Shown here one piece after another: positions 1 through 64,000 of a stretch of DNA of 64,000 nt. Origin of the DNA: an uncultured Oscillospiraceae bacterium. Its GTDB lineage: Bacteria > Bacillota > Clostridia > Oscillospirales > Acutalibacteraceae. How positions within the stretch are numbered: the first letter of the stretch is position 1; each line of letters begins with the position of its first letter. Below the pieces are notes generated by a model that did not search any database, was not told the origin of the DNA, and was given only the letters and a program-made list of their open reading frames with translations. Made by a program: the position numbers and the translations under genes. The DNA is taken from assembly GCA_959601025.1 (NCBI GenBank), contig CAUGOD010000002.1, positions 6,173 through 70,172 on the forward strand, read 5' to 3'.

Positions 1-812
1 TCCGGGGTTTCCATCGCTTTCGCGCCGTATTCCAGAATGGTCATGATCTGCAGCGTTTCCTCGGCGGGTACGCGTGGAACGCCGTCCCGGAAAAAGTCGG
101 TGAGAACATCCAGAAAATTTCGGTAAAAATCCGAATGGACGGTAACCTCGACCGGTCCCTTATCCGTGTAGTTGGCGCCGATGGAAAAGTCCCAGGTGAC
201 CGACTGGCTCATCACTGCGCTCCGTCCGTCCCGGAAACGAAGAACAAAGGAGGGAGCGGTGGGGGTGCCGACAAACTGTATCTTCTCAATGTGTGGCCCC
301 ATCAGGCAGACGATCGGCTCCAGCGAATGGATGCCGTAATTGCTGAATACACCGGGGGCGCGGCTGCACAGATGGCTGAGCCCTTCCTTTTCCAGCGCCA
401 TGTATTCCGTCGCGTACCGCAGGGCGGAGGTGGAAAAGAAGGGGGTGTGATGCCGGTTCGCGTGGTCGATGATCCGCTGGGCCGTAGCCCGCCCGACGGC
501 GAAGGTTTTATCCACATAGGTGGGCTTGCCGCTGGCGAGGGGCAGGGCGCAGAGCTCTTCGTGCATCTCTGGGTTGTCCGGGGACATGACAATCAGCCCG
601 TCGCATTCCTCGATCACGTCTTCCATCCGCTCCCGCAGAGGGAATCCGCCGGCCTCGCAGCACAGGCGGTTGGGCTTCCCATCCGGTTTGTCGATTTTAG
701 CCCAGGCGCAGGCGACCTGGATATCGCCGTGGGAGACCTCCTTGAGCCATTTGGGGTAATACTCTGCGTGGTATTGGTCCAGATAATAGTCAATCAGACC
801 GATTTTCATCAT
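1..812 (-). CDS. Gfo/Idh/MocA-like oxidoreductase, N-terminal part only (3' end beyond window start)
   Basis: Manual reverse-complement translation from the ATG (complement of 810-812, preceded by GGAGGAAAACGCC) reads MMKIGLIDYYLDQYHAEYYPKWLKEV... and stays open to position 1. Absent from the ORF track because it runs off the window. The 135..2270(+) track ORF is its antisense. Confidence 0.55.
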   Translation of the reverse strand, partial: MMKIGLIDYYLDQYHAEYYPKWLKEVSHGDIQVACAWAKIDKPDGKPNRLCCEAGGFPLRERMEDVIEECDGLIVMSPDNPEMHEELCALPLASGKPTYVDKTFAVGRATAQRIIDHANRHHTPFFSTSALRYATEYMALEKEGLSHLCSRAPGVFSNYGIHSLEPIVCLMGPHIEKIQFVGTPTAPSFVLRFRDGRSAVMSQSVTWDFSIGANYTDKGPVEVTVHSDFYRNFLDVLTDFFRDGVPRVPAEETLQIMTILEYGAKAMETP

Positions 813-836
813 GGCGTTTTCCTCCTTGTCCGGTCC

Positions 837-1910
837 TTACAGCCGGATTTCCTGGTGGGCTTCCGAAGAATCGTAGATCGCTTGCATGATCTGCGAGGAA
901 AGGATAGCGCAGTCGATATTCGCCGCCGTCTTTTCCCCGGTGCGGATGCAGTCGAGGAAGCTGCGGATTTCCGCCTCGTAATGATTCTCCATCGTGAAGG
1001 TATACTGCTCAGTGACAAGGGAACCGTTCTTCGCGGTGTACAGCTTAAAATCCTTGCCGTACTGCAGGCGGACGCCGGCCTTATCTCCCATGAAATCCAC
1101 GAACATTTCCTCTTCCCCGATATTCTGCGCCCACGCGCCGTTCAGGGTAATGACCGGCCCGGTTTCCCCGGCGGCCCGGCGGGTGCGGATCAGCGCGGTG
1201 ACCGAATCGTCCACGTCATAGGTGCCGTCCAGCTTGGGCGGGCCCGCCCACATGGAGGTGTAGGTATAGCCGGGAATATCCCGGCCCAGGCGGCAGAACG
1301 CTTCGCCGGTGACCGAAACGGGGGAAGGATCGCCGCAGCAGTACATGACCAGATCAAGGAAATGCACACCCCAGTCGATCAGCGCGCCGCCTCCCGCAAC
1401 CGCCTTGGTGGTGAAATCGCCGCCGAGGCCGGGGATGGAGCGGTGGGAGCGGAAGGATATGTAGACGTGGAACACATCGCCCAGCTCGCCGGCGTCGATC
1501 AGAGACTTGATCTTGTTTACCGCGGTGTTGAAGCGGTTGCAGACGCCGATATTGAGGACGCGGCCGGTTTCGTGCGCGGCCTTCTGCATTTCGAGGGCTT
1601 CGGGGCAGGTGCGCGCCGCGGGCTTTTCGCACAGCACGTCCTTGCCGGCGCGCAGGAAGTCGATTGCAATTTTGGCGTGCATGTGGTTTGGCGTGCAGAT
1701 GGAAACCGCGTCCACGTCCTCTTTGTCCAGCAGGGTGGTGTAGTCGGTGACCGCTTCGCCGCCAAAGGCCTCCGCCGCGGCCTTGGCCCGTTCGGGAAGG
1801 ATATCGCAGAAATAGGTGATCTGGGCGTCCGGCATCTTCTGATACGCGGGAATGTGGGCCGAGTTGGCAATGGTGCCGCAGCCAATGACGGCAATGCGTG
1901 TTTTTTCCAT
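837..1910 (-). CDS. Gfo/Idh/MocA family NAD(P)-dependent oxidoreductase
   Basis: 357-aa ORF: MEKTRIAVIGCGTIANSAHIP...CEKP motif region. Typical Rossmann N-terminus plus C-terminal alpha/beta domain of this family. Confidence 0.85.
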   Translation of the reverse strand: MEKTRIAVIGCGTIANSAHIPAYQKMPDAQITYFCDILPERAKAAAEAFGGEAVTDYTTLLDKEDVDAVSICTPNHMHAKIAIDFLRAGKDVLCEKPAARTCPEALEMQKAAHETGRVLNIGVCNRFNTAVNKIKSLIDAGELGDVFHVYISFRSHRSIPGLGGDFTTKAVAGGGALIDWGVHFLDLVMYCCGDPSPVSVTGEAFCRLGRDIPGYTYTSMWAGPPKLDGTYDVDDSVTALIRTRRAAGETGPVITLNGAWAQNIGEEEMFVDFMGDKAGVRLQYGKDFKLYTAKNGSLVTEQYTFTMENHYEAEIRSFLDCIRTGEKTAANIDCAILSSQIMQAIYDSSEAHQEIRL

Positions 1911-1941
1911 GGAGAGCGCTCCTTTCCGGTTTTGGGTGATG

Positions 1942-2814
1942 TTATCGTTCGATGCGGGCTTTCAGGAAGTCCGCGGCCAGCCGGATATCGGCCAGCGGAT
2001 TGGCGCCGACCTCCCGTTCGATGGTCAGGAAGCCGTGATAGCCGATTTCGTCCAGCGCGGCGAGATAGGCGTCAAAGTCCACCGAGCCCTGCCCGAGCGG
2101 GACCTCCTGGAAATATTCCTCCAGCCGCAGATCGCCGATCCCGCCGTCGGCGAAGAAGCCGTATACCTCGACCGGATCGGATTTTTTCAGCATCCGGCCG
2201 TCCTTCGCGTGGGTGTGGACGATGTACTTTTTCAGCCGGTGGACCGCGGCGACCGGGTCGTCGCCGGTGACCATCACCAGGTTGGCGGGGTCAAGGTTGA
2301 CCGCCACCCCGTCGGACGACAGGCTGTCCAGAAATCCGCCCAGACGTTCGGCGGGTTCGGGACCGGTTTCCACGGCGAAACGGACGCCGGCGCGGCAGGC
2401 GTACTCCGCCAGCTGGTTGCAGGCCTCCTGCATGATCTGGTACCGTTCGGCGTTCGGATCCGCCGGAATCACCCCGATGTGGGTGGTGACCACTGGCGCG
2501 CCGAGCTGTACGGCTAGGTCCACAATTCGTTTGGAGCGTTCGATTTTCGCCGGGTTTTCCTCCCGCCGCTCAAACCCGTGACCGCCAAGGTCGCCGCACA
2601 GAGCGGAAACCACCAGGCCGTTTTCCTCAAGGATACGGCGTTTCTCCGCGATGGCGGCGGGAGTCATGTTTTCCGGGGCCATTTCCCCCTCCACGGCATA
2701 CATCTGCACACCGTCGGCCCCCAGCTTCGCGCAGGCTGTCATGCTTTCCGCAAACGGAAGGCGCAGGCAGTCGGCAATCACGCCGATCTTCCATTTTTTC
2801 ATAAAAATCCCCAT
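1942..2814 (-). CDS. sugar phosphate isomerase/epimerase (xylose-isomerase-like TIM barrel)
   Basis: 290-aa ORF with the family pattern ...HTHAKDG...GFLTIE.... Start is ambiguous between the ATG at 2814 and 2802 (MKKWKIGVI); AAGGA RBS upstream. Confidence 0.8.
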   Translation of the reverse strand: MGIFMKKWKIGVIADCLRLPFAESMTACAKLGADGVQMYAVEGEMAPENMTPAAIAEKRRILEENGLVVSALCGDLGGHGFERREENPAKIERSKRIVDLAVQLGAPVVTTHIGVIPADPNAERYQIMQEACNQLAEYACRAGVRFAVETGPEPAERLGGFLDSLSSDGVAVNLDPANLVMVTGDDPVAAVHRLKKYIVHTHAKDGRMLKKSDPVEVYGFFADGGIGDLRLEEYFQEVPLGQGSVDFDAYLAALDEIGYHGFLTIEREVGANPLADIRLAADFLKARIER

Positions 2815-3064
2815 TCCTTATTCCTTGTTGAATTTGAGACGGTTTCGGCCAAGGGTCGAAATTGTCGCGGCGCTTTTTGCGGCAAAGGATCAAATTCCGG
2901 CGTGAAAAGGCTGAAAAATCGTATTTTTCAAACGAAAGCCTCCTCTCTTTATAAAGAACCTTGTTTAAGCTCATTATAAAAGAGAGGAGGCGATTCGGCT
3001 TTATCCGTTTTTTTAATGCTGTTTTGCAGAAGATGAGAAAATTCGATCGGCGGCGGAGCCGAGG

Positions 3065-3940
3065 CTATCGCCTGTTTTTTTCGCTTTGGCGGGCGGAGAG
3101 GTACCGGCTGGGAGAAACGCCGTAATAGCGGGAAAAGGCGCGGGAAAAGGTATGGATGGACTGGTATCCCAGCTGCTCGGCGGTTTCGGTCACGCTGACG
3201 CCGTTTTCCAGCAGGGAAACCGCCCGGCCGAACAGCCGCATCTGGAAATACTCCGAGATCGACATTCCCATCCGCCTGGAAAACAGCTGGGACAGATAGG
3301 CGTAGCTGTAGCCGAAGTCGTCGCCGATCCGGGACAGATGCTCCAGCCGCAGACCGGGAGAATCCAAGCGGCGGATGATCGCATACAGGGTATCCTCCGC
3401 CGAGCGGGGCGGGATGACGGGAGAATACCGCCGGTCTTCCTCCCGCCCCAGGAAACGCCGGTAGGATTTTACCACGAGCTCGGTCAGATAGGCGGCGATC
3501 ATGGGCAAACGGTATCCCGAATCCTGTTCCAGCTCGCTGAAGATGGAGAAAAAGAGGGCGGCGAGCTCGCCGCAGTCGGCGGTTATCCGTGTAGTGGCCG
3601 CGTCGAAAGCCTGCCGTACGGCGGTATACGATTGGTCCAGAAAGTCGAAGCCCACATACAGGTATCGTACGGGGTCGGCGTCGTCCGATTCGATGAAGTG
3701 GATATCCCCCGGACGGTTGAGTACGAGGTCGCCCGCCTGGACGGAAATCTCCGTTCCGCTGATACGGAACACCGAGTCTCCCGACAGAATCAGGGAAAGT
3801 TCATAGCAGTCCTGCTCGTGCTCCTCCACCGTGTGCCGGAGGCCACAGGAAAGATCCCCGATCTGGTGGAGAGAAAAGCTGCCGCAGAGCAGGGGGGAGG
3901 CGCAGAACTGGTTATCGTAATGAAAGCGCGCCTGTTCCAT
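3065..3940 (-). CDS. AraC family transcriptional regulator
   Basis: Cupin-like N-terminus plus C-terminal HTH (…YAYLSQLFSRRMGMSISEYFQMRLFGRAVSLL…GYQSIHTFSRAFSRYYGVSPSRY). Start MEQARFHY with AAGGAGG RBS 9 nt upstream. Confidence 0.8.
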   Translation of the reverse strand: MEQARFHYDNQFCASPLLCGSFSLHQIGDLSCGLRHTVEEHEQDCYELSLILSGDSVFRISGTEISVQAGDLVLNRPGDIHFIESDDADPVRYLYVGFDFLDQSYTAVRQAFDAATTRITADCGELAALFFSIFSELEQDSGYRLPMIAAYLTELVVKSYRRFLGREEDRRYSPVIPPRSAEDTLYAIIRRLDSPGLRLEHLSRIGDDFGYSYAYLSQLFSRRMGMSISEYFQMRLFGRAVSLLENGVSVTETAEQLGYQSIHTFSRAFSRYYGVSPSRYLSARQSEKNRR

Positions 3941-4033
3941 TGGTGCATCGCCTCCTTGGCGTCCGGCGGGGCGAAAAGGGACGCCCACGCGGATCCTGTA
4001 CCGGGCCGGCGCTTCCCGGCGGCCATTCTTCCG

Positions 4034-7000
4034 TTATTCCTTCTGTCCTTTCGACGGCTTGTTTACATGGACGATGATCGGCTGGGTGTAGCGGCGGTAA
4101 GGGCCGTAGGGAGAGCTGTTTTTATCGCACCGAAGGGCAGTAGACTGCTCGTACCACAGGAGGATGGCGCCATCGCCCGGCTCTTCCGCATACAGGCAAT
4201 TCCCCTCCGCACGGAGCCCGCCGCTCAGCACGGTGATCTGCGGGGAGACGAGGACGTCCGCCTGCGAGTAGGTGGTCATTACCGCCCGCAGCGGGCGGCT
4301 TTCCCCGACGCGGAGGTGAAGCTCCCCGCCGCCGGACCGGTCAAAGGACAGTTCCTTCATCCAGCCGCAGAAGGTGTGAACCTGATTGGTAAACAGCCCC
4401 GTCACGCCGGACAGGAAATACTCCCGGAAATCCATCCCGTTGTCAATGTAATACGTCCAGGAGGAAATGCCCCGGCACCACAGGTTATAAATAATATGGG
4501 AGAGGTTGGCGGAATGGTCATAGCGGGGGCTGAACTGGGTGGTGTGCAGCTGCAGGTTGGTCAGGATTTCGGAGAGGGAGAGGCGGCAGTCATGCCCGTA
4601 CAGACCGCGGGTAAAAACCGAGGCGCGGGGAATTTTCCGCCGGATGTGCTGTATCTGCGCGGTGCCGCCCACCACGTAGGAAACCCGATCCTCCATCCCG
4701 GCCTCTCGCGTCAGCTTTTCCAGCTGGTCGATGATCCGCTCCTCATCCTCGTAAACCACCAGAAACAGACGAAGGGACCGCGGGGCGAAAAAGCGGTAGA
4801 AGTCCTCCAGCAGGGCGGGATGGGTATCCAGGCATTCCAAATGCGGATTTTGATTATACCGGATTTTCCGAAGCTCCTCCCATGTATAATCCTCCACATT
4901 TCCCAATTTGTCAAGGGAGTGCCGTTCGATTTCCCGTTCCGGAAAGGCGATCAGCCGCCGATCCTTGGTAAAGAAAATATCCAGAATCGCAAATTCCGCG
5001 CCGCTGTCCTCGTACGCCGCGGCGGCCGCCTCCAGAGAATCCCAGGGATAGACCTGTTCATAGCCGTAGGAGATGACCCGCGGTGTGTGGAGCATTGTGC
5101 GGCCCCCATATTTTTCCACCGCCCCGGCCAGGCGTTCCGGATGATCCACCAGCAGTCCGGACGCGCCGCTGGTCAGCATACGGTGGTACCGGATATCCAG
5201 ATTCTCTTCCCCATGGAACTGCTGAAGCCAGACGGTGGTCTGCCGCAGCTGCAGCGCGGAGACGATGGAGCGGGGAGTATCCTCCGGCAGCATCAGGATG
5301 CGGATGTGGTTTTCGTTGCACAGCGCGTGCAGCTCGTCCGGAGAGGGAAGCTCATCCGTGAATTCCAGAATACCCCGCAGGCTGTAATACTGCTTATGGA
5401 CATGCCGGAGCAGGTCGGGCTTGGTGGACATCACGAAAACATCCTGAAAATTTTTCTCGTTCAGGTATCCCATCAGGGCGTCCACGGTTTCCTTATCCGA
5501 AACCGTGAATACCGGAAGAAGCTTCTGATAAATCTTTACAAACAGGCTGGAAAGCGTACCGAGAGGGGTTCCGGTCACACTGTACACGGTCAGGTTTTCA
5601 TGGAGCGCCAGCTGAACGCCTGTGGGATGCGAATCCCCCTGACAGAGACGGTTCAGCTCACTCTGGCTGCGGGGCCGGGCAATCACCGCCGGCGGCAGGA
5701 GGAAGGGGGACTCCGGCGGGGCGAATTCCAGCAGGTCGTTTTTGGAGGAGGACTCCGTCAGCATGGAGATGTCGGTATCGGTGAATTCCACATCGTCCAG
5801 AAACAGTCGCCCGATGGACGGCTTTTCCGTGTTGTTGATGCTGCGGAAAAAGAAATGCAGCCCCACGCCGGTGGTCAGCGATATCGTGTGGGTCTCGTCC
5901 TTGGGCACGAATTCGTCGAGCGGCAGACAGATGACCGCGCCGATGTTGCCGATGTCCACCGTTTTGGTGAACGTCTGCCACTGACTGTCCGTCAGGACAA
6001 TCTCTACTGTGACAAGGCTGGTGGCCTTCGCCCAGAAGGAAAGGTATTTCATCCCCTGGATGGAAAAATCCGGCCGGCGGCGCGCATAGCAGTCCACCCG
6101 CCAGTAGGAGGTAACGTTGAATTCCATTGCCAGAGAACGGGTGCCGCTGTGCCGGGGATAGGGTACCAGCTCAATGGTTTGCATGGAGCCATACACCCGG
6201 TCGGCCTCCCATTCCAGGCTGTCCCCCTCGAAATTGTCGAACACCCGGCGGAGAGGCTTTTGCCGGGTGACCTGCCGATCCTTCTGCTGGAAGCTGCCGG
6301 GGGAACGGCCGATCTGCCGGGTAAAGGCGCGGGAGAAGGAATGCACCGCCGCGTAGCCCAGCATATTGGAGACCTCGGTGATGCTCATATCGTCCTTGAG
6401 CAGCTCGATGGCCTTTTCAAACCGTTTGGTCAGGAAATAATCCCGCAGGGAGGTTCCGGTCGCTTCGGAAAAGGTGTGGGACAGGTAGGAATAGTTGTAG
6501 CCAAGCGCCTCGCTGATTTTGGAGACGTTCTTGAGATACAGGATGTTGGCGTCGATGTAGCGGATCACCTCGTCCACAACGCTTTCCCGGCCGCCGGCGG
6601 CGTGCGGCGCGGGCGCGGCTTCCCCCGCCCGGACGCAGCTGCGGTAAAAATAGATGAGAAGCAGCCGGAGCAGGAGCTCCAGCATGGACTCGTGAAACAC
6701 GTCCCCTGCGCGCAGTTCACCCGTCAGCGCGTTCCAGGCGCTGTAGGTATCGGCGCCGGTTTCCACGGGGGAGAGAAGGTAAAGGGGCAGGTTTTCCCGG
6801 ATAATCGCATCGTCCCCGATGGGGCGTCCGGATTCCTGGAAGGCGAACCGCACCTGAGAAAAGGACAGTCCGTTTTCAGCGTTCGGAACCAGCTCCACTC
6901 CGCTGTCTGAGAGGGCGAGAAAGGAGACGCCGCTTTTCAGCGGCTTCCGCTCGCCGGGAGCCCGCAGCTCCCCGCCGCCGGTGGCCACATAGAAAAGATC

Positions 7001-7147
7001 GTAGCTCTGCACCCGGTCGGCGGGAGGACGGTACGGTTTCCGGAGACGGCCGCTCCAAAGGCTGTGCAGGTGGAAAGCGGCGCCGACAGCCATGGGAGGG
7101 TGGAATTCTTTGGAAAAGATGAACGGATTTCTGTCTTTGGCAGGCAA
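4034..7147 (-). CDS. AraC-type regulator fused to a CBM-like beta-sandwich and a degenerate GDPD-like domain (1037 aa)
   Basis: Residues ~1-290 form an AraC cupin plus HTH (…YSYLSHTFSEATGTSLRDYFLTKRFEKAIELL…GYAAVHSFSRAFTRQIGRSPGSF). Then FDNFEGDSLEWEAD…YLSFWAKATSLVTVEIVL…FLDDVEFTD matches the module found in the secreted proteins at 9299 and 25385. The C-terminal region carries GDPD-like signatures (VISYGYEQVYPWDSLEAAAAAYEDSGAEFAILDIFFTKDRRLIAFPE … GVTGLFTNQ) with catalytic His/Asp positions substituted. TTG start with AAAAAGGAGGGG RBS. Confidence 0.75.
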   Translation of the reverse strand: MPAKDRNPFIFSKEFHPPMAVGAAFHLHSLWSGRLRKPYRPPADRVQSYDLFYVATGGGELRAPGERKPLKSGVSFLALSDSGVELVPNAENGLSFSQVRFAFQESGRPIGDDAIIRENLPLYLLSPVETGADTYSAWNALTGELRAGDVFHESMLELLLRLLLIYFYRSCVRAGEAAPAPHAAGGRESVVDEVIRYIDANILYLKNVSKISEALGYNYSYLSHTFSEATGTSLRDYFLTKRFEKAIELLKDDMSITEVSNMLGYAAVHSFSRAFTRQIGRSPGSFQQKDRQVTRQKPLRRVFDNFEGDSLEWEADRVYGSMQTIELVPYPRHSGTRSLAMEFNVTSYWRVDCYARRRPDFSIQGMKYLSFWAKATSLVTVEIVLTDSQWQTFTKTVDIGNIGAVICLPLDEFVPKDETHTISLTTGVGLHFFFRSINNTEKPSIGRLFLDDVEFTDTDISMLTESSSKNDLLEFAPPESPFLLPPAVIARPRSQSELNRLCQGDSHPTGVQLALHENLTVYSVTGTPLGTLSSLFVKIYQKLLPVFTVSDKETVDALMGYLNEKNFQDVFVMSTKPDLLRHVHKQYYSLRGILEFTDELPSPDELHALCNENHIRILMLPEDTPRSIVSALQLRQTTVWLQQFHGEENLDIRYHRMLTSGASGLLVDHPERLAGAVEKYGGRTMLHTPRVISYGYEQVYPWDSLEAAAAAYEDSGAEFAILDIFFTKDRRLIAFPEREIERHSLDKLGNVEDYTWEELRKIRYNQNPHLECLDTHPALLEDFYRFFAPRSLRLFLVVYEDEERIIDQLEKLTREAGMEDRVSYVVGGTAQIQHIRRKIPRASVFTRGLYGHDCRLSLSEILTNLQLHTTQFSPRYDHSANLSHIIYNLWCRGISSWTYYIDNGMDFREYFLSGVTGLFTNQVHTFCGWMKELSFDRSGGGELHLRVGESRPLRAVMTTYSQADVLVSPQITVLSGGLRAEGNCLYAEEPGDGAILLWYEQSTALRCDKNSSPYGPYRRYTQPIIVHVNKPSKGQKE

Positions 7148-7254
7148 ATTCAGCCCCTCCTTTTTCGTGCTTTCAGCGGATTTCCACCTTCATGGCCGCC
7201 TTTGTGGCCGCCTTTGTGGCCTCGTCTTAGGCTGACGGCTCTTCGCGCGCCGGG

Positions 7255-9216
7255 TCAGGCCAGTCCCTTTAGCTGCAGAGTGACCACGCCGTTTGAGGTG
7301 ATCTGGACGGTCAGGGCGCCGCTTGCTTCCTCCCAGGCGGTCTTGGCAACGGCGCTGTTGTTGCCCGCGACGGTGAGCTCCGGCCGGGCGGACAACCCTT
7401 CCAGCGTGATGGTGGTTGTGCGCAGGTCCTCCGGGCTGGTATCCCGGTTCCCTTCCAGATAATCGTCGATGAACATATCCCAGCGAATCTTTTTGTTCAG
7501 GAAATCCCGCGCGTCGTACCGGTAGTTGTAAAGCTCGATCTTCAGGGCGCCGCCGTCCTCATACAGCAGGGAATAGCTGTGTTCCGGCAGGTCGATCGCC
7601 ATTGTTTTCTGATTTTTCAGGGCAAAACGGGCGCTTTCATGCGCGTTGATGGTGGTGTTTTCATGGTTATTGAAGATAAGAGAGTAGTTTTCCATCGCAT
7701 ACATGGTCGCCGTGCCGGTGTAGGTTTCGGCGTATTTGCTGTTGAAGTACGCCTGCTTGGAGGCCGCATCGCTTCCCAGTAGGCTCTGGTAATTGCCGCT
7801 GTTCACGATGGCGGCGTCCGGCAGGACGGCGGAGGCGCTGACCTGCCGGAGCAGGGAGGGGACGATATAATACCGGCCGGTGGTGGGCAGCCATTTCTTG
7901 CTCACCCGCAGCTGGCGGTAGGTATTCATGTAGTCGAGGGTGGGACCGTACAGGTCGATCAGGAGGGGGGACTCATAGCCCGCGGTATCCTCGGCGTCAA
8001 TATCGCTGTACTGGTACGCCACCTTCACCTTGGATTTGACCTCGTCCCTGGTGGGGATCAGCCCGCCGGACACGATCTTCTGGTAAATGGGATACAGGAC
8101 GTTGTAGAAGGCCGGCGTCCACACGGTTTCGCCGTCCGCGTTGACGGCCGTCATGGTCAGGTCCTCAAAGGAATACACCGTCGCGCCCCCGACCGTGTCG
8201 TTCAGAGTGTCGATCCCCGCCATGGCGGCGGGATACTGCTTGATCAGGTCTTCCGACTCGCTGCGGAAGGTGCCGCCCATGTCGTCGTACTGACCGAAGC
8301 CCTCTTCCCACCAGAGCCAGCTTTCCACATTGGAGCCCCAGTTGCCGCACACGCCGGAGAGCCAGCAGCCCATCGCCGCGCTCTGGACGGCGAAATGGCG
8401 GCCCTGTCCGTTGTGCTTATCCACCAGGACGACGTTGTGGGCATAGGAGGACATCAGGCTGTACAGCTCCTCGTCCTCCAGAAAGCGAGCGAATACGTTG
8501 GTATTCTGGACGTATTCCATGTCGAGCCAGATGAAAAGCGCGTTGTTTTCCTTGCAGGCCCGCAGCGTGTTTTTGATGCGCTTGCTTTCCTCTTCCTCCG
8601 AATACATACAGCTCAGCTCGGTGTGGGCGTATCCCTTGAGGGAGGCGTGACGCTTCAGCAGGCCGGAGAGCTGCTCCTGCGTGAACATTTCCCGCTCGGA
8701 ATAGCTGTTCCAGTGCTCGACTTGCAGGACGACGGGAATATTCTGCGCATCGGCGACCGTTAATAGGTCATCGAAGTATTGTACCACGGTATCGTTGTCC
8801 TTAGTCGCGTCGTAGGAGGTCAGAATGGCGGAATACGCCCGGACGTCCTCCGGAAGCATCTTCCAGAGCTTGACGACCCCCTCCGCTTTTTCGGGAGTGG
8901 AGCTGCGAAAAAGAAAAAGGGGATTTTCCGTGTTGACCACCAGGCGGGTATTGCTGTCGGTCGCCCGGACCCCGGCGGACACGGGGGAAACGGCCGTCAT
9001 ATCCAGGGGGGCAACCGTTATGCCGTCGCCGTCGATCGAGGCGGGCGGAACGCCCTCCGACGCGGAGGAGGGGGGCGTGGAGGAGGGGGTGGAAGCGACG
9101 CTGCCGTCGGATCCTGCGGAGGAAGCATCCTCCGGAGAAGGGACGCAGCCGCTGAGCAGGGAGAGGGACAGCGCGCCTGCCAGCAGGAGGGATCGTATAG
9201 TACGCGGCGTTTTCAT
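7255..9216 (-). CDS. lipoprotein, putative TIM-barrel glycoside-hydrolase-like protein (family not assignable by eye); paralog of 23413..25038
   Basis: Start MKTPRTIRSLLLAGALSLSLLSGC (lipobox LSGC) with RBS AAAGGTG. Shares motifs with the 23413 protein (MGCWLSGVCGNWGSNVESWLWWEEGFG vs MGYWLTGLSPAWGINVEDFWWYEQGY; FIWLDMEYV vs YLLWEDMGY). The track ORF extends 69 codons upstream without a stop (high GC). Confidence 0.65.
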   Translation of the reverse strand: MKTPRTIRSLLLAGALSLSLLSGCVPSPEDASSAGSDGSVASTPSSTPPSSASEGVPPASIDGDGITVAPLDMTAVSPVSAGVRATDSNTRLVVNTENPLFLFRSSTPEKAEGVVKLWKMLPEDVRAYSAILTSYDATKDNDTVVQYFDDLLTVADAQNIPVVLQVEHWNSYSEREMFTQEQLSGLLKRHASLKGYAHTELSCMYSEEEESKRIKNTLRACKENNALFIWLDMEYVQNTNVFARFLEDEELYSLMSSYAHNVVLVDKHNGQGRHFAVQSAAMGCWLSGVCGNWGSNVESWLWWEEGFGQYDDMGGTFRSESEDLIKQYPAAMAGIDTLNDTVGGATVYSFEDLTMTAVNADGETVWTPAFYNVLYPIYQKIVSGGLIPTRDEVKSKVKVAYQYSDIDAEDTAGYESPLLIDLYGPTLDYMNTYRQLRVSKKWLPTTGRYYIVPSLLRQVSASAVLPDAAIVNSGNYQSLLGSDAASKQAYFNSKYAETYTGTATMYAMENYSLIFNNHENTTINAHESARFALKNQKTMAIDLPEHSYSLLYEDGGALKIELYNYRYDARDFLNKKIRWDMFIDDYLEGNRDTSPEDLRTTTITLEGLSARPELTVAGNNSAVAKTAWEEASGALTVQITSNGVVTLQLKGLA

Positions 9217-9298
9217 CCGCTTTTCACACCTTTCTTGTGAAGCGGCCGGCCGCAGGCATACGGATACGCGCGGCCGGCCGGATGAGGGCTTATGGTAT

Positions 9299-10264
9299 TT
9301 ACTGCTCTTTATCGGAAGGATCGCTGTCCGCCGGCGGCTCATCCGAAGCGTCGGGAGCAGGCGCTTTCTTTTTGCGGTACAGGACGAAGCCGACGATGCC
9401 GCCGACGATCGCCAGCACCACAATGGTCCCGATTACGCCGCCCAGCACATACAGCCCCGCGTTGGCGGCGGGTGCGGGTTCCGTCGGCTGGGTGGACGGC
9501 GCGGTGGTGTTCGGGTTGGTTGACTCCGACGCCTTGGCGTCGGACGTGCTGGGCGTGTCGGAGCCGGAGGGGGCGGCCGCCGTGGTCGTGGTGGGTTTCT
9601 TTGTGGTGGTGGGGGCATGCTTCATAGCCTCGGCTTCGGTGCTGAGGTCGGTCGGGTCGTCGCCCTGGAAGAAGTAAATATTATCATACCACACCGACCC
9701 GGTCCGCTGGAAGGCCTTCGGCTGATCTTCGCCGAAAATCACTGTGGAAAACCCGCTGAAATAGGCGGCGGAGAAAAAGTCGAAGGTTTCATCCTCCACC
9801 CCGACCAGATCCTCAAAGCGAATGGTGTATTCACGGGGCTCCGGAGAAGCGTAGATAAACATATGGCCGCTGACGTAGTCAAAAGAGGGGCTGCAGCGGA
9901 TGGCCATCGGGCAGGTGGCTTTTACCGTGAACTTGATGCCGTCGCAGTTGCTCGGCAGCGCTTCGCTGAAATGCTCCTGATCCGGGTAGTGGATGATGGT
10001 GGCCCAGCCGGGCTTTACGTTGAGGTTATAGTCGGTGCGCAGGGAGTTTTTCCCTTCCAGAACGCTGTTTGTGTCCAGCTCCAGGGAGACGGCGTCGCAG
10101 GCCCGCTGCGCGCCCCAATAAAGGATGAAATCGGAGGTTTCGTTATAGCTTTCGAAATCCTCCTGCATCTTGAACACGGTGGAGCTGGCGGACACATTGG
10201 CCGTCAGTCCCAGGGAGAGCAGAAGCGCGGCGAGAAGGGATACGGCTTTTTTCGCGTATTTCAT
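9299..10264 (-). CDS. type-I membrane-anchored protein with CBM-like beta-sandwich module and Thr/Pro-rich stalk
   Basis: Signal peptide MKYAKKAVSLLAALLLSLGLTANVSA and perfect AAGGAG RBS. Domain FESYNETSDF…GKNSLRTDY…IKFTVKA…VWYDNIYFF. Linker TTTKKPTTTTAAAPSGSDTPSTS…, then TM helix LYVLGGVIGTIVVLAIVGGIVGFVLY and a basic/acidic cytoplasmic tail. Confidence 0.7.
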   Translation of the reverse strand: MKYAKKAVSLLAALLLSLGLTANVSASSTVFKMQEDFESYNETSDFILYWGAQRACDAVSLELDTNSVLEGKNSLRTDYNLNVKPGWATIIHYPDQEHFSEALPSNCDGIKFTVKATCPMAIRCSPSFDYVSGHMFIYASPEPREYTIRFEDLVGVEDETFDFFSAAYFSGFSTVIFGEDQPKAFQRTGSVWYDNIYFFQGDDPTDLSTEAEAMKHAPTTTKKPTTTTAAAPSGSDTPSTSDAKASESTNPNTTAPSTQPTEPAPAANAGLYVLGGVIGTIVVLAIVGGIVGFVLYRKKKAPAPDASDEPPADSDPSDKEQ

Positions 10265-10338
10265 AATCAGGACTCCTTATTCATTATTTGAAAAGACGGG
10301 AGATTTTCCGCCGTTTTCCGGGGAAGCCGGCTGTCGTC

Positions 10339-11778
10339 TCAGCCGGTGATGGCGACGTCCTTCCAATGGTCCCGCAACGTGGCGTTCAGGGAATCAAACA
10401 GCTTGTCGACGGTGCTGCCGGGGGTGGACTGCCCGGTAAATATATTGCTGGCGATCGCATAGAGGCCCGGGTCGGTCCAGATAATGCCGGAATACTGATA
10501 GAGCTCGTATTTCTGGGCCTTGCGGGAGCGTTCCAGGAACGCGTTGTAGGAGGTTTCATCCGGAATCTTCAGCAGGTAGGTATCCTCAAATTTTTCCTCA
10601 AAGGAACGGGCGTCGCTGCGGTGGATCAGGTCGTCGATGAAAAGAAGCTGCTCCGCCTTATCCTTGTTGCAGGCGGGGATAAACCAATACCGGTAGTTCA
10701 TAGCGTAATCGGTCTGTCCGGAGGTGTTGGAGGGGCCGACCGGGAAGGTGATAATCCCGAAGTCATCCTTCATCCCGTTGGCGGAGGCCAGCGTCAGCAC
10801 CTCGTTGGTACCCAGCACAAAGGCGTATTTGCCGTCCACAAAATCGGACATGGTTTTCTGCCAGCCGCCCTCGCTGACGTTCGCCAGCTTGTCGACGTTG
10901 CACCAGCGGTACATGTATTCGAGAGCTTCGGTGGTTTTGCTGCTCTTCAGGTCCAGCTGGAACTGGTTTTTCTCATCCAGAGAAACTACGGTGCCGTCGT
11001 TGCCGTTGATGAGGGCGACCATCAGCTCATGGTTGGTCCAGGAGCCCAGGCCCCATTGGGTCACGGTGCCGTCGGGGTTGGTCTTCTTGCAGGCCTTGGC
11101 GTATTCCCCCAGCTTGTCAAAGGTCCATTCCCCTTTTTCCAGCAGGGTGTAAGGGTCCTCCAGATTGTTTTCCTGGAGGATGCGTTTATTGTAATACAGG
11201 CTGCAATAGACGCTGTAATCCTCGCCGTAGCCGAAGCCGTACTGGCCGTTATTTACATTGGAGTATTTCCGGATGTTCTGCTCGTATAGACTTTCGGTGA
11301 AATCAATGCCGAGCTTCTCGGCCGCCGGGGCAAGATCGGTCATGACGCCCGCCTTGAACCAGTCCGCGAAGTTCTCCTCCGGACACATCAGGATATCGCC
11401 GTAGGGCTTATTGGCCAGCAGGGAGGTCACCATGGCGTCGACGTAGTTGCCGCCGATCCCCTTGTCCCTGAAGGTGAAGCCATACTCCTCCTCCAGCTTT
11501 TTCAGCTGCTTGTAGCCCTCGTCCTCCGGATCGGGGTCTTCGACCTTCCAGGCGTAGACGCGGGTGACTTCCATCCCCCGCAGGCTTTCCAAAAACTCCT
11601 CCGAGACGTTTAGCTCCTTGGCGAAGCTGGAGGCGCCATCCCCACCGCCGCTGCTGTTGCCGGAGCCGCTTTGCGTACCGCCTTCCGAACAGGCCGTGAA
11701 GCCAAGCGCCAGAGCGCCTGCGAGCAACACGGCGGTGAATCTGCGTGCAAAACTTTTCATGCCTTTCTTGTCTTTCAT
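10339..11778 (-). CDS. ABC transporter substrate-binding lipoprotein (family-1 extracellular solute-binding protein, sugar type)
   Basis: Start MKDKKGMKSFARRFTAVLLAGALALGFTACSEGG (lipobox FTAC) with AGGAGG RBS. Overall SBP_bac_1-like composition. Confidence 0.85.
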   Translation of the reverse strand: MKDKKGMKSFARRFTAVLLAGALALGFTACSEGGTQSGSGNSSGGGDGASSFAKELNVSEEFLESLRGMEVTRVYAWKVEDPDPEDEGYKQLKKLEEEYGFTFRDKGIGGNYVDAMVTSLLANKPYGDILMCPEENFADWFKAGVMTDLAPAAEKLGIDFTESLYEQNIRKYSNVNNGQYGFGYGEDYSVYCSLYYNKRILQENNLEDPYTLLEKGEWTFDKLGEYAKACKKTNPDGTVTQWGLGSWTNHELMVALINGNDGTVVSLDEKNQFQLDLKSSKTTEALEYMYRWCNVDKLANVSEGGWQKTMSDFVDGKYAFVLGTNEVLTLASANGMKDDFGIITFPVGPSNTSGQTDYAMNYRYWFIPACNKDKAEQLLFIDDLIHRSDARSFEEKFEDTYLLKIPDETSYNAFLERSRKAQKYELYQYSGIIWTDPGLYAIASNIFTGQSTPGSTVDKLFDSLNATLRDHWKDVAITG

Positions 11779-11839
11779 GCTCTTTCCTCCTGTCTTGATG
11801 GCGGACGGCAAAGCCGTCCGCTTTATTTACGGGCCGCCG

Positions 11840-12805
11840 TCAGCCGACGAGTCCGCTCCGCTCAATGCTTTGTACAAAAAACCGCTGCGCCACAATGTAG
11901 AGAAGAACTAGGGGGAAGATGACCAGTACGATACCGGCGTCCTGCAGCAGGGCGCCGGTGAGGACCATCGTGTCCCCGGCGGCGGTCAGGTTGGTAAAAG
12001 GATTCAGAAGGTTTCCGAAGGTGGAGGGGATAACGTTCATGCCGCTGCACAGCACGGGGGTGTAGATTTCATCCAGCCACTGCCAGACGAAGGAGAACAG
12101 GAACACCGTCACCATCATGGAGGTGGCGCCGGGGAGGATGATCCGCACCAGCGTTTTCAGCGGGCCCGCGCCGTCCACATAGGCGGCCTCCTCCAGCTCC
12201 TTGGGCACCCCGCGGAAATACTGGCGCATGATGAAGATGTACAGGCCGTTTTTCAGTCCCGTGCAGGTGCAGCCCAGCAGCACAAAGGGCCAATAGGTAT
12301 CCAGCAGCATCAGCGGCTCGCCGGTGATCGCCCGGATGATCCCGAAAATATCGAAGCTGCGGAATTGCAGAAAGTAGGGGGCCATCAGCACGTCCGGCGG
12401 AATCAGCATCACCAGCAGCACCGCGCCGAACAGCACGCCGTTCAGACGGAACCGGAACCGGGCGAAGCCGTAGGCCACCAGCGTGCAGGAGCCGGTCTGG
12501 ATGAGGGAAACCACCGCGACCATCGCCAGGGTGTTCCACAGGGAAGAGGGAAAGCCCAGCAGGTCGGCGGCATTGCCATAATGTTCCAGGGTGAAATGCT
12601 TCGGTATGTAATTGACGCTGCTGTCGTAGATATCGGCCACGCTCATCACGCTGGAGGTGAGCTGGGTGAGCAGGGGATACAGCACCACGAAGCACAGCCC
12701 GCCGATGAACAGGCCCCGCAGAAGGGAGATCATCCCCTGGAAGGCGCGCTTTTTCAGCTTGATTTTCCGGGAAGCCGTGATGGACAGGCTCATTCGAACA
12801 ACCAT
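11840..12805 (-). CDS. carbohydrate ABC transporter permease (MalG-like)
   Basis: Six-TM permease with the EAA-like loop (…GAGPLKTLVRIILPGA…). Confidence 0.85.
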   Translation of the reverse strand: MVVRMSLSITASRKIKLKKRAFQGMISLLRGLFIGGLCFVVLYPLLTQLTSSVMSVADIYDSSVNYIPKHFTLEHYGNAADLLGFPSSLWNTLAMVAVVSLIQTGSCTLVAYGFARFRFRLNGVLFGAVLLVMLIPPDVLMAPYFLQFRSFDIFGIIRAITGEPLMLLDTYWPFVLLGCTCTGLKNGLYIFIMRQYFRGVPKELEEAAYVDGAGPLKTLVRIILPGATSMMVTVFLFSFVWQWLDEIYTPVLCSGMNVIPSTFGNLLNPFTNLTAAGDTMVLTGALLQDAGIVLVIFPLVLLYIVAQRFFVQSIERSGLVG

Positions 12806-12836
12806 TCCTTTCGTAATGTCCGCGGCGGGGTTCCCT

Positions 12837-13730
12837 TCAGCGGTCCTGATAGAAGACGAAGCGGGAAACCACGGTGTATACCACCAGCAGGATGATCCCC
12901 ATGATCGCCATATAGCTCAAGGCCATGGCGGCGCCGACGCCGAACTTGATGTTCTCAAACATCGTGCTGTGGACGGTGGAGATAACAGGGTTGCTGACGT
13001 TGGTAAAGGAGTCGATCACGCTGTACACGATGCAGACCAGAATCAGGGGGCTGACCATGGGCAGGCAGATTTTCCAGAAAACCTCCCATTTGGTCGCGCC
13101 CTCGATATAGGACGCCTCGAAGATCGAGGGGGAGATGGACTGCAGGCCCGCCAGAAAGATGACGATCGGCACGGCGGACATGGCGGTGATATCCGCGATG
13201 CGGTTGACCGTGTCCGAAATGAAGCCGACCAGCGAGGTATTCATGCTCATGCTGTTCATCAGGTTGACGATGGCCCCGGAAAGGCCCGCGCCCGCGGCGG
13301 ATTCGGTGGCGGCGGCCAGCGTTTCCATGGTATAGCCGTCGGTCAGCTTCTGCACCATGCCGGAGGATACGATGACCGGCAGGAACAGCACCACCCGGGA
13401 AAAGGATCGCCCGATGAATTTGGTATTCAGCAGGCTGGCCACAAAAAACGCGAACAGCACGCAGATCGGCACGTTGATGGCCATATCCCGCAGGGAGAAG
13501 AGCAGATCCTCCCGGTAATTGGGGTCGACCAGAAATATCTGCCGGTAATTTTCCAGCCCGACGAAATCCAGCCGGTACCCGGACTCGGTGATGGACAGGT
13601 TGCAGAAGCTGAAGGAGACCGCGCGGCAAAAGGGGATCACGACGAAGAACAGCAGCCCGATCAGGAAAGGGAGGACAAACAGCATCCCCCACCGCCGCTG
13701 GCGGCGTTCCAGGGAAATCATGCGCTTCAT
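12837..13730 (-). CDS. sugar ABC transporter permease (MalF-like)
   Basis: MKRMISLERRQRRWGMLFVLPFLIGLLFFVVIPF… Typical N-terminus of CUT1 permeases. Confidence 0.85.
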   Translation of the reverse strand: MKRMISLERRQRRWGMLFVLPFLIGLLFFVVIPFCRAVSFSFCNLSITESGYRLDFVGLENYRQIFLVDPNYREDLLFSLRDMAINVPICVLFAFFVASLLNTKFIGRSFSRVVLFLPVIVSSGMVQKLTDGYTMETLAAATESAAGAGLSGAIVNLMNSMSMNTSLVGFISDTVNRIADITAMSAVPIVIFLAGLQSISPSIFEASYIEGATKWEVFWKICLPMVSPLILVCIVYSVIDSFTNVSNPVISTVHSTMFENIKFGVGAAMALSYMAIMGIILLVVYTVVSRFVFYQDR

Positions 13731-13736
13731 ACCGGC

Positions 13737-16268
13737 TCAGCTCCTTTCGCTTATGTATTGCTGGGCCGGGATGGTGCGGCCGTCCGCCAGCGTCACATCG
13801 AAACGGTTGTAGTTGATGAGAATACGGGTTCCGCCCGCGTAGGTGGTCCGGACGACGCCCTCCGCCAGCCGTTCATGGCCGGTAATGGGCTGTCCCCAGC
13901 AGCCGTCCAGGGCTTCGGAAAGCCAGGCGTAGTCGTCGGCGATTTTCTGCTCGAGGTAGCGGTACTGGATGGCGTAGAAATCGCTGAAATCGGTGTTTCG
14001 CAGCTCTTCCGCGTTTTCGGCGCAGAGGAGGTAATAGGGGGCCGCGCCGTTTTCCAGCAGCCGGAGATAATCGTTCCGGTCGGCAAAATCCAGATTGATC
14101 CGCCCGCCGGTATACCGTACATAGCCGCTGAGCACCATGGCGGCAAAGGGAACGCTGTAGTCGGTGACGTCGTAATTGCTGGAGCTCAGCGGCAGGGACA
14201 GGAGAGAATCCGCCTGTACGGCGAAGGGGGCGATGCCGGTGGAAAGGATCAGGTTGTCGGTCGATTCCCGCAGCGCGGCAACCTGTTCCTCCAGCCGGAT
14301 CAGGGAGGTCTGCCGCTCCACCTCCCGTTTTTCGTTGTAGTCGCTGTTGACCTCCCGTCCGACGCTCCGCAGGGAAAGGCCGGTCAGTCCGGTATCCCTG
14401 AGCAGCCCGGACAGGGAAGCAAAGCCGGTCTCAATCCCCGCGGAATTCAGGATATAGGCGGGCAGCGCTTCGGCGTCGGCGCCGAAATAGGCGCGGTCGG
14501 CGGGGTAATACGCCCCCTGCTTCCGGCTGAGAAGCCGGGCGATCTGCCGGTTTCCCAGCCCGTCGAACAGCCCTTTGTCGTACGCATACTGTATTTCGGC
14601 GTCCAGCGCGTAGGAGACGCCCTTTTCCGTGAGGTAGCCGGCCAGCTCGGTCAGGCCCTTTTTTCCGCCCAGCCGGCCGGAGACCTCCGCCTTGTTGAGA
14701 TAGCCCTGCCGGTAACCGCCGTTCAGGCAGCCGCTCAGAATGATCTGGAGATTCCCTATGCCCTTGCCGAGCAGGCTGTCGACCAGCGCGCGGCCGTCCT
14801 CAAAGGAGGTGAGGATGAGCTGACGGCGGACGTTGAAACCCAGCACGTTTTTCTGGATGTCGGCTTCCCCCAGAAGGTTAACGTACAGCGGCAGGCCGCC
14901 CTCGTCATCCAGAGGGGCGCGGCCGCCCAGCAGCAGCTCCCGGTACAGCCCGGCCATCCCGTTGTAGGAGGCGTCCTCCCCGGTCAGGAAGTGGTAGGCC
15001 ACCCGGAATTCGCCGTCATAGCCTTCGGCCTGGTGGGTGACGAAATAGGAATCGGTGTTTTCCGTGGTGGACAGGGTGGCGATCTTCGCCTGCTGCAGAA
15101 CCGTGAAGGAAGCGCAGACCGAGGGAGGAACCGTATCGTCCCCGGGGGAGGCGTTCACCGTTGCCAGCGCGTCCCCGTCCTCGATCACCGCCAAATAGCC
15201 GTTGCCGTTATCCAGCGCGCAGCCGAAAATCGGAAAGATCGCCGTCTGGTCCCGGAAGGTGGTCTCGCCGGCGGCGATGGAACGGTCGGCGCCGTAGATT
15301 CCCACCGCGTACTCCTGCAGGTTGTTTTTCCCGTTGTAAAAGTTCATGATCGAGCCGGAGCCGTCCGGCAGCAGGAAATACCCGTCGGTTTCCCGGTCCG
15401 CCCGGCCGAAGTTGGGAAGGAGGCGGAGGGTTTCCAGCGGGAACTCCTCCGTCCAGGCGATTTCCTCGCAGGGAACGCGCACCCGCAGGGCGTCGCCCTC
15501 CAGCTCCAGGTAGAGGGAAACGCTGAACTGCGGCTCGGAGGCGGCGGCGAGCTCGCCGTTTTCCGCGTCGAGCGTCCGGTCCGCCTCGGTGTAGCCGGCG
15601 TTTCGCAGCGCGCTGTCCAGCTTGACTTTCACGCTCTTCTGCATGTTGGGGGTGAGGACATAGATGGGGCCGTCCTCCGCCAGCGGATATTCGGCGGCGG
15701 TCTTTTTTCGTTCCTCCCCCTCGTAATTGTTCAGGTCGATTTTGGAATACAGCTGCCGCATAAACCGCTGGTCGCCGGATTCCATCGCATCGTAAAATTT
15801 GAGGTAGCGCTCCTCGGTCAGAATAGCCGGCGCAAAGTACTGGGGTTCGATCTCCCCGAGGGAATACCGGAGCTTTACGCCGTTATCCAGCGGAATGATC
15901 TCATACTGTCCTTTTTTCACCGAATCGGTGTAGGAATTCATATACTGCGCCACACTGCCGGTCGCCATATAGGCCAGGGTAAAGGCCGCGTTATAGGAAT
16001 CCTGCTCGCCGTTTCCCGTTGTGGAGGACCAGACCCGCCCGGTCTCCTTGACCGTGACCCGGAAAGCGGTGGTATCCGGGTTTACCTCCAGCATGAGCGC
16101 GTCGGTTTCCGCCATTTTCTGAAAGTCGGGGGAAGCGACGTCGTTTTCCCTGGTTCCCTCAGCGATCAGGTCCAGCTCCCGCGGCGCCGCGGCCGTGCCC
16201 GAACAGCCGGTCAGCAGCAGGCCAGCGCAGAGCAGCAGGACCAGAGAAAGTGTCCCGAACCTTTTCAT
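13737..16268 (-). CDS. large lipoprotein (843 aa) of unknown function; paralog of 61773..>64000 (resembles proteins I recall as DUF5696, unverified)
   Basis: Start MKRFGTLSLVLLLCAGLLLTGCSG (lipobox) with RBS GGGAGAAAGG. Shares blocks with the cluster B paralog (YFLLPDGSGSIMNF vs YFLVPDGSGALIEF; FPIFG vs PVFGMKKG). Lies 25 nt downstream of the NHL/Yip1 gene. Confidence 0.7.
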   Translation of the reverse strand: MKRFGTLSLVLLLCAGLLLTGCSGTAAAPRELDLIAEGTRENDVASPDFQKMAETDALMLEVNPDTTAFRVTVKETGRVWSSTTGNGEQDSYNAAFTLAYMATGSVAQYMNSYTDSVKKGQYEIIPLDNGVKLRYSLGEIEPQYFAPAILTEERYLKFYDAMESGDQRFMRQLYSKIDLNNYEGEERKKTAAEYPLAEDGPIYVLTPNMQKSVKVKLDSALRNAGYTEADRTLDAENGELAAASEPQFSVSLYLELEGDALRVRVPCEEIAWTEEFPLETLRLLPNFGRADRETDGYFLLPDGSGSIMNFYNGKNNLQEYAVGIYGADRSIAAGETTFRDQTAIFPIFGCALDNGNGYLAVIEDGDALATVNASPGDDTVPPSVCASFTVLQQAKIATLSTTENTDSYFVTHQAEGYDGEFRVAYHFLTGEDASYNGMAGLYRELLLGGRAPLDDEGGLPLYVNLLGEADIQKNVLGFNVRRQLILTSFEDGRALVDSLLGKGIGNLQIILSGCLNGGYRQGYLNKAEVSGRLGGKKGLTELAGYLTEKGVSYALDAEIQYAYDKGLFDGLGNRQIARLLSRKQGAYYPADRAYFGADAEALPAYILNSAGIETGFASLSGLLRDTGLTGLSLRSVGREVNSDYNEKREVERQTSLIRLEEQVAALRESTDNLILSTGIAPFAVQADSLLSLPLSSSNYDVTDYSVPFAAMVLSGYVRYTGGRINLDFADRNDYLRLLENGAAPYYLLCAENAEELRNTDFSDFYAIQYRYLEQKIADDYAWLSEALDGCWGQPITGHERLAEGVVRTTYAGGTRILINYNRFDVTLADGRTIPAQQYISERS

Positions 16269-16293
16269 ACCGTCATCCTTTCTCCCGTCTTGC

Positions 16294-18426
16294 TTACAGG
16301 CGCATGGAAATTTCCGTTTGCAGGTCGCTGATGAAGGAAACAAACTGATTGGCCAGCGCAAAGGCCAGCACCGCCAAAAACAGGACGATCACCATCACCA
16401 GCAGGGTGATGAGAATGACCAGCAGGGTCTTCCCCATCGTGTAATCGTGAATCTGCCGGTTGGCGCAGATGACCAGCGCGATCGTCCAGCAGAAGGCCAG
16501 CGTCACCAGGAAGAGGAAGAAGTCGCCTTCGTCCTCCACCAGCACGTTGCTGAACAGGGTGGCGATCGGAAGAAGGATCACCAGCGGGGTCAGCGCGTAG
16601 GAGGAGGCCATAAAGATATCCCGGAAGCTCCCTTCGCCGTTCATCAGGGAGGTGACGCACCAGTTGCAGGCGCAGAACAGAAGCAGCGGGCCGGCCACCT
16701 TCATCGCTTCCAGCAGAAGGTTCACCTCGTCCGCGCTGGAGGAGCCGAAGGGGAAGCCGATGAACCGGCTGTAAACCGCCATAGCCGCGCAGGCCAGGGC
16801 GAGCAGCGTGACCGCCGCCTTCATGCTCCCCCGTTTCTCGCATTTCAGGTCCCAAAACCCGTCGAAGGGGTGGAAGATGACATACCGGGAATACCGGAGG
16901 GTACCGCGGTAGCTGTCGGCGGCGACCGGCCGAGCGGGATGGCGCTTCCGCCATCGGGAGAATACGAACCCGACCGCGCAGAGGACGACAAGCCCGGTCA
17001 TCACATAGGGGAAAACGTCCCCCATGGTTTCCATCCGGACCATTTTGAAGGCGGAAGAATAGTTGGAGCGGTCCTCCGCCAGCCGGAAATAGCGCAGGGC
17101 CTCCGAAAAGTTCTTGTTCCGGTAAGCGGCCTTTCCCAGCCCGCTGAGGGCGCTCGCGCTGTTGATATTCTGCCGGGCGATTTCCGCCCACAGCGCCGCC
17201 TCCTCATCGTACAGGCTCTGGTAGTGGCAGCGGGCGGTATCGTACAGCTTCTGCCCGTAATCACTCATGGCGTAGACCGTCAGGCTCATCTTGCCGGAAT
17301 CCAGCACATAGAACCGCCCGTCCCGGTATTCCAGGGCGGTGGGAACCTGCAGGCCGCCCTTGACGCTGCCCGGCGAGCCGAATTCAAACAGCAGCTCCCC
17401 GTCGGCGTTGTATACGAAGGCGCGGCACCGGTTGGAATCCAGCACGGCGTACATGCCGTATCCCATGGTGCACACATCCACCAGCGAGGACGCGCCGCGG
17501 TAGGAGCCGGTCGCCATCACCTTGGGGTCGCCGTACGGCTTGACCGCGCCGGTCGTCCGCAGAATATCGTTTCCCTTGGCGTTCAGCTTCCGTACAGGGC
17601 TGGCGGTTCCCGCCGAATATTCGGCGGGGGTGTAGCTGTTGCTGGTGACATAGATGAAATCGTCCTCGTCGATGTTGATATTGTTGTACTCCGTCGGGAC
17701 GAAGGAGGCCATCCGTTCGATCATCTCGTCGGTGGAGATCATCCGCAGGAAATAATCCCACGGGGTCACGGTCACGGCGTTTGCGCCGAGGCAGCCGACG
17801 AAATCGCCGTTTTTATCCATCTCGATCAGGCCCATGTTGAAGCCGGAGGAGGTGACAAAAATCCGCCCGGCCGTGTCCACCAGCACCTTGGTGGGCTTAT
17901 AGTCAAAGGTATCCGGCAGCGAGCTGGATTCCGGCGCGGCCAGAATACGGAGCAGCCGGTCTTCCCGGTCAAGCACCACGATCCGGGCGTTGTTGGTGTC
18001 CGCCACATAGATGCCGGTTTCGTGGATATAGATGCCCTGCGGCTTCTGAAAGGTGAGGGCTTCCTCCCCGTTCGAAACCGAAGCGATTTCCCGCACGAAT
18101 CTCCATTCCCGATCCACGATCACGATACGGTTGTTGTCGGTATCGACGATATAGATGTCGCCGTTTTCATCCACAAAGAGGTCGGAGGGATTCGCCAGGT
18201 TGGCCGTCCCCAGGGCGACGCCGGTCAGCACCACGTCCGCCGTCACGGCGTCCGGGGCGGCGACCACATTGCCGTCGTTGTCGTAGGTGTAGCTGTAGAA
18301 GGCCCCTTCCGCCGCGGCGGGCAGCGCAGCCGGCAGCAGGAAAAGAGCGGCGAGAAGAGAGGTAAGAGAGGTAAACAGTCCAATCAAGGGGGCTTTTCGT
18401 TTCAATCCAATTCCCTCCGCCCGCAT
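16294..18426 (-). CDS. NHL-repeat beta-propeller / TPR-like / Yip1-domain multipass membrane protein
   Basis: Signal peptide …LLAALFLLPAALPAAAEG. NHL-type repeats (DIYIVDTDNNRIVIVD, GIYVADTNNARIVVLD, GRFYVLDSGKMSLTVY). Helical region (…YFRLAEDRSNYSSAFK). C-terminal ~250 aa with 5+ TM helices typical of Yip1/DUF1282 proteins. Its ATG overlaps the upstream permease stop as TAATG (18424-18428); an alternative TTG at codon 8 has a GGAGGGA RBS. Confidence 0.75.
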   Translation of the reverse strand: MRAEGIGLKRKAPLIGLFTSLTSLLAALFLLPAALPAAAEGAFYSYTYDNDGNVVAAPDAVTADVVLTGVALGTANLANPSDLFVDENGDIYIVDTDNNRIVIVDREWRFVREIASVSNGEEALTFQKPQGIYIHETGIYVADTNNARIVVLDREDRLLRILAAPESSSLPDTFDYKPTKVLVDTAGRIFVTSSGFNMGLIEMDKNGDFVGCLGANAVTVTPWDYFLRMISTDEMIERMASFVPTEYNNINIDEDDFIYVTSNSYTPAEYSAGTASPVRKLNAKGNDILRTTGAVKPYGDPKVMATGSYRGASSLVDVCTMGYGMYAVLDSNRCRAFVYNADGELLFEFGSPGSVKGGLQVPTALEYRDGRFYVLDSGKMSLTVYAMSDYGQKLYDTARCHYQSLYDEEAALWAEIARQNINSASALSGLGKAAYRNKNFSEALRYFRLAEDRSNYSSAFKMVRMETMGDVFPYVMTGLVVLCAVGFVFSRWRKRHPARPVAADSYRGTLRYSRYVIFHPFDGFWDLKCEKRGSMKAAVTLLALACAAMAVYSRFIGFPFGSSSADEVNLLLEAMKVAGPLLLFCACNWCVTSLMNGEGSFRDIFMASSYALTPLVILLPIATLFSNVLVEDEGDFFLFLVTLAFCWTIALVICANRQIHDYTMGKTLLVILITLLVMVIVLFLAVLAFALANQFVSFISDLQTEISMRL

Positions 18427-19334
18427 TATTCTTTAATCCCCGAGGAGGCCATTGTCTGCAGAATGTTGCTCTGTGCCAGCACAAACACGGCGATCGGCGG
18501 GATAATCAGGAGCAGCGTAACGGCGGAACCGGCTCCGGTGCGGGCGACGCCGCCGTTCATGATCTGATTCAACGCATAGTTGAGGGGCTTGAGCTCCTCG
18601 GAAAAGATATAGGTACCGCCCGTCGCGCCCCACATGCTCTGAAAGCCGAAGATAATCAGGGTCAGCCAGGCCGGCTTGACCAGCGGCATGGCAATCTGGA
18701 AGAAGATGCGCAGCTCCGACGCGCCGTCGATCCGCGCGGCCTCCAGCAGGCTGTCGGGGATGTTGCACATGAACTGCTTCATCAGGAACAGCCCGAGCGA
18801 GGAGGCGATGGCCGGCACGATCAGGGAAGCCAAAGTATTGACCCAGCCGAGCCGGCTCATGATGATGTAGCTGGGGATGGCGGTAACCGTCGGGGAGAAC
18901 ATCAGGGACAGCACCACCACCTTAAAAATGAATTCCCGTCCCGGGAACCGCCGCTTTTCCAGCACATAGGCGGCCAGAGAGGCGACGATCAGCTGGCCGG
19001 CGACGGTCAGCGCGGTGATCAGCAGGGTGTTGAAGAAGTAGCGGGACATGGGCACCCAGGATTCGCCCATCAGCACCGACAGGTTTTTGAAGTTGTTCAG
19101 GGTCGGGTTGCGGACGAAGAACTGGGGCGGGAACATGAACAGCTCATCCAGCGGCTTGAAAGCGCTGTTGGCGATATAGACCAGAGGGAGGGCCATGAAT
19201 GCGCCCACCAGGCAGAGCATCAGGAAATTCCCGACCCGCCCGGCACGGCTCCGTCCCACCCGATAACCGCCCAGGCGGTGCTTTTTCCGGCGGACGGTCA
19301 TGTCCCGCCGCTTTTTTGCGGCTTCGGTTGTCAT
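18426..19334 (-). CDS. carbohydrate ABC transporter permease (MalG-like)
   Basis: Start MTTEAAKKRR with GGGAGG RBS. Permease signature (…AARIDGASELRIFFQIAMPLVKPA…). Confidence 0.85.
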   Translation of the reverse strand: MTTEAAKKRRDMTVRRKKHRLGGYRVGRSRAGRVGNFLMLCLVGAFMALPLVYIANSAFKPLDELFMFPPQFFVRNPTLNNFKNLSVLMGESWVPMSRYFFNTLLITALTVAGQLIVASLAAYVLEKRRFPGREFIFKVVVLSLMFSPTVTAIPSYIIMSRLGWVNTLASLIVPAIASSLGLFLMKQFMCNIPDSLLEAARIDGASELRIFFQIAMPLVKPAWLTLIIFGFQSMWGATGGTYIFSEELKPLNYALNQIMNGGVARTGAGSAVTLLLIIPPIAVFVLAQSNILQTMASSGIKE

Positions 19335-19427
19335 CGTGCTCCTCCCTTCTTTCCCCAAAGGCGGAAAATAGAAATTTTTTTACCTTTTAGGCTTTTCAAT
19401 CTTATCAAACTACTAAAACTACCCAAA

Positions 19428-20375
19428 CTATACCCCTACTTTCCGCAGGAGTTTCTGCACCAGCGAGTTGCTGCCCACCATCATGATGAACAGAATGGTC
19501 GCAATGGCGCAGGCGTAGCCCATCTCAAAACGGACGCCGCCGTAATCGTTCATGTGGTTGAGGATGGTATGGGTGGCGTAATCGGTGCTGGGGCTGCCGA
19601 ACATCACATCGTGCATGGCGCCGCAGGAGAAGGCCGAGGAAATGGACATAACCGCGCCGAACATCAGCTGGGGACGCATCATCGGCAGGGTGATGAACCA
19701 CAGCTCCTGCCAGCGGTTGCGGATTCCCTCCACATACCCCGCCTCGTACATCGAGCGGTCCACCGTCTGGAAGCCCGCGACGAAGGAAAGAAAACCGGAG
19801 CCGAGGCTCATCCAAAGGGTAACCACGATGGCGACTCCCATCATGCAGTTGGTGTCGGTCAGCCACTGGATCGGCTCATTAAGGAAGCCCAGATTCATCA
19901 GCACGCCGTTCAGATAGCCGTAGGCATCGCCGCTGAACAGCACCTTCCAGATCATGTACGCACCGCCGCAGATGGAGGGAGCGTACATAACGGTGACCAT
20001 CAGCGCCCGCAGGGGGGCGGACAGCTCGTTGATGCACCAAGCCATCAGCAGGGAAAGCAGATACCCCGCCGGTCCGGTGATCAGCGCGATCAGGAGGGTG
20101 TTTTTCAGCGCGGTAGTGAACACGCTGTCCGAAACGAAGAGGTTCAGGTAGTTCTGCCAGCCAATGAACTGGGGCGGCTGCAGCACGTTGTAATAGGTGA
20201 AGCTGTAGTAAATGGACATCAGAACCGGCGCGATGACGAACAGCGAGAAGATCGCCAGAAAGGGCAGCAGGAACACATAGCAATCCCAGTTTTTCGCCGC
20301 TTCCTTCCGCTTTTCGGCCAGGGAAGCCCGGCCCTTCGACGCACCGGTGGTTCCCGCCGTTCTTTTGTGCAACAT
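19428..20375 (-). CDS. sugar ABC transporter permease (MalF-like)
   Basis: Start MLHKRTAG… with RBS GAAAGGAAAGG. The track ORF is extended 85 codons upstream by high GC. Confidence 0.85.
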   Translation of the reverse strand: MLHKRTAGTTGASKGRASLAEKRKEAAKNWDCYVFLLPFLAIFSLFVIAPVLMSIYYSFTYYNVLQPPQFIGWQNYLNLFVSDSVFTTALKNTLLIALITGPAGYLLSLLMAWCINELSAPLRALMVTVMYAPSICGGAYMIWKVLFSGDAYGYLNGVLMNLGFLNEPIQWLTDTNCMMGVAIVVTLWMSLGSGFLSFVAGFQTVDRSMYEAGYVEGIRNRWQELWFITLPMMRPQLMFGAVMSISSAFSCGAMHDVMFGSPSTDYATHTILNHMNDYGGVRFEMGYACAIATILFIMMVGSNSLVQKLLRKVGV

Positions 20376-20413
20376 GGACACCTTTCCTTTCTTCGGCACA
20401 GGATCCCCCCGGC

Positions 20414-23299
20414 TCAGGATAAGTGGAATTCCTTGCGTTTGTTGGTGATTTCCTCGTTGATGATATACACGTAATCCAGCAGGGTGTCCTTCGCGTCCTT
20501 GTCGTGCAGCACCACCTGCCGGAAGGCGTTGGTGATATGGCGGGAGAGGTAATAGCTGCCGGGCACCTGTTCGATCCCCCGCGCGCTCTCCAGCTGGGCG
20601 CTCAGCTCCGCGTATTCCGCCGTGGACCACGGCAGGCGGGAGAAGGCTTCCAGATTGGCGGCGGGATACCGGGCGGATTCACCGAGAATGCTTTCCATCT
20701 CGGTGCCGTACCGGGTCTGGGTGTCGGCGGAGGTCCACCAGCGCAGGAACGACCAGGCCGCCTCCTTGTCCCCGGCGCCGTCCATGATTACGCAGGCGGT
20801 GGAGGACAGCACGGCGCTGTTGTCGATCGTCCCGTCGTCCCGTTCGGCGCCGGGGACGGGGGTGAAGGCCCAAAGGCCCTTGATTTCAGGGGCGGACACC
20901 TGCAGGGAGTTGTATAGCGAATAATCGGAAATGGCGATCGGAACCTCGCCCACCCGGAAGCGGTTGAGGATATCCATCTCCTGTGATACCTTGTAGTTCA
21001 CATAAAAGTTGGTCCACTGCTTGAAGGCGGAAACCGCCGCGTCCGAATCCAGCACGGTGGCGCTCTGCGCCTCGTTGTAAATGCTGCCGCCGTTCTGCAT
21101 CAGGAGCAGATAGAAGATGTTGACGTCCACCACATTGGACAGGCCGAATTCCATGTTCTGCTTATTGAGCACCGAGATGGCCGAGATGACCTCGTTCCAG
21201 GTGCGGGGGACGGACAGCCCCAGCTCCGCCAGGATATCGGCGCGGTAAAACAGCATGGGGAAGCTTTGGGTTTCCGGCAGTGCATAGACGCCGCCGGTCA
21301 GGCGATAGGGGACAAAGAGCTCGGGGTTGAACCACGCCTGCACCTCGCGGAAATCCTCAAACTGGCTGAGGTCCGCCAGCGCGCCGCGCAGGGCGTAGTT
21401 AACCGGGTCGCCCATGCCGACTCCCAGCGCCACGTCCGGGCCGATGCCCGCGATGGTCGCGGACAGCAGCGTATCCGCCGCCACCAGCTGCAGATCGGCC
21501 GAAATGCCGGTCTGCGGGACGAAGGAATCGTTGATGATAGACTTGAGTGTCTGGCACTGGTCGCGGCCGGAGGAAATCCATACGGTCACGCCGCGGGAGC
21601 CGGTCTCCGTGGACATGTTGCCGATAGCGTTGTAATCCACGATGAAGGAATCCAGGAAATTGCGGACGTGGAAGACCAGCATGTCGAAAAATCCGGCGTT
21701 GGGCTTTTTCAGGGTCTGGTCGGGGGAATAGACGGTTATGTAGTCGATCTCCAGCGGCTGCTCATGGTTGGTATTCAGCCAGGTGCCGAGGGAGCCGATA
21801 TTGGTCTTAAAGTAGCTGAATTTCCGGGCGATCTTATCCGGGTTTTCATACATGCTTTTCAGCTGCCGGGCGACGGTTTTCAGCACGCCGATATTGTCGT
21901 TGCTGGTCTCGCCGGTCAGCTCCTGTAGGGAGGCGATCAGCCCCATCAGCCGGTCGTATTGGGTATGGAGGTTTTCGATGGAGTCGGGAATCAGGTCATC
22001 CAGCTTGTAATCCCGGTAAAGGTCCGGGCTGGAGCCGGTAATAATCAAAATCTCCCGGTAGATCCGGTTCAGCTGGAGAAGGACGTCCTCCGCCTCCCGG
22101 AGCAGCTCGCCCATCTCTCCGAGCGCCACTTCCATACGCAGCTCGTGCGTCCCTTCCTCCAGATAGAAGAGGTAGGGCTCCTCCCCGCCGAGCACGACGC
22201 TCTGCCAGTCGGCGCCGTAGTGGAAGGAAACCGTGTCCATTTCCGCAAAAGGAACCTCGCCGTCGATCAGGATGCGGCGGCTGGAGACGATGCCGCTGGT
22301 GGTGTTCTGCCGGACCTTGAGCGCCAGACGGTAAAGCCCGCTTTTCGGAACCGTGAAGGTCCAGGTCAGAAATTCCCCGGGATAGGACCATCGGCTGCCG
22401 CCGATGGTGTTCAGTCTGGTCAGGGACGGTGTATACGGCTCGGTCGCGGGGGAGGTGCGGTCGGTCATGGGATACAGGGTCGCGGAGGATTTATACACGG
22501 CGTCCTCTCCCTGGATGGTGATGCATTCTCCCTGCGTTTCAGCCAGCCCCGCCGCTGTGTAATCCTCGGCCGTCTTTTCGTAAGAGGGCGGGCTTTCGGG
22601 CGGTGCAAAGGTCAGGGAATGAAGAAGCATCGGCTCGTTGACCGCTTCCAGTGCGATTGTGTTTTCCCCGGCTTCCAGATAAAAGGTCAGCGCGCCGGTG
22701 TAATAGCCGTTGCTGTCCCGGCAATACCGTTCCAGCCAGACGGGCGTTTCCTTCTGCGAAGGGCGAATGTCGTTGCCGTACACGTCGGTCTGGATTTCCT
22801 CCACCGCGTTTCCCCACACCCGGGGAAACAGCAGGTTCCCCGCCTCCTCATAAGGCAGGCTGCCATTCACGGTGAGCGAACGTTCCAGCTCCACGCCCTT
22901 TCCCTCCGCCGGGTAATACCGCAGCTTGAGGGTGTACAGGCCGGCGGTCTCCGCCGCGACATTCCACGCGACGGTGGTTCCCTCGGGCATATACAGGCTG
23001 TCGCCCTCCTGCCCAAAAGCGTCGGCCTGTACCTCGACGCCCTCGCCTTCCGCCGTGTAGTCCTCCGCTGCCGGGATGGTCAGGACGCCGGTCCCGATTC
23101 GGCCGGCATAGGTTTCCAGATATTCCTCGTAGGAGGGAACGGCGGAGTTGTTAGCGACGCCTGTTGTTTCGGCGGCGAAAACCGCCGCGGCTTCGTCTTC
23201 ATCCGCGGGCGCGGCCGACGCCGGCAGGACGGACAGCGCCAAAGCCGCCGCCAGAAGGAGGCTGATCCCCCGGTTTTTCCCTTCCGATGACAATCGCAT
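20414..23299 (-). CDS. giant extracellular solute-binding protein (961 aa): tandem CBM-like beta-sandwich modules + helical linker + family-1 SBP domain
   Basis: Signal peptide MRLSSEGKNRGISLLLAAALALSVLPASAA. Two ~150-aa modules (…YTLKLRYYPAEGKG… and …LYRLALKVRQNTTSG…). C-terminal half has SBP_bac_1-like motifs (…LFYRADILAELGLSVPRTWNEV…). Paralog of 54638..57562. Confidence 0.8.
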   Translation of the reverse strand: MRLSSEGKNRGISLLLAAALALSVLPASAAPADEDEAAAVFAAETTGVANNSAVPSYEEYLETYAGRIGTGVLTIPAAEDYTAEGEGVEVQADAFGQEGDSLYMPEGTTVAWNVAAETAGLYTLKLRYYPAEGKGVELERSLTVNGSLPYEEAGNLLFPRVWGNAVEEIQTDVYGNDIRPSQKETPVWLERYCRDSNGYYTGALTFYLEAGENTIALEAVNEPMLLHSLTFAPPESPPSYEKTAEDYTAAGLAETQGECITIQGEDAVYKSSATLYPMTDRTSPATEPYTPSLTRLNTIGGSRWSYPGEFLTWTFTVPKSGLYRLALKVRQNTTSGIVSSRRILIDGEVPFAEMDTVSFHYGADWQSVVLGGEEPYLFYLEEGTHELRMEVALGEMGELLREAEDVLLQLNRIYREILIITGSSPDLYRDYKLDDLIPDSIENLHTQYDRLMGLIASLQELTGETSNDNIGVLKTVARQLKSMYENPDKIARKFSYFKTNIGSLGTWLNTNHEQPLEIDYITVYSPDQTLKKPNAGFFDMLVFHVRNFLDSFIVDYNAIGNMSTETGSRGVTVWISSGRDQCQTLKSIINDSFVPQTGISADLQLVAADTLLSATIAGIGPDVALGVGMGDPVNYALRGALADLSQFEDFREVQAWFNPELFVPYRLTGGVYALPETQSFPMLFYRADILAELGLSVPRTWNEVISAISVLNKQNMEFGLSNVVDVNIFYLLLMQNGGSIYNEAQSATVLDSDAAVSAFKQWTNFYVNYKVSQEMDILNRFRVGEVPIAISDYSLYNSLQVSAPEIKGLWAFTPVPGAERDDGTIDNSAVLSSTACVIMDGAGDKEAAWSFLRWWTSADTQTRYGTEMESILGESARYPAANLEAFSRLPWSTAEYAELSAQLESARGIEQVPGSYYLSRHITNAFRQVVLHDKDAKDTLLDYVYIINEEITNKRKEFHLS

Positions 23300-23368
23300 G
23301 ATTCATCCCCATTCTTTCGCAGAAGCGGCGCGGCAGGCGGGAAAGCCCGCGCGCCTTCGATCCATCCG

Positions 23369-23386
23369 CCGGGTTCGCGAACCCGG
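23369..23386. promoter_or_regulatory. perfect 18-bp palindrome CCGGGTTCGCGAACCCGG in the 113-nt gap between the first gene of cluster A and the giant SBP gene
   Basis: Read directly in the sequence. No T-run follows, so probably an intercistronic stem-loop rather than a terminator. Confidence 0.3.
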
Positions 23387-23412
23387 CTGGCGGCTACGGC
23401 AGGAGTCCACCG

Positions 23413-25038
23413 TTAGCGAACCCGGATTTCCACCGGGCCGTTGTGGAGGATAGCCAGCTCGTAGCCGTCCGGACCCCGCCGGATGGTGACCTGTCCGCCG
23501 TCCACCTGTACGGAGTCGGCTCCGGCGATGGTCAGCCGGGTTTCCCGGTTTTCCCCGATAAAGGGGCAGGCGTCGTCGAGAATATAGCTGTCCAGATAGG
23601 AGCATCCGCTGAAATGCGGGTTGTTAAAGACCCCCTTGGCGGAATCGGAGCGGAAATTGTTCAGGTGGAGCCGCAGGCCGTCCGCCCGCGCGAAGCCCAC
23701 CATATAGGTGTGGGGAGCGAAGACGCCGGACAGGACCCATTTCCCGACCGGAACCTCCCGGAAATACTGGGTGGCGTCCCGGTTTTCGAGCGTGTGGGAA
23801 AACAGCCACCGTTCCTCCACATGGAATACGCAGGCATCGGTGTCCAGTTGTTCGGGATACCGCTCGTCAAACCATGCCTTTTTATCGGCCGGGACGGTTC
23901 GGCTGTCCAGCAGGGCGGGGAAGCGGGCTTCCGCTTCCGCGCGGGCGAAGCCGGGGACGACCGGGATGACGAAATACCGGCCGGAGCGCTGGAGGACGCT
24001 GCCGCTGGAATTGTCCTTTTTCACCTTTTCCAGCGCTTCCCGTGGGGCGTACAGATCGAGGAAGGGTTCCTCGGACGGCTCGCGGAACAAGGGGGAATCC
24101 CAGTCGTCCAGTATGTAGGCGGCCCTGATTTTCTTGAGCGCCTGTTCCCGGGTGGAGATCATCCCCTCCTCCAGTGCCATCCGGTGGAGAGGGAGGAGCA
24201 CCCGGCGGAACTGGGGCGTGAGGGTATTTTTATAGGCGATCATGCGGCCTTCGACTTCAAAGCTGACGATGCTTGCGCCCTGCAGAAGGGCGGGGGCCAG
24301 AATCTGGCCCATCAGCGCTTCCGGACAACCGAACTCCATCAGGGTGAGCCCAAGATTGAGGTAGAAATCCCCGAAGCGCTGCCGGAGCGCGTCGTGATAG
24401 GTGCGCCCCTCGCTTCCGCCGTAAAGGAAGGTGTAGCCCTGCTCATACCACCAGAAGTCCTCCACGTTGATGCCCCAGGCGGGAGACAGCCCCGTCAGCC
24501 AGTAGCCCATCGCCAGGCTGCGGGTCAGGTGGTACTGTCCCCATCCGTTCACCTTATCCTGGAAGATCACCGTGCCGGGATGCGCCCGCAGGAAAGCGCC
24601 GAAACGGGGATCTTCCGCCGCTTTGGCGAAAACGTGCTTCCGGTCCGGATAGCCCATGTCCTCCCACAGGAGATAGACGCCGTAACGGCTGCAGATTTCC
24701 GCCATGGCCATCAGGCGGTCCATCTGGATATCGTTGAGATCGAAGCAGGACATTTCCACTAGGGAAACCGCCACGATATTCTCATAATCGGCGAGCAGGC
24801 GTTCCAGCCGGTCGGGAGCGACCACCCAGTCCCGTAGAAAGCTGTCCCAGTATTCCGTCTGCAGCACCACCTGAATACCGCGCTCCCGGAAATCCGTCAG
24901 GCGTTCCATATGGTCGTCGTGCGCCGCGTCCACAGCCATGGAGGCGTGGGGACGCAGGTCCTCGGGAATCACATCGTAACTGCTGCATTTAAAATTGAAT
25001 AGCGGATGACGGCTGGAAATTTCTCTTCGTTGTTGCAT
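23413..25038 (-). CDS. cytoplasmic TIM-barrel glycoside-hydrolase-like protein (family unassigned); paralog of 7255..9216
   Basis: Start MQQRREISSRH… with RBS AGGACAGAGGGG. No signal peptide. Shares conserved blocks with the 7255 lipoprotein. Confidence 0.65.
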   Translation of the reverse strand: MQQRREISSRHPLFNFKCSSYDVIPEDLRPHASMAVDAAHDDHMERLTDFRERGIQVVLQTEYWDSFLRDWVVAPDRLERLLADYENIVAVSLVEMSCFDLNDIQMDRLMAMAEICSRYGVYLLWEDMGYPDRKHVFAKAAEDPRFGAFLRAHPGTVIFQDKVNGWGQYHLTRSLAMGYWLTGLSPAWGINVEDFWWYEQGYTFLYGGSEGRTYHDALRQRFGDFYLNLGLTLMEFGCPEALMGQILAPALLQGASIVSFEVEGRMIAYKNTLTPQFRRVLLPLHRMALEEGMISTREQALKKIRAAYILDDWDSPLFREPSEEPFLDLYAPREALEKVKKDNSSGSVLQRSGRYFVIPVVPGFARAEAEARFPALLDSRTVPADKKAWFDERYPEQLDTDACVFHVEERWLFSHTLENRDATQYFREVPVGKWVLSGVFAPHTYMVGFARADGLRLHLNNFRSDSAKGVFNNPHFSGCSYLDSYILDDACPFIGENRETRLTIAGADSVQVDGGQVTIRRGPDGYELAILHNGPVEIRVR

Positions 25039-25384
25039 GCGGCGTTCCCCTCTGTCCTTGAAAATAGGTGGCTCCGCCCCGGTCGGACGACACGGCTGCG
25101 GACTTTGCAGGCTGGAATTCCTTGTCAGAATTGCACTTAAAACATGTATTGGTTTGGTTCCTTTTGTATTGTAGCACAACAGGAAATGTTGGTATATCAC
25201 GGAACATGCGGTATGAGTAACAAAACGTGCTGTATTTGGTATGCAAATACTGGATGGTAAAAAGAGGGAGAGCGACCGGCGGCTCCCGTTTGCTCCGGGA
25301 CCGCTGACCGCCCTCCCTCTGTTGGCAGAAACTGTCGGCTGAAAGGTAAAAAAGTGAAGGTTCAGGATGAAAGGGATAAAGGGG
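25039..25384 (-). promoter_or_regulatory. AT-rich upstream region of cluster A (putative promoter/operator region)
   Basis: Local GC drop (…tgtattggtttggttccttttgtattgtagcacaacaggaaatgttggtatatcacggaacatgcggtatgagtaacaaaacgtgctgtatttggtatgcaaatactgg…) immediately upstream of the first gene of an ~18-kb co-directional array. Confidence 0.35.
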
Positions 25385-27901
25385 TTATTTCTTTTTCCTG
25401 CGCAGGGCCAGCAGGGTAACGCCGGCGGTCAGCAGCAGGGCCGCGGGGATTATCCGGACAGCCTCGCCGGTGTTCACCTGTCCGCCGCCCTCTCCGTCCA
25501 GAGTACGGGGCTCGGAACTAAACACGACCGAATCGACGTAGATGGTGCCCTTCCAGGCCTTGGTACTCTTATAATCCTCGGCGTTGAGCTGGAATTCCAC
25601 GCCGCGGGCCATCGCTTTTTCATAGGAGGAGATATCCACGTTGTACATGTGGGCGCCTTTTTTGATGCTGACCAGCTGGTACCAGCTCTCTCCCCAGTCG
25701 GGATCGCCCAGAATCACCCGCAGGACGCAGTCCACGTCGGAGTTCATCCAGAAGGAGAGGTAATTGGTGTCCTCGTTCAGGTAGAACCAGTCGTCATAGG
25801 AGGCGGGCTCCATCACCCACTGTGTTTTTGTCCAGTCGCCCTCCATGTTCACCATCATCTTCAGGCTCCGCTTTCCGCTGTATACGGGAGAGGTAACCAG
25901 ATCGAAATGCTTGCCCTGCTTCATATAGGGACCGACCTTCGGGGTGAGTTCCCCTTCCTCAAAATCGGTGATCGGCAGGATCACGACGGCGGGCTTGGTG
26001 GTTTCGGTCGCGGAGGGAGCGGTGGGCACGACCGGCTCCTCGCCCGGCAGGGCGCGGGGGGTATCGGTCAGGACGACCGAATCCATATACCCGAAGCCGG
26101 AGAAGGGCTTGGGCGCGGCGGCGTAGTATTCGCCCTTCAGCTGAATCAGAAGGCGGGAGAAACCGCGGAAGGCGGAGTCCGAAACGTCGATGTTGTACAT
26201 ATGCGTACCCGCCTTGATGGAAAGGTCATAGTATTCGTCGCCGTTCCAGTCGATATCGGCCAGCTGCAGCTTCGCCGTGCAGTCCACGTCGGAGCTCATC
26301 CAGAAGGAAAGGTACAGCTTGTCGCTGTCCGGAAAAACCGTGGCCTTGTCGATCATATAGGTGATGGTGGTGTATTGGTTCTCGTATTTCAGGGGCAGCT
26401 TCATGCTCTTGGAACCCTCAAACTTCAGATCGGACGCGGTTTCCACAGTAAGGCTGCCGTCCGTCGGCCAGCTGACTACGAACAGCGGGTCGCCGTCTTC
26501 AAAGCCGGTGATCGGGACGACCAGCGCTTCCGGCTCGGTGGGTTCGGTCTGGCTGGGCTGCGTGCTCTCGGAGGGCACGGTGGATTCCGTCGAGGGGGTG
26601 GTGGGCTGGTCGGCCGTTCCGCGCGGGGTGTCGGTGACGATTACGGAATCCAGATAGACATAGCCCGAATACGGGGCCTGCTCCGGAATGTTCCCGGACT
26701 TGCCGCCGTTGCTCCAGTTGTTGATCATGACGCCGCGGACGCCGGCAAAGGGGCAGTCGGAGATATCCACGTTGTACAGGCGCGCGCCCTGCTGGATGTT
26801 GACGATGTAGTATTTATCGCCGTTCCAGTTGCTGTCGCAGAGCTGGATTTCCACCGCGGCGTCCACTTCGGAATCCGCCCAGAAAGAGAGGTATTTCTTC
26901 GCCATGCCTTCGGGGAAGGTCACGGTGCTGCCGATTGCATAGGTGATTGTACTCCACTGGTTCTGGCTTTCGAGCTTCAGCTTCAGGCTGCCGGCGCCCT
27001 CGTATTTCGGGCTGGATGCGGCTTCCACGGTAACGCTGCCGTCATCGGGATAGTTTACCTTGATCTGTCCGGCATCCTCACAATCCGCGATCACGACGCT
27101 TTTGGCGCCGGTCTGCGTGGGCTCCGTGGTCGGTGTGGTTTCGGAGGAGGTCGTCTCCGTCGGCTGGGCGGACTGCGTGGCTTCGCTTGTCTGGGAGCTG
27201 GAAGAGCTTGCTGTGCTTGCCGTAGTGGCTTCCGTCGTGGTGGTTACGGCCGCTTCGCTGGTGGAGGTGGTCGTCTCGCTGGGAAGTTCGCGCGGGATGT
27301 CGGTGACGATTACGGAATCCAGATAGACATAGCCCGAATACGGGGCCTGCTCCGGAATGTTCCCGGACTTGCCGCCGTTGCTCCAGTTGTTGATCATGAC
27401 GCCGCGGACGCCGGCAAAGGGGCAGTCGGAGATATCCACGTTGTACAGGCGCGCGCCCTGCTGGATGTTGACGATGTAGTATTTATCGCCGTTCCAGTTG
27501 CTGTCGCAGAGCTGGATTTCCACCGCGGCGTCCACTTCGGAATCCGCCCAGAAAGAGAGGTATTTCTTCGCCATGCCTTCGGGGAAGGTCACGGTGCTGC
27601 CGATTGCATAGGTGATTGTACTCCACTGGTTCTGGCTTTCGAGCTTCAGCTTCAGGCTGCCGGCGCCCTCGTATTTCGGGCTGGATGCGGCTTCCACGGC
27701 AACGCTGCCGTCATCGGGATAGTTTACCTTGATCTGCCCGGCATCCTCACAATCCGCGATTACGACGCTTTTGGCGCTGGTCTGCGAGCCGTCGCCGAGC
27801 GCGGAAAACGCCGGCAGGGCGGTAACGGCAAACGAGAAAACGGCGCTGATCGCCAGTACGGCTTTCACCAGTTTGCGGGGCTTTTTTTCCAGTTTATCCA
27901 T
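25385..27901 (-). CDS. secreted membrane-anchored protein (838 aa) with four CBM-like beta-sandwich modules (two identical) separated by Thr/Ser/Pro/Glu linkers
   Basis: Start MDKLEKKPRKLVKAVLAISAVFSFAVTALPAFSA with RBS GGAAGGAG. Modules of ~160 aa (…YLSFWADSEVDAAVEIQLCDSNWNGDKYY…YVYLDSVIVTD). C-terminus …GQVNTGEAVRIIPAALLLTAGVTLLALRRKKK (hydrophobic anchor plus basic tail). The 25367..27931(+) track ORF is a Gly/Arg-rich antisense artefact. Confidence 0.75.
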   Translation of the reverse strand: MDKLEKKPRKLVKAVLAISAVFSFAVTALPAFSALGDGSQTSAKSVVIADCEDAGQIKVNYPDDGSVAVEAASSPKYEGAGSLKLKLESQNQWSTITYAIGSTVTFPEGMAKKYLSFWADSEVDAAVEIQLCDSNWNGDKYYIVNIQQGARLYNVDISDCPFAGVRGVMINNWSNGGKSGNIPEQAPYSGYVYLDSVIVTDIPRELPSETTTSTSEAAVTTTTEATTASTASSSSSQTSEATQSAQPTETTSSETTPTTEPTQTGAKSVVIADCEDAGQIKVNYPDDGSVTVEAASSPKYEGAGSLKLKLESQNQWSTITYAIGSTVTFPEGMAKKYLSFWADSEVDAAVEIQLCDSNWNGDKYYIVNIQQGARLYNVDISDCPFAGVRGVMINNWSNGGKSGNIPEQAPYSGYVYLDSVIVTDTPRGTADQPTTPSTESTVPSESTQPSQTEPTEPEALVVPITGFEDGDPLFVVSWPTDGSLTVETASDLKFEGSKSMKLPLKYENQYTTITYMIDKATVFPDSDKLYLSFWMSSDVDCTAKLQLADIDWNGDEYYDLSIKAGTHMYNIDVSDSAFRGFSRLLIQLKGEYYAAAPKPFSGFGYMDSVVLTDTPRALPGEEPVVPTAPSATETTKPAVVILPITDFEEGELTPKVGPYMKQGKHFDLVTSPVYSGKRSLKMMVNMEGDWTKTQWVMEPASYDDWFYLNEDTNYLSFWMNSDVDCVLRVILGDPDWGESWYQLVSIKKGAHMYNVDISSYEKAMARGVEFQLNAEDYKSTKAWKGTIYVDSVVFSSEPRTLDGEGGGQVNTGEAVRIIPAALLLTAGVTLLALRRKKK
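26627..27110. repeat. intragenic direct repeat, copy 1 (~480 bp)
   Basis: Near-identical to 27296..27790, offset 669 bp (223 codons, in frame). Only a handful of mismatches near the 3' end. Encodes the duplicated CBM-like module. Confidence 0.85.
27296..27790. repeat. intragenic direct repeat, copy 2 (~480 bp)
   Basis: See copy 1. Sequence identity read directly by comparing 26631-27110 with 27300-27780. Confidence 0.85.
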
Positions 27902-28478
27902 CCTTCGTACTCCTTCCTGTTCATCCCTTGAATAATATAAAGAGTTAAGCAAGCGGGAAGGACAGGGACGCGGCCCGTTCTCCCGTCCGGCGTCTCCGTT
28001 ATCCGCCCGACAGGATCCTTCCAGTGTCTTCAATATAGCACGAACGGAGAAAAGCGTCTTTGACAGATTGTGCGGTTCGGCGCTCCAAACATGCTTTTTT
28101 GGGGAATTAATTCAAAAATTATCCAATAAATTGATGGTCTGTTATTCAGCATTCCGCCTTTTTCGATTGTCCAAGGCGGAAAAGCGAGGCGATTTGCTCA
28201 AAGGACGCGCTGGCGGTGGGAGCCGCCAGACAGCCCGCCGAAATTTCCGGCATGGCCTCCCGCGCCCGCTGCAGTTGGGTGAGGTTGAGGGAAATGAGGG
28301 ATACCTGATCCGCTACCTCATACTCATCGATCCGCTCCCTGGGCTTTTCAATGATCGCCGCCTGACCGCTACAGCCTATATATAGCACGGATGGAGAGAA
28401 CCGTCTTTGCCAAAACATGCTGTTGTTTATGTAAATTAAGCGAAATATATGATACTTCTTGGCGAATCCTTTGATTTC

Positions 28479-29321
28479 TTATTCCGCATTCTGTTTTTTT
28501 CGATAGCCGGAGGCGGAAACCTGAAATTTCCGCTTAAACGCCCGAAAGAAGGCGGAATAGCTCTCAAAGCCGGAACGGTGGGCGATCTCCAGCAGGGGAA
28601 GGCGGGTTTCGTTCAGCAGCTTCTGCGCCCGTTCCAGCCGCAGGGAAAGAATATAGTCGGTCAGAGACAGTCCCACGGTTTCCTTAAACAGGGTAGAGAG
28701 ATAGCAGCGGTTGAGGTTCAACTGCTCCGCCAGCCCGGCGACCGAGAGGGGACCGGTGAAATTGGAGGCGATGAATTCCTTTGCCATGTGTACGTAGGCG
28801 TTTTCCGACCGGTACGCCGTCCGGTAATTTTTCTCCTCCGGCGCCGGCTGATAATACGCGCCCAGCAGCCGAAGGGAGCATTCCTCGCTTAGAAAGCCCA
28901 AAACCGGCGCGTCCAGCAGCTGCTCCCGCACCTGGCAGACCGTCCGGAGAAGGGGAACGTCTCCCAGCTCCGCCGTCCAGCGGCCCCCGGAGAAAACGGT
29001 CTTTTCCAGATAGCGCGGGACGTCCTGCCCCCGCAGGCCGAAATAGCAATAGGACCACGGCGTTTCCGGGTCCGCGCAGTAGACGACGGAGTCGCCCGGC
29101 CGGAGCAGGAAGCTCTTTCCCGCCGCCAGCCGCCGGACCGCGCCCTTCCGAGCGACCGTTCCGCAGCCGTCGAGGATGAAATGGAACAGGTAATAATCCC
29201 GCGCGGCCGGCCCGCAGCGCCAGCCCGGAGGGCACTGGTGCCAGCCGAGATGATCCAGATACAGCCTTCCCTCCTCCGGCGCGCGCAGGGGGAGAAATTC
29301 GTGAGCGGTGGGCGTTTTCAT
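28479..29321 (-). CDS. AraC family transcriptional regulator
   Basis: Start MKTPTAHEF with RBS AAGGGGG. C-terminal HTH (…NLNRCYLSTLFKETVGLSLTDYILSLRLERAQKLL…SGFESYSAFFRAFKRKF). Confidence 0.85.
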   Translation of the reverse strand: MKTPTAHEFLPLRAPEEGRLYLDHLGWHQCPPGWRCGPAARDYYLFHFILDGCGTVARKGAVRRLAAGKSFLLRPGDSVVYCADPETPWSYCYFGLRGQDVPRYLEKTVFSGGRWTAELGDVPLLRTVCQVREQLLDAPVLGFLSEECSLRLLGAYYQPAPEEKNYRTAYRSENAYVHMAKEFIASNFTGPLSVAGLAEQLNLNRCYLSTLFKETVGLSLTDYILSLRLERAQKLLNETRLPLLEIAHRSGFESYSAFFRAFKRKFQVSASGYRKKQNAE

Positions 29322-29596
29322 AAGGAGACCCCCTTACCGGCCGAAGCCGCGTCGGCCATGTGGTAGTTCCAGTATAGCGGAACGCCGGAGGATGTCAAAT
29401 ATTTTCTTTCTCAAGAGAATTCCCTGTAAAAAACTAACGAAACGCAATATTATGGCAACATCTGATGATGGAGGAAACGGGGCGGATGTGCTATGGTACA
29501 GGTGTCCGGCCGGTTCTGTACGCTCTGCCGCTCCGCTTTCAGGGATAGCAGATCCGGCCCGCTGTACGTCACATGGAATACAAGGATAAAGAAAGG

Positions 29597-31654
29597 ATGA
29601 AAATTACCGTGACCGCTATGACCGCAATGCCCGCATCGTTTGAAAAACCGGCCAACGGCCTGTACCGGCGCCGCTTCCCGGGCGAGGGCCCCCGGCTCCT
29701 GGACTATGCGCGGCCGCCGCGCTGGGAGGCGCTCGCCGCCCTGCCGGACGACGCCCTCCCCTTTGCGCTGGAGGAGATCGACATTTCCGTCGTCGGAAAC
29801 CGCACGGTGATCCGCGTCCCCTGTGAAGGGGATGAGATGCTCTTCGGGCTGGGGCTGCAGTTCAAGACCGTCAACCAGCGAGGGCGGGTGTTCCACCTGC
29901 GCACCGACCACTATACCGGGCTGGACAACGGCCGCGCCCATGCCCCCGCGCCGCTTTATATCGCGGAAAGCGGCTACGGGGTATTTCTGGACTGCGCCGA
30001 GGAGGTCTCGGTCTATGTCGGGACGGCCCAGCGGGCGGACGCCGCCCGCAAGGCCCCGGTCAAAAACCGGAACGCGGATAAAACCTGGGCGGCGGTCCCC
30101 GACAGCGGGTATGTGGAGATATCCTTCCCGGGGGACAGCGCCGATCTGTACCTGTTTACCGGGAAAAGGCCGCTGACCGCTGTCCAGCGGTACAATCTCC
30201 TGTGCGGCGGCGGCTGCCTGCCGCCCCGGTGGGGGTTGGGCTTCTGGCACCGCACCCATACCCTGTTCACAGCGGAGGACGCGCTGCGGGAAGCGGACGA
30301 GTTCGCCGCGCGGGATATCCCGCTGGACGTGCTCGGGCTGGAGCCGGGCTGGCAGAGCGCCGCCTACCCCTGCTCCTTCGTCTGGGACGAGGGCCGTTTC
30401 CCCGACCCGGCCGGCTTCCTGAAGGAGGCGGGGGAGCGCGGACTCCGGGTGAACCTGTGGACCCACGCCTACCTCTCTCCGGATTCGCCCCTTATGCCGG
30501 AGGTGGAGGACGGCTGTGGTTCCCACGAGGTCTGGTGCGGCCGTGTTCCCGACCTGTCCCTGCCCGCCGTGCGGGACGCGTACCGGGAATTCTTCCGGAA
30601 AACCCATGTCGCCCCGGGCGCGGCAGGGTATAAGCTGGACGAATGCGACGGCTTCGATTTTTATCTCTGGCCGGATCATGCCACTTTTCCGTCCGGGCTT
30701 TCGGGCGTGCAGATGCGCCAGCTTTACGCCCTGATGCTGGAAAGCCTGACGGATGAGCTGTTCCGGGAGGAAAACCGGCGAACCTATGGGCTGATCCGCG
30801 CCTCCAACGCCGGTTCCTCCGCCTATCCGTATGTGATTTACAGCGACTGCTACGACTTCCGGGAATTCCTTACCGCCCTGACCAACGCCTCCTTTATTGG
30901 GCAGCTCTGGGTTCCGGAGGTGCGCTCCGCGGATTCGGCGGAGGAATGGGTACGGCGCTTCCAGCTGGTCTGCCTGTCCCCGCTGGCGATGCTGAACGCG
31001 TGGTTCTCCTCCCTCAAGCCCTGGTCCTTCCCGGAGGTGACCGGCTGTGTCCGGGACGCGCTCCTTTTGCGGAAGGCGCTGGTCCCATACCTTTACGCCG
31101 CGTTTTATCGCTATTACTCCGAAGGGGTGCCGCCGGTGCGCTCCCTGCACCTGGATTTTGCCCTGCACGACGCGGGCAGCCGGCTTCGCGCGGGAGCGGA
31201 AGGGGATGTGTTCTATCCCACCGACAGCCTGCACGCGATCGACGACCAGTTTATGCTGGGGGACTGTCTGCTGGCCGCCCCGATGTTCCCAGGGACCTCT
31301 TCCCGGCGGGTGGCGCTGCCGGCCGGCCGGTGGTACGATTTCTATACCGGCGGCTATGCCGGCGGCGACGAGGTGATTACCGTCGAAGCCCCTTTGGAAA
31401 AGATTCCGCTTTTCGTGCGGGACGGCGGCGTCCTTCCCCTGCTGGAGGGGGAGAAGCTGGAGGTTCGGTATTACGGCCGGGCGGACGGCGCGATCGACCT
31501 GCTCTGCGACAACGACGAGACGTTTGACCTGGAAAAAGGCGCTTACCGGAAAATCCGCCTGACGGTGGAAAACGGGCAGCTGCGGGAGGAATGCCTCCAC
31601 GACGGCTACCCGGATACCCTTCCCCCGCGCGTTTTCCGCCCGATGGGGAAATAA
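29597..31654 (+). CDS. glycoside hydrolase family 31 (alpha-glucosidase/alpha-xylosidase type)
   Basis: GH31 motifs (…GLGFWHRTH…, WTHAYL, KLDECDGFD nucleophile-region pattern, …LWVPEV…). Start MKITVTAM is more plausible than the upstream ATG at 29573. The 29450..31789(-) ORF is its antisense. Confidence 0.85.
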   Translation: MKITVTAMTAMPASFEKPANGLYRRRFPGEGPRLLDYARPPRWEALAALPDDALPFALEEIDISVVGNRTVIRVPCEGDEMLFGLGLQFKTVNQRGRVFHLRTDHYTGLDNGRAHAPAPLYIAESGYGVFLDCAEEVSVYVGTAQRADAARKAPVKNRNADKTWAAVPDSGYVEISFPGDSADLYLFTGKRPLTAVQRYNLLCGGGCLPPRWGLGFWHRTHTLFTAEDALREADEFAARDIPLDVLGLEPGWQSAAYPCSFVWDEGRFPDPAGFLKEAGERGLRVNLWTHAYLSPDSPLMPEVEDGCGSHEVWCGRVPDLSLPAVRDAYREFFRKTHVAPGAAGYKLDECDGFDFYLWPDHATFPSGLSGVQMRQLYALMLESLTDELFREENRRTYGLIRASNAGSSAYPYVIYSDCYDFREFLTALTNASFIGQLWVPEVRSADSAEEWVRRFQLVCLSPLAMLNAWFSSLKPWSFPEVTGCVRDALLLRKALVPYLYAAFYRYYSEGVPPVRSLHLDFALHDAGSRLRAGAEGDVFYPTDSLHAIDDQFMLGDCLLAAPMFPGTSSRRVALPAGRWYDFYTGGYAGGDEVITVEAPLEKIPLFVRDGGVLPLLEGEKLEVRYYGRADGAIDLLCDNDETFDLEKGAYRKIRLTVENGQLREECLHDGYPDTLPPRVFRPMGK

Positions 31655-31718
31655 GGGCAGGAAAAGCCAAACAAAAAAGCAGGAGGCGGCATCCATTCGG
31701 ATGCGGCCTCCTGCCTGT

Positions 31719-32447
31719 CTATACCGTTGCCGCCGGGGAAAGAAGCACGGCCGGGTCGAGCGGCAGCGTCCGTGCGCCCTCCTCCACACAGGCGAGGACC
31801 GGCAGACCGGTCAGCCGTTCGATCATCCGCCGGTTGTCCTCGTGCATCGTGTCGCCGGGTCGAAAGCCGTTCAGGAAAAAGCCCACGGTTCGGAAGCCGT
31901 TTGCGCGGGCGTATTCCGCCGTCAGCACCGCCGCGTTGATGCTCCCCAGCCCGGAGGGGGCGACGATCAGGAGGGGGAAGCCGGTCAGGCGGATCACGTC
32001 GGCCAGCATCAGGAGCGCGTCCCCGTCCCGCAGGGGGCAGACGATCCCGCCGCTCCCCTCGGCCGCGACAAAGGGAAAGCGGGCCGCCGCCCGGCGGAAG
32101 GCGGCCTCCACCACGGCAAGCTCGACGGGCCGCCCCTCCAGCCGGGCGGCCAGATGGGGGGAGAGGGCTTCCCGGTAGATGTACGGCACGAATTCCGCCG
32201 GGTCGCCCGGAATACCCGCCGTGCGGTACACCTCCGCCGCGTCGCCGGGGATCAGCCGGCCGGAGCCGTCGTCCGCCGGTTCCGCCCCGCTGAGGGCGGC
32301 CTTAAAATAGCCCGCGTCGATCCCCTGCTCCCGCAGCCGCTTGACCAGCAGGGCGGTCACGTAGGTTTTCCCCACGTCGGTGCCGGTGCCGGTTACAAAA
32401 CCCCCCCGCGGCTGAGGGGAAAAGGCATTTTCGTTCATTTCGTGCAT
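31719..32447 (-). CDS. bioD: dethiobiotin synthase
   Basis: P-loop GFVTGTGTDVGKTYVTALL and overall BioD pattern. Start MHEMNENAF; its start overlaps the bioB stop by ~13 nt. The track ORF is N-terminally over-extended. Confidence 0.85.
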   Translation of the reverse strand: MHEMNENAFSPQPRGGFVTGTGTDVGKTYVTALLVKRLREQGIDAGYFKAALSGAEPADDGSGRLIPGDAAEVYRTAGIPGDPAEFVPYIYREALSPHLAARLEGRPVELAVVEAAFRRAAARFPFVAAEGSGGIVCPLRDGDALLMLADVIRLTGFPLLIVAPSGLGSINAAVLTAEYARANGFRTVGFFLNGFRPGDTMHEDNRRMIERLTGLPVLACVEEGARTLPLDPAVLLSPAATV

Positions 32448-33433
32448 ACCTTGCTCCCCTCGTCCGCCTCGGCTACCTCGAAGCCCAGCTCCCGCACCAT
32501 GGCTTTGTCCTCGTCGATCCCGACGCCGGCGGTGGTGAGCATATCCCCGGTGATGGCGGCGTTCGCTCCCGCGCGGAACACCCGCCGCCCCCGGTCGGGG
32601 AGCAGGCCCCGACCGCCCGCAAGGCGGATTTCCGCTTCCGGCAGAAGGAAGCGGAAAACGGCGGCGGCCCGGCAAACCTCCTCCTCGGAAAGGATGGGCC
32701 GTCCGGCGAGCGGGGTGCCGGGGATGGGATTCAGCACATTGAGCGGAACCGAGCGGATGCCCAGTTCCCGCAGCTCCAGCGCCAGGTCCACCCGGTCCTC
32801 CTCTGTTTCCCCCAGCCCGAGGATGCCGCCGCTGCATACCCGCAGCCCGGCCCGCTGCGCGTCCCGGATGGTACGGAGCTTATCATCGTAGGTGTGGGTG
32901 GTGCAGATGGAGGGAAAAAAGCGGCGGGAGGTCTCTAGGTTATTGTGGTACCGGGTGACGCCGGCTTCTTTCAGGGCGCGGAGCTGTTCGTAGGTCAGCA
33001 GGCCATGGGAGGCGCAGAGCGCGATGCCGCCCGCGTCCCGCATCCGGCGGTAGCTTTCGCACAGCGTGGCGGTTTCCCCGTCGCTCAGGCGGCGGCCGGA
33101 GGTGACCACCGAATACCGCAGAACCCCTTTGCGGGCGTTGTATGCCGCGCCCTCCAGCAGCTGGTCCCCGTCCAGCAGGGGATAGCTTTCCACCCCGGCG
33201 GGGTAATGACAGGACTGGGCGCAGTACCGGCAATCCTCCGTACACCGACCGCTTTTGCCGTTGACGATGGTGCACAGGTCGAAGCGGTTCCCGCAGAAGC
33301 GCGCCCGCAGCTCGTCCGCCGCCGAGAAAAGCGCGTCCGGTTCTCCCGTCCGCAGCAGGGCGAGCGCATCGTCCCGGGTCAGGGATTCCCCGTCCAGCAC
33401 CTTGTTTTTACAGGCCGTGATCGTATTCGTCAT
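32435..33433 (-). CDS. bioB: biotin synthase (radical SAM)
   Basis: CxxxCxxC radical-SAM motif (CTEDCRYCAQS) and BioB-like C-terminal half. Start MTNTITACKNK with RBS AAGGGAG. Confidence 0.9.
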   Translation of the reverse strand: MTNTITACKNKVLDGESLTRDDALALLRTGEPDALFSAADELRARFCGNRFDLCTIVNGKSGRCTEDCRYCAQSCHYPAGVESYPLLDGDQLLEGAAYNARKGVLRYSVVTSGRRLSDGETATLCESYRRMRDAGGIALCASHGLLTYEQLRALKEAGVTRYHNNLETSRRFFPSICTTHTYDDKLRTIRDAQRAGLRVCSGGILGLGETEEDRVDLALELRELGIRSVPLNVLNPIPGTPLAGRPILSEEEVCRAAAVFRFLLPEAEIRLAGGRGLLPDRGRRVFRAGANAAITGDMLTTAGVGIDEDKAMVRELGFEVAEADEGSKVCTK

Positions 33434-33461
33434 AGCGTTTTCTCCCTTTCCGCGTGGGTGT

Positions 33462-34049
33462 TCAGCCGAGATACCGGCCGATTTTCGCCCGGTCCAGCTG
33501 GCGGCCGGCCAGCGCGGCCACCGCGCAGAGCAGGAGGTCGCCCGGCATATCCAGCGGGAAGCAGGACAGCAGGATGATCCACAGGGAGGCGGGCGTGCCA
33601 AGATAGAAGTTCAGGATACAGTATTTATACGCGATCCCGATTGCATAGGTCACGACAAAGCCGCCGAGGGCCGCCAGAAAAAAGGAAAGCCAGGTTGATT
33701 TCCGCATCCGGCGGCGGAGGACGCCGGTGACGAAAGCGGCGGCAATGAAACCGAGCAGGTAGCCGAAGCTGGGACGGACGACATACCCGATCCCGCCGCC
33801 CGCGGCGAAGATCGGCGCCCCGACCAGCCCCAGCGCGACATAGACCGCGACCGACAGCGCGCCCAGCTTCGGGCCGAGCAGTATCCCCGCGAGCACCACG
33901 AAGAAAAACTGCAGGGTAAAATAATCCATAAAGGGTACCGGAATCTGGATGAACGCGCCCACCGCCACCAGCGCGGTGAACAGGGCGCAGAGCGCGAGAT
34001 GGACGGTGGAAAGCCGTCGGCTGGATTTTTTAACAGCGTTGTTTTCCAT
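33462..34049 (-). CDS. bioY: biotin transporter, ECF-type S component
   Basis: 195-aa polytopic membrane protein. BioY-like (…FIQIPVPFMDYFTLQ…GYLLGF…). Confidence 0.85.
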   Translation of the reverse strand: MENNAVKKSSRRLSTVHLALCALFTALVAVGAFIQIPVPFMDYFTLQFFFVVLAGILLGPKLGALSVAVYVALGLVGAPIFAAGGGIGYVVRPSFGYLLGFIAAAFVTGVLRRRMRKSTWLSFFLAALGGFVVTYAIGIAYKYCILNFYLGTPASLWIILLSCFPLDMPGDLLLCAVAALAGRQLDRAKIGRYLG

Positions 34050-34091
34050 AACGAAGCGTTCCTTTCTATTGAGCTTTCCGAGGACGGGCCG

Positions 34092-35057
34092 TCACAGGGC
34101 GGAACCGACGACCGAGACCTCCCCGGCCTTCAGGACGATCCGCCCGCCGCCGGTTTCCACCAGCAGACGGCCCTCGTCGTCGATCGCCGCGGCCCGGCCG
34201 CGCCGCAGCGCGTCCCCCTGCCGGAAGGCGATCTCTTTTCCGAGGATCAGGGAGCGGGCGCGGTATTCCTCCATCAGGGCGGGGGAGGACAGATTCTCCG
34301 CCAGCCGGAAAAGCTCCGCGGCGATGCGGGCGGCCAGCTCGTTGCGGGTGATCTGTCCCGGCTGCAGGGAGCCGGCGACGCCGGCCAGCTCATCGGGGAA
34401 ATCCGTCGTCCGGAGGTTGACGCCGATGCCCACGATCACCGCCTCCGCCATCCCGCTTTCAAAATCGCTGATCGCTTCGGTGAGAATGCCGCTGATCTTC
34501 CGCCCATCCAGAAACAGGTCGTTTACCCACTTGATCTCCGGGCGCTTGCCGGTCAGCGCTTCCGCCGCGCGGCAGACGGCCACCGCCGCCGCCACGGTTA
34601 CCGGCAGCGCGTCCTGCAGGGTGCTGTCCGGACGCAGCAGGACGCTCATATACAGGCCGGTCCCCGCGGGGGAGTAAAAGCTCCGGCCCCGGCGGCCCCG
34701 TCCGGCGGTCTGCTTCTCCGCCAGCACCAGCGTGCGGTGGGGCGCTCCCTCGGCCGCCAGCCGTTTAGCGGCGGAATTGGTGGAATCCACCGTTTGCAGC
34801 ACCGTGACCGGGCTGTCCCGGTATTTCTCCGGCAGGTAGAGCGCCACTCCCTGCGCCGAGAGTACGTCGGTATCCGGCGCCAGCCGGTATCCCCGGTTCC
34901 GCACCGCCTCGATGCGGTAGCCGTCCTCCTGCAGGCTGCGGACCGCTTTCCATACCGCCGCGCGGGTAATATGCAGCGTGTCGGCCAGTTCCTGGCCCGA
35001 AACCGCCCGGTCCCGGTTTTCCTCCAGTACCCGGATCAATACGTCCTTTGTCGACAT
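34092..35057 (-). CDS. birA: bifunctional biotin--[acetyl-CoA-carboxylase] ligase / biotin operon repressor
   Basis: N-terminal wHTH (…LEENRDRAVSGQELADTLHITRAAVWKAV…) plus BPL catalytic domain (…GRGRRGRSFYSPAGTGLYMSVLL…KWVNDL…). Confidence 0.85.
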   Translation of the reverse strand: MSTKDVLIRVLEENRDRAVSGQELADTLHITRAAVWKAVRSLQEDGYRIEAVRNRGYRLAPDTDVLSAQGVALYLPEKYRDSPVTVLQTVDSTNSAAKRLAAEGAPHRTLVLAEKQTAGRGRRGRSFYSPAGTGLYMSVLLRPDSTLQDALPVTVAAAVAVCRAAEALTGKRPEIKWVNDLFLDGRKISGILTEAISDFESGMAEAVIVGIGVNLRTTDFPDELAGVAGSLQPGQITRNELAARIAAELFRLAENLSSPALMEEYRARSLILGKEIAFRQGDALRRGRAAAIDDEGRLLVETGGGRIVLKAGEVSVVGSAL

Positions 35058-35101
35058 GCCCGCGCCCCCTTTCCGGGAAAGTATACCACCTTTCCACTTA
35101 T

Positions 35102-35133
35102 TTGTAAACCATTTTTAAAAATCAAGTTTACAA
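35102..35133. promoter_or_regulatory. BirA operator (bio box) upstream of birA
   Basis: TTGTAAACC-N14-AGTTTACAA inverted repeat, matching the canonical Firmicutes BirA site TTGTAAACC…GGTTTACAA. Lies ~45 bp upstream of the birA start. Confidence 0.6.
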
Positions 35134-35238
35134 TAAGGCGGAACGGCGGATTTCCAACCGATGCAGCGGCATATTTTTCTGCAAAAAAAGCGACATGGAA
35201 ACCTCCATGCCGCTCAGCTTCTATATGGTTTACGTTCG

Positions 35239-35670
35239 TTACATCGCGTAAATGCGGTCGCTGTCCAGAATTTCTATCCCGTTTTTCCGCAGGACCTCGA
35301 TCGCCGCGTCATTGTTCTCCACCCGGAGGATGACGCAGGCGCGCCCCTCGTCCCGGGAGATAAAGGCGTACATGTACTCCACGTCGATCGCCGCGTTGGC
35401 CAGCGCCTTCATCGCGACGGCGAATCCGCCGGGCTGGTCGGGAATGCCGACGGCAATCACGTTGGTCAGGGAAACGGTCAGGCCGGCGGCCTTTAGCGCG
35501 GCTTCCGCTTCATCGGGCTTATTTACGATCAGGCGGAGGATGCCAAAATCCGTGGTGTCCGCAATAGACAGGGCGCGGATGTCGATCCCCGCGGCGGCGA
35601 TCACAGCGGTGATTTCCGCCAGCCGGCCGGATTTATTTTCCACAAAAATGGAGATTTGCTTAATGGACAT
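35239..35670 (-). CDS. ACT domain-containing protein (two ACT modules)
   Basis: 143 aa: MSIKQISIFVENKSGRLAEITAVIAAAGIDIRALSIADTTDFGILRLIV… ACT fold signature. RBS GGGAGG. Confidence 0.75.
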   Translation of the reverse strand: MSIKQISIFVENKSGRLAEITAVIAAAGIDIRALSIADTTDFGILRLIVNKPDEAEAALKAAGLTVSLTNVIAVGIPDQPGGFAVAMKALANAAIDVEYMYAFISRDEGRACVILRVENNDAAIEVLRKNGIEILDSDRIYAM

Positions 35671-35821
35671 ACAAAAAGCCTCCCTTTGTCAGTTTTTTAT
35701 TTTTCCGGGCGGCGCTCCGGCGCAGCAGAAGATTCTGTGCGTAAAGCGCGGCTTTTCCAGACATACTAAAACGATGCAGCCGGCCGTCCCGCTGAAACGC
35801 GGGAGACGACGCGGGGGCCAA

Positions 35822-36010
35822 GCGCCGCCTGGCCTGCTTCTCTGCCAGCGCTCTCCGGCGGCGCTTTTGAGAAATGCTGTCGCATTTCTCCGAAACGTCT
35901 GCATACCGTAACGCCGCCTGGCCGGGTTCTCTGCCAACGCTTTCCGGCGGCGCTTTTGAGAAATACCTGCCGGTATTTCTCCTTGCTGTCATTATATCAT
36001 AGCGCCGCGG
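35822..36010. repeat. intergenic palindromic repeat array (two ~90-bp units) upstream of the ADH gene
   Basis: Each unit has AGCGCCGCC…CCGGGTTCTCTGCC…TTTCCGGCGGCGCT (outer inverted repeat) followed by the perfect palindrome GAGAAATGCTGTCGCATTTCTC / GAGAAATACCTGCCGGTATTTCTC, then CATTATAYCATAGCGCCGC. Confidence 0.7.
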
Positions 36011-36041
36011 GGCGGACAAGAGGGAGATTGAACGCCCCGGA

Positions 36042-37148
36042 CTATTTCACGAAAAGAGAGCGGAACAGCGCGGCGGCGTTATCCGGTGTGAAGCCGCCGG
36101 GGGTGCGGGTGAAATTTTTCAGTCCTTCCCAGCGTTCGGCATACCCGGCGATCTGTTCCTCCGTCATGGTCACGTCGTACCGGATCAGCGCGTCCAGCGA
36201 GGCGAACAGACGATCCCGGCCGCCGCAGAGAGCGAAAAGCCGCTCCGCCCGGTCGGGGGCGTATTTCTCCGCCCGGCGGAGAAGGGCGGGCAGGAAGGCC
36301 GCGCAGGCCATCCCATGGGGAACGCCGTATTCCTCTGTAAGAATGTAACCCAGCGGATGGGGAAAGGCCGTGCCGCAGGCGTTGAGTACCATCCCGGCCC
36401 AAAGGGAGCCGTAGTACAGCCTCTCCCGCATCCCGGCGCCGGGGAGTCCGTCGTTTTCCGCCAGCCAGTGCAGGCCGCCTGAGACCATGGTCAGCGCCCG
36501 CTCCCCAAAGGCGGCGCTTACGTCGCCGCAGCCGGGGGAAAGCCAGCCCTCCGCCACATGGGAGAAAGCGTCCAGCGCGGTGGAAACCGTGGTTTCCCGG
36601 GAAGAGGAGTGGGTATAGCGGGGATCGGCGAACACATACCGGGCATAGCACTGCGGGTGGGTGACGCTCTTCTTGCGTTTCTCCCGGTCCAGCGTGAGGA
36701 CGGCGACCGCGCTTACCTCGCTGCCGGTGCCGGCGGTGGTTCCCACCAGCGCCAGGGGAAGGGAGGGACGGCGGAGCTGTCCCGCCATCAGCTCATAGCC
36801 CTTGGTGGCATTGTTGCCGGCGAGCCAGGCGGCCGCCTTGGCCGCGTCCATCACGGAGCCGCCGCCGATGCCGACGATAAACTCGGATCGGCAGGTTTCC
36901 GCCGTGAAGGCCGCGGCCTGGCACTGGGAAAGCAGCGGATTGGCGCTGACACCGGGAAAAACCGTCGCGTCTACGCCGGCGGCTTCCAGCGTGTTCAGCA
37001 TATCGTCCAGCGCGCCGCTCTCTTTGGCGGCATGGGCGCCGGTGATCACCAGGCAGCGCCGCCCCAGCCCCCGCAGCCGGGAGCCCTCCTTTTTGACGCA
37101 GCCCTCGCCGCTGAAAGCCTGTACCGGCATGTGGAATGTAAAATCCAT
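36042..37148 (-). CDS. iron-containing alcohol dehydrogenase family protein
   Basis: 368 aa; GGGS-type nucleotide-binding motif (VGIGGGSVMDAAKA) and Fe-ADH-like His cluster region. RBS AGGAAGGA. Confidence 0.85.
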   Translation of the reverse strand: MDFTFHMPVQAFSGEGCVKKEGSRLRGLGRRCLVITGAHAAKESGALDDMLNTLEAAGVDATVFPGVSANPLLSQCQAAAFTAETCRSEFIVGIGGGSVMDAAKAAAWLAGNNATKGYELMAGQLRRPSLPLALVGTTAGTGSEVSAVAVLTLDREKRKKSVTHPQCYARYVFADPRYTHSSSRETTVSTALDAFSHVAEGWLSPGCGDVSAAFGERALTMVSGGLHWLAENDGLPGAGMRERLYYGSLWAGMVLNACGTAFPHPLGYILTEEYGVPHGMACAAFLPALLRRAEKYAPDRAERLFALCGGRDRLFASLDALIRYDVTMTEEQIAGYAERWEGLKNFTRTPGGFTPDNAAALFRSLFVK

Positions 37149-37309
37149 CTGTTTTCATCCTTCCTGACGGGGAGAAACAGCAAAGCACGGCAAAGGAAGC
37201 CGATTCCTGACACAGGAAGCCACTTCCCGGAACAGGAAGCCACTTCCCCCCTTGTTTTTTAAAAAGAAATAGTCTATATTATTAACGTTGTTCTGGATCC
37301 TGTGCCGGT

Positions 37310-37440
37310 CGTTTGCTTGCGGCGCAATTGAGAAATACCGATCGGTATTTCTCCCAACCGACATTATACCATAGCGCCGCCCAACCGGGTTCTCTGCCGG
37401 CGTTTTCCGGCGGCGCCTAACGACATTATACCATAAAGAT
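37310..37440. repeat. third copy of the palindromic repeat family, on the other side of the ADH gene
   Basis: GCGGCGCAATTGAGAAATACCGATCGGTATTTCTCCCAACCGACATTATACCATAGCGCCGCCCAACCGGGTTCTCTGCCGGCGTTTTCCGGCGGCGCC…ACATTATACCATAAAG. Same modules as 35822..36010. Confidence 0.7.
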
Positions 37441-37475
37441 TGCTTTTTTGGGCGAAAGATTCTCGGGAGGAGCTC

Positions 37476-37865
37476 ATGGACGGAAAAAAGCCGCGCGTTC
37501 TCGGTCTGCGCCGGGGGGATATTCTTCTGGCGGCCGGACTCTGTGCCGTCGTCGTCCTCCTGTTCGGCGGCCGTGCCCTTTGGACTAAGCCGGGGACACA
37601 GGCGGTTTTGACCACCCCGGCGGGGGAGCGGACGCTCGACCTGTCGGCGGACGCTTCCTTTTCCGTCGAGGGGAAGGGGGGGATCGCCGTGGTGATCCGG
37701 GTGGAAAACGGCGCGGTGCGGTTTGAAAGCAGCGGCTGTCCCGACCAGATATGCGTACACAGCGGTTGGCTGAGGGACGCGGGGGATGCTGCCGCCTGTC
37801 TGCCGGCGGGGGTGGCGCTCCGGGTCGCCGGCGGGGAACAGCCGGTGGATGCGGTCGCCGGATAA
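37476..37865 (+). CDS. NusG domain II-containing protein (small membrane-anchored beta-domain protein)
   Basis: Start MDGKKPRVLGLRRGDILLAAGLCAVVVLLF with GGGAGG RBS. …VENGAVRFESSGCPDQICVHSGWL… is typical of NusG_II proteins that pair with Gx transporters. Confidence 0.6.
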   Translation: MDGKKPRVLGLRRGDILLAAGLCAVVVLLFGGRALWTKPGTQAVLTTPAGERTLDLSADASFSVEGKGGIAVVIRVENGAVRFESSGCPDQICVHSGWLRDAGDAAACLPAGVALRVAGGEQPVDAVAG

Positions 37866-37914
37866 CCGCTCCGCCTGTCGGGCGGAAATACGGATAAGCG
37901 AGGGGAACGCGGGA

Positions 37915-38430
37915 TTGGAACCGATCAAAAAGAACAGCCCGGCGAAGCGGGCGGCCCTGCTCGGCATCCTGTGTGCGCTGGCCGTGGCCCTGTCGTTTCT
38001 GGAAGGGCTGCTGCCCTCCCTGCCGGTTCCCGGCGCGCGGCTGGGGCTTTCCAACATCGTGACGATGTTCGCGCTCTCCACACCCGGTCTCGGCCTGCCG
38101 GCGGCGCTGGTCATCACCCTGGCGAAAGCGCTGTTCGCGCTGCTGCGGGGCGGAACCGCCTTCTTTATGAGCCTGTCGGGCGGCCTGCTCAGCACGCTGG
38201 TCATGGCGCTGGCATGGCGGGTTTTCCGCCGGCGCCTGAGCTTTGTCGGGATCGGCGTGCTCGGGGCGATCGCTCATAACGGGGGACAGCTTGGCGCGGC
38301 CATGCTGCTGTTAGGCCCCGCGCTTCTGGCCTACGCGCCCTGGCTGCTGCTCGCGGCGCTGTTCGCCGGCGCGGCGACGGGGATTACCCTGAACGTGGTC
38401 ATGCCCGCCTTGGAGCGGATGAATATATAA
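37915..38430 (+). CDS. Gx transporter family protein (heptaprenyl diphosphate synthase component-I-like membrane protein)
   Basis: Polytopic membrane protein …LLGILCALAVALSFLEG…GLSNIVTMFAL…GAIAHNGGQLGAAMLL…. Start uncertain; proposed TTG at 37915 with GAGGGGAA RBS. The track ORF begins upstream inside the previous gene. Confidence 0.55.
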   Translation: MEPIKKNSPAKRAALLGILCALAVALSFLEGLLPSLPVPGARLGLSNIVTMFALSTPGLGLPAALVITLAKALFALLRGGTAFFMSLSGGLLSTLVMALAWRVFRRRLSFVGIGVLGAIAHNGGQLGAAMLLLGPALLAYAPWLLLAALFAGAATGITLNVVMPALERMNI

Positions 38431-38527
38431 TAAAGGAAAAGAAGCGGCGCTTTCCCAGGGACGGGCTCCTTGCGGGGCTTCCCGGTGGGATGCGGCGCGC
38501 GATGATCCAGAAAGGCATGGTAATCCT

Positions 38528-39910
38528 ATGGCAACAGCGGAATTTGGCGGACCGGTCGGAAAGCCGATCGGGAACGCGAAGCGTCTGTGGCAGTCCCGGA
38601 CGCGGGGCGGCGTCCACGCTCCTCACCGGAAGAACACGGCGGAGAGTGAAACCGTGGTGATGCCGCCGCCCGAAAAGATTATTCTGGCGATGTCCCAGCA
38701 TCTCGGCGCGCCCTGTGTCCCGACTGTGAAGGTGGGGGACACGGTGGAGGTCGGCCAGGTGGTCGGGGACAGCGACAAGCCGGTTTCCGCCCCCGTCCAC
38801 AGCGGGGTTTCGGGAAAGGTGACGGCCATTACCGAGCTGCTCCTCCCCGGCGGACGGAAAACGCCGGCGGTGGTAATCGAATCGGACGGCGAGGGTCGCG
38901 TCCATGAGAGCGTGAAGCCGCCGGTGATCGAAAGCCACGACGACTTCCTCCGGGCGGTGCGGGCCTCCGGCCTGGTCGGCTTGGGCGGTGCGGGCTTCCC
39001 CACCCATATCAAGCTGAACCCGCGGGACGTGGACGCGATCGACACCCTCATTATCAACGCAGCGGAATGCGAGCCGTACATAACCGCCGACTATCGCGAA
39101 TGCATGGAGAATTCCTGGGATATTATCTCCGGCGTACAGTCGGTCATGGAATTCCTGGACGCCGCCCACGTCGTTATCGCGGTGGAGAGGAACAAGCCCG
39201 CCGCCATTGCCGAGCTGTCCAAGATCGCCCGCGGGGTCTCCACCCCGGAACGGACGGTGCGGGTGAAGGCGCTGCCGGCCCGGTATCCGCAGGGGGCGGA
39301 GAAGGTGCTGATTCAGGCCTGTACCGGCCGCCGGGTCCCGCCTGGCAAGCTTCCCTCCGACGTGGGCTGCGTGGTGATGAACGTGACCTCCGTCGCCTTC
39401 CTCTCCCGGTACTTCAAAACCGGGATGCCCCTGATCGACAAGCGGCTGACGGTGGACGGCTCGGCCGTCGCCTATCCCAAGAACGTGCGGGTCACGGTCG
39501 GCACCCCGATCCAGGACGTGCTCTCCTTCTGCGGCGGCCTCAAGCGGGAGGTTCGCAAGCTCCTGATGGGCGGCCCGATGATGGGGCTGGCGCTGATGGA
39601 CGCCGCCCTGCCGGTACTCAAGCAGAACAACGCCATTCTTGCTTTTGCGGAGGAGGACGCGCAGAGCGTTCCCGCTTCGGTCTGCATCCGCTGCGGCCGG
39701 TGCGTGGAGGCCTGCCCCATGCATCTGGTTCCTCCCTCCATCGCCGCGGCGTATAAGAACGGCGATACCGCCGCCATGGCGAAGCTCGGCGTGATGACCT
39801 GTATGGAATGCGGCTGCTGTTCCTTCTCCTGCCCCGCCCACCGCTATATCGTGCAGACGATGCGGATGGCGAAGGAGGCGGTCCGCAATGCGCCGAAGGA
39901 CGGAAAATGA
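38528..39910 (+). CDS. rnfC: Rnf electron-transport complex subunit C
   Basis: GGVHAPHRKNTAE N-terminal motif, NADH/FMN-binding region, two 4Fe-4S ferredoxin motifs (CIRCGRCVEACP, CMECGCCSFSCP). The start may lie downstream of 38528. Confidence 0.9.
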   Translation: MATAEFGGPVGKPIGNAKRLWQSRTRGGVHAPHRKNTAESETVVMPPPEKIILAMSQHLGAPCVPTVKVGDTVEVGQVVGDSDKPVSAPVHSGVSGKVTAITELLLPGGRKTPAVVIESDGEGRVHESVKPPVIESHDDFLRAVRASGLVGLGGAGFPTHIKLNPRDVDAIDTLIINAAECEPYITADYRECMENSWDIISGVQSVMEFLDAAHVVIAVERNKPAAIAELSKIARGVSTPERTVRVKALPARYPQGAEKVLIQACTGRRVPPGKLPSDVGCVVMNVTSVAFLSRYFKTGMPLIDKRLTVDGSAVAYPKNVRVTVGTPIQDVLSFCGGLKREVRKLLMGGPMMGLALMDAALPVLKQNNAILAFAEEDAQSVPASVCIRCGRCVEACPMHLVPPSIAAAYKNGDTAAMAKLGVMTCMECGCCSFSCPAHRYIVQTMRMAKEAVRNAPKDGK

Positions 39911-39940
39911 CCGCCCGGCCGTGTTGAGGGAGGAATCCGG

Positions 39941-40615
39941 ATGGGACTTTTTGATAAACGAAAAAGCCGGAAAAGGCAGCGGCGGGAATGCGGCGGCCCC
40001 GTGTGCTATGACGAGAACGACTGCGCGGCGCTGGAGGAATACATAGGAAATACCTTCGGATCGTTCTCCAACGTGTTCCATGAGATTGTTTCACCGGATA
40101 TCCATGTGGATATCGCCGTTGTCGAGCCTAACGAGCGGTTTGACGGCTATACGCTGGTGACGATGGGCATGGGCGCCCGCCGCATGAATATACCGGACGA
40201 CGCGCCGGAATCGCTGGCGTACGTCGAGCTGGCGGCCTACCTGCCGAAGGACTGGAATCTGAAGAGCGGGGAGGAGAGCTGGTATTGGCCGATCCGCTGG
40301 CTCAAGCTTCTGGCCCGGCTGCCCCTGAACGAGGATTCCTGGCTGGGCGCCGGCCATACGGTCGCCAACGGAGGCCCTTTCGCGGAGGATACCGCCCTGG
40401 ACAGCGTTCTTCTGATCGACGCCATAGCCCCGGGGAATGAGCTGGTTCTCCCCGGCGGAAGAAAGATCAATTTTTACACCATGGTTCCTCTGTATGAGGA
40501 GGAATCGGTGTACAAGCAGCGGTACGGCGCGGAGGCGCTGCTGTCCCTGTTTGAGGAAAAGCAGCTGCCGTTTCCCCCGGTTATTGACAAGAACCGACGA
40601 AACGTTTGCCAATGA
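39941..40615 (+). CDS. suppressor-of-fused (SUFU)-like domain protein inserted between rnfC and rnfD
   Basis: 224 aa: MGLFDKRKSRKRQ… …GYTLVTMGMGARRMN…WYWPIRWLKLLARLPLNEDSWLGAGHTVANGGPF… pattern of bacterial SUFU-like proteins. Strong RBS GAGGGAGGAA; 30 nt after the rnfC stop. Confidence 0.7.
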   Translation: MGLFDKRKSRKRQRRECGGPVCYDENDCAALEEYIGNTFGSFSNVFHEIVSPDIHVDIAVVEPNERFDGYTLVTMGMGARRMNIPDDAPESLAYVELAAYLPKDWNLKSGEESWYWPIRWLKLLARLPLNEDSWLGAGHTVANGGPFAEDTALDSVLLIDAIAPGNELVLPGGRKINFYTMVPLYEEESVYKQRYGAEALLSLFEEKQLPFPPVIDKNRRNVCQ

Positions 40616-40681
40616 ATTTGGCGTTCGGATACTTCCTGCCCGGATCGGGCCGGAAAAGCATAAAAAGGAGTGAACGGGTCG

Positions 40682-41623
40682 ATGGCTTCGACGGAAAAGC
40701 CTTTGATGATAACCTCGTCCCCCCACCTGCACTGCGGGATGAATACCCGCGGGGTGATGCTGGACGTGCTGATCGCCCTGCTGCCGGCGGCGGTAGCCTC
40801 CGTGCTGCTGTTCGGATGGCGCGCACTGGCGGTGGAGCTGGTCTGTGTCGCCTCCTGCATGGCGGCGGAGGTGCTCAGCCGCGCGGCGATGAAGCGGGAC
40901 CAGACGGTGGGCGACCTTTCCTGCGTCGTGACCGGGCTGCTGCTCGCCTTCAACCTGCCGGCGACTATGCCGCTGTGGCAGGCCGCCCTTGGCGGGGTGG
41001 TGGCGATCGTGGTCGCCAAGCAGATGTTCGGCGGGCTGGGGCAGAATTTTGTGAACCCGGCGCTGGCAGGCCGCATCGTGCTGATGGCGAGCTTCCCGGA
41101 AGCGATGAACAATTGGGTGGTGCCCCTGACCGGCACCGGCGCGGACGCCGTGACCGGCGCGACCCCTCTTGCCGGCGGGACGTATTCCCTGACCGAAATG
41201 TTTTTCGGTATCCGGGGCGGCTGCCTCGGCGAAACCTGCGCCATGGCGCTGATCCTCGGCGGGCTGTATCTGGTTATCCGCCGGGTGATTTCCCCGGTGA
41301 CGCCGCTGGTCTATATTGGTACGGTGTTCGTCCTCTCCTGGCTGTTGGGGGAGGATCCGGTGCGCCAGATTCTTTCCGGCGGTCTGATGCTCGGCGCGAT
41401 CTTTATGGCGACTGATTATACCACCTCCCCAATCAACAAGGCGGGCAAGGTGGTGTTCGCGCTTGGCTGCGGGGCGCTGACGGTGCTGATCCGCCGGTTC
41501 GGTTCCCTGCCGGAGGGCGTGTCCTTCGCCATTGTGATCATGAACATTCTGGTCCCCCTGATCGAGCGGGCGACCCGTCCCATCCCCTTTGGGGAGAAAC
41601 GGAGGCTGCGCCGTGAACAGTAA
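40682..41623 (+). CDS. rnfD: Rnf complex subunit D
   Basis: Polytopic; RnfD/NqrB-like (…SSPHLH…, …TGATPLA… FMN-attachment region). AAGGAG RBS 12 nt upstream of the ATG at 40682. Confidence 0.85.
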   Translation: MASTEKPLMITSSPHLHCGMNTRGVMLDVLIALLPAAVASVLLFGWRALAVELVCVASCMAAEVLSRAAMKRDQTVGDLSCVVTGLLLAFNLPATMPLWQAALGGVVAIVVAKQMFGGLGQNFVNPALAGRIVLMASFPEAMNNWVVPLTGTGADAVTGATPLAGGTYSLTEMFFGIRGGCLGETCAMALILGGLYLVIRRVISPVTPLVYIGTVFVLSWLLGEDPVRQILSGGLMLGAIFMATDYTTSPINKAGKVVFALGCGALTVLIRRFGSLPEGVSFAIVIMNILVPLIERATRPIPFGEKRRLRREQ

Positions 41624-42191
41624 GAGCCGAAAGAACATAAAGGATATTCTGATTTCCGCCGGTTCTCTTGCGTTGATCGCGGGCGTTGTAACGGCGGCTT
41701 TGGCCGGCACCAACGCGTTGACCAAGGACACCATCGCCCAGCGGAACGAGCAGGCTGAAACCGAGGCGAGACTTCAGGTGATCGATGCGGAAGCCTTTGA
41801 AAAGCAGACTTTGACCGACACGGACGGCAAGGAAGTCGTCTATTACGCCGCCAAAAAAGGAGAGGAAACGGTGGGCTATGTGTTCACCGTGAGCTCGACC
41901 GGCAAAAGCTCCGGGCTGGTGGTGATGACCGGCATCGCCGCCGACGGGAAGGTGACCGGCGTGACTGTCACCGACGACAACGAAACCGCCGGTTATGTGG
42001 ACAAGGTGAAAAAGGGCGGACTGTTTGACGCGTTCCGGGAAAAGGCCGCGGCGGACGGCGGCTTCACCCTCGGGGAGGATGTCGACGGTATCTCGCAGGC
42101 CACCAAAACCTCCCGCGGCGTGACCGACGGGGTCAATAAAGCGGTCGCCTATTATCGGCAGATTACCGGCGGGACAGGGGGAGAGGAATAA
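41613..42191 (+). CDS. rnfG: Rnf complex subunit G (FMN-binding)
   Basis: GTG start after GGAGG. N-terminal TM segment plus FMN-binding domain (…GYVFTVSSTGKSSGLVVMTGIAADGKVTGVTV…DGISQATKTSRGV…). Confidence 0.8.
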   Translation: MNSKSRKNIKDILISAGSLALIAGVVTAALAGTNALTKDTIAQRNEQAETEARLQVIDAEAFEKQTLTDTDGKEVVYYAAKKGEETVGYVFTVSSTGKSSGLVVMTGIAADGKVTGVTVTDDNETAGYVDKVKKGGLFDAFREKAAADGGFTLGEDVDGISQATKTSRGVTDGVNKAVAYYRQITGGTGGEE

Positions 42192-42887
42192 ATGGCAAAA
42201 GCATACTTACAGACCTTTACCAAGGGGCTTGTCCGGGAAAACCCGGTCCTCCGTCTGGTGCTGGGCACCTGCCCCACCCTCGCGGTCACAACGGCGGCGA
42301 TGAACGGGCTGGGGATGGGTGCGGCCGCCACCTTCGTACTGGTCTGCTCCAACATCGTGATTTCCCTGCTCCGCAAGGTGATCCCCGGCAAGGTGCGGCT
42401 TCCCGCCTTTATCGTGGTCATTGCCGGCTTCACCACCATCGTGCAGATGCTGGTGAAGGCTTACCTGCCGGATATCGACAAGGCGCTGGGCATCTACCTG
42501 CCCCTGATCGTGGTTAACTGTATCATCCTCGGCCGGGCGGAGGCGTTCGCCAGCAAGAACAGCGTCGGGCTTGCGGCGCTGGACGGACTGGGGATGGGCG
42601 CGGGCTTTACTGCCGCGCTGATCATCATGGGCGGCATCCGTGAATTTCTGGGCAACGGCACCCTCTTCGGCTGGCCGGAAGGCGGACTGATCCCGCCGAT
42701 CACGATTTTTATCCTGCCGGCTGGCGGATTCTTTGTGTTCGGAATGCTGATCTGGCTGACCAACAAGCTCTCGGTACGGATGGAGCGCGGCGAGACCCGC
42801 CGCGAGACGGCGTCCTCCGTCTGCGCCGTCTGCCCGAGTGCGGCTGCCTGCGGACGGAGCGGGAAGGAGGGCGGCTGCCATGAATAA
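42192..42887 (+). CDS. rnfE: Rnf complex subunit E
   Basis: MAKAYLQTFTKGLVRENPVLRLVLGTCPTLAVTT…, canonical RnfE/NqrD. Its 3' end overlaps the rnfA start. Confidence 0.85.
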   Translation: MAKAYLQTFTKGLVRENPVLRLVLGTCPTLAVTTAAMNGLGMGAAATFVLVCSNIVISLLRKVIPGKVRLPAFIVVIAGFTTIVQMLVKAYLPDIDKALGIYLPLIVVNCIILGRAEAFASKNSVGLAALDGLGMGAGFTAALIIMGGIREFLGNGTLFGWPEGGLIPPITIFILPAGGFFVFGMLIWLTNKLSVRMERGETRRETASSVCAVCPSAAACGRSGKEGGCHE

Positions 42888-43467
42888 CACCGGCCTGTTT
42901 GCCATTCTGATCGGCGGGCTGCTGGTCAACAATTTTGTGCTGTCCCAGTTCCTCGGCATCTGCCCCTTCCTCGGGGTGTCCAAAAAGCTGAACTCGGCGG
43001 TCGGCATGTCCCTCGCGGTCATCTTCGTCATGCTGATGGCGACGGCTGCGACCTGGCCGATCTATACCTACATCCTCGTGCCGAACGACCTGACCTATTT
43101 ACAAACCATCGTCTTTATCCTGATTATCGCGGCGCTGGTACAGCTGGTGGAGATCGCCCTCAAGCGCTTCGTACCGCCGCTTTACAATTCGCTGGGCATT
43201 TACCTGCCCCTGATCACCACCAACTGCGCCGTGCTGGGCGTGACCATCCTGAACATCGACAGCGGGTACGGCTTTGTGCAGTCGCTGGTCAACGCGCTGG
43301 GCGCGGGCGGCGGTTTCCTGCTGGCAATGGTGATGTTCGCCGGGGTGCGGGAACGGCTGGAAAGCGCGGATATTCCAGAAGGGCTGAAGGGGCTGCCGAT
43401 CACGCTGGTGTCGGCGTCCCTGGTGTCGGTGTCCTTCCTCGGCTTTCAGGGCCTGTTCGGCCTGTAA
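42880..43467 (+). CDS. rnfA: Rnf complex subunit A
   Basis: MNNTGLFAILIGGLLVNNFVLSQFLGICPFLGVS…, canonical RnfA/NqrE. The track ORF is N-extended by 14 codons. Confidence 0.85.
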   Translation: MNNTGLFAILIGGLLVNNFVLSQFLGICPFLGVSKKLNSAVGMSLAVIFVMLMATAATWPIYTYILVPNDLTYLQTIVFILIIAALVQLVEIALKRFVPPLYNSLGIYLPLITTNCAVLGVTILNIDSGYGFVQSLVNALGAGGGFLLAMVMFAGVRERLESADIPEGLKGLPITLVSASLVSVSFLGFQGLFGL

Positions 43468-43522
43468 TCCCCCGGTCCGGGCCGGAACGCGGCCCGTGTC
43501 TGCGAAAGGATGAACGATTTCT

Positions 43523-44335
43523 ATGAATTCGATTATACTGGCAATTTTGATCCTCGCGGGGCTGGGGCTGGCCGCGGGCCTGGTACTCGCGGTCGCTTCG
43601 GTCGTGATGGCGGTGCCGCGGGACGAGAAGGCGGAGGCGCTGCGGGACGTGCTCCCGGGCGCGAACTGCGGCGCGTGCGGCTATTCCGGCTGCGACGGCT
43701 ACGCCAAGGCGATGGCCAACGAGGGCGCGGCAGTCGGCCTCTGCTCCCCCGGCGGCGCGGCGGTGGCTCAGGCGACGGCGAAGATTCTCGGTGTGAAAAG
43801 CGACGGGGTGGAAACCCGCACCGCGCTGGTCCGCTGCGGCGGCTGTGAGGAGTTCACCGCCCGGAAGCTGGAATACCGCGGACTGAGCTCCTGCGTGGCG
43901 GCGAACCAGTTCTACGGCGGCGACTGGCTGTGCATGTACGGCTGTCTCGGCCATGGGGACTGCAAGGCGGTGTGCGAATACGGCGCGATCTCGGTGGAAA
44001 ACGGGTTGGCGCGGATCGACCCGGCCCTCTGCCGCGGCTGCGGGCTGTGCGTGAAGGCCTGCCCCAAGCATTTGATCGAGCTGGTGCCCGGATCAGCCAA
44101 AGGCGTGGTGCGCTGCTCCAGCCACGATAAGGGCGCGGCGGTGCGGAAAGCCTGCTCCAAGGGTTGCATCGGCTGTATGAAGTGCACCAAGGTCTGCGAG
44201 CACGACGCGATCCATGTGGAGAACTTCCTCGCCTCCATCGACAAGACGAAATGCGTCGGCTGCGGCGCGTGCGCCGATACCTGTCCGGTGGGCTGCATCA
44301 CGATTTTTGGCAGGGAACCGGCTGCGGCGGAATAA
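43523..44335 (+). CDS. rnfB: Rnf complex subunit B (ferredoxin-type)
   Basis: N-terminal TM helix, Cys-rich region (CGACGYSGCDGYA) and multiple 4Fe-4S motifs (CRGCGLCVKACP, CIGCMKCTKVCE, CVGCGACADTCP). Confidence 0.85.
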   Translation: MNSIILAILILAGLGLAAGLVLAVASVVMAVPRDEKAEALRDVLPGANCGACGYSGCDGYAKAMANEGAAVGLCSPGGAAVAQATAKILGVKSDGVETRTALVRCGGCEEFTARKLEYRGLSSCVAANQFYGGDWLCMYGCLGHGDCKAVCEYGAISVENGLARIDPALCRGCGLCVKACPKHLIELVPGSAKGVVRCSSHDKGAAVRKACSKGCIGCMKCTKVCEHDAIHVENFLASIDKTKCVGCGACADTCPVGCITIFGREPAAAE

Positions 44336-44410
44336 GACGCGCTTTGCGGTTTTGTTCCGGCCTTTTCCCGGGAAATCAAGCGGAAAAATCCGAAAATCTC
44401 AATTTTAATC

Positions 44411-44440
44411 TTGACAAATCCATGGCCCATACTATATAAT
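44411..44440 (+). promoter_or_regulatory. sigma-70-type promoter for the tRNA cluster
   Basis: TTGACA (44411-44416), 16-18 nt spacer, TATATAAT (44433-44440). Lies ~35 nt upstream of the first tRNA. Confidence 0.55.
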
Positions 44441-44472
44441 AAACTGCGCCTTGGTTAAAGGCGCTTTTTATG

Positions 44473-44549
44473 GCGGTATAGCTCAGTTGGCTAGAGCATG
44501 CGGTTCATACCCGCAGTGTCGTTGGTTCAAATCCGACTACCGCTACCAT
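44473..44549 (+). tRNA. tRNA-Met (CAT), elongator type
   Basis: GGCGGTATAGCTCAGTTGGCTAGAGCATGCGGTTCATACCCGCAG…CGCTACCA. Anticodon loop TTCATAC. Cloverleaf consistent; closely resembles Bacillus elongator tRNA-Met. Encoded CCA. Confidence 0.85.
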
Positions 44550-44553
44550 TTTG

Positions 44554-44627
44554 GCCCGATGGTCAAGCGGTTAAGACACCGCCCTTTCACGGCGGTAACA
44601 CGGGTTCGATTCCCGTTCGGGTCACCA
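44554..44627 (+). tRNA. tRNA-Glu (TTC)
   Basis: GGCCCGATGGTCAAGCGGTTAAGACACCGCCCTTTCACGGCGGTAACACGGGTTCGATTCCCGTTCGGGTCACCA. Nearly identical to Bacillus tRNA-Glu. Confidence 0.9.
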
Positions 44628-44647
44628 CGCAGCGGCGCTGCGTTTAC

Positions 44648-44724
44648 GGGCGTATAGCTCAGCTGGTTAGAGCGCTTGCTTCACACGCAAGAGGTCAGCG
44701 GTTCGAGTCCGTTTACGCCCACCA
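44648..44724 (+). tRNA. tRNA-Val (CAC)
   Basis: GGGCGTATAGCTCAGCTGGTTAGAGCGCTTGCTTCACACGCAAGAGGTCAGCGGTTCGAGTCCGTTTACGCCCACCA. Anticodon loop TTCACAC. Confidence 0.85.
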
Positions 44725-44729
44725 AAAAA

Positions 44730-44761
44730 GCAGCCCACACAAACCGTGTGGGCTGCTTTTT
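44730..44761 (+). terminator. Rho-independent terminator after the tRNA cluster
   Basis: GCAGCCCACAC-AAACC-GTGTGGGCTGC followed by TTTTT. Confidence 0.75.
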
Positions 44762-44966
44762 CGCGTGCGGAGACGGATTCACGGCGAGGGCATTAACGGC
44801 CTGCGGAGCAGGAAGCCGGGGACCGGCCATTCGAGTCTGCTGTCTTTTCTCTTTGGAAGCCTGGGTTGCTTTGTGCGAATTCTCCGCGGTGTGGAACGGT
44901 TTGCTTCGCCCGACGTGAAAGGATAACCGCAAGGGAATCCCGGCCGGCAGGCCCTGAGTCGTCCCC

Positions 44967-46061
44967 TCAGCGCACAACCTCCGTAATCGTTCCCCCGCCG
45001 AGTACGGTATCCCCATCATACAGCACAACCGCCTGTCCCACGGTGATGGCCCTCTGCGGCTCGTCAAATTCCACGTGTATCGTACCGTCGTCCAATGGCC
45101 GGACGGTTGCCCATTGCTCCGCCTGGCGGTAGCGAATTTTGGCTTTTGTCCGCAGGGAAGGCGCTGGGGCGTCAAAGGCAATCCAATTCACATCCCCGGC
45201 AATCAGCCCTTTGGAATACAGCAGGTGTTCATCGCCCACCGATACGGTGTTTTTCTCCATATCCTTGTCATACACATAGACAGGCTTTCCCATGGACAGC
45301 CCAAGGCCCTTGCGCTGTCCAATGGTATATCCAACGGCGCCGCTGTGTTTCCCGACAGCGGCGCCGTTTTCGTCAAGGAAGACGCCGTCGGGATAGGGTT
45401 TGCCCCTATACTGCTCCATAAACTTACCATAATCGCCGTCCGGCACAAAGCAGATATCTTGGCTGTCCGGCTTATCGCAATTCAGAAACCCCTGCTGCCG
45501 GGCGATCCGCCGGGTTTCCCTTTTATACATCGTACCGAGGGGAAACAGGGTGTGTCTCAGCTGATCCTGTGTCATGGCGTAGAGGACATAGCTCTGATCC
45601 TTTGACGAATCCAAAGCCTTTTTTAAAAGGAACCGGCCGTCCTGCTCTTCAATCCGGGCATAATGGCCGGTAACGACATAGGTATATCCCAATTCTCTGG
45701 CCCGGCGGTAAAGACGATCAAACTTCAGATAGCGATTGCAGTCTATACACGGATTCGGCGTCGCCCCGGACTCATATGCCGCAATAAAACGGCGGATAAC
45801 CTGTTTCCTGAAATCAGCGGAAAAATTAAAGACATAGTAAGGGATACCCAGCCGAAACGCCACGCTTCTTGCGTTTTCAACATCCTCCAGAGAACAGCAG
45901 GCTTTTTGCCTGTCCATTCCCATATCTTCGTTGTAAAACAGCTTCATCGTAGCGCCGATGCAATCGTATCCCTGCGTTATCATCAAATAAGCGGCAACGC
46001 TGGAATCCACGCCGCCGCTCATGGCGATAATGGCCGATTTCGTATTCTTGTCCATAGGCAT
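44967..46061 (-). CDS. mnmA: tRNA 2-thiouridine(34) synthase
   Basis: PP-loop SGGVDSS and MnmA-wide similarity (…CIDCNRYLKFDRL…, …DQSYVLY…). Confidence 0.9.
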   Translation of the reverse strand: MPMDKNTKSAIIAMSGGVDSSVAAYLMITQGYDCIGATMKLFYNEDMGMDRQKACCSLEDVENARSVAFRLGIPYYVFNFSADFRKQVIRRFIAAYESGATPNPCIDCNRYLKFDRLYRRARELGYTYVVTGHYARIEEQDGRFLLKKALDSSKDQSYVLYAMTQDQLRHTLFPLGTMYKRETRRIARQQGFLNCDKPDSQDICFVPDGDYGKFMEQYRGKPYPDGVFLDENGAAVGKHSGAVGYTIGQRKGLGLSMGKPVYVYDKDMEKNTVSVGDEHLLYSKGLIAGDVNWIAFDAPAPSLRTKAKIRYRQAEQWATVRPLDDGTIHVEFDEPQRAITVGQAVVLYDGDTVLGGGTITEVVR

Positions 46062-46211
46062 CGTTCCAAACCATCTTTAATTTAAAATATTGGTCTGTCA
46101 ATTCGGACGGAAGGCAGGGATAAGCGGCCTTTCTGCGCTGCGGGGCGTTTCCCCTTTGGAGCTCCCTTTGACGCCGGCAGCCGTATACGGCGGTTCGGCT
46201 GACAAACTCTT

Positions 46212-47129
46212 TTATCCAAGCTCGATCATCCGGTCGATACAAACGCGGGCCCTTTTTATGGTGTCGGCGTCCAGACGGATTTCTTCCGTGACCGTTCCCG
46301 TTAATGTGCGGTATACATCCATCAGGGAGGTCATCTTCATATTCGGGCATAGCAGGTTTTTCGAAAGCGGATAAAAGAATTTGTCCGGACAGCGGTAGGA
46401 AAGATGCTGCGCGATGCTGATTTCCGTACCAATGATAAACTCTTTTTCGGGAGAGCTTTCCGCATATTCCATGATGGCGGAGGTGGAGCCGACAAAGTCG
46501 GCAAGGGCCAGAACGTCCGGCGTACACTCGGGATGCGCCAAAACGGCCGCTTTTGGATGGGCAGCCCGCGCCTGCTGCACTTCCGCCACCGAGACACGCG
46601 CGTGAATGGGACAGCCTCCCTGAAGCAGCTTGAAATTTTTATCCGGTATTTGCTTTGCCACATAGTCGCCCAAATTGCAGTCGGGGATAAAAAGGATATT
46701 TTTGTCCGGCAGCTTTTTCACGATGTTTACCGCTGAGGAGGAGGTTACGCAGACATCACATACCGTTTTCAGTTCGGCGGTCGTGTTGATATACGCGACG
46801 ACCGTATAATCCGGAAAGCGCGCCCGGACGTTTTCCATCAGTTCCCGGTCCATCTGTTCCGCCATAGGACATCCGGCGTTCGCATTGGCGAGGAACACCC
46901 GCTTTTCGGGGGACAGGATTTTCACCGTCTCCGCCATAAAACGGACGCCGCACAGAATAACCGTGCTTTGCGGCGCTTTGCTCGCTTGGACGCTTAGCTG
47001 GAAGGAATCGCCGGTAAAATCCGCAATTTCCGTGACTTCACAGGACTGGTAGCTGTGCGCGAGAATACAGACGTCCTTTTCTCTTTTCAGCCGCCGTATT
47101 TCGTTTTGAATTTTGTTGATGGATAACAT
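46212..47129 (-). CDS. nadA: quinolinate synthase
   Basis: MLSINKIQNEIRRLKREKDVCILAHSYQ… plus three-Cys cluster pattern typical of NadA. Confidence 0.9.
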   Translation of the reverse strand: MLSINKIQNEIRRLKREKDVCILAHSYQSCEVTEIADFTGDSFQLSVQASKAPQSTVILCGVRFMAETVKILSPEKRVFLANANAGCPMAEQMDRELMENVRARFPDYTVVAYINTTAELKTVCDVCVTSSSAVNIVKKLPDKNILFIPDCNLGDYVAKQIPDKNFKLLQGGCPIHARVSVAEVQQARAAHPKAAVLAHPECTPDVLALADFVGSTSAIMEYAESSPEKEFIIGTEISIAQHLSYRCPDKFFYPLSKNLLCPNMKMTSLMDVYRTLTGTVTEEIRLDADTIKRARVCIDRMIELG

Positions 47130-47552
47130 CGTTCAACGCCTCAAATCCTCATCGTTTTTTCCATATTGTTACGCTACATACCATCAGACCGCTATATTGA
47201 TTTACAGCTTTTAGCAAATCCCGGGGCTGCATCCCTTTAATGAATATCATATAAATTAAATAGGATTAATAGATTATACCGCTGGTTATTTTCCTTGTCA
47301 AGTGGAATAAAGCCCTTGAAATTTATCTGTTTTTTGCCTTTTGACAAAAGATTGGGAAAAGCTGACGGGGAAATAGACAAAAAATGCGCGTGGACGTTTC
47401 CGATTTTCTTTCCGATTTTCTCCTCTTTTGCGGCGCAGAGGGACAAAATAGATAAAATACCAAAATGCAGACTATCGAATAGAAAATTTGAAACGAAGAT
47501 ATTGGATTTGTTTGGTTGTATAATTATTTCAACAGAAATGGAGGGATTTTAT
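47130..47552. promoter_or_regulatory. AT-rich divergent promoter region between nadA and the surface phosphoesterase gene
   Basis: GC drop; extended -10 like TGTATAAT at ~47524-47531; 13-bp palindrome CTTTTGACAAAAG at ~47336-47348. Function of the palindrome unknown. Confidence 0.3.
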
Positions 47553-50147
47553 ATGAAAAGTCTAGGGAAACGGACGCTGGCCCTGCTGATGGGTACGGCT
47601 ATGCTGCTTTTCACGCTGATTACGACATCGGTTTTATGCGCGGCGTCGTCCGGTAACAGCGACACGGAAACCGCCTATTCGTCCCTGCAGGTGGGTATCA
47701 TGAGCGACATCCACCTGTACGATACGGTGACCGGCGCGGACGATAACCTGAAGAAGATGCTGGAGCTGTATAAGGAAAAGAACGTTGACGCCATCCTGGT
47801 AACAGGCGATATCGCCAATACCAACACCGTGGCGCAGTATCAGAAATTCAATCGTATCTGGGACGAGGCGTTTCCAAACCCGGATGAAGCGCCGGTGCGT
47901 CTGACTTTGATGGGAAATCACGATTATGAATCGTCCATCAATGCGGAACAGAACACGGTCGAGCAGGCGCAGCAGCGGTTTATCGATCAGCTGGGCGGAG
48001 AACTGAACTTCAATCGTGTGGTAAACGGCTATCATTTTATCGGCATGAGCGGCGAGGGCTCGGCGGTCTACGGGAAATTCACGGAAAAGACGGTAAGCTG
48101 GCTGAAGGAACAACTGGACGCCGCCGTGAGCGAGGATCCCGATAAACCAATTTTTGTAGCGGCCCATCAACCGATTTCCAACACCACCTATGGCAGCGAT
48201 CAGGAAGGGAACACCGCCTTTGCCGATCTGCTGAAGGATTACCCTCAGGTGGTGTTTTTCGCCGGTCACTGTCACCGCCCGGCGGAAAATGAACGCTCAA
48301 TATATCAGAAAGATTTCACGGCGGTAGCGGTTCCTTCCCTGCAATATGTAACCGTGGAAACGGGAACTGCGCCGGAAGCTTTTGCTTCGCAGGAAGCATT
48401 GCTTTTGTCGGTGAAGTCGGCGGAACAGAGCATTCATATCGCACGGTATAAAGTGCAGACCATGGATACCTTAAAAGAGGATTGGGTTCTCAGCCTTCCG
48501 CTCTCCACGGAGACCTTCACGTATACGGACGCCCGGGTCAATGACCGCACCGCGCCGGTTTTCCCGGAGAACGCGGCGGTTGCCGTATCCGCTGTAACCT
48601 CCAACTCCTGCAGTATTTCCTTTCCCTCTGCCACGCATGACGATTATGTCCAGGGCTATACCGTTCGGGTAATCGACAGAGCGACGGGCGAGGCGGCGTT
48701 CAGCCGGTTCTTTATCTCGGATTTTTACATCGACCATACAAACATGGCAAAGACGCAGAAGATAGACATTAAGGGCCTGCAGGCGGGAACGGAATATACC
48801 ATTGAGGTAACCGCCTCCGAATCCTTCGGGCTGACCAGTGCACCGCTGACGGAGGAGCTGGAGACCTTCGCCTACAACACGGCGCCGGACGGGATTTCCC
48901 GCGCGGATATTCTGGATGTGGATGGTCATGTGGGCTTTATGGACAATTCCCCCTATCGGGCTCCTTATGAGCTGTACAGCAGCGGTTTCCATCCCACGCT
49001 GGTTTTCGACGAGACGCTGGGACGTCAGGTCATTCAAATCAATCGCTGGATTAACTATCCTACCAGCGCGGGTCTGCTGAAAAAAATCGGCCAGACGGTG
49101 TCGATGGAGGCGGCGTTCCGGGTGGATACGCTGACCGGCCGCCTGACCATCCTGAGCAACCGGGAATCCGGGGGCATCGGGCTGGAAGTGAAGGACGGCG
49201 TGCTGAAGGCGGCGATCCGCCTGGAAAGCGGCGACATCACGGCGGCGTATTCCCTGTCGTCTATTGAGCAGTATTATCATGCGCTGGCAACGTATGACGG
49301 CCAAGCGCTCCGGCTGTATGTGAACGGCGAACTGGCGGATGAAACCGCCGCTTCCGGAACGATCTATTACAACCCGGCAATGTCGCTGATTACCATAGGC
49401 GCGAATCCGGTGCCGGACGGAAATGCCGCGTATGTTTTTAAGGGCAATATTGCGCTGGCCCGCATCTACAGCACCGCGCTGGACGAGGCGGCTGTGGCCA
49501 GGGCGTACGAGTATTATCTCCATGATCCGCAGTATGTGGCGGTGTACAAAAACACGACCATCCTGAAGAATCTGGATGTCAACAATCCCGCGTATTTCCC
49601 GACCGCCTCCACGCTGAACGCGATCAGCCGCCTGATTCAGCAGGGCGAGCAGCTGGACGCGGATGCGGCGATCACGCAGGAAGCCGCCAACGCCTTTGTC
49701 GATGAATCCAATCGGGTGATCGCCGCTTTCTTTGAGGAGATTGGGGAGGAAAATCCGAACCCCGCCACCCCGACCACGGCGATTACGACGCCGGGCGAAT
49801 CCACTTCTTCGTCTACGGAAGGCACTTCTACGGAATCCACCGAGCCGACCTCCTCCGAATCCACCGAGCCGTCTTCACCGACTGAACCGGTTGAAACGAC
49901 TTCGTCGGCCGGGTCCACGGAATCCGCCAAGCCGGGCGAATCGACGGGAGCCCCGGTGGCAACGGAGCCTGTCGTCTCCGGGGAATCCGCCGCGACGACG
50001 GACGGTACGGCGATTCCCACGGACACGGTAACAGCGCCAGCCTCCCCGTCCACCGGGGACAGCGGCGCGGCCTCCCTGCTGTTGCTGGCACTCGCCGCCG
50101 TGAGCGGCAGCGCGGTCGTGCTGCTGAAGAAGCGCGCCCACCTTTGA
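47553..50147 (+). CDS. cell-surface calcineurin-like metallophosphoesterase with FN3-like and LamG/concanavalin-like domains; (S/P)PXTG sortase substrate
   Basis: Start MKSLGKRTLALLMGTAMLLF with RBS AATGGAGGG. MPP motifs (MSDIHLYD, GDIANT, GNHDYE, AAHQP, GHCHR). LamG-like region (…LRLYVNGELADE…). Thr/Ser/Glu-rich stalk. C-terminus …SPSTGDSGAASLLLLALAAVSGSAVVLLKKRAHL. Confidence 0.8.
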   Translation: MKSLGKRTLALLMGTAMLLFTLITTSVLCAASSGNSDTETAYSSLQVGIMSDIHLYDTVTGADDNLKKMLELYKEKNVDAILVTGDIANTNTVAQYQKFNRIWDEAFPNPDEAPVRLTLMGNHDYESSINAEQNTVEQAQQRFIDQLGGELNFNRVVNGYHFIGMSGEGSAVYGKFTEKTVSWLKEQLDAAVSEDPDKPIFVAAHQPISNTTYGSDQEGNTAFADLLKDYPQVVFFAGHCHRPAENERSIYQKDFTAVAVPSLQYVTVETGTAPEAFASQEALLLSVKSAEQSIHIARYKVQTMDTLKEDWVLSLPLSTETFTYTDARVNDRTAPVFPENAAVAVSAVTSNSCSISFPSATHDDYVQGYTVRVIDRATGEAAFSRFFISDFYIDHTNMAKTQKIDIKGLQAGTEYTIEVTASESFGLTSAPLTEELETFAYNTAPDGISRADILDVDGHVGFMDNSPYRAPYELYSSGFHPTLVFDETLGRQVIQINRWINYPTSAGLLKKIGQTVSMEAAFRVDTLTGRLTILSNRESGGIGLEVKDGVLKAAIRLESGDITAAYSLSSIEQYYHALATYDGQALRLYVNGELADETAASGTIYYNPAMSLITIGANPVPDGNAAYVFKGNIALARIYSTALDEAAVARAYEYYLHDPQYVAVYKNTTILKNLDVNNPAYFPTASTLNAISRLIQQGEQLDADAAITQEAANAFVDESNRVIAAFFEEIGEENPNPATPTTAITTPGESTSSSTEGTSTESTEPTSSESTEPSSPTEPVETTSSAGSTESAKPGESTGAPVATEPVVSGESAATTDGTAIPTDTVTAPASPSTGDSGAASLLLLALAAVSGSAVVLLKKRAHL

Positions 50148-50538
50148 AAACCGCCGTTTTTTGGGAACGGTTGGCTTTCCGACAGCCCCCCCTGTACGCC
50201 GGACGTTTGAAGCGGCCGTGTTTTCGCCGCCGTTCCCGCCCTTTGGATTCGGACAGGGGACGGCAAATGACAGCGAAAGAGAGAAAAAGAAGGAAAGGCG
50301 GGAAAAGCCAAAACACGGATAACGACATCCCGAAGGATGGACATAGCCGATTTTCGGATTGGATGGTAGAATACAGGAAGAAGCCCATAAGAAAAGCGTA
50401 AAAAAAGCGTGGCAGTTTATTCAATTTCACAAGGCCATAGGATAACGGCGCCGCCGGGCCCGGGCGTTCCTAAAATTTGATTAAGCTGGACTTACTTTGC
50501 GCTTTGAGGATTTACCGGAATTTTAAGGAGGAGAAAGC

Positions 50539-51906
50539 ATGAAAAAGGCAGTAACCTTAGTAGTAGCGGTTGCCATGCTAATGAGCTGCATCCTGCTGAA
50601 CACCGCGGCGGCGGCGAACGTCTTCGTCGACGAAGCGACAAAGGATTTCGCAGGCGTATTCGAGTACAGCCAGGATACCTGGCAGTTCGAGCAAAACAAT
50701 GACATTGAGGCGACGCTCTATTCCAAGAAAAATATCAACGAGGCATATCTTACGTATAAAGTGGACGGAGCAATCACCAATTTTCGGGTTCTCGCGCATA
50801 TCGCCACCGGATTCGGCGATTTCAGCCTGGATGCGGAAATCTATCTGTCCACCGATAACGAAACCTGGAACCAGGTCGAATTCGACTGCACCAAGCCGGT
50901 TTATAACAGCCACTATCCGACGGAGTCGACAGCCTACTGGTGGGATCAGACGGCAACGGCCAAGGAGAGCCTTTCCGGCAGCTATTCCTATCTGAAAATC
51001 GTTCTCAAGAAATTCGATCAGGTGCCATGGCGTACGGTTATTGACCAGGTGACGATCCAGTATCAGCCGGACGGCTCCACCCCGAGCACCTCCAGCTCGA
51101 CGGCGTCTACTGAGACGACGGCTTCAACCACCGAGTCCACCGCCGCTTCGACCACCGAATCCTCGGCGGCCACGACAGAACCCACCGCCGCCCCGACCAC
51201 GCCCGCGCCGGCGGCTGGGCAGCTGGTCGACGATACCGACGCGAGCTTCTCCAAAACGTTTGACGTTTCCGACAATATCCAGTATGAGGAGAATCCGGAT
51301 CTAAACCGGAACCTGTTCTCCAAAAAGCGCCCGACCAGCCTGCCGGATCCCGACGGCTATGTGATTTACAAGCTGGACGGCGACGTGACCGCGTTCACGA
51401 TCAACGCGGTGGTCTGCAACGCGGACCAGGGGAACAACGGCGTTGTGGACCGCGACCTGTCTGTGTACGTTTCCAAGGACGGCGAGAACTGGGTCAAGGC
51501 GGATATGGAATTCACCGATCCGGCGGTTATCGAAGGCACCAACAACTATTGGATGGACAGCACGGTGACCGGCGCGGTGGATGCGGCTGCGGGCTACCGG
51601 TATGTAAAGGTGCAGCTCAACAGCGTCGATATTGTCGCGGGTATCCCGACTTGGGCGGTTATGCTCGATAAGATCACGATCGACTATCAGACGAACGGCA
51701 CTGCGGAACCCACCGCGACCCCGACGGGAGCGGCTACGGAGGCCCCGGCCAAGATGTCTTCCACGGAAGCTCCGGCAACCACTGCCGCGTCGAAGGATTC
51801 GCCGGTCACGGGCGAGGGCGGCGCTGGAATGGCGGCGGCCCTGATGAGCGTCGCCGTGCTGAGCGCCGGCACTCTGGCGGTCCTGAAAAAGCGGTCCGGC
51901 CGCTGA
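50539..51906 (+). CDS. secreted protein with two beta-sandwich (CBM-like) modules and SPVTG sorting signal
   Basis: RBS AAGGAGG. Signal peptide MKKAVTLVVAVAMLMSCILLNTAAAA. Two related ~150-aa modules (…YLKIVLKKFD…, …YRYVKVQLNSVD…). Ser/Thr/Pro linker. C-terminus …DSPVTGEGGAGMAAALMSVAVLSAGTLAVLKKRSGR. Confidence 0.75.
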   Translation: MKKAVTLVVAVAMLMSCILLNTAAAANVFVDEATKDFAGVFEYSQDTWQFEQNNDIEATLYSKKNINEAYLTYKVDGAITNFRVLAHIATGFGDFSLDAEIYLSTDNETWNQVEFDCTKPVYNSHYPTESTAYWWDQTATAKESLSGSYSYLKIVLKKFDQVPWRTVIDQVTIQYQPDGSTPSTSSSTASTETTASTTESTAASTTESSAATTEPTAAPTTPAPAAGQLVDDTDASFSKTFDVSDNIQYEENPDLNRNLFSKKRPTSLPDPDGYVIYKLDGDVTAFTINAVVCNADQGNNGVVDRDLSVYVSKDGENWVKADMEFTDPAVIEGTNNYWMDSTVTGAVDAAAGYRYVKVQLNSVDIVAGIPTWAVMLDKITIDYQTNGTAEPTATPTGAATEAPAKMSSTEAPATTAASKDSPVTGEGGAGMAAALMSVAVLSAGTLAVLKKRSGR

Positions 51907-51920
51907 TTCCCGGTTTAAAA

Positions 51921-51969
51921 AAGAGCGGTCTCCCGTTCCCCCGCAAAGGATACGGGCACCGCTCTTTTT
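51921..51969 (+). terminator. Rho-independent terminator
   Basis: AGAGCGGT…(inner CCCGTTCCCCCGCAAAGGATACGGG)…ACCGCTCT followed by TTTTT. Confidence 0.6.
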
Positions 51970-52175
51970 AAACGGGGCTGCCGGAAATCCAAAATAAGGA
52001 TAAGTATTTGCCGGGATTTATACATAGCGCGGATTCCGGCCCGATGATACAATAAATCCAGTGAAACAAATCGAAATCGTGTGGGATGACAGCGGGTGGC
52101 TTGATATATTTTTACACCCCCGATTTTGGCATCTTACAGAACCACAAAACAGGGAAACGGGAGGAATTGTTTATG

Positions 52176-52919
52176 AAGAAGATGTTGGCAACAGCGGCTG
52201 CGGCGGTCTTGCTGGTGAGCAGTCTTACGTTCGGCGCGGCTGCGGCGACGGTGGACATCGTACCCAACGCCGAATTCAGCAACGTAGACTCCAAATCCGA
52301 CAACTGGCAGTATGAGAAAAACGCCGACACCCAATATGACTTGTATGTCCGGAACCAAGCGGGCGATCAGGAGATCGTGTTCAAGGCGGACGGAAAAATT
52401 ACCGGTTTTACCGTCGGGCTGCAGATGTGCGCAGGCTTCTTTGAGGAAGGCAACGCGAACCGCGACGTGAAGTTCTATGTATCGGCCGATAAGAGCGACT
52501 GGGAAGAGGTCGGCGTGACGCAGGGGGCGACCACCTTCCGCGAAGATATCTATTTCCTGGAAAATCTGGCCTATTGGTTTGAGACCGACGTAACGTCCAA
52601 GTCCATCTCGGGTACGCCGTCTTATCTGAAGATTGTTATCAAGGATTCGCCGGTCAATGGCGCGCCCTCATGGAATATGGCGATCGACAGCGTCAAGTTG
52701 GAGGTGGAGCCGACCTCCTCCGGCGGCAATGACAACAACAACGACAACAACGGTGACGGTGACAAAGACAATAATAACAGCGGCAGCAGCGGCGGTTCCA
52801 ACAATGGAGGCAGCAGTTCTCCGGCCACCGGCGAGAACAGCGCGGCGGCTTCGGTGGCTGTCCTCTCTGTTATGAGTCTGGGCGTTCTGCTGACGGTCAA
52901 AGCGAAGAAAGCGAAATAG
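52176..52919 (+). CDS. secreted beta-sandwich (CBM-like) protein with SPATG sorting signal; paralog of the 50539 modules
   Basis: Start MKKMLATAAAAVLLVSSLTFGAAAA with GGGAGG RBS. Module …YLKIVIKDSPVNGAPSWNMAIDSVKLEVEP. Low-complexity N/D/G/S linker. C-terminus …SSPATGENSAAASVAVLSVMSLGVLLTVKAKKAK. Confidence 0.7.
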   Translation, partial: KKMLATAAAAVLLVSSLTFGAAAATVDIVPNAEFSNVDSKSDNWQYEKNADTQYDLYVRNQAGDQEIVFKADGKITGFTVGLQMCAGFFEEGNANRDVKFYVSADKSDWEEVGVTQGATTFREDIYFLENLAYWFETDVTSKSISGTPSYLKIVIKDSPVNGAPSWNMAIDSVKLEVEPTSSGGNDNNNDNNGDGDKDNNNSGSSGGSNNGGSSSPATGENSAAASVAVLSVMSLGVLLTVKAKKAK

Positions 52920-52970
52920 GAGATTTTCCGCGGCATCGCCAGGAAATCCGTACAAAGTCGTACCGGAAAA

Positions 52971-53006
52971 CTCCGAGCCAACGTTCTGCTGGCTCGGAGT
53001 TTTTTC
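52971..53006 (+). terminator. Rho-independent terminator
   Basis: CTCCGAGCC-AACGTTCTGCT-GGCTCGGAG followed by TTTTTTC. Confidence 0.7.
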
Positions 53007-53591
53007 TTTCATGACTTTCTGGCGGTTCAGCGGCGGGTTTGCCGTTTTCGTATTCGGTTTGTGGTATTCCCGATTTTGGCTTTCTCCGACGCCGGGAAGA
53101 GGAAAGCGGAACTTATCCCGATTTTCCCGGATTGGCGAGGATTCTCCGTGAGCAGGGCGGTCCCCTGTGGATATTCAATAAGGAAGACCGGAAAAAGGTA
53201 TGGCTTCTTCGTCGGGATATCGACCTCGGCTTTTGGCTTGTCCGAAAAGGGGGGGATTCCTTCTGCTTTCCGGATAAGCTGGAATATGGAAAATATTTGT
53301 ATTTCTCCACGGCGTTTTCCTGCCGGACCACCCGGAAAACTGCGAAAAGCCAAAATTGGGATAAGCAGCAGGAGAAACCCGTACATTGTGCAAAATATAG
53401 TGCGATGTTACAATTTACACAGAGAAAAAACGCCGGCTTTTATAAAAGGCGGCGGCATTCTTTCTTTGCGTAAAGTTCGCATTCCCCTATTACAGATTTT
53501 TTGATGGGCAGCAGCAAACAGCCGTATTTTCATGTCAGGCGCAAACCGGCGCGGTCCGGCAAAGCGCTTTTTCGGAAAGGGAGCGAACGAG

Positions 53592-54557
53592 ATGTTGGTT
53601 CCGGGCAAGCAATTTGAATTTGACAATCTGTTTAACGGCGAGCATCGCAAGTTTGGCCCCTTCAATTTGTACCAGGCGGGTGAACTGAGCTGTGTTAACG
53701 GCTATGAGGTGCCGCCGCATAAGCAGTGGTGCCATGAAATTAGCTACGTTGTCAGCGGCGAAGGATTGTTCACCACCAATGGGGAAACCGACCTGCTGAT
53801 TGAAGGCGACATCCATATCTGCCCAATGGATTCCATCCATGCAATCAAGACCGTCAACGACTCGGATCTCCGGTATGCCTATATCGGCTTTGAGTTCAAC
53901 GAGGATGCGGACAGTGAAAGCTTTCAGTATCTGAAGGATTTTTTCAAAAACATTTCGGTGTATAAGGCGAGCGACCGCAACAGCCTGCTGATCCCGCTGT
54001 TCCGCAACCTCGACGAGCTGTACAACAAAGCGATGTTTTATCCGCTGATGGTGGAGACCTACCTGACGCAGATTGCGATTACCTGCTGCCGGTCGTTTGT
54101 CCTGAACCCGATGCCGGTCTACTTCCCGTCGCTGTCGGTGGATTCGGTGGGGCGGTCGGTTTACATGGTGATCAAATACATCGAGAACAACATTTTTGAA
54201 AAGATCGACGTTAAGATCATCGCAAGGGAAGTCGGTTACAACTACTCCTACATATCCGACATGTTCAAGAAAAAAACCGGCATTACTATTCAGCGGTATA
54301 TCAGCAACAAGAAGATACAGAAGGCAATCGAGCTGCTGAAATACGGCAAGCTGAACATTACCCAGGTGGCCCAGCGCCTGAATTATGCGAATATCCAGTC
54401 CTTTAACAAAGCCTTCAAGCGGACTATGGGCTGCGCGCCGACCGATTTCCTCAAAAACTGCAACGAGCAGAACGCGCCGCTGAACGGCGGCTTTGCCGAC
54501 GAGGAGACGGCGCGTCCGGAGGATGACGGCCCGTCCGCATCGGATTCCGCTTTATAG
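53592..54557 (+). CDS. AraC family transcriptional regulator (cluster B)
   Basis: Start MLVPGKQFEF with RBS GGAAAGGGAG. Cupin-like N-terminus; C-terminal HTH (…GYNYSYISDMFKKKTGITIQRYISNKKIQKAIELL…NYANIQSFNKAFKRTMGCAPTDF). Confidence 0.85.
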   Translation: MLVPGKQFEFDNLFNGEHRKFGPFNLYQAGELSCVNGYEVPPHKQWCHEISYVVSGEGLFTTNGETDLLIEGDIHICPMDSIHAIKTVNDSDLRYAYIGFEFNEDADSESFQYLKDFFKNISVYKASDRNSLLIPLFRNLDELYNKAMFYPLMVETYLTQIAITCCRSFVLNPMPVYFPSLSVDSVGRSVYMVIKYIENNIFEKIDVKIIAREVGYNYSYISDMFKKKTGITIQRYISNKKIQKAIELLKYGKLNITQVAQRLNYANIQSFNKAFKRTMGCAPTDFLKNCNEQNAPLNGGFADEETARPEDDGPSASDSAL

Positions 54558-54558
54558 C

Positions 54559-54592
54559 CCGTTATCGGCTCGTTACCGGCCCGTCATCGGCC
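54559..54592. promoter_or_regulatory. three tandem ~11-12-bp direct repeats (CGTTATCGGCT / CGTTACCGGCC / CGTCATCGGCC) between the AraC gene and the cluster B SBP gene
   Basis: Read directly. Lies immediately after the AraC stop and ~45 nt before the SBP start. Confidence 0.3.
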
Positions 54593-54637
54593 GGCCCATC
54601 AACGATTGAGAAGCTTGGGAGTGAGACTGTGCGTAAT

Positions 54638-57562
54638 ATGAGCACCAATGGTTCCAAACGATGGAGAAGAATCCTCGCCGCCCTTGCGGCAGGTATGCTG
54701 CTGGTCTCGGCCGCGCCCTGGGGCGCTCTGGCGGAAAAGGCGGATAAAGCGGGCGAAACGGGAAGGCTGCCGGAGGCGGCGGAGGGCGCCGCTTCGGATA
54801 TTCCGGACTATTTCGGCTACACCCAGGTGCATGGAGAGCAGCCGCGGGCGAAGATGCCGGTCACCCTTCCGGCCAAGGAAGGCGCGCTTTCCGAAAACGA
54901 CGCGGAACGCCGGGCGGAGTACGAGGGAGAGACGGACGTTGCCATCCTTCAAAACGGCGGCTGGATCGAATGGAGCTTTACCTTATCGGAATCCGCCCTG
55001 TATACCCTGGATCTGCGGTATATCGCTCTTCCAGGGACTGGCCGCGACCTGAAAGCGGCATTCGCCCTGGATGGAGCGGCCCCCTTCTTTGGCGCGTCAG
55101 AGCTGGTGCTGAACCGCGTCTGGAAGGACGAGGAAAAGGGGGAGATGGCGCAGGATAAGCAGGGCAACGACCTGATTCCCAATCAGGTCGAGGTGTTTGA
55201 ATACCAGAACCTGCTGCTGACCGACAACTCGGGCTTCCTTTCCGGGGCCTTTGAGGTATATCTGGAGGCGGGAGAGCACACCATCCGTCTGACCAATAAC
55301 GACGATGCGATGGGCGTCGCCTCCCTGACACTGGCCGGGAAGGAGGAGCTCCCCTCCTACGCCGAGGTGAAGGCGGAATACGACGAGATGGGTTACCGGC
55401 CGGTGGGCGGGGCGTACGTCGAACAGCAGGCGGAAAAGACGGAAAAGAAGTCGAGCCAGATTCTGTATCCGGTGTACGACCACACCGAAGCCGCCACCGT
55501 CCCCAACGATCCGGCCAAAATCCGCCGGAATGTCATCGGCCAGTCCAACTGGTCGGATTCCGGCATGTGGATCACTTACCAGGTGGAGGCGCCGGAGGAG
55601 GGGCTTTACCTTCTTTCAATAAAATACCGGCAGAATTCTCAGCTGGGGATGTCCACCTACCGCAATATTTACGTCAACGGAGAAATTCCCTTCCGGGAAT
55701 TTGAGAACGTGTCCTTTCCCTTCAACTTCAACTGGCGGAACATGACTGTTTCCGACGCGGAGGGCAACCCCTGCTATGTCTACCTGAGGAAGGGGACGAA
55801 CGAGATCCGGCTGGAAGCGACGGTCGGCAAATGGACCGATATCCTGCAGGAGGTCAACGCCCTCAACACGGAGATGAACAACCTTTACCGCCGGATTATC
55901 GTGGTGACCAGCACCAGCCCGGACACCTACCGCGATTATCAGCTGGACGTGGAGATCGACGGGCTGGTGGATACGCTGCAGCGCCTGTCGGACTCCCTGT
56001 CCTCCCTGGCGGATACCTTTGACGCGGTCAACGGGGAAAAATCCACCCAGTCCGAAACCCTTCGCCGGGTGGCGGAGCAGCTCCAGAGCTTTGCGGAGGA
56101 CCCGGACGAGATTCCGTCCCGTCTGGGAAATTTCCGGGATAATATCGGCACCATTTCCACCTGGCTGCTGAACAATGTGAAGCAGCCGCTGGAGATTGAT
56201 TACTTCGTGTTCCGCTCCACGGATCAGGAGCTTCCCGCCGCAAAGGCCGGCTTCTTCCAGAGTCTCTGGTTCGGGGTGCGGCAGTTCTTGGCGACCTTCA
56301 GCAGCGATTACAACAGCATGGATGACTGGGAGACGGACGAGGCGATTACGGTATGGTCGACCGACGGCCGAGACCAGGTGCAGGTGCTGAAGGACCTGAT
56401 TACCAACGAATTCACGCCCCAGACCGGTATCCGCGTCAATCTGAACGTGGTACAGACCGGCTTTATTGAAGCAACCCTCGCCGGGCTCGCTCCGGACGTC
56501 GGCATCGGCATGGCCCGCGGCCAGCCCGTCAACCTGGCCTGCCGCGGCGCGCTGGTGGACCTCAGCCAGTTTGATACCTTCGGCGAGGTGATGGCCCGCT
56601 TTTCGGAGGACGCGGCCGTACCCTATCAGTACGACGGCGCGACATACGCCCTGCCGGTTACCCAGCTTTTCTTCATGATGTTCTACCGCACCGATATTTT
56701 CGGGGAGCTGGGCTTGGCCGTTCCCCAGACCTGGGACGAGGTGGACGACGTGGTCGCGGTGCTCCAGCGGAAGAACATGACCATGGGCCTGCCTTATACC
56801 ACCGTTACCGCCCAGACGGCGGTGGATACCGGCGTAGGCGCGAAGGACCTGTTCTCCCTCCTCCTGCTCCAGTATGGCGGGACCTATTACAACGAGGATC
56901 AGACCGCCACCGCGCTGGATTCCCGCGTGGCGCTGGACGCGTTTAAGCGGTGGACGGGATACTATACCGAATTGGGCTTCGACCTGACCTACGATTTCAA
57001 CACCCGCTTCCGTACCGGCGAAATGCCCCTCGCCATCCAGAGCGTGGGTATGTACAGCACCCTGCAGGCCGCCGCTCCGGAAATCCGGGGACAGTGGGCG
57101 ATGGCGCCGGTTCCCGGCATCGAGCGGGGGGATGGGAGCATCGACCGCTCGGTCGGCGCTTCCGGCACGGCCGGCGTAATCTTTGAAAAGGCGGAAAACA
57201 AGGAGGCCTGCTGGAGGTTCCTCGACTGGTACACCAGCACCGAAACCCAGAAGGAGTTCGGCGCCCGGGTGGAAAACCTGCTCGGCCCGGCCGCCCGGTA
57301 TCAGACCGCCAACATCGAGGCCTTCAACGACCTGCCCTGGAGCAGCGCCGAACTGGAGAACCTCGAGTTTCAGCGGAGCTTTGTGAAGGAGATTCCGGAG
57401 GTTCCCGGCAGTTATTTCGTCGCCCGCTGTCTCGACAACGCTTTCCGCGACGTGTTGTACAGCAGTAAGAATCCCCGGACGGCGCTGGAGGCGGAAAACG
57501 AGAACATCAACCGGGAGCTCGAGCGCAAGCGTATCGAGCTGCGCTCCCGGAAAACGCGCTGA
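54638..57562 (+). CDS. giant extracellular solute-binding protein (cluster B paralog of 20414..23299)
   Basis: Start MSTNGSKRWRRILAALAAGMLLVSAAPWGALA (a GTG at 54629 is also possible). Same architecture and many shared blocks with the cluster A SBP (…YRDYQLD…, …QPLEIDY…, …FYRTDIFGELGLAVPQTWDEV…). Confidence 0.8.
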   Translation: MSTNGSKRWRRILAALAAGMLLVSAAPWGALAEKADKAGETGRLPEAAEGAASDIPDYFGYTQVHGEQPRAKMPVTLPAKEGALSENDAERRAEYEGETDVAILQNGGWIEWSFTLSESALYTLDLRYIALPGTGRDLKAAFALDGAAPFFGASELVLNRVWKDEEKGEMAQDKQGNDLIPNQVEVFEYQNLLLTDNSGFLSGAFEVYLEAGEHTIRLTNNDDAMGVASLTLAGKEELPSYAEVKAEYDEMGYRPVGGAYVEQQAEKTEKKSSQILYPVYDHTEAATVPNDPAKIRRNVIGQSNWSDSGMWITYQVEAPEEGLYLLSIKYRQNSQLGMSTYRNIYVNGEIPFREFENVSFPFNFNWRNMTVSDAEGNPCYVYLRKGTNEIRLEATVGKWTDILQEVNALNTEMNNLYRRIIVVTSTSPDTYRDYQLDVEIDGLVDTLQRLSDSLSSLADTFDAVNGEKSTQSETLRRVAEQLQSFAEDPDEIPSRLGNFRDNIGTISTWLLNNVKQPLEIDYFVFRSTDQELPAAKAGFFQSLWFGVRQFLATFSSDYNSMDDWETDEAITVWSTDGRDQVQVLKDLITNEFTPQTGIRVNLNVVQTGFIEATLAGLAPDVGIGMARGQPVNLACRGALVDLSQFDTFGEVMARFSEDAAVPYQYDGATYALPVTQLFFMMFYRTDIFGELGLAVPQTWDEVDDVVAVLQRKNMTMGLPYTTVTAQTAVDTGVGAKDLFSLLLLQYGGTYYNEDQTATALDSRVALDAFKRWTGYYTELGFDLTYDFNTRFRTGEMPLAIQSVGMYSTLQAAAPEIRGQWAMAPVPGIERGDGSIDRSVGASGTAGVIFEKAENKEACWRFLDWYTSTETQKEFGARVENLLGPAARYQTANIEAFNDLPWSSAELENLEFQRSFVKEIPEVPGSYFVARCLDNAFRDVLYSSKNPRTALEAENENINRELERKRIELRSRKTR

Positions 57563-57621
57563 AAACCAACGAAACAAAGCCGTTCGCCTGCCGGCGGACG
57601 GCGTGCGGGAAGGGCTTGATT

Positions 57622-58557
57622 ATGACTATGCACCATCTGCATCGGAGGAAACGCTATCCGCGCGGCTATCTTCGGCAGGAACTGAAAAGGGCCCGCGTCA
57701 GCTATCTGCTGATGGCGCCGTTTCTGTTTTTCTTTATCCTGCTTACGGTGATCCCGGTGCTGGCGTCCATCTTTTTCAGCTTTACCTATTTCAATATGCT
57801 GGAGCCGCCGACCTTCGTGGGCCTGATGAACTACGAGCGGATGTTCCTGGACGACGGCACCTTCCTGATTGTCCTGAAAAATACCCTGCTGTTCGCCTTT
57901 GTCACCGGGCCGATCAGCTACCTGATTTCCTTTTTCTGCGCGTGGCTGATCAATGAGTTCGGGCCGAAGCTCCGCTCGGTCTTCACCCTGGCGTTTTATG
58001 CGCCGGTGCTGACCGGCAATCTCTTCTTCATCTGGACCTACCTGTTCAGCGGCGACCAGTACGGCATCGTGAACAGCACCCTGATGAACCTGGGCATTCT
58101 GGGCGACCCGGTTCAGTGGCTTAGCGACCCGAAAACCGTGCTGCCCGTGCTGATGATTGTCCAGCTTTGGGCAAGCCTTGGCACCGGCTTTCTCGCCTTT
58201 ATCGCCGGGTTCCAGAGCATGGACAAAAGCCTGTTCGAAGCGGCTTCGATCGACGGGATCAAGAACCGCTGGCAGGAGCTGTGGTACGTCACCATCCCGT
58301 CGATGGCTCCCCAGCTGATGTTCTCCGCCGTGATGCAGATCGCCGCCTCCTTCGGCGTGCGGGAGATTATCCAGATGCTCGCCGGCTTCCCCACCACCCA
58401 GTACAGCGCCGACACCATCGTGACCTATATCCTCGATATCGGCACCGTGCGGTTTGAGATGGGATACGCCTCCGCGATCGCGGTGTTCCTGTTTCTGCTG
58501 ATGCTGCTGACCAATTTCATCATAACCCACGCGCTGAAGAGGTTCAGCGTGGATTGA
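57622..58557 (+). CDS. sugar ABC transporter permease (MalF-like), cluster B
   Basis: Start MTMHHLHRRKRY with RBS GGGAAGG. Paralog of 19428..20375. Confidence 0.85.
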   Translation: MTMHHLHRRKRYPRGYLRQELKRARVSYLLMAPFLFFFILLTVIPVLASIFFSFTYFNMLEPPTFVGLMNYERMFLDDGTFLIVLKNTLLFAFVTGPISYLISFFCAWLINEFGPKLRSVFTLAFYAPVLTGNLFFIWTYLFSGDQYGIVNSTLMNLGILGDPVQWLSDPKTVLPVLMIVQLWASLGTGFLAFIAGFQSMDKSLFEAASIDGIKNRWQELWYVTIPSMAPQLMFSAVMQIAASFGVREIIQMLAGFPTTQYSADTIVTYILDIGTVRFEMGYASAIAVFLFLLMLLTNFIITHALKRFSVD

Positions 58558-58622
58558 CGCCGCAGGCCCCTTCTCCGGCTGGATGGAGCGGGGCCGCCGA
58601 ATGAAACGCAAAGGGTGATTCT

Positions 58623-59480
58623 GTGACCAAGGGACTCTTTAAAAAGAACATCAATCGTTCGATAGGCGGCAATCTGCTGGTGTTTTTGGTTGTACTGCTC
58701 CTGGCATGCTTTATGCTGCTGCCGATTGTGTATGCCGTGAGCTCCGCTTTCAAGCCGCTGGATGAAATATTCATTTTTCCGCCGCGGATGTTCGTGCGCA
58801 AGCCCACGCTGGACAATTTCGTCCAGCTTGCGCAGATAACCAGCTCCTCCTGGGTTCCGCTCAGCCGGTACATATTCAACTCCCTGTTTGTCAGCGCGGC
58901 AGGCACCGTCGGCCATATGCTGATGGCCAGCATGGCGGCCTATCCGCTCGCCAAGCATCACTTCATCGGGCAGCGGACCATTTCCGGCGTGGTGAAGCTC
59001 TCCCTGCTGTTCACCTCGGCGGTCACGGCGATCCCGCAGTATATCGTGATGTCCAGCATCGGGATCGTCAATACCTACTGGGCGCTGATCTTTCCGGCTT
59101 TTCAGGCGGCGCTCGGCCTGTACCTGATGCAGAGCTTCATGGGCCAGATTCCGGAGGAGATGCTGGAGGCGGCCCGGATCGACGGCGCGGGCGAGCTGCG
59201 GATATTTTGGCGGATTGTGATGCCGAACGTCAAGCCCGCTTGGCTGACCGTGATTATTTTTTCCTTCCAGACGGTATGGAACAACGTCGGCTCCAGCGTG
59301 ATTTATGATGAAAAGATCAAGCTGCTGGGTTCCCTGTTGACCCAGGTGACGGCCGCCGGCACCGCCCGCGCGGGCGCGGGCGCGGCGCTGGGCCTGATCC
59401 TGATGATCCCGCCGATCCTGCTGTTCGTTCTCTCGCAGCGCCGGGTCATCGAAACCATGTCCACCTCGGGCATGAAGTAG
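58623..59480 (+). CDS. carbohydrate ABC transporter permease (MalG-like), cluster B
   Basis: GTG start with AAAGGG RBS. …AARIDGAGELRIFWRIVMPNVKPA… Paralog of 18426..19334. Confidence 0.85.
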   Translation: MTKGLFKKNINRSIGGNLLVFLVVLLLACFMLLPIVYAVSSAFKPLDEIFIFPPRMFVRKPTLDNFVQLAQITSSSWVPLSRYIFNSLFVSAAGTVGHMLMASMAAYPLAKHHFIGQRTISGVVKLSLLFTSAVTAIPQYIVMSSIGIVNTYWALIFPAFQAALGLYLMQSFMGQIPEEMLEAARIDGAGELRIFWRIVMPNVKPAWLTVIIFSFQTVWNNVGSSVIYDEKIKLLGSLLTQVTAAGTARAGAGAALGLILMIPPILLFVLSQRRVIETMSTSGMK

Positions 59481-59568
59481 GAGGGGCGCCCGTTCCCGTC
59501 CAGAATTTTGCGATCTTCGGGGCGAAACCGCCTCGTCAGAAAGCCGGAAAGGCGTGATTTGGATTACC

Positions 59569-61671
59569 ATGAAGGCGATGAAGAAAAAGCGGCGCGGCGC
59601 CGGCGGTCCAGCGCTGCTGGCGGCACTACTGGCCTCCCTGCTTTGTTTTCCCGGCGCGGCCGAGGGAACGTCTTTCAGCTATACCTACGATTACTGGAAG
59701 AATTCGGTGGAGGTTCCCACTCCCTATACGGCGGAAAAGCCGGTCACCGGCGAAGCACTGGGGCAGGGGAGTCTCAGCACGCCGCAGGACCTGTACGTTA
59801 CCAAAGCGGGAGATATATATATCCTCGATTCCGGCAACAGCCGGATCCTGAAGCTGGACGGCGCGCTTCAGTGTCAGGAGACGATCACCCTGAAAGACGC
59901 GGCCGGAACGCCGATTGAATTTCAGGATGCGCAGGGAATTTTTGTCGAGGAGAGCGGGCGGCTTTATGTGGCGGACAAAAAGGCCCGGACGGTATATGTC
60001 GCGGAAAGCGGCGGCTCGGTCGTTCAGCAGATCGGCGCGCCCCCGGCCGACAAGGTGACCGACGATTTCGACTATACCCCCGCGAAGGTGGCGGTGAATT
60101 CGGCCGGCATTATCTATGTGATTTCCGCCAACACCTATTCCGGCGCGCTGATGTACGAGCCAAACGGCCAGTTCATCGGCTTCTATGGTGCGGAACGGGT
60201 GGCGGTTACGCCGCAGCTGCTGCTCCAGCGCTTCTGGAAAAGCATTCTGAGCGAGGAAGCGGCCTCCGGTATTATGCGGAGCGTTCCGACCTCCTTCATC
60301 AACTTTGACCTGGACGACGGCAATTTCGTGTACACCATCAAGGGCGGCACGGCCCGCGGGGTCGGCCAGGTCCGGAAGCTGAATTCCCTTGGCGAGAACA
60401 TCCTGTTCAACGAGGAGGGGGCGCAGGCGGCCTTTGGGGACCTCGACACCTATTACGACAACCAGACCAACAGCGATATCACCACCACCCTCAACGACAT
60501 TTCGGTGGATGAGGACGGCTTCATCACTGTGACCGACAGCACCCGGGCCAGGGTTTTCCAGTACGACCAGAACAGCAACCTGCTTTACGCCTTCGGCGGG
60601 CAGGCCAACCAGTACGGCACCTTCCAGTCCCCGGTGGCGGTGGATTCGGTCGGGGATCGGCTGCTGGTGCTGGACGCAGGGGCGAACTGCCTCCATGTGT
60701 TCACCCCCACCTCCTTTGGCGCGAACGTCCGCCGGGCTATCCTGCTGTACAACGACGGTCAGTATGAAGAAGCGCTGGAGCCGTGGGAAGCCATCCTGGC
60801 TGAGGACGCCAACTATGAGCTGGCCAACGTCGGCATGGGCAAAATCTACGAGCAGACCGGCGAGTACGACAAGGCGATGGAGTATTACCGCCGCGGCAAC
60901 TACCGTACGGGCTATTCCGATACCTTCAAGGAGGAACGGGCGGATTTCATCCGCGGAGCCTTCCCGGTCATTCTGGCTCTGATCGTTCTGCTGGTGCTCG
61001 GCATGGTGCTCTATACCCGCTATAAAGAGAAGCGCCGGAAGAGCGATTATGAAGTCACCTTCAGCAAATGGCGGTACCCTTTCCAGGTCAGCCTGCATCC
61101 TTTCAAGTCGTATTACGATCTGAAGGTGGAGAAGAAGGGCTCTGTCCTGATGGCGAACCTGATCGTTTTCGCCTTTTTTGTCACCAGCATTGTCCACAGC
61201 CAGCTGACCGGCTTCCATTTCAACGAAAACCGCACCGACCAGTTCAATGTCTTCGTATCCCTGGCGACTACCGTCGGCGTGTTCGTCGTCTGGGTGGTGT
61301 GTAACTGGGCGGTCAGCACCCTGGCCGACGGCGAAGGAACCTTTAAGGAAATTTGGATTTTCACGGCTTACGCGATCCTGCCCTATGTGATCGGCCTGAT
61401 CGTCCTGACGGTCCTCAGCAACGCCTTCACGCTGGAGGAAGCGAGCTTCTATCAAATCGCGCAGGCGATCGTATATATCTGGACCGGCGCGAACCTGCTG
61501 ATGGCGACCCGGGAGGTCCACCAGTATTCGATGGCGAAAACCATTGCGATCATGCTGGGTACCCTGCTGGGAATTTTCCTGGTGCTGCTTTTCGTAACCA
61601 TCGCCTACAGCATGTTTACCCAGCTGGTCAGCTTTATCGGTATGATTTATAACGAAATCCGCCTGAAATAG
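59569..61671 (+). CDS. NHL-repeat / Yip1-domain membrane protein, cluster B paralog
   Basis: Signal peptide MKAMKKKRRGAGGPALLAALLASLLCFPGAAEG. NHL-type repeats (DIYILDSGNSRILKLD, RLYVADKKARTVYVAE). C-terminal Yip1-like TM bundle. Start uncertain (GTG 59554 / ATG 59569 / ATG 59578). Confidence 0.75.
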   Translation: MKAMKKKRRGAGGPALLAALLASLLCFPGAAEGTSFSYTYDYWKNSVEVPTPYTAEKPVTGEALGQGSLSTPQDLYVTKAGDIYILDSGNSRILKLDGALQCQETITLKDAAGTPIEFQDAQGIFVEESGRLYVADKKARTVYVAESGGSVVQQIGAPPADKVTDDFDYTPAKVAVNSAGIIYVISANTYSGALMYEPNGQFIGFYGAERVAVTPQLLLQRFWKSILSEEAASGIMRSVPTSFINFDLDDGNFVYTIKGGTARGVGQVRKLNSLGENILFNEEGAQAAFGDLDTYYDNQTNSDITTTLNDISVDEDGFITVTDSTRARVFQYDQNSNLLYAFGGQANQYGTFQSPVAVDSVGDRLLVLDAGANCLHVFTPTSFGANVRRAILLYNDGQYEEALEPWEAILAEDANYELANVGMGKIYEQTGEYDKAMEYYRRGNYRTGYSDTFKEERADFIRGAFPVILALIVLLVLGMVLYTRYKEKRRKSDYEVTFSKWRYPFQVSLHPFKSYYDLKVEKKGSVLMANLIVFAFFVTSIVHSQLTGFHFNENRTDQFNVFVSLATTVGVFVVWVVCNWAVSTLADGEGTFKEIWIFTAYAILPYVIGLIVLTVLSNAFTLEEASFYQIAQAIVYIWTGANLLMATREVHQYSMAKTIAIMLGTLLGIFLVLLFVTIAYSMFTQLVSFIGMIYNEIRLK

Positions 61672-61772
61672 CGGAGCGACGGGCGGACTCTCTCCGCCAA
61701 CCAGCGCGGGCGGCGTATCGCCCTTTTTCAAGAAGGATGTTCGTCCCAGCGGGCGGAAAATCCGGAAAGGAC

Positions 61773-64000
61773 ATGGATTTTGTTATGAAGAAAGGGAAAG
61801 TCATTCTGAGCGCCGCCGTTTCCCTGGCGGCGGTGGCGGCGATTGTCCTGCTGTTCATTACCATCGCCCGGCCGTCCCAGTCCGCCGGATCGGGGACGGG
61901 AGAGGGGGAGGGGACGAGCGGGACGAATATCCAGTTTACCCCCTCCAACAACCACGAGGACGGGTTCACGGTGGTGGCGGAAAACGCCTCTCTGCGGCTG
62001 AGCGCGAACATGAAGCAGGGGTATATCCGGCTGGAGGATAAGGAAAGCGGAGCGGTCTGGGACAGCTCTCCCGATGGTTACGACACGGACGAGAATTTGA
62101 AGGGCGCGGCCAAGGTGTCGCTCGGTTCCCTGCTGAACATCAAGTACGCCGACCGCGATTCCAATACCACCACCCAGAACGCCCGTGCGGGCGTAGTGCT
62201 CAAGGATAACCTGAACGCCGAACCGATTGCAAACGGCGTGCGGTTCGAGCTGTATTTTGAAAAGGAAGGCTTTCTGATCCCGGTGGAGATCACATTGGAG
62301 GAAACCGGCCTGAAGGTGAACGTCCCAATCCAGGAGATTGAGGAGGAGTCCGACGACCTGAAGCTGACCGGGATTATCCCGCTGCCGAACTTTGGTGCGG
62401 CCGGCGCGGAGGAGGAAGGCTACTTCCTTGTTCCGGACGGTTCGGGCGCGCTGATTGAATTCAATCAGCGCGGTTCCTTCGCCGAGTATTCGCAGGAAAT
62501 CTATGGCAGAGACCTCGCGGTGATTGACGCGACCCGGAAGACAAAGACACAGACCGCCCGTCTGCCGGTGTTCGGCATGAAGAAGGGAGATGCGGCGTTC
62601 CTGGCGATCATCACCGAGGGGGACGCCCGCGCGGCGGTGAACGCCGCGGTCCGCAGCAGCAAAAGCCCCTATAACGTGGGAAACGTGGAGTTTACCTATC
62701 GTGACAGCGCGACGGTGGAGGTCAGCCAGAAAACCTTTGAGTCCACCAAGGTGAATATGTTCGAACCCGCCCGCTCCCAGTTGGAGTCCTTTACGGTGGA
62801 ATACCGTTTCCTCAGCGGCGGGGAAGCCGATTATGTGGGGATGGCGCAGGCCTACCGGCGGTATCTTGCCGAGGAAGAAGGGGTGGAACCGGTGGAGACC
62901 GGGGAGACCACGCCGCTTACCCTGTCCCTGCTGGGCGGCGTGATGCGGCAGGAAAGCGTGCTCGGCATCCCGGTCAACCAGGTGGCGCCGATCACCTCTT
63001 ACGAGGACGTCCGTACCCTGGCTCAGACCCTGCTTGACAGCGGGGTGAAGGACGTGACCTTCCAGTACCTCAGCTGGGGAAAGGGTGGAACTCAGAACCG
63101 CATCCCGGTCGGTCTCTCGGCCGAGGGAGGGCTCGGCGGCATGAGCCAGCTGAAAAAGACCCTCTCTCTGCTTCAGGAAAACGGCATGGAGATGTATCTG
63201 GACGTCAACCTCACCGACATCCAAAAAAGCATCTGGGGCTTCAACGGAAATTATGATTCCGCCAAGTCGGTGCAGAAGGAACCGGCTATCGAATACCAGT
63301 ACAAGATGAGCACCTTTCAGCAGGATTCGCTGGGGACCATGACCTTCCTGCTCAGTCCGCGGAAGATTCTGGAGGCCAGCCAAAGGATCGCGGCCAAAGC
63401 GCAGAAGCTGGAATTCGCCGGTTTTTCCGCCGCCACCCTTTCGGAGAAGATGTATTCCGATTTCGGCGACAGCCACGTTGATCGGGGCAGCGGGGAAGCG
63501 ATCTGGCGGCAGGCGATGGAAAATCTGGCGGGGGCGAAGGGGGCGCTGATGGCGTCCGAGCCGAACGCCTACGCCTTTTCGAGCGCTACGCTGCTCACCG
63601 ACGTACCGATCGATACCAGCGACTTCACGGCCCAGACCGAGGCGGTCCCCTTCTACCAGATCGCCCTGCACGGGCTGATCCCGATGACCACGCCGTCGGT
63701 GAACAGTTTCACCGACGAACGGTTCTGCGTGCTGAAGGCGGTGGAAACCGGCATCGGCCTGAAATACACGCTGGGGATGCAAAACATTGAAAAGCTGCGG
63801 GAAACCGACGCGGCCGGCCTGTATTATATTGATGCAAAGAGGTGGACGGAACAGGCGATCGACGATTACAAAGAGGTGTCCGCCGTCATCTCCCGCTTTG
63901 CCGGGGAGGAAATCCGGAACCACGAGAAGCTGGCGGACGGCGTTTACAGGACCACCTTTGAATCCGGCGCGGTGGTCGTCAATTATACCGATGCGGACGT
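61773..64000 (+). CDS. large membrane-anchored protein, paralog of 13737..16268 (3' end beyond window)
   Basis: Manual translation MDFVMKKGKVILSAAVSLAAVAAIVLLFITIARP… (N-terminal signal anchor) continues open to 64000. Not in the ORF track because it runs off the end. The 61728..63923(-) track ORF is its antisense. Start 61773 or 61785. Confidence 0.7.
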   Translation, partial: MDFVMKKGKVILSAAVSLAAVAAIVLLFITIARPSQSAGSGTGEGEGTSGTNIQFTPSNNHEDGFTVVAENASLRLSANMKQGYIRLEDKESGAVWDSSPDGYDTDENLKGAAKVSLGSLLNIKYADRDSNTTTQNARAGVVLKDNLNAEPIANGVRFELYFEKEGFLIPVEITLEETGLKVNVPIQEIEEESDDLKLTGIIPLPNFGAAGAEEEGYFLVPDGSGALIEFNQRGSFAEYSQEIYGRDLAVIDATRKTKTQTARLPVFGMKKGDAAFLAIITEGDARAAVNAAVRSSKSPYNVGNVEFTYRDSATVEVSQKTFESTKVNMFEPARSQLESFTVEYRFLSGGEADYVGMAQAYRRYLAEEEGVEPVETGETTPLTLSLLGGVMRQESVLGIPVNQVAPITSYEDVRTLAQTLLDSGVKDVTFQYLSWGKGGTQNRIPVGLSAEGGLGGMSQLKKTLSLLQENGMEMYLDVNLTDIQKSIWGFNGNYDSAKSVQKEPAIEYQYKMSTFQQDSLGTMTFLLSPRKILEASQRIAAKAQKLEFAGFSAATLSEKMYSDFGDSHVDRGSGEAIWRQAMENLAGAKGALMASEPNAYAFSSATLLTDVPIDTSDFTAQTEAVPFYQIALHGLIPMTTPSVNSFTDERFCVLKAVETGIGLKYTLGMQNIEKLRETDAAGLYYIDAKRWTEQAIDDYKEVSAVISRFAGEEIRNHEKLADGVYRTTFESGAVVVNYTDAD

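Follow-up and report, generated by a model that had tools for sequence, protein, structure and literature searches.

An uncultured Oscillospiraceae bacterium carries, within the 64,000-nt stretch of DNA analysed here (the window), two sets of related palindromic repeats on either side of a gene for an iron-containing alcohol dehydrogenase (ADH). This arrangement raises the question of whether the repeats delimit a small mobile cassette or mark a recombination hotspot, as an earlier note had suggested, or belong to an element of another kind. The 89-bp element is previously undescribed and, judging from its sequence, is probably a portable promoter with a hairpin leader, not a cassette boundary.

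Anatomy of the repeat unit

A repeat search of the window detected repeat families of 70–71 nt with 67–80% identity at a spacing of 89 bp, in agreement with the unit of about 90 bp reported earlier. When read on the minus strand, which is the gene strand, the 89-bp unit comprises three parts, i.e. an extended -10 promoter box, TATGGTATAATG (TGnTATAAT); hairpin 1, which lies 8 nt past the box and has a perfect 9–12-bp stem and a G..A tetraloop; and a GC-rich hairpin 2, GCGCCGCC-N27-GGCGGCGC, which has a large loop. Units are joined head to tail, with 1–6 per array, and the box sits at every unit junction. All three motifs described in the earlier note are located where it had placed them and are far above chance expectation in the window: GAGAAAT-N10-ATTTCTC has two matches (0.01 expected) and CATTATAYCATA has three (0.11 expected). 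The third motif is present as described, but its identity as the reverse complement of the extended -10 box TATGRTATAATG had been missed. No further repeat copy was found elsewhere in the 64-kb window.

As the note had also stated, the repeats are not a CRISPR array, given that the whole 89-bp period is conserved and unique spacers are absent. The sole CRISPR-DR match obtained in the Rfam search (E = 2.1) falls elsewhere. Two other candidates were considered and rejected. A 13-mer resembling hairpin 1 inside birA (34818–34830) was taken as a chance match (E = 0.065), and the ATG in hairpin 1 opens a 27-codon frame across the unit that is not conserved, because hairpin-1 length variants (+2, -2, and +1 nt) shift the frame.

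The two arrays at the ADH locus

Array 1 (35821–36001, minus strand) consists of two tandem 89-bp units, A (35821–35909) and B (35910–36001), which were detected by nhmmer with E-values of 6e-17 and 3e-16 and by a covariance-model match of 89.7 bits. It is located between the ADH stop codon and the gene for an ACT-domain protein (35239–35670, minus strand, 143 aa), the gene served by this array, and occupies the promoter/5' leader region of the latter. Read in the direction of the genes, unit B contains the box TATGATATAATG (35990–36001, an extended -10 of the form TGnTATAAT), hairpin 1 with a 10-bp perfect stem (GAGAAATACC-GGCA-GGTATTTCTC, 35958–35981), and hairpin 2 (GCGCCGCC-N27-GGCGGCGU, 35911–35953), the loop of which contains GGCAGAGAACCCGG. 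Unit A contains a decayed box (TACGGTATGCAG, 35899–35910), hairpin 1 with a 9-bp perfect stem (GAGAAATGC-GACA-GCATTTCTC, 35869–35890), and hairpin 2 (35822–35864), all likewise on the minus strand. A native -35 hexamer, TTGTCC (36014–36019, minus strand), is partnered by the first box of the array as its -10 element, and the promoter scan called this pair as TTGTCC-17-TATAAT with TG (10/12 matches). The equivalent promoter in the repeat-free relatives L011 and L014 is TTGCCC-17-TATAAT or TATACT.

Array 2 (37284–37435, minus strand; nhmmer E = 1e-7 and 5e-13; covariance-model match, 59.4 bits) is located between the start of the divergent NusG_II gene (37476) and the ADH gene (36042–37148, minus strand, 368 aa; Pfam Fe-ADH), which is a resident gene outside the repeat, and thus lies in the promoter/5' leader region of ADH. 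The region had been described as about 1.3 units at 37310–37440; repeats are indeed present there, but the refined order is box, hairpin 2, box, hairpin 1, and decayed hairpin 2. The first box (TATGGTATAATG, 37424–37435) has the counterparts TGATATACT or TGCTATACT at the equivalent place in relatives. It is followed by hairpin 2 of a unit lacking hairpin 1 (37374–37416, -24.7 kcal/mol), a type of unit also present in L029, L071, L081, and L091. The second box (TATGGTATAATG, 37362–37373) precedes a hairpin 1 that forms a perfect 24-bp palindrome (GAGAAATACCGA/TCGGTATTTCTC, 37330–37353), and the decayed hairpin 2 remnant (about 37284–37325) merges into a conserved ADH-proximal leader. These features are all on the minus strand. 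Array 2 is orthologous to positions 1658–2021 of L052, and the arrays are identical in all 10 contigs with an identical ADH, i.e. there is no within-species polymorphism at the ADH locus among them.

With both genes transcribed from the minus strand, the sides of ADH are reversed relative to the earlier description: 37284–37435 is upstream of ADH, and 35821–36001 is downstream of it, where it precedes the ACT-domain gene. Each array is no more than the promoter/leader region of one of two successive minus-strand genes. The presence of related repeats on both sides of one gene had suggested boundaries of a mobile ADH cassette, or a hotspot that captured ADH. We reject this idea because repeat-free syntenic relatives exist: genomes with a 78–79% identical ADH keep the NusG_II/ADH/ACT order, with short spacers and no repeats. 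In addition, both arrays have the same orientation, each ahead of a different gene, and dozens of unrelated genes are preceded by the same element, and a cassette can be regarded as practically discounted.

Dispersal and genomic position of the family

An element confined to this locus, which the earlier note had named as the outcome that would refute it, is not what was found, because the family is dispersed elsewhere in the genome. In a metagenome-assembled genome (MAG) of a sister species, CAJJLZ01, about 70 units are present in about 38 arrays of 1–6 units at about 35 loci. Contigs inferred to belong to the window's own species hold at least 45 units. The sample ERZ827520 yielded 15 further repeat-bearing contigs plus a contig with an identical ADH, all at 4.0–4.4x coverage, and the assignment of these contigs to the species is based on sample, coverage, and unit subtype. 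The covariance model gave 80 matches, none of them in the repeat-free relatives L011, L014, and L015. The known hosts of the family are uncultured gut Clostridia and include the window's species, the sister species, and Candidatus Avimonas.

The novelty claimed for the repeat family was borne out by the searches of Rfam, viral contigs, and the literature. At the Rfam gathering threshold, only three tRNAs pass in the window and no covariance model scores for the repeats, and nothing relevant was obtained at E <= 10 for the repeat region and a consensus-like array. Two repeat patterns searched in viral contigs, with a phage vector in mind, gave zero matches, and a full-text literature search with the box and hairpin sequences returned nothing relevant.

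The arrays are strongly associated with gene starts. A co-oriented gene starts 9–320 nt downstream in 27 of the 31 CAJJLZ01 arrays (binomial, 1.7e-5) and in 22 of the 23 arrays of the window's species (binomial, 2.9e-6). About 88% of arrays are directly upstream of, and co-oriented with, unrelated genes; the tally of arrays upstream of a co-oriented gene was 49/54. Four or five arrays are found at the 3' end of a gene or between two convergent genes. The downstream proteins had unrelated Pfam domains in 17 of 20 tested, and the genes include those for MutY, PepF, SpoU methylase, CorA, LexA, rpsT, response regulators, and ADH. In several arrays, hairpin 2 directly adjoins the ribosome-binding site of the next gene, so that the element would have to supply the promoter.

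With its near-consensus TGnTATAAT box and two stable hairpins, every unit could also be seen as a small-RNA gene in which hairpin 1 is the body and hairpin 2 the terminator of a multicopy family, and a few arrays have no following gene (L025, L061, and L083). This explanation appears unlikely, since hairpin 2 is followed by UAUGGUAUAAU and not by a U-tract, has a loop of 27 nt, and in many arrays adjoins the ribosome-binding site of the next gene, and since the orientation of the arrays is strongly biased toward downstream genes. The terminator scan did not call the hairpins as intrinsic terminators. A plus-strand terminator reading of the GC hairpin was likewise rejected: TTTT follows only window units A and B, the family consensus having AATT, GGTA, or the like at this position, and the hairpin has a 27-nt loop.

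The promoter box

Of 59 boxes, 41 have a perfect TATAAT and 56 have the preceding TG. The box that opens an array doubles as the -10 element of a resident promoter. A -35 match of 4/6 or better was found for 13 of 30 first boxes, compared with 8% at random positions, and for none of the internal boxes. The terminal box is unrecognizable in 17 of 37 arrays, and the sharing of variants between the first and terminal boxes of one array is not significant (permutation p = 0.065).

Folding and covariation of the hairpins

In the window arrays, hairpins 1 and 2 are both predicted to be more stable than shuffled controls (z = -2.1 to -5.1). The earlier proposal that the hairpin is maintained through compensating changes is well supported for hairpin 1, in which at least seven stem variants are complementary, with 460 Watson–Crick, 3 G-U, and 1 A-C pairs. 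For the two hairpins together, in a model-fitted alignment of related sequences, 96.7% of cells are paired, double changes occur at 13 of 17 pairs, and 64 compensated cells were observed compared with 7.9 in shuffles, none of 500 shuffles reaching the observed value. The outer stem of hairpin 2 gives little covariation evidence because it is almost invariant. No inner stem common to all hairpin 2 copies was found by RNAalifold and inspection, and GCCGGC..GCCGGC is present only in some copies. The loop of hairpin 1 reads G..A on the gene strand in 39 of 51 cases, and it is only this asymmetry that points to the gene strand as the folded one; a choice of strand from the G-U and A-C pairs (3 vs 1) was abandoned, as non-Watson–Crick pairs are too few to decide.

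A perfect palindrome could also be a site at which a protein binds double-stranded DNA, and its location right after the -10 box is typical of a repressor. Hairpin 1 might accordingly act as an operator at +1, bound by a global dimeric repressor, and the repeats would be copies of a promoter-operator module. The at least seven stem variants differ in sequence and length and are nevertheless all perfectly self-complementary, as expected if pairing, and not a fixed half-site, is under selection, and the four central bases, although variable, begin with G and end with A on only one strand. We therefore consider an operator very unlikely.

Gain, loss, and homogenization of units

Arrays are gained or lost exactly at the -10 hexamer. 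In the one pair of loci that provides a clean filled/empty comparison, L058 has just one native box at the site occupied by two units in L084; the break is located right after TATAAT, and the terminal box is regenerated. Orthologous arrays of sister species differ in unit number. For 59 of 76 units, the nearest relative is at another locus of the same genome, i.e. units are closer to paralogues in the same genome than to the orthologous arrays of the other species, and copies are homogenized within the genome.

These observations bear on whether the unit is a cis-regulatory structured RNA leader of a regulon, riboswitch-like or protein-binding, that is conserved for its function and is not mobile. 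Units are indeed located in 5' leaders and co-oriented with genes, the hairpins are conserved with covariation, and hairpin 1 loops are GNRA-like. The downstream genes are functionally unrelated, however, and no Rfam match was obtained even at E <= 10; the units are iterated one to six times, each with its own -10 box, sister species differ in how many they carry, one site holds an array in one species and none in the other, and copies are homogenized within genomes. A regulon leader of this kind is accordingly improbable.

Comparison with known interspersed repeats

The note had compared the family with REP or MITE elements. REPs are 20–40 nt long, have a conserved 5' tetranucleotide, usually form inverted pairs at gene 3' ends, and are mobilized by RAYT transposases (PMC8049555, PMC3184786). 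As in REPs, BIMEs, and REPINs, GC-rich palindromic hairpins recur many times in intergenic DNA as near-identical copies within a genome, and the direct repeats at the junctions of this small, structured, and dispersed repeat resemble target-site duplications. The present unit differs in being 89 nt long, with a promoter box and two unlike hairpins, neither of which has a GT(A/G)G-type (GTAG-type) head, and in forming direct tandems with an 89-bp period at gene 5' ends, co-oriented with the genes, instead of inverted pairs at 3' ends. As for MITEs, terminal inverted repeats are absent from both unit and array ends: the 5' end is TATGGTATAATG.. or nCGTTyAG.., the 3' end is ..GGGCGGCGCT, and inverted repeats within the unit are confined to the hairpin stems. 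The direct repeat that flanks the elements is a 12-nt promoter box common to all sites, not a site-specific duplication, and rare variants are not shared significantly between the two ends (p = 0.065). The units are highly base-paired, and their GC content (48–63%) is close to that of the host contigs (55–65%) and not AT-rich. A classical REP/BIME or a MITE with terminal inverted repeats, moved by a RAYT or IS transposase and only incidentally promoter-like, is thus highly improbable.

Pneumococcal BOX elements have the structure boxA-boxB(n)-boxC (Croucher et al. 2011, PMC3049150). Like them, the family is a modular composite intergenic repeat of a Gram-positive host with an internal module in variable tandem number, would form stem-loops if transcribed, affects or adjoins promoters, and varies in length between genomes. 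There is no sequence relationship, and the architecture is only analogous: the family lacks terminal inverted repeats and distinct end modules of the boxA/boxC type, the box that opens an array often also closes it, an extended -10 box forms each junction, and the arrays show a strong bias toward the orientation of the downstream gene. Correia elements (CREE/NEMIS) of Neisseria are likewise small dispersed repeats able to supply promoters to neighbouring genes and hairpins to mRNAs. In the summaries given in PMC3049150 and PMC10969869, they are described as single-copy insertions with 26-bp terminal inverted repeats that duplicate a TA target, and these three features were not seen in the 89-bp family.

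The family also corresponds to the putative mobile promoters (PMPs), which are 50–100 nt long, at least 80% identical, and located upstream of non-homologous genes in one genome, and which have been read as propagated promoters (Matus-Garcia, Nijveen and van Passel 2012, PMC3488235). The 89-nt units fall within this definition, being often 86–100% identical between loci (the 43–46-nt hairpin-2 segment was compared) and located upstream of unrelated genes. PMPs are an operational class without defined anatomy (PMC3488235), whereas the present family has a fixed unit of box, hairpin 1, and hairpin 2, tandem iteration, -10-hexamer junctions, and hairpin covariation.

A candidate mobile promoter with a hairpin leader

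We consider it somewhat probable (roughly 60%) that the family represents a new kind of small non-coding interspersed repeat, namely a lineage-specific mobile promoter with a 5' hairpin leader. According to the sequence features described above, each box would fire transcription, with a predicted start 6–9 nt past the box (5'-AGGAGAAAU...), i.e. about where hairpin 1 starts. The mRNA would then begin with a 5'-terminal stem-loop, with GGAG ahead of or overlapping it, which would make the unit a portable promoter with its own leader. At the locus analysed here, ADH would be driven by array 2 and the ACT-domain gene by array 1.

A stem-loop with GGAG at the 5' end of a transcript is the layout that protects mRNAs from 5'-end-dependent decay. 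Gram-positive 5'-terminal mRNA stabilizers include the ermC and aprE leader stem-loops and the cryIIIA STAB-SD, which are single gene-specific leaders. By analogy, the predicted transcript of the 89-bp element would start 1–3 nt before a stable stem-loop with GGAG, whereas here the hairpin, with its putative stabilizing effect, belongs to a repeated and apparently mobile unit.

Because the unit regenerates the -10 box, it could insert in a promoter without silencing the gene. The proposed mobile promoter may spread with the box serving as its target or junction, through either an enzyme or template switching, and box-to-box recombination may cause the arrays to grow and shrink. A more specific version, in which the family is a promoter-homing, non-autonomous mobile element with the -10 hexamer of sigma-A promoters as its specific integration site, is tentative and somewhat doubtful. 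Integration of such an element may exploit single-stranded DNA or its own hairpins. Insertion would be self-compensating, the host gene staying expressed, because each unit supplies a new extended -10 box together with a leader that can be transcribed; each insertion would also recreate the target for the next, which would explain the 89-bp tandem arrays. The unit containing only hairpin 2 and a 'module X' of about 100 nt might be alternative box-delimited cargoes of the same system.

Implications

At the ADH locus, the suggestion of a mobile cassette is removed. Many arrays lie at contig ends, which explains many of the contig breaks in the MAGs, and since unit number varies between species, the arrays may serve as variable-number markers for strain typing. 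The unit is also a compact candidate promoter and stabilizer part for the engineering of Oscillospirales-like bacteria. For dozens of genes in never-cultured organisms, the elements point to regions where transcription is likely to start. If the proposed reading is true, the family would be a concrete, anatomically defined mobile promoter, one that resides within promoters and brings along a -10 box and a 5' hairpin leader of its own, and promoter propagation would become directly testable in gut Clostridia.

Repeat arrays around the ADH gene

The repeats and palindromes that an earlier note described on both sides of the alcohol dehydrogenase (ADH) gene are present, and their motif counts far exceed expectation: pattern searches of the window identified GAGAAAT-N10-ATTTCTC twice (0.01 expected) and CATTATAYCATA three times (0.11 expected), and a third palindrome copy has an 8-nt centre. 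The repeats form direct-repeat families 70–71 nt long and 67–80% identical, with a start-to-start spacing of 89 bp, and a sensitive blastn search with the units detected no further copies within the 64-kb window. The genes for the iron-containing ADH (36042–37148) and an ACT-domain protein (35239–35670) are encoded on the minus strand, and the NusG_II, Hpre_diP_synt_I, and rnf genes extend divergently on the plus strand from 37476; thus, the block at 37284–37435 (array 2, minus strand) lies upstream of ADH. Array 1 (35821–36001, minus strand) occupies the space that separates the ADH stop codon from the ACT-domain gene.

Structure of the repeat unit

The third motif of the earlier note, read on the gene strand as its reverse complement, is TATGRTATAATG, a textbook example of the extended -10 promoter element (TGnTATAAT). 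A unit of 89 bp comprises this box, 8 nt (nCGTTyAG), hairpin 1 (e.g. GAGAAATGC-GACA-GCATTTCTC), 3–4 nt, and hairpin 2 (GCGCCGCC-N27-GGCGGCGC), immediately followed by the next box. Array 1 contains two full units with a decayed second box, and a promoter scan called its first box as TTGTCC-17-TATAAT with TG. Array 2 is arranged as box, hairpin 2, box, hairpin 1, and decayed hairpin 2. Whichever strand is folded, the hairpins of the window are more stable than shuffled sequence (z, -2.1 to -5.1).

Units without hairpin 1 (box, 7–9 nt, and hairpin 2) recur in three taxa (window 37374–37435 and, among the retrieved contigs, L029 6596–6658, L071 53–113, L081 4544–4606, and L091 1176–1238). The layout of box, hairpin 2, box, hairpin 1, and hairpin 2 is common to the ADH leader of the window and a PHP-phosphatase leader of Avimonas. 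One unit (L035 4848–4956) has an extra perfect hairpin, ACCTTCCCGC-CTTTTC-GCGGGAAGGT, between hairpins 1 and 2, which further indicates a modular make-up. Module X (AATCCGGCAAAGCCGGATTCATCGAAAAACGATTGTCGG...CCTGCCGCTTTGCGGCACCATCGTTTTTCTCCTCGGCA), a second repeat about 100 nt long, is found beside or within arrays (L019 1395–1496, L052 1742–1831, L047 1245–1330, L025 6236–6314, L048 3031–3119, and L090 5378–5478), and window 35766–35820 may hold a decayed relative. Module X lies directly between -10 boxes, which suggests that several cargo modules share one box-delimited system.

The stem of hairpin 1 has at least seven variants (GAGAAATGC, GAAAATGC, GAAAAACGC, GAAAATGCC, GAGAAATACC, GAGAAATAC, and GAGAAATGCC), all perfectly self-complementary, and its pairs include 460 Watson-Crick, 3 G-U, 1 A-C, and no others. 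In an alignment of 80 units, which was fitted to the structure and consists of related sequences, 96.7% of the cells of both hairpins were paired, 13 of the 17 pairs showed changes on both sides, and pairing fell to 35–62% when the partners were slid; compensated cells numbered 64, compared with 7.9 in shuffles (0 of 500 shuffles reached the observed value). These counts and the perfect variants of hairpin 1 bear out the proposal that the hairpin is selected, with compensating changes. The outer stem of hairpin 2 is almost invariant and offers little evidence of covariation, and no inner pairing common to its copies was found. The hairpin-1 loop is GACA, GAAA, GGGA, or GTAA in 38 of 51 units; its middle two positions vary, and the first G and last A are kept on the gene strand only, an asymmetry suggesting that this strand is the one that folds, whether as RNA or as single-stranded DNA.

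Distribution across genomes

Representative bacterial genomes were scanned with a pattern that runs from hairpin 1 into the beginning of hairpin 2. About 35 loci were found in one MAG, CAJJLZ01 (uncultured Ruminococcaceae, a sister species), and one in each of three Candidatus Avimonas species; other matches were scattered and chance-like. A unit-profile search of CAJJLZ01 identified about 70 units, grouped 1–6 at a time into about 38 arrays with a period of 89 bp. Its contig L052 is the orthologue of the window locus (86–90% nucleotide identity); both array sites are occupied in it as well, although the unit numbers differ. A unit-junction scan of metagenomes yielded 28 loci, 15 of them from sample ERZ827520, which is also the source of a contig with an identical ADH. 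These 15 contigs all have coverage of 4.0–4.4x and carry at least 45 units with the hairpin-2 loop of the window type, GGCAGAGAA; we infer that they represent the window's own species. The many units in CAJJLZ01 and ERZ827520 show that the family is dispersed rather than confined to the ADH region. Numerous arrays are located at the very ends of contigs (L022, L028, L038, L040, L044, L055, L057, L063, L071, L086, and L094); the repeat evidently breaks short-read MAG assemblies, and the copy numbers are therefore lower bounds.

Association with promoters

A co-oriented gene start lies 9–250 nt downstream of 27 of the 31 assessable arrays in CAJJLZ01, and downstream of 22 of 23 arrays in the window species (binomial probabilities, 1.7e-5 and 2.9e-6, respectively; the two counts are not fully independent because some arrays are orthologous). 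The downstream genes are mutually unrelated and include those for MutY, oligopeptidase F, SpoU methylase, PHP phosphatase, LytR, pyridoxal kinase, PSP1, MnmA, RecG, YjbR, AraC, CorA, a hydrolase, response regulators, LexA, MGMT, rpsT, and ADH. In several arrays, hairpin 2 directly adjoins the ribosome-binding site, so that promoter and complete leader would both have to come from the element. Of 59 boxes, 56 have TG ahead of the hexamer and 41 have a perfect TATAAT. A -35 match of at least 4/6 was found at 13 of 30 first boxes (8% at random positions) and at none of the internal boxes.

ADH as a resident gene

The bracketing of ADH had suggested a mobile cassette or a recombination hotspot. 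The identical ADH protein is encoded on ten contigs, all carrying the same arrays. Two relatives with 78–79% identical ADH (L011 and L014) retain the NusG_II/ADH/ACT gene order with spacers of 229–407 and 85–141 bp, and a covariance-model search detected no units in them. Their ACT-gene promoter, TTGCCC-17-TATAAT or TATACT, and the first box of array 1 are plainly one and the same promoter. ADH is therefore a resident gene and not a cassette or hotspot product, and the repeats were added later to two promoter regions.

The promoters of these repeat-free relatives (L014 4120–4160 and L011 4130–4165) resemble the 3' end of a unit plus box, e.g. CCCGGCGCCGGGGCGC-ATGGTATAAT in L011 and, following the L014 box, GAATCGCCGGGCAGGCGGCGC. 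They may be remnants of units since lost, or the family may have originated from them. Synteny ends immediately beyond the ACT-domain gene (window 32435–35057 compared with L011 4762–6912 and L014 4785–6906): birA-bioY-bioB-bioD follows in the window species, and a 151-aa gene and one for an RsmF-type methyltransferase take its place in the relatives.

In the ADH 5' leader, between array 2 and the start codon, are three tandem 20-bp repeats (37188–37247; TRF score, 68), each with a 13-bp palindrome, GGAAG-NNN-CTTCC; they are absent from L052 and could be an operator array for an ADH regulator. A relaxed form of the motif is overrepresented in the window (18 matches, 1.9 expected). In the window species, rnfC and rnfD are separated by a 224-aa SUFU-domain gene (39941–40615), which is absent from the sister species, where the L052 alignment has a gap of about 760 bp, and from L011, where the two rnf genes are adjacent. 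A direct repeat at 26570–27538, at least 300 nt long (93% identity, 669-bp spacing), is either a tandem duplication or a set of domains repeated inside one gene, and a three-tRNA cluster (44472–44721) provides the only Rfam gathering-level matches in the window.

Gain and loss of arrays

At one filled/empty pair of sites, the window-species contig L084 has two units, and the CAJJLZ01 contig L058 has a single native box in the same place (...CGCTATAATG, then GACATGG). The upstream sequence is conserved up to the hexamer and the native downstream sequence resumes after a regenerated terminal box, indicating that arrays are gained or lost exactly at a -10 hexamer. Unit numbers of orthologous arrays differ between the two species. 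In 59 of 76 units, hairpin 2 is most similar to that of a unit at another locus in the same genome and not in the other species; this applies equally to the window's own units, which score 0.89–0.95 against L084 and 0.82 against the best other-species unit. This indicates continuing spread or conversion after the species split. Variant sharing between the first and terminal boxes of an array was not significant (p = 0.065), and 17 of 37 arrays have no recognisable terminal box; thus, a simple target-duplication model is not established.

Classification and proposed function

We assign the family to a known class, that of small bacterial interspersed repeats and mobile promoters. It fits the operational definition of putative mobile promoters (PMC3488235). 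The closest architecture is that of pneumococcal BOX elements, which are modular, with a variable tandem module and RNA stem-loops; unlike these, the family has no end modules, and the two are unrelated in sequence (PMC3049150). The suggested REP/MITE-like nature does not hold: the family lacks terminal inverted repeats, its direct repeat is invariant, its units are highly base-paired but not AT-rich, and it does not conform to REP/BIMEs. Nor does it conform to Correia elements, intrinsic terminators, or any Rfam family, and the exclusion of a CRISPR array stands. No copies were found in a search of viral contigs, and the sequences are absent from the literature searched.

Each box would start transcription 7–8 nt downstream, and under this scheme the first box, with its -35 element, would certainly do so. 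The predicted mRNA begins 5'-AGGAGAAAUGC..., with a stem-loop within about 2 nt of its 5' end, overlapping a GGAG. Structures of this kind at the 5' end, as in the ermC and aprE leaders and the cryIIIA STAB-SD, are established as protecting transcripts from decay in Gram-positive bacteria. The unit may thus be a portable promoter plus leader, and arrays would grow and shrink by box-to-box recombination. Because it regenerates the -10 box, a unit could occupy a promoter without silencing the gene, raising the possibility of a self-compensating element that homes to -10 boxes.

Follow-up and report, generated by a model that had tools for sequence, protein, structure and literature searches.

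A SUFU-like gene of probable Imm-SuFu type between rnfC and rnfD in an uncultured gut Oscillospirales bacterium

The window, by which we mean the whole 64-kb stretch of DNA analysed, contains an rnf operon in which an open reading frame of 224 codons, encoding a protein of the SUFU family, lies between rnfC and rnfD. Pfam and TIGR profile matches agree with the gene order rnfC-(SUFU)-rnfD-G-E-A-B given in a preliminary description of this DNA, an order that is otherwise the canonical rnfCDGEAB. The genes and features of this region are:

37476-37865, forward strand: NusG domain II gene, the first of a co-directional block upstream of rnfC (Pfam NusG_II, E=3.5e-18; public gene call, contig L001)
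37849-38430, forward strand: gene for a Hpre_diP_synt_I-family membrane protein, immediately upstream of rnfC (PF07456, E=3.5e-32)
38528-39910, forward strand: rnfC (TIGR01945, E=3.4e-142; RnfC_N, Complex1_51K, SLBB and Fer4 domains)
39902-40663, no strand assigned: inserted segment without a counterpart in the nearest related genome, L009, made up of the ORF, a leader that holds its ribosome-binding site, and a short trailer (blastn and alignment)
39926-39935, forward strand: Shine-Dalgarno-type ribosome-binding site GAGGGAGGAA of the SUFU-like gene (read from the sequence)
39941-40615, forward strand: SUFU-like gene, probably of Imm-SuFu type, 675 nt, 224 aa (PF05076, AlphaFold2, Foldseek, invariant residues)
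40633-40655, forward strand: weak hairpin with the core GCCCG-GAT-CGGGC, lacking a T-run and not terminator-like (RNA fold of the SUFU-rnfD spacer)
40682-41623, forward strand: rnfD (PF03116, E=3e-111; TIGR01946, E=3e-90; gene call)
41613-42191, forward strand: rnfG (FMN_bind, E=8.8e-14; gene call)
42192-42887, forward strand: rnfE (Rnf-Nqr PF02508, E=1.5e-68)
42880-43467, forward strand: rnfA (Rnf-Nqr PF02508, E=8.6e-61; gene call)
43523-44335, forward strand: rnfB (FeS PF04060 and several Fer4 domains)

The rnfC stop codon TGA (39908-39910) is separated by 30 nt from the SUFU-like ORF, whose ATG at 39941 is preceded at a distance of 7 nt by the GGAGG within GAGGGAGGAA, and the ORF ends with its stop codon at 40613-40615, leaving a spacer of 66 nt before the rnfD ATG at 40682, a start that agrees with the public gene call. 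The ORF length, both spacers and the strong ribosome-binding site had all been given correctly in the preliminary description, as sequence and gene calls confirm. No terminator-like site was detected between the SUFU-like gene and either neighbour, and the cassette holds no evident promoter or terminator of its own: a promoter-like match at 40606-40633 is weak (9/12), and the predicted fold of 40600-40690 (-28.1 kcal/mol, z=-1.17) is not significant. The earlier view that the gene is co-transcribed and not a pseudogene remnant therefore stands for the intact gene with its own ribosome-binding site, and co-transcription with the flanking rnf genes is what we infer from the uninterrupted spacers.

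The SUFU assignment extends over the full length of the family profile (Pfam PF05076, positions 2-171 of 172, E=1.1e-37, 130 bits against a cut-off of 25); NCBIfam models gave no match to the protein. An alignment of 64 homologous sequences has 31 invariant columns, all 31 of which are retained in the window's protein, among them V45, H47-E48, S51-P52-D53-I54-H55, D57, T74, G76, G78-A79, W116-P117, W134 and H139. With this alignment as input, AlphaFold2 returned a model with a mean pLDDT of 89.9 and a pTM of 0.85, in which disorder is confined to the Lys/Arg-rich residues 1-17, and the protein is thus confidently modelled as the α+β fold of the SUFU N-terminal domain. When the model was compared with the PDB using Foldseek, the best 24 matches were all Suppressor-of-fused structures and the next match had E=0.06. 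[quoted passage not shown] The SUFU fold put forward from the sequence is thereby confirmed in the model. The link to known structures required the structure search, as a phmmer search of PDB sequences gave only a marginal match (3k5j, E=0.51). Because all family-invariant residues are kept, the model is confident and the top PDB matches are exclusively SUFU proteins, the ORF is a real gene and not a chance reading frame.

The human and Drosophila Suppressor of fused N-terminal domains (1m1l, 4blb) share this fold (TM 0.65-0.68, E about 1e-8) at a sequence identity of about 15%. In eukaryotes the protein contains a second domain as well and serves as a tether for Gli transcription factors, and we know of no Gli-type Suppressor of fused pathway in bacteria. 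The gonococcal homologue 3k5j (YP_208451.1) is, like the window's protein, a single-domain bacterial SUFU-like protein of similar fold, although the two are only marginally similar in sequence and the window's gene is without a toxin neighbour. The SuFu-superfamily gene of Neisseria is reported to lie in a CDI-like/maf toxin operon beside the HNH-fold toxin NGO1392 (PMC3113570). The motif set described for the SuFu superfamily is GxS, E, E and DxxR (Zhang et al. 2012, Table 3, PMC3482391). Candidate counterparts among the invariant residues of the present clade are G76/G78 (in TMGMGA, GxG versus GxS), E96, E188 and R219, with D215 standing upstream of R219 in the window's protein.

The position of the gene was compared across related species by scanning one genome per species (GTDB) for RnfC. 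The scan yielded 80 loci whose RnfC is 59-95% identical to that of the window; they belong to 'Ca. Avimonas' species, to Acutalibacteraceae and to further uncultured Oscillospirales. In none of the 80 did tblastn find a SUFU homologue within 6 kb of rnfC, and in all of them rnfD directly follows rnfC, with an estimated spacer ranging from overlap to 140 nt, bar three artefactual negative values. The insert is missing from the 6 kb around rnfC in all 80, and no relative has the same gene at another place near its rnf operon, an arrangement that would have spoken against the unusual organisation described earlier. The nearest genome, L009 (CAJJLZ010000001.1), has an RnfC 95% and an RnfD 96% identical to those of the window, with 86-89% identity at the DNA level. 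Here blastn aligns window positions 37312-39901 with L009 4726-7374 and 40664-44724 with 7409-11532, so that 762 bp of the window stand against 34 bp in L009, and the alignment is a clean indel. Homology restarts at the rnfD ribosome-binding site AAGGAGTGAACGGG, and its AAGGAG (40665-40670) and the start context are conserved between the two genomes. This comparison shows the SUFU-like gene to be a lineage-specific insertion in the rnfC-rnfD spacer. Its absence from 80 related species makes a recent passenger the most likely reading, in preference to a new subunit of Rnf. The preliminary description had called the gene Rnf-associated and unusual: its position bears this out, but the arrangement is found in one species only and the comparative data argue against a functional link.

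The base composition of the insert would suit a foreign origin followed by partial amelioration, the GC content being 0.58-0.61 versus 0.63-0.69 in rnfC and the GC3 of the SUFU-like gene 0.73 versus 0.82-0.86 in rnfC, rnfE, rnfA and rnfB (rnfG 0.75). A mobile-element origin (IS, MITE or integron cassette) was considered and rejected, as the insert edges (39700-40900) show no paired terminal inverted repeats, direct repeats or target-site duplication and the called genes of the region include no recombinase; the repeats present in 39700-40900 are 10-15-nt matches at chance level. A search for a plasmid or phage vehicle by tblastn returned five plasmid records of at most 49% identity and one phage record of 28%, and no donor among them. 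Relatives in IMG/VR occur at two loci only, both of the large multidomain type.

Within the species the gene is uniformly present. Among contigs with an identical RnfC it lies downstream in all nine distinct places compared, the remaining contigs being grouped as similar, and 16 contigs (L001-L008, L095-L102) have 100% DNA identity over the 3.1 kb from rnfC to rnfD. Since all contigs retrieved carry it, the SUFU-like gene is present throughout the sampled, apparently clonal population, and the identity over 3.1 kb points to a lineage that is very clonal or has spread recently. Presence/absence polymorphism and dN/dS were set aside as sources of evidence, as the 16 identical contigs offer zero variation. 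These contigs come from many independent human-gut samples, some recognisable by record name, and others are ENA, Logan or NCBI assemblies.

Outside the species the next-nearest proteins among 5.8 billion sequences are only 55-57% identical. An exhaustive search of 1.84 billion cluster representatives found 2,597 relatives at E≤1e-3, of which 271 reach E≤1e-30, and 125 of the best 150 exceed 260 residues in length, indicating that they are multidomain proteins; many homologues are joined to Imm33/DUF2185, TPR or DUF7832. A metagenome scan with the family alignment recovered a further set of 80 loci, in which the domain shares 47-55% identity with the query, and in most of these the SUFU module is inside an ORF of about 700 to 2,075 residues. 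Pfam architectures of representatives from these loci include TPR+SUFU, SUFU+DUF7832+DUF4253 and Imm68+Imm33+SUKH(SMI1_KNR4)+DUF4261+SUFU+DUF7832+DUF4253. No rnf gene lies within 5 kb of the relative at any of these 80 metagenomic loci, and the neighbours include Imm-NTF2, DUF4253, UPF0167 and SF0329 proteins. Relatives of similar length that stand alone are scattered, and no neighbour recurs among the unrelated genes around them. One such gene follows an FBPase gene and precedes a resolvase gene; others come after a pyridine-nucleotide-disulfide oxidoreductase/rhodanese gene or a GGDEF-EAL gene, are flanked by BatD-like genes or by 5-FTHF cyclo-ligase and metallophosphatase, or adjoin GmrSD, a DUF4143 ATPase or a YhcG nuclease. 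The clade as a whole, which spans Firmicutes, spirochaetes, fusobacteria and methanogens, remains about 50% identical and has His, Asp and Glu residues that never vary in the alignment.

SuFu proteins were proposed as immunity proteins, the second most versatile scaffold against polymorphic toxins, by Zhang, Iyer and Aravind (2011, PMC3113570), and SUFU-domain MafI proteins are listed among the immunity genes of Neisseria (PMC4287609). Polyimmunity proteins combine SuFu, SUKH, Imm33, Imm66-69 and TPR in one polypeptide, with up to 10 immunity domains in Firmicutes and usually no adjacent toxin gene (Zhang et al. 2012, PMC3482391). The domain fusions of the relatives described here match this polyimmunity pattern, as judged from their Pfam architectures. 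The window's protein belongs to the same Pfam family and has the same α+β fold as the Imm-SuFu immunity proteins of both studies by Zhang and colleagues, and its closest relatives share the Imm33, Imm68, SUKH and TPR fusions of that family, but the window's copy differs in being a solo domain in a core bioenergetic operon with no toxin or polyimmunity neighbour. The preliminary description had called bacterial SUFU-like proteins poorly understood, some of them being proposed as immunity or chaperone-like proteins; the comparative data point to the immunity option. Two relatives 49-53% identical to the query (P0013 and P0105) are from the methanogenic archaea Methanolapillus millepedarum and Methanimicrococcus sp., the former an Imm33+SUFU fusion on a 1.97-Mb contig. 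The 2011 survey found no SUKH or SuFu immunity proteins in archaea (PMC3113570). Set against that earlier absence, the archaeal relatives suggest a later transfer into gut-associated methanogens.

No toxin, secretion-system or further immunity gene was found among the gene calls of 31.9-48.6 kb or by Pfam analysis of 20 large ORFs elsewhere in the window. The genes covered serve carbohydrate utilisation and housekeeping. As candidates for a cognate toxin the 20 ORFs were rejected, since their only matches were to glycoside hydrolases, ABC sugar transporters, AraC regulators, DUF5696 and Yip1/NHL proteins. The remainder of the 64 kb is a carbohydrate-utilisation region made up of these classes, with hydrolases of families GH98 and GH31, and the window also holds biotin genes, an Fe-ADH gene, mnmA, nadA and a tRNA cluster.

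Imm-SuFu proteins are predicted to be protective, in that they would bind and block the toxin domains that competing bacteria deliver, and the immunity function of the SuFu superfamily is itself mainly a comparative-genomic prediction. We consider it reasonably probable, if some way from assured, that the SUFU-like gene is an orphan passenger of the Imm-SuFu type that was horizontally acquired, is expressed by read-through of the rnf operon, has a toxin-binding role and forms no part of Rnf. The product would be a stand-alone, cytoplasmic α+β protein of the bacterial SuFu superfamily. A minimal cassette, consisting of the ribosome-binding site, the ORF and a trailer of about 50 nt, would have been acquired horizontally and inserted between rnfC and rnfD in one species-level lineage after its split from the nearest sampled relative. 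The host is an uncultured bacterium of the human gut, a member of the Oscillospirales with 'Ca. Avimonas' and Acutalibacteraceae as its relatives. As no promoter or terminator is evident in the cassette, and transcription of rnfDGEAB has to run through it, the gene most likely depends on the rnf operon for its expression, as a passenger, and on its own ribosome-binding site for translation. The role of its product would be that of an orphan immunity protein whose cognate toxin gene is not nearby, and any toxin-neutralising activity is predicted entirely from family membership and from the domain fusions of the relatives. The family, Imm-SuFu, is already known; what is unusual is its placement inside an rnf operon.

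This placement raises the question of whether the SUFU-fold scaffold, a binder of proteins, has been co-opted by Rnf in this lineage, be it as a cytoplasmic subunit, for assembly or for regulation, paralleling RnfH. The gene does lie inside the operon, with a strong ribosome-binding site, between rnfD and the gene for the cytoplasmic NADH-side subunit RnfC, it is on every same-species contig retrieved, and the small, cofactor-less RnfH of Azotobacter vinelandii Rnf1 provides the precedent of a lineage-specific, rnf-encoded subunit in a restricted lineage (PMC12174285). RnfH is resolved in the structure of the Rnf1 complex, where it contacts RnfC and RnfB (PMC12174285). The SUFU-like gene occurs in one species only, and any contact of its product with Rnf would be hypothetical; nor is RnfH known to be a SUFU-fold protein. 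Against co-option, the gene is missing near rnf in all 80 related species, including the one with 95-96% identical RnfC and RnfD, and rnf genes are found at none of the 80 loci encoding relatives. The closest relatives are modules of polyimmunity proteins, and the residues kept in the window's protein are those invariant in the family generally, with no obvious lineage-specific remodelling. As there is no phylogenetic co-occurrence with rnf, an Rnf accessory role is unlikely, and we judge co-option in the manner of RnfH very improbable; nothing in the gene comparisons supports a functional tie to Rnf, curious as the position is. Still less probable, in our estimation, is that an immunity scaffold has been domesticated as a species-specific cytoplasmic Rnf partner which binds RnfC or RnfB and so modulates electron flow or assembly, or which shields Rnf from an incoming toxin aimed at this essential redox pump, in which case the placement between rnfC and rnfD would secure matched expression. 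An interaction of the protein with Rnf, unsupported here, would if true constitute a new type of Rnf accessory and put an immunity scaffold to housekeeping use.

Two further readings concern what the protein does now and leave Rnf aside. The gene might be idle, fixed by drift or hitch-hiking because nothing short of a precise excision would keep rnfD expressed, and itself expressed with no current benefit because the matching toxin is not met; to this we give a minor though by no means trivial chance. Its surroundings lack a cognate toxin and an immunity cluster, solo relatives occupy seemingly arbitrary positions, and as the 16 contigs sampled are clonal (100% DNA identity over 3.1 kb) the presence of the gene on all of them says little about selection. 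Yet the ORF is intact, every family-invariant residue is kept and the ribosome-binding site is near-optimal, and the partly ameliorated composition suggests the gene has been retained for some time without decay. The protein could also have a non-immunity function common to the conserved SUFU clade, enzymatic, metal-binding or as a general adaptor, that is independent of Rnf. The invariant His/Asp/Glu-rich motifs (V45, H47-E48, S51-P52-D53-I54-H55, D57 and H139) and an identity of about 50% across distant phyla, above what is usual for immunity proteins in an arms race, favour such a function, and conservation of this degree, unusual for a protein co-evolving with toxins, could signal a different conserved activity. 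The repeated fusion to Imm68, Imm33 and SUKH and the occurrence of Imm-NTF2 as a neighbour weigh against it, as does the finding that SUFU proteins, whose action is binding and not catalysis, are its sole neighbours in structure, and we regard this reading as improbable.

If the SUFU-like gene is indeed an orphan Imm-SuFu-type passenger, a single orphan immunity-type ORF that shows no machinery for mobility can become lodged in a spacer within a core, conserved energy-conservation operon and persist there, which bears on how gut bacteria build up and express defences against the toxins of competitors. As a speculation, the rnf location may itself aid persistence: the operon promoter would supply expression and, as only a precise deletion or excision would preserve the expression and translation of rnfD, the gene would be hard to lose. 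The locus also carries a warning for annotation, in that operon position is weak functional evidence when the arrangement is confined to one lineage.

Elsewhere in the region, the NusG_II gene and the gene for the Hpre_diP_synt_I-family protein form a pair (37476-38430) that lies immediately upstream of and co-directional with rnfC and is kept in most of the 80 related genomes; as a candidate for conserved accessory genes linked to Rnf, this pair is far stronger than the SUFU-like gene. Further upstream, an intergenic repeat of 70-110 nt (35795-36008 and 37310-37416) lies on both sides of the Fe-ADH gene (36042-37148) and holds the palindrome GAGAAATACC...GGTATTTCTC, several copies also being present in L009, the sister genome. 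Upstream of the NusG_II gene a different strain (L002/L096) has FAD-oxidoreductase genes where the window has the Fe-ADH gene, and with the repeat on both sides of the exchanged gene the repeat may mark a recombination hotspot. At the other end of the operon a cluster of tRNA-Met(cat), tRNA-Glu(ttc) and tRNA-Val(cac) (44472-44724) lies directly 3' of rnfB, preceded by a perfect 12/12 σ70 consensus (TTGACA, 18 nt, TATAAT; 44411-44440) and a bidirectional terminator-like hairpin (44446-44464).

In other parts of the window two large ORFs, 25385-28033 on the reverse strand (882 aa) and 50539-51906 on the forward strand (455 aa), have coding-like composition and no Pfam match at E≤1e-5. The window also contains two paralogous carbohydrate-utilisation clusters with the same unusual gene set, one at 13737-23299 on the reverse strand and the other at 54629-63998 on the forward strand. 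In each, a DUF5696 protein is encoded together with a Yip1+NHL-repeat protein (about 705-710 aa) and a protein of about 960-980 aa whose C-terminal domain is of the solute-binding SBP_bac_1 family, and AraC regulators and GH98-like hydrolases are nearby.

Follow-up and report, generated by a model that had tools for sequence, protein, structure and literature searches.

Three consecutive genes in the window, by which we mean the whole 64,000-nucleotide stretch of DNA that was analysed, appear to encode Sec-exported surface proteins that carry SPxTG cell-wall sorting signals and whose sortase is encoded elsewhere (probability about 0.75). In each of the three neighbouring gene products, SP(S/V/A)TG is followed by an acidic residue, a hydrophobic stretch of about 21 residues and a terminal Lys/Arg tail. 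The proteins also share a common layout of signal peptide, surface domains, low-complexity linker and sorting signal. The genes and their terminal signals are as follows.

47553..50147, plus strand: protein 1, 864 aa; signal peptide, metallophosphoesterase, fn3, Laminin_G_3, linker and sorting signal
50043..50147, plus strand: sorting signal of protein 1; SPSTG, D, 22 hydrophobic residues, KKRAHL; C-terminus SPSTGDSGAASLLLLALAAVSGSAVVLLKKRAHL, then stop
50539..51906, plus strand: protein 2, 455 aa; signal peptide, two CBM32/discoidin-like modules and sorting signal
51799..51906, plus strand: sorting signal of protein 2; SPVTG, E, 23 hydrophobic residues, KKRSGR; C-terminus SPVTGEGGAGMAAALMSVAVLSAGTLAVLKKRSGR, then stop
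52173..52919, plus strand: protein 3, 248 aa; signal peptide, one CBM32/discoidin-like module, linker and sorting signal
52818..52919, plus strand: sorting signal of protein 3; SPATG, EN, 20 hydrophobic residues, KAKKAK; C-terminus SPATGENSAAASVAVLSVMSLGVLLTVKAKKAK, then stop

The initial annotation had described three C-termini with an (S/P)PXTG-type signal, a hydrophobic segment and a basic tail, and the tails it quoted read exactly so. All three motifs have S or P at position 1, P at position 2 and T-G at positions 4-5, and the distance from motif to C-terminus is 34 residues for SPSTG, 35 for SPVTG and 33 for SPATG. By inspection, the N-termini of these proteins, and of a fourth surface protein considered below (protein 4), resemble Sec-type signal peptides, in which a K/R-rich start leads into some 15-20 residues of hydrophobic core and then small residues around the cleavage site. 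A good ribosome-binding site precedes each of genes 1-3. The start of gene 3, previously placed at 52176, is shifted by 3 nucleotides to the ATG at 52173, which has a GGAGG ribosome-binding site; gene callers on other assemblies likewise give 248 aa. When a six-frame pattern for motif, hydrophobic stretch and basic tail was run over the window (142 stop-to-stop segments of at least 150 aa), proteins 1-3 were the only matches among real genes.

The domain content of the three proteins agrees with the earlier description of phosphoesterase and glycan-binding types. Protein 1 matches the Pfam families Metallophos (4.6e-18), Laminin_G_3 (3.4e-15) and fn3 (1.6e-6). It is a class III phosphodiesterase of the GpdQ/Rv0805-like type, with the DxH, GD, GNHD and GHxH motifs all intact, and its sequence matches in the PDB are Rv0805 and GpdQ. 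The Laminin_G_3 region is a ConA-like lectin domain, and the linker is rich in Ser, Thr, Pro and Glu. Protein 2 has a weak match to F5_F8_type_C (5.5e-5, under the Pfam cut-off), and its two modules, parted by a Ser/Thr-rich linker, align with protein 3 at 34% and 23% identity. A Pfam search with protein 3 gave no match. However, its AlphaFold2 model (mean pLDDT 74, pTM 0.77) retrieved CBM32, F5/8 type C and glycoside hydrolase-appended beta-sandwiches from the PDB with Foldseek (E ~2e-4, TM ~0.45). The linker of this protein is composed of Asn, Gly, Asp and Ser.

Linkers rich in S, T, P and G might be expected to yield such motifs by accident ahead of ordinary transmembrane anchors, and xPxTG does occur in 0.2-2% of linker shuffles. 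However, when each protein's own 60-residue linker was shuffled, SPxTG fell within the last 12 residues with p = 3.8e-3, 8.2e-4 and 4.4e-4 for proteins 1, 2 and 3, and the joint probability of the three exact placements is ~1e-9. Moreover, an acidic residue and the hydrophobic segment always come straight after SPxTG. Orthologues in a sister species (locus L010) are 74-79% identical to proteins 1-3, below the 89-99% of the flanking genes, and carry SPPTG then D, SPSTG then D, and SPATG then E, respectively. A further sequence (P0002) also keeps SPATG then E, as in protein 3. In an alignment of six sequences (three proteins, two species), the only invariant columns of the last 100 residues are the S, P, T and G of the motif, one S and one K. 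These four positions hold while the linkers diverge between the two species, and the L010 orthologue of protein 2 carries three module copies rather than two. Eight independent metagenome assemblies carry the same tails, with at most 1-2 residues changed, all in the hydrophobic segment. The shuffles and the orthologue alignment effectively refute a chance origin, to which we give next to no probability. Linker composition does not account for the motif, and the sequence comparison indicates that purifying selection acts on it.

Another surface protein of the window provides a contrast.

9299..10264, minus strand: 321 aa; signal peptide, CBM-like module, Thr/Pro linker and transmembrane helix

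This protein has a 26-residue cytoplasmic tail, lacks an xPxTG motif and represents a plain type-I membrane anchor. In this genome, therefore, the motif does not automatically accompany a Ser/Thr/Pro linker that precedes a transmembrane helix.

Curated profiles recognize the three signals unevenly. Protein 1 scores 20.6 bits with PF00746 (Gram_pos_anchor; cut-off 20) and 20.2 with TIGR01167 (cut-off 15.9). Protein 3 reaches 12.2 with TIGR01167 against the same cut-off of 15.9, and protein 2 matches neither model. Both models were trained mainly on LPXTG, and so scores of proteins 2 and 3 under the cut-offs are expected for a variant motif. With NF033846, the NCBIfam model of a Ruminococcus NPXTG anchor (cut-off 23.5 bits), protein 1 scores 17.9, below the cut-off, and proteins 2 and 3 give no match.

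The earlier claim that no sortase gene is present in the window held up. Pfam and profile searches found no PF04203 match in any plausible gene of the 64-kb window, and the TLxTC motif occurs in no real gene there. Six-frame searches of the window with a class B profile (hmmsearch) and with class C and class D sortases (phmmer) gave a best E-value of 0.16. Our search for the lineage's own class B sortase by tetranucleotide signature found none among ~180 sequences and loci, where the best correlation was 0.86 versus 0.97 for the sister species. Housekeeping (general-purpose) sortases are commonly unlinked to their substrates, and so the absence of a nearby sortase is no puzzle and has no special meaning, and we dismiss the implied problem of substrates that lack their enzyme. 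The C. difficile sortase gene is likewise not known to be adjacent to most of its substrates.

The nature of this enzyme can be approached by comparison. The proposal that SPXTG matches the (S/P)PXTG specificity of C. difficile sortase B is borne out, in that S-P-x-T-G is present in proteins 1-3 and in all six orthologue sequences (PMC4371152, PMC5569036). SrtB of that species cuts SPKTG at the T-G bond and attaches it to meso-DAP, and the substrates CD0386, CD3392 and CD2537 are wall-anchored in vivo (PMC4371152, PMC5569036). SrtB3 of M. gnavus anchors the SPXTG proteins IbpA and IbpB (PMC13121745). SPxTG signals are documented in T. ramosa as well. In ~90 loci around clostridial class B sortases, the adjacent substrates carry TPMTG, TPKTG, TPQTG, IPQTG, SPQTG, FPKTG, MPKTG, LPKTG or LPQTG, and the residue after the motif is almost always D, E or S. 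By analogy, the SPxTG plus D/E of the window appears to fit this pattern of class B neighbour substrates.

The reader of the signals might instead be a sortase of class A, D, E or F or of a lineage-specific subfamily, such that the link to SrtB specificity is a mere resemblance. The motif by itself does not reveal the class of an unseen enzyme, and the separate NCBIfam model for a Ruminococcus NPXTG anchor implies lineage-specific diversity of motifs and sortases. In addition, class B profile searches returned no sortase from this lineage among the best 80 of at least 588 matches in a metagenome scan or among at least 101 significant matches in a word-index search. Nevertheless, the experimentally assigned SPxTG substrates that we found in the literature all depend on class B-type enzymes (PMC4371152, PMC13121745), and non-Leu xPxTG[D/E] signals adjoin class B-family sortases in the fetched loci. 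We therefore consider a reader of another class unlikely.

A different concern is that the tails go unprocessed, and that the proteins remain type-I membrane proteins on their C-terminal helix or are released by proteolysis, as reported for some SPxTG proteins of C. difficile. SrtB of that species neither cuts nor anchors CD0183 (SPSTG) and CD2768 (SPQTG) in vivo, although their peptides are cleaved in vitro (PMC5569036), and thus an SPxTG motif alone is no guarantee of anchoring. Other observations in the same direction are that no sortase turned up in the window, nor in ~7 kb of flank on its left and ~5.5 kb on its right, that proteins 2 and 3 fall under the curated cut-offs, and that the neighbouring 9299..10264 protein uses a plain membrane anchor. 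However, S, P, T and G are strictly kept in three non-orthologous proteins of two species whose linkers and domain copy number vary, which would be hard to explain if the motif were never read. The tails are also highly basic and only 5-6 residues long, as is typical of sorting signals, versus the 26 residues of the plain anchor. On balance, simple membrane retention seems quite improbable.

We thus favor wall anchoring by a sortase encoded elsewhere. Judging from the tail architecture, the precursor would be kept in the membrane after export by its hydrophobic segment and K/R tail. By analogy with known systems, a sortase from elsewhere in the genome, most likely a clostridial class B-type enzyme, would then cut between T and G and join the threonine to the peptidoglycan cross-bridge. 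As a result, protein 1, with its metallophosphodiesterase of GpdQ/Rv0805 type and its fn3 and lectin-like domains, would be displayed outside the wall on a long flexible linker, as would proteins 2 and 3 with their CBM32/discoidin-like modules.

Protein 4 carries a related but divergent tail.

25385..27901, minus strand: protein 4, 838 aa; signal peptide, four CBM-like modules and a sorting-signal-like tail
25385..25480, minus strand: tail of protein 4; QVNTG, E, AVRIIPAALLLTAGVTLLAL, RRKKK; C-terminus GGGQVNTGEAVRIIPAALLLTAGVTLLALRRKKK, then stop

The CBM-like modules of this protein have no Pfam match; modules 1 and 2 are nearly identical, and a strain variant (P0170) has three modules. Position 2 of the motif is V instead of P. 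A 55%-identical homologue (P0171) ends in SPSTG-VGIRLLPLALIGFAGAAVVIL-KKKK, with SPSTG at the position of QVNTG, and so QVNTG is a variant or decayed sorting signal. Other homologues end in VPQTG, VPPTG, GVDTG, SPSTN, no motif or a dockerin. The initial annotation gave the tail sequence correctly and offered two readings, a plain transmembrane anchor and a non-canonical signal, of which the latter is favored by the SPSTG at the same site. The xVxTG pattern recurs in P0116 (NVHTG), P0151 (TVKTG) and P0173 (GVDTG), and the analogous NVQTG is not a substrate of C. difficile SrtB in vitro (PMC4371152).

The genes that follow genes 1-3 suggest a possible role.

53532..54557, plus strand: AraC-family regulator (Pfam HTH_18 and AraC_binding), directly downstream of genes 1-3
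54629..63998, plus strand: sugar ABC importer cluster (from Pfam matches), the last gene of which runs off the window end

The cluster comprises a 977-aa solute-binding protein whose N-terminal half is CBM-like, two permeases, a Yip1/NHL/TPR membrane protein and, as the window-end gene, a DUF5696 protein. The arrangement of genes 1-3, regulator and importer is kept in the sister species, where the regulator is syntenic with genes 1-3 and identities are 90% for the regulator, 89% for the binding protein, and 96% and 99% for the permeases. Judging from synteny in two close species, proteins 1-3 probably serve the adjacent importer, as the initial annotation suggested, by binding a glycan and trimming it for uptake, and by the same synteny the importer cluster is possibly their functional partner. 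A broader proposal, which we regard as doubtful, joins the SPxTG proteins, the AraC regulator and the importer into one Gram-positive polysaccharide-utilisation unit and treats xVxTG as a distinct sorting class rather than a product of decay. Wall-anchored CBM32-like lectins could capture a phosphodiester-decorated glycan, which could be a host or microbial phosphoglycan or a teichoic-acid-like polymer, and the wall-anchored GpdQ-type phosphodiesterase could strip its phosphodiester groups before import. The distinct class could then include QVNTG here, NVHTG, TVKTG and GVDTG in homologues, and NVQTG in C. difficile.

Proteins 1-3 are an ordinary example of SPxTG, a known clostridial variant of LPXTG. 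The motif class has already been described, and these proteins are added members that raise no new mechanistic question. The significance is modest: an uncultured, high-GC human-gut Ruminococcaceae lineage joins the clostridia that use SPxTG rather than LPXTG. Because two of the three proteins escape models trained on LPXTG, genome annotation counts too few wall-anchored proteins in gut commensals of this kind. Furthermore, the phosphodiesterase core moves among sortase, dockerin, SLH and LysM anchors, and this anchor swapping is useful for predicting which surface proteins and glycan-foraging machinery uncultured gut Firmicutes have.

Among known systems, the C. difficile SrtB substrates (CD0386, CD3392, CD2537, CD2831 and CD3246) share with proteins 1-3 the S-P-x-T-G class, the hydrophobic segment, the short basic tail and an origin in Clostridia, and CD0183 has an SPSTG motif identical to that of protein 1. 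However, the host of the window belongs to another order and family (Ruminococcaceae, 60% GC), and the passenger domains, a phosphodiesterase and CBM32-like modules, are unrelated to the collagen-binding adhesins of C. difficile. Unlike in C. difficile, no c-di-GMP riboswitch is located upstream of genes 1-3. The cognate sortase is known there and unseen here, and the C. difficile SPSTG protein itself is unanchored in vivo (PMC5569036). IbpA and IbpB of Mediterraneibacter gnavus also carry a C-terminal SPXTG motif in a human-gut commensal clostridium, and genetic data show that their wall localisation needs one particular class B sortase among several (PMC13121745). In contrast to proteins 1-3, they come from Lachnospiraceae and are superantigens that bind immunoglobulin, not carbohydrate or phosphoester. 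Canonical LPXTG proteins, such as those of S. aureus SrtA, have the same tripartite signal with T/G cleavage expected, and protein 1 passes both PF00746 and TIGR01167, but they have Leu at position 1 where Ser is found here.

Class B sortase-substrate pairs of gut clostridia (L013 TPQTG, L018 IPQTG, L065 SPQTG, L083-L096 TPMTG, L089-L090 FPKTG/MPKTG and L091/L110/L111 TPKTG) resemble the present case in their non-Leu xPxTG followed by D, E or S, their transmembrane segment and basic tail, and their large multidomain surface proteins from gut metagenomes. They differ in that the sortase lies less than 10 kb from the substrate, usually directly downstream, and none of the loci is from the lineage of the window. 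Homologues of protein 1 (P0106, P0108-P0117, P0144 and P0141) have the same metallophosphoesterase and fn3 core at 36-50% identity and are surface-destined, but they rely on non-covalent anchoring (cohesin-dockerin, S-layer-homology or LysM) instead of a sortase signal. Across protein 1 homologues, the surface anchors are interchangeable and include (A/V)PxTG sorting signals followed by D, dockerin, SLH and LysM. Members of this enzyme family are thus normally displayed at the cell surface.

Three consecutive genes in the window code for surface proteins with the C-terminal features of a sorting signal, in which an SPxTG motif, the putative target of a sortase (PF04203), is followed by a hydrophobic segment and a Lys/Arg tail:

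47553-50147, + strand, protein 1, 864 aa
50539-51906, + strand, protein 2, 455 aa
52173-52919, + strand, protein 3, 248 aa

The translated C-termini exactly match those quoted in the initial annotation. However, the start codon of the third gene had been placed at 52176, and the true ATG lies one codon upstream at 52173. The proposed sortase-substrate architecture is present in each protein, with SP(S/V/A)TG followed by an acidic residue, a stretch of 20-23 hydrophobic residues, and a K/R-rich tail of six residues that extends to the stop codon. A GGAGG-type ribosome-binding site precedes all three genes (47553, 50539, 52173), and each product combines a Sec-type signal peptide with a long linker of low complexity. 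In a six-frame regular-expression scan of the window (142 segments of at least 150 aa), the architecture occurs in these three genes only. When the 60-residue linker of each protein is shuffled, the p-values for SPxTG falling beside the hydrophobic segment are 3.8e-3, 8.2e-4 and 4.4e-4 for proteins 1, 2 and 3, respectively. Because these values are low, three SPxTG motifs in a row are not a by-product of linkers rich in Ser, Thr, Pro and Gly. The surface protein encoded at 9299-10264 (- strand) provides an internal contrast, in which a comparable Thr/Pro linker and a transmembrane helix are combined with a 26-residue cytoplasmic tail but no motif. Protein 1 passes both of two curated LPXTG-anchor models whereas proteins 2 and 3 pass neither, which mainly suggests that such models under-detect the SPxTG variant.

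Upstream of the genes, no regulatory RNA scores above threshold, including c-di-GMP riboswitches like those known for C. difficile substrates, and the faint matches are on the wrong strand only. Promoter and terminator scans perform no better than on shuffled sequence.

The window has a GC content of about 60%, and proteins identical to those it encodes are present on many human-gut metagenome assemblies and in MAG GCA_964316795.1. The closest species-representative genome is that of the uncultured Ruminococcaceae bacterium ERR1430498-bin.11 (locus L010), which correlates with the window at 0.97 in tetranucleotide signature. This MAG is also the sole find in a scan of species-representative genomes with protein 1 (76% identity), and it retains the gene order RnfB, protein 1, protein 2, protein 3, AraC, binding protein, and permeases. 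The three surface proteins evolve fast, sharing 74-79% identity with their counterparts, whereas the flanking genes share 89-99%. Moreover, the number of CBM32-like modules in protein 2 is two in the window's species and three in the sister species (12885-14723, 612 aa). Despite this divergence, the sister-species motifs are SPPTG, SPSTG and SPATG for proteins 1, 2 and 3. In an alignment of the C-terminal 100 residues from the six proteins, invariance is confined to the motif's S, P, T and G, a single Ser in the helix, and a single Lys in the tail. Of eight assemblies from the same species as the window, seven have unchanged tails, and the remaining one (L114) has one or two changes in the hydrophobic segment. 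This pattern of conservation is what would be expected of a motif that is read by an enzyme.

Two features of genome organization also emerged from these comparisons. A block carrying tRNA-Met/Glu/Val, MnmA and NadA lies between RnfB and protein 1 in the window (44472-47129) and is missing at that site in L010 (9113-10000), where RnfB directly precedes protein 1, indicating a local rearrangement. In addition, a 7-kb stretch to the left of the window (L006 11100-18169) has a GC content of 48.8%, compared with about 60% for the genome, and contains many short ORFs without a Pfam match. It could represent a foreign island, or else a degraded mobile element. The search for homologues of protein 3 returned only two clusters, but low-complexity words in the query probably crowded the candidate list, and so this low number need not mean a narrow family.

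The invariance of S-P-x-T-G between species is the main basis for reading the C-termini of proteins 1-3 as sorting signals, and this reading is well supported. The main rival is that the tails remain unprocessed and the proteins are retained in the membrane. A good-looking signal is not sufficient, given that CD0183 (SPSTG) and CD2768 (SPQTG) of C. difficile are neither cleaved nor anchored in vivo (PMC5569036). Nevertheless, we consider membrane retention unlikely for proteins 1-3.

If the three proteins are sorted to the cell wall, they would display a phosphoesterase and putative glycan-binding modules. Protein 1 has three domains in Pfam: a calcineurin-like metallophosphoesterase, an fn3 domain, and a ConA-like Laminin_G_3 domain. 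The closest solved relatives of its phosphoesterase are Rv0805, a class III cyclic-nucleotide phosphodiesterase, and the glycerophosphodiesterase GpdQ, and the metal-binding motifs DxH, GD, GNHD and GHxH are intact. A module common to proteins 2 and 3 matches no Pfam family above threshold. Its AlphaFold2 model is a beta-sandwich (mean pLDDT 74, pTM 0.77) whose top PDB matches are CBM32, F5/8 type C, and sandwiches appended to glycoside hydrolases (E of about 2e-4, TM of about 0.45). The model is therefore suggestive of glycan binding. Most of the 64-kb window is taken up by genes for sugar ABC importers, whose binding proteins are very large, together with AraC regulators and proteins of the GH98, GH31 and DUF5696 families (Pfam). 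The initial guess that surface glycan-binding and phosphoesterase proteins might work with the importer is therefore reasonable, with synteny as its sole basis.

The importer clusters at 13737-23299 (- strand) and 54629-63998 (+ strand) are paralogous and have the same unusual layout. In each, a roughly 970-aa binding protein whose N-terminal half is CBM-like is accompanied by two permeases, a DUF5696 protein, and a Yip1/NHL(/TPR) membrane protein some 705 aa long. The gene at 4034-7147 (- strand) codes for a 1037-aa protein that combines an AraC-type HTH (residues ~212-288) with a weak GDPD match (~695-786). Such a fusion of regulator and enzyme is unusual, and it shares the glycan and phosphoester setting of the other genes described here.

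The metallophosphoesterase and fn3 core of protein 1 (47553-49751; homologues P0106-P0169) carries different surface anchors in other lineages, as follows:

dockerin (PF00404): P0106, P0108-P0117, P0154, P0161, P0164
SLH: P0144
LysM: P0141
sorting signal, (A/V)PxTG then D: P0118-P0142
plain membrane-anchor-like tail, ending in KKRKG

A GH98 domain is annotated in two of the protein 1 homologues (P0152 and P0153), and the window's own GH98 genes are located at 7255-9423 and 23413-25200.

Protein 4 (25385-27901, - strand) ends in QVNTG, E, 20 hydrophobic residues, and RRKKK, which had been regarded as either a non-canonical signal or a plain transmembrane anchor. An exhaustive HMMER search yielded few relatives. 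The nearest that is not conspecific (P0171, 55% identity) ends in SPSTG-VGIRLLPLALIGFAGAAVVIL-KKKK, placing a canonical motif at the exact site of QVNTG, and remoter homologues end in VPQTG, VPPTG, GVDTG, SPSTN, a dockerin, or without a motif. Because P0171 carries SPSTG at this site and other homologues carry variants of the motif, we take QVNTG to be derived from a sorting signal. Among the protein 1 homologues, NVHTG and TVKTG, each followed by D, are also found. That T-G is kept, and that xVxTG recurs in several lineages, is a hint that QVNTG might still be read, but NVQTG is not cleaved by the SrtB of C. difficile (PMC4371152), which counts against this. A functional variant and a decayed signal that now serves as a membrane anchor are about equally likely.

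In protein 4, CBM-like modules 1 and 2 have nearly identical amino-acid sequences, with about 205 residues repeated, and the module matches no Pfam family. A conspecific variant (P0170, 615 aa) has three modules rather than four, and so the number differs among strains. Two by-products of these comparisons are of mild interest: different lineages pair one phosphodiesterase core with a sortase, dockerin, SLH or LysM anchor, and xVxTG tails recur.

As the initial annotation had stated, there is no sortase in the window: PF04203 matches no plausible gene in Pfam searches, including precomputed results for the Rnf/MnmA/NadA block. The TLxTC active-site motif is absent from real genes in the window, and six-frame searches with a class B sortase profile (hmmsearch) and with class C and D sequences from PDB alignments (phmmer) gave a best E of 0.16. 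There is likewise no sortase in the flanks readable on contigs with identical window proteins (about 7 kb on the left, L006; 5.5 kb on the right, L112) or within 10 kb in the sister-species MAG, and the plasmid collection PLSDB has no megablast match to the window. The exact-protein look-ups behind the flanks extend 10 kb around window genes, and the product of 59554-61671 matched no record.

The candidates from elsewhere that were compared with the window belong to other lineages by tetranucleotide signature. Using S. aureus SrtB (a sequence confirmed by PDB entries) as a tblastn query, class B sortases were found in 'Subdoligranulum variabile TSDC17.2' plasmid records and conjugative elements, which correlate with the window at 0.20-0.85. 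Among at least 101 sortases listed by a profile search of a protein database, the two that were looked up, P0016 (60% GC, beside an IPQTG protein) and P0056, have correlations of 0.81 and 0.60. A metagenome scan with a nine-sequence class B profile gave a top correlation of 0.86 among the best 80 of at least 588 loci, compared with 0.97 for the sister species. The amino-acid composition of the window's proteins is not extreme, and therefore a composition filter was of no help. Because these indirect routes failed and the candidates come from other lineages, we can only infer the presence, class and specificity of a sortase for these proteins. Both the SPxTG motif class and a sortase that is unlinked to its substrates are ordinary.

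(S/P)PxTG is an established recognition class for C. difficile SrtB, which cuts SPKTG between T and G and joins it to meso-DAP, and CD0386, CD3392 and CD2537 are SrtB-dependent in vivo (PMC4371152; PMC5569036). In the gut commensal M. gnavus, wall localization of the SPXTG proteins IbpA and IbpB requires SrtB3 (PMC13121745), and the motif is also found in the T. ramosa IgA protease (PMC12402451).

We drew further sortase-substrate neighbourhoods from plasmid-labelled Oscillospiraceae assemblies, exact-protein look-ups, and the 80 best metagenome loci. Individual examples include a class B sortase within a conjugative element, adjoining VirB4-like, VirD4-like and CHAP-domain genes (L017 7806-8576), one beside an LPQTG protein on a 23.9-kb circular element of 62% GC (L016 11749-13270), and one directly 3' of an LRR surface protein with a TPQTG end (L013 9077-12594). 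These three records, from a Subdoligranulum or Monoglobus co-culture assembly, are labelled 'plasmids' but look like unbinned chromosomal or ICE contigs. A chromosomal pair is exemplified by P0016 in a 60% GC gut bacterium of another lineage (L018 5176-8801), located directly 3' of a 912-aa Cys-rich protein that ends in IPQTG then D and adjoining the core genes yicC, remA, gmk, priA, def and fmt.

In the fetched loci, clostridial class B sortases lie no more than 10 kb from large surface proteins. The substrate ends nearby are TPMTG, TPKTG, TPQTG, IPQTG, SPQTG, FPKTG, MPKTG, LPKTG and LPQTG, with D, E or S almost always next. The SPxTG then D/E of the window matches this xPxTG[D/E/S] pattern.
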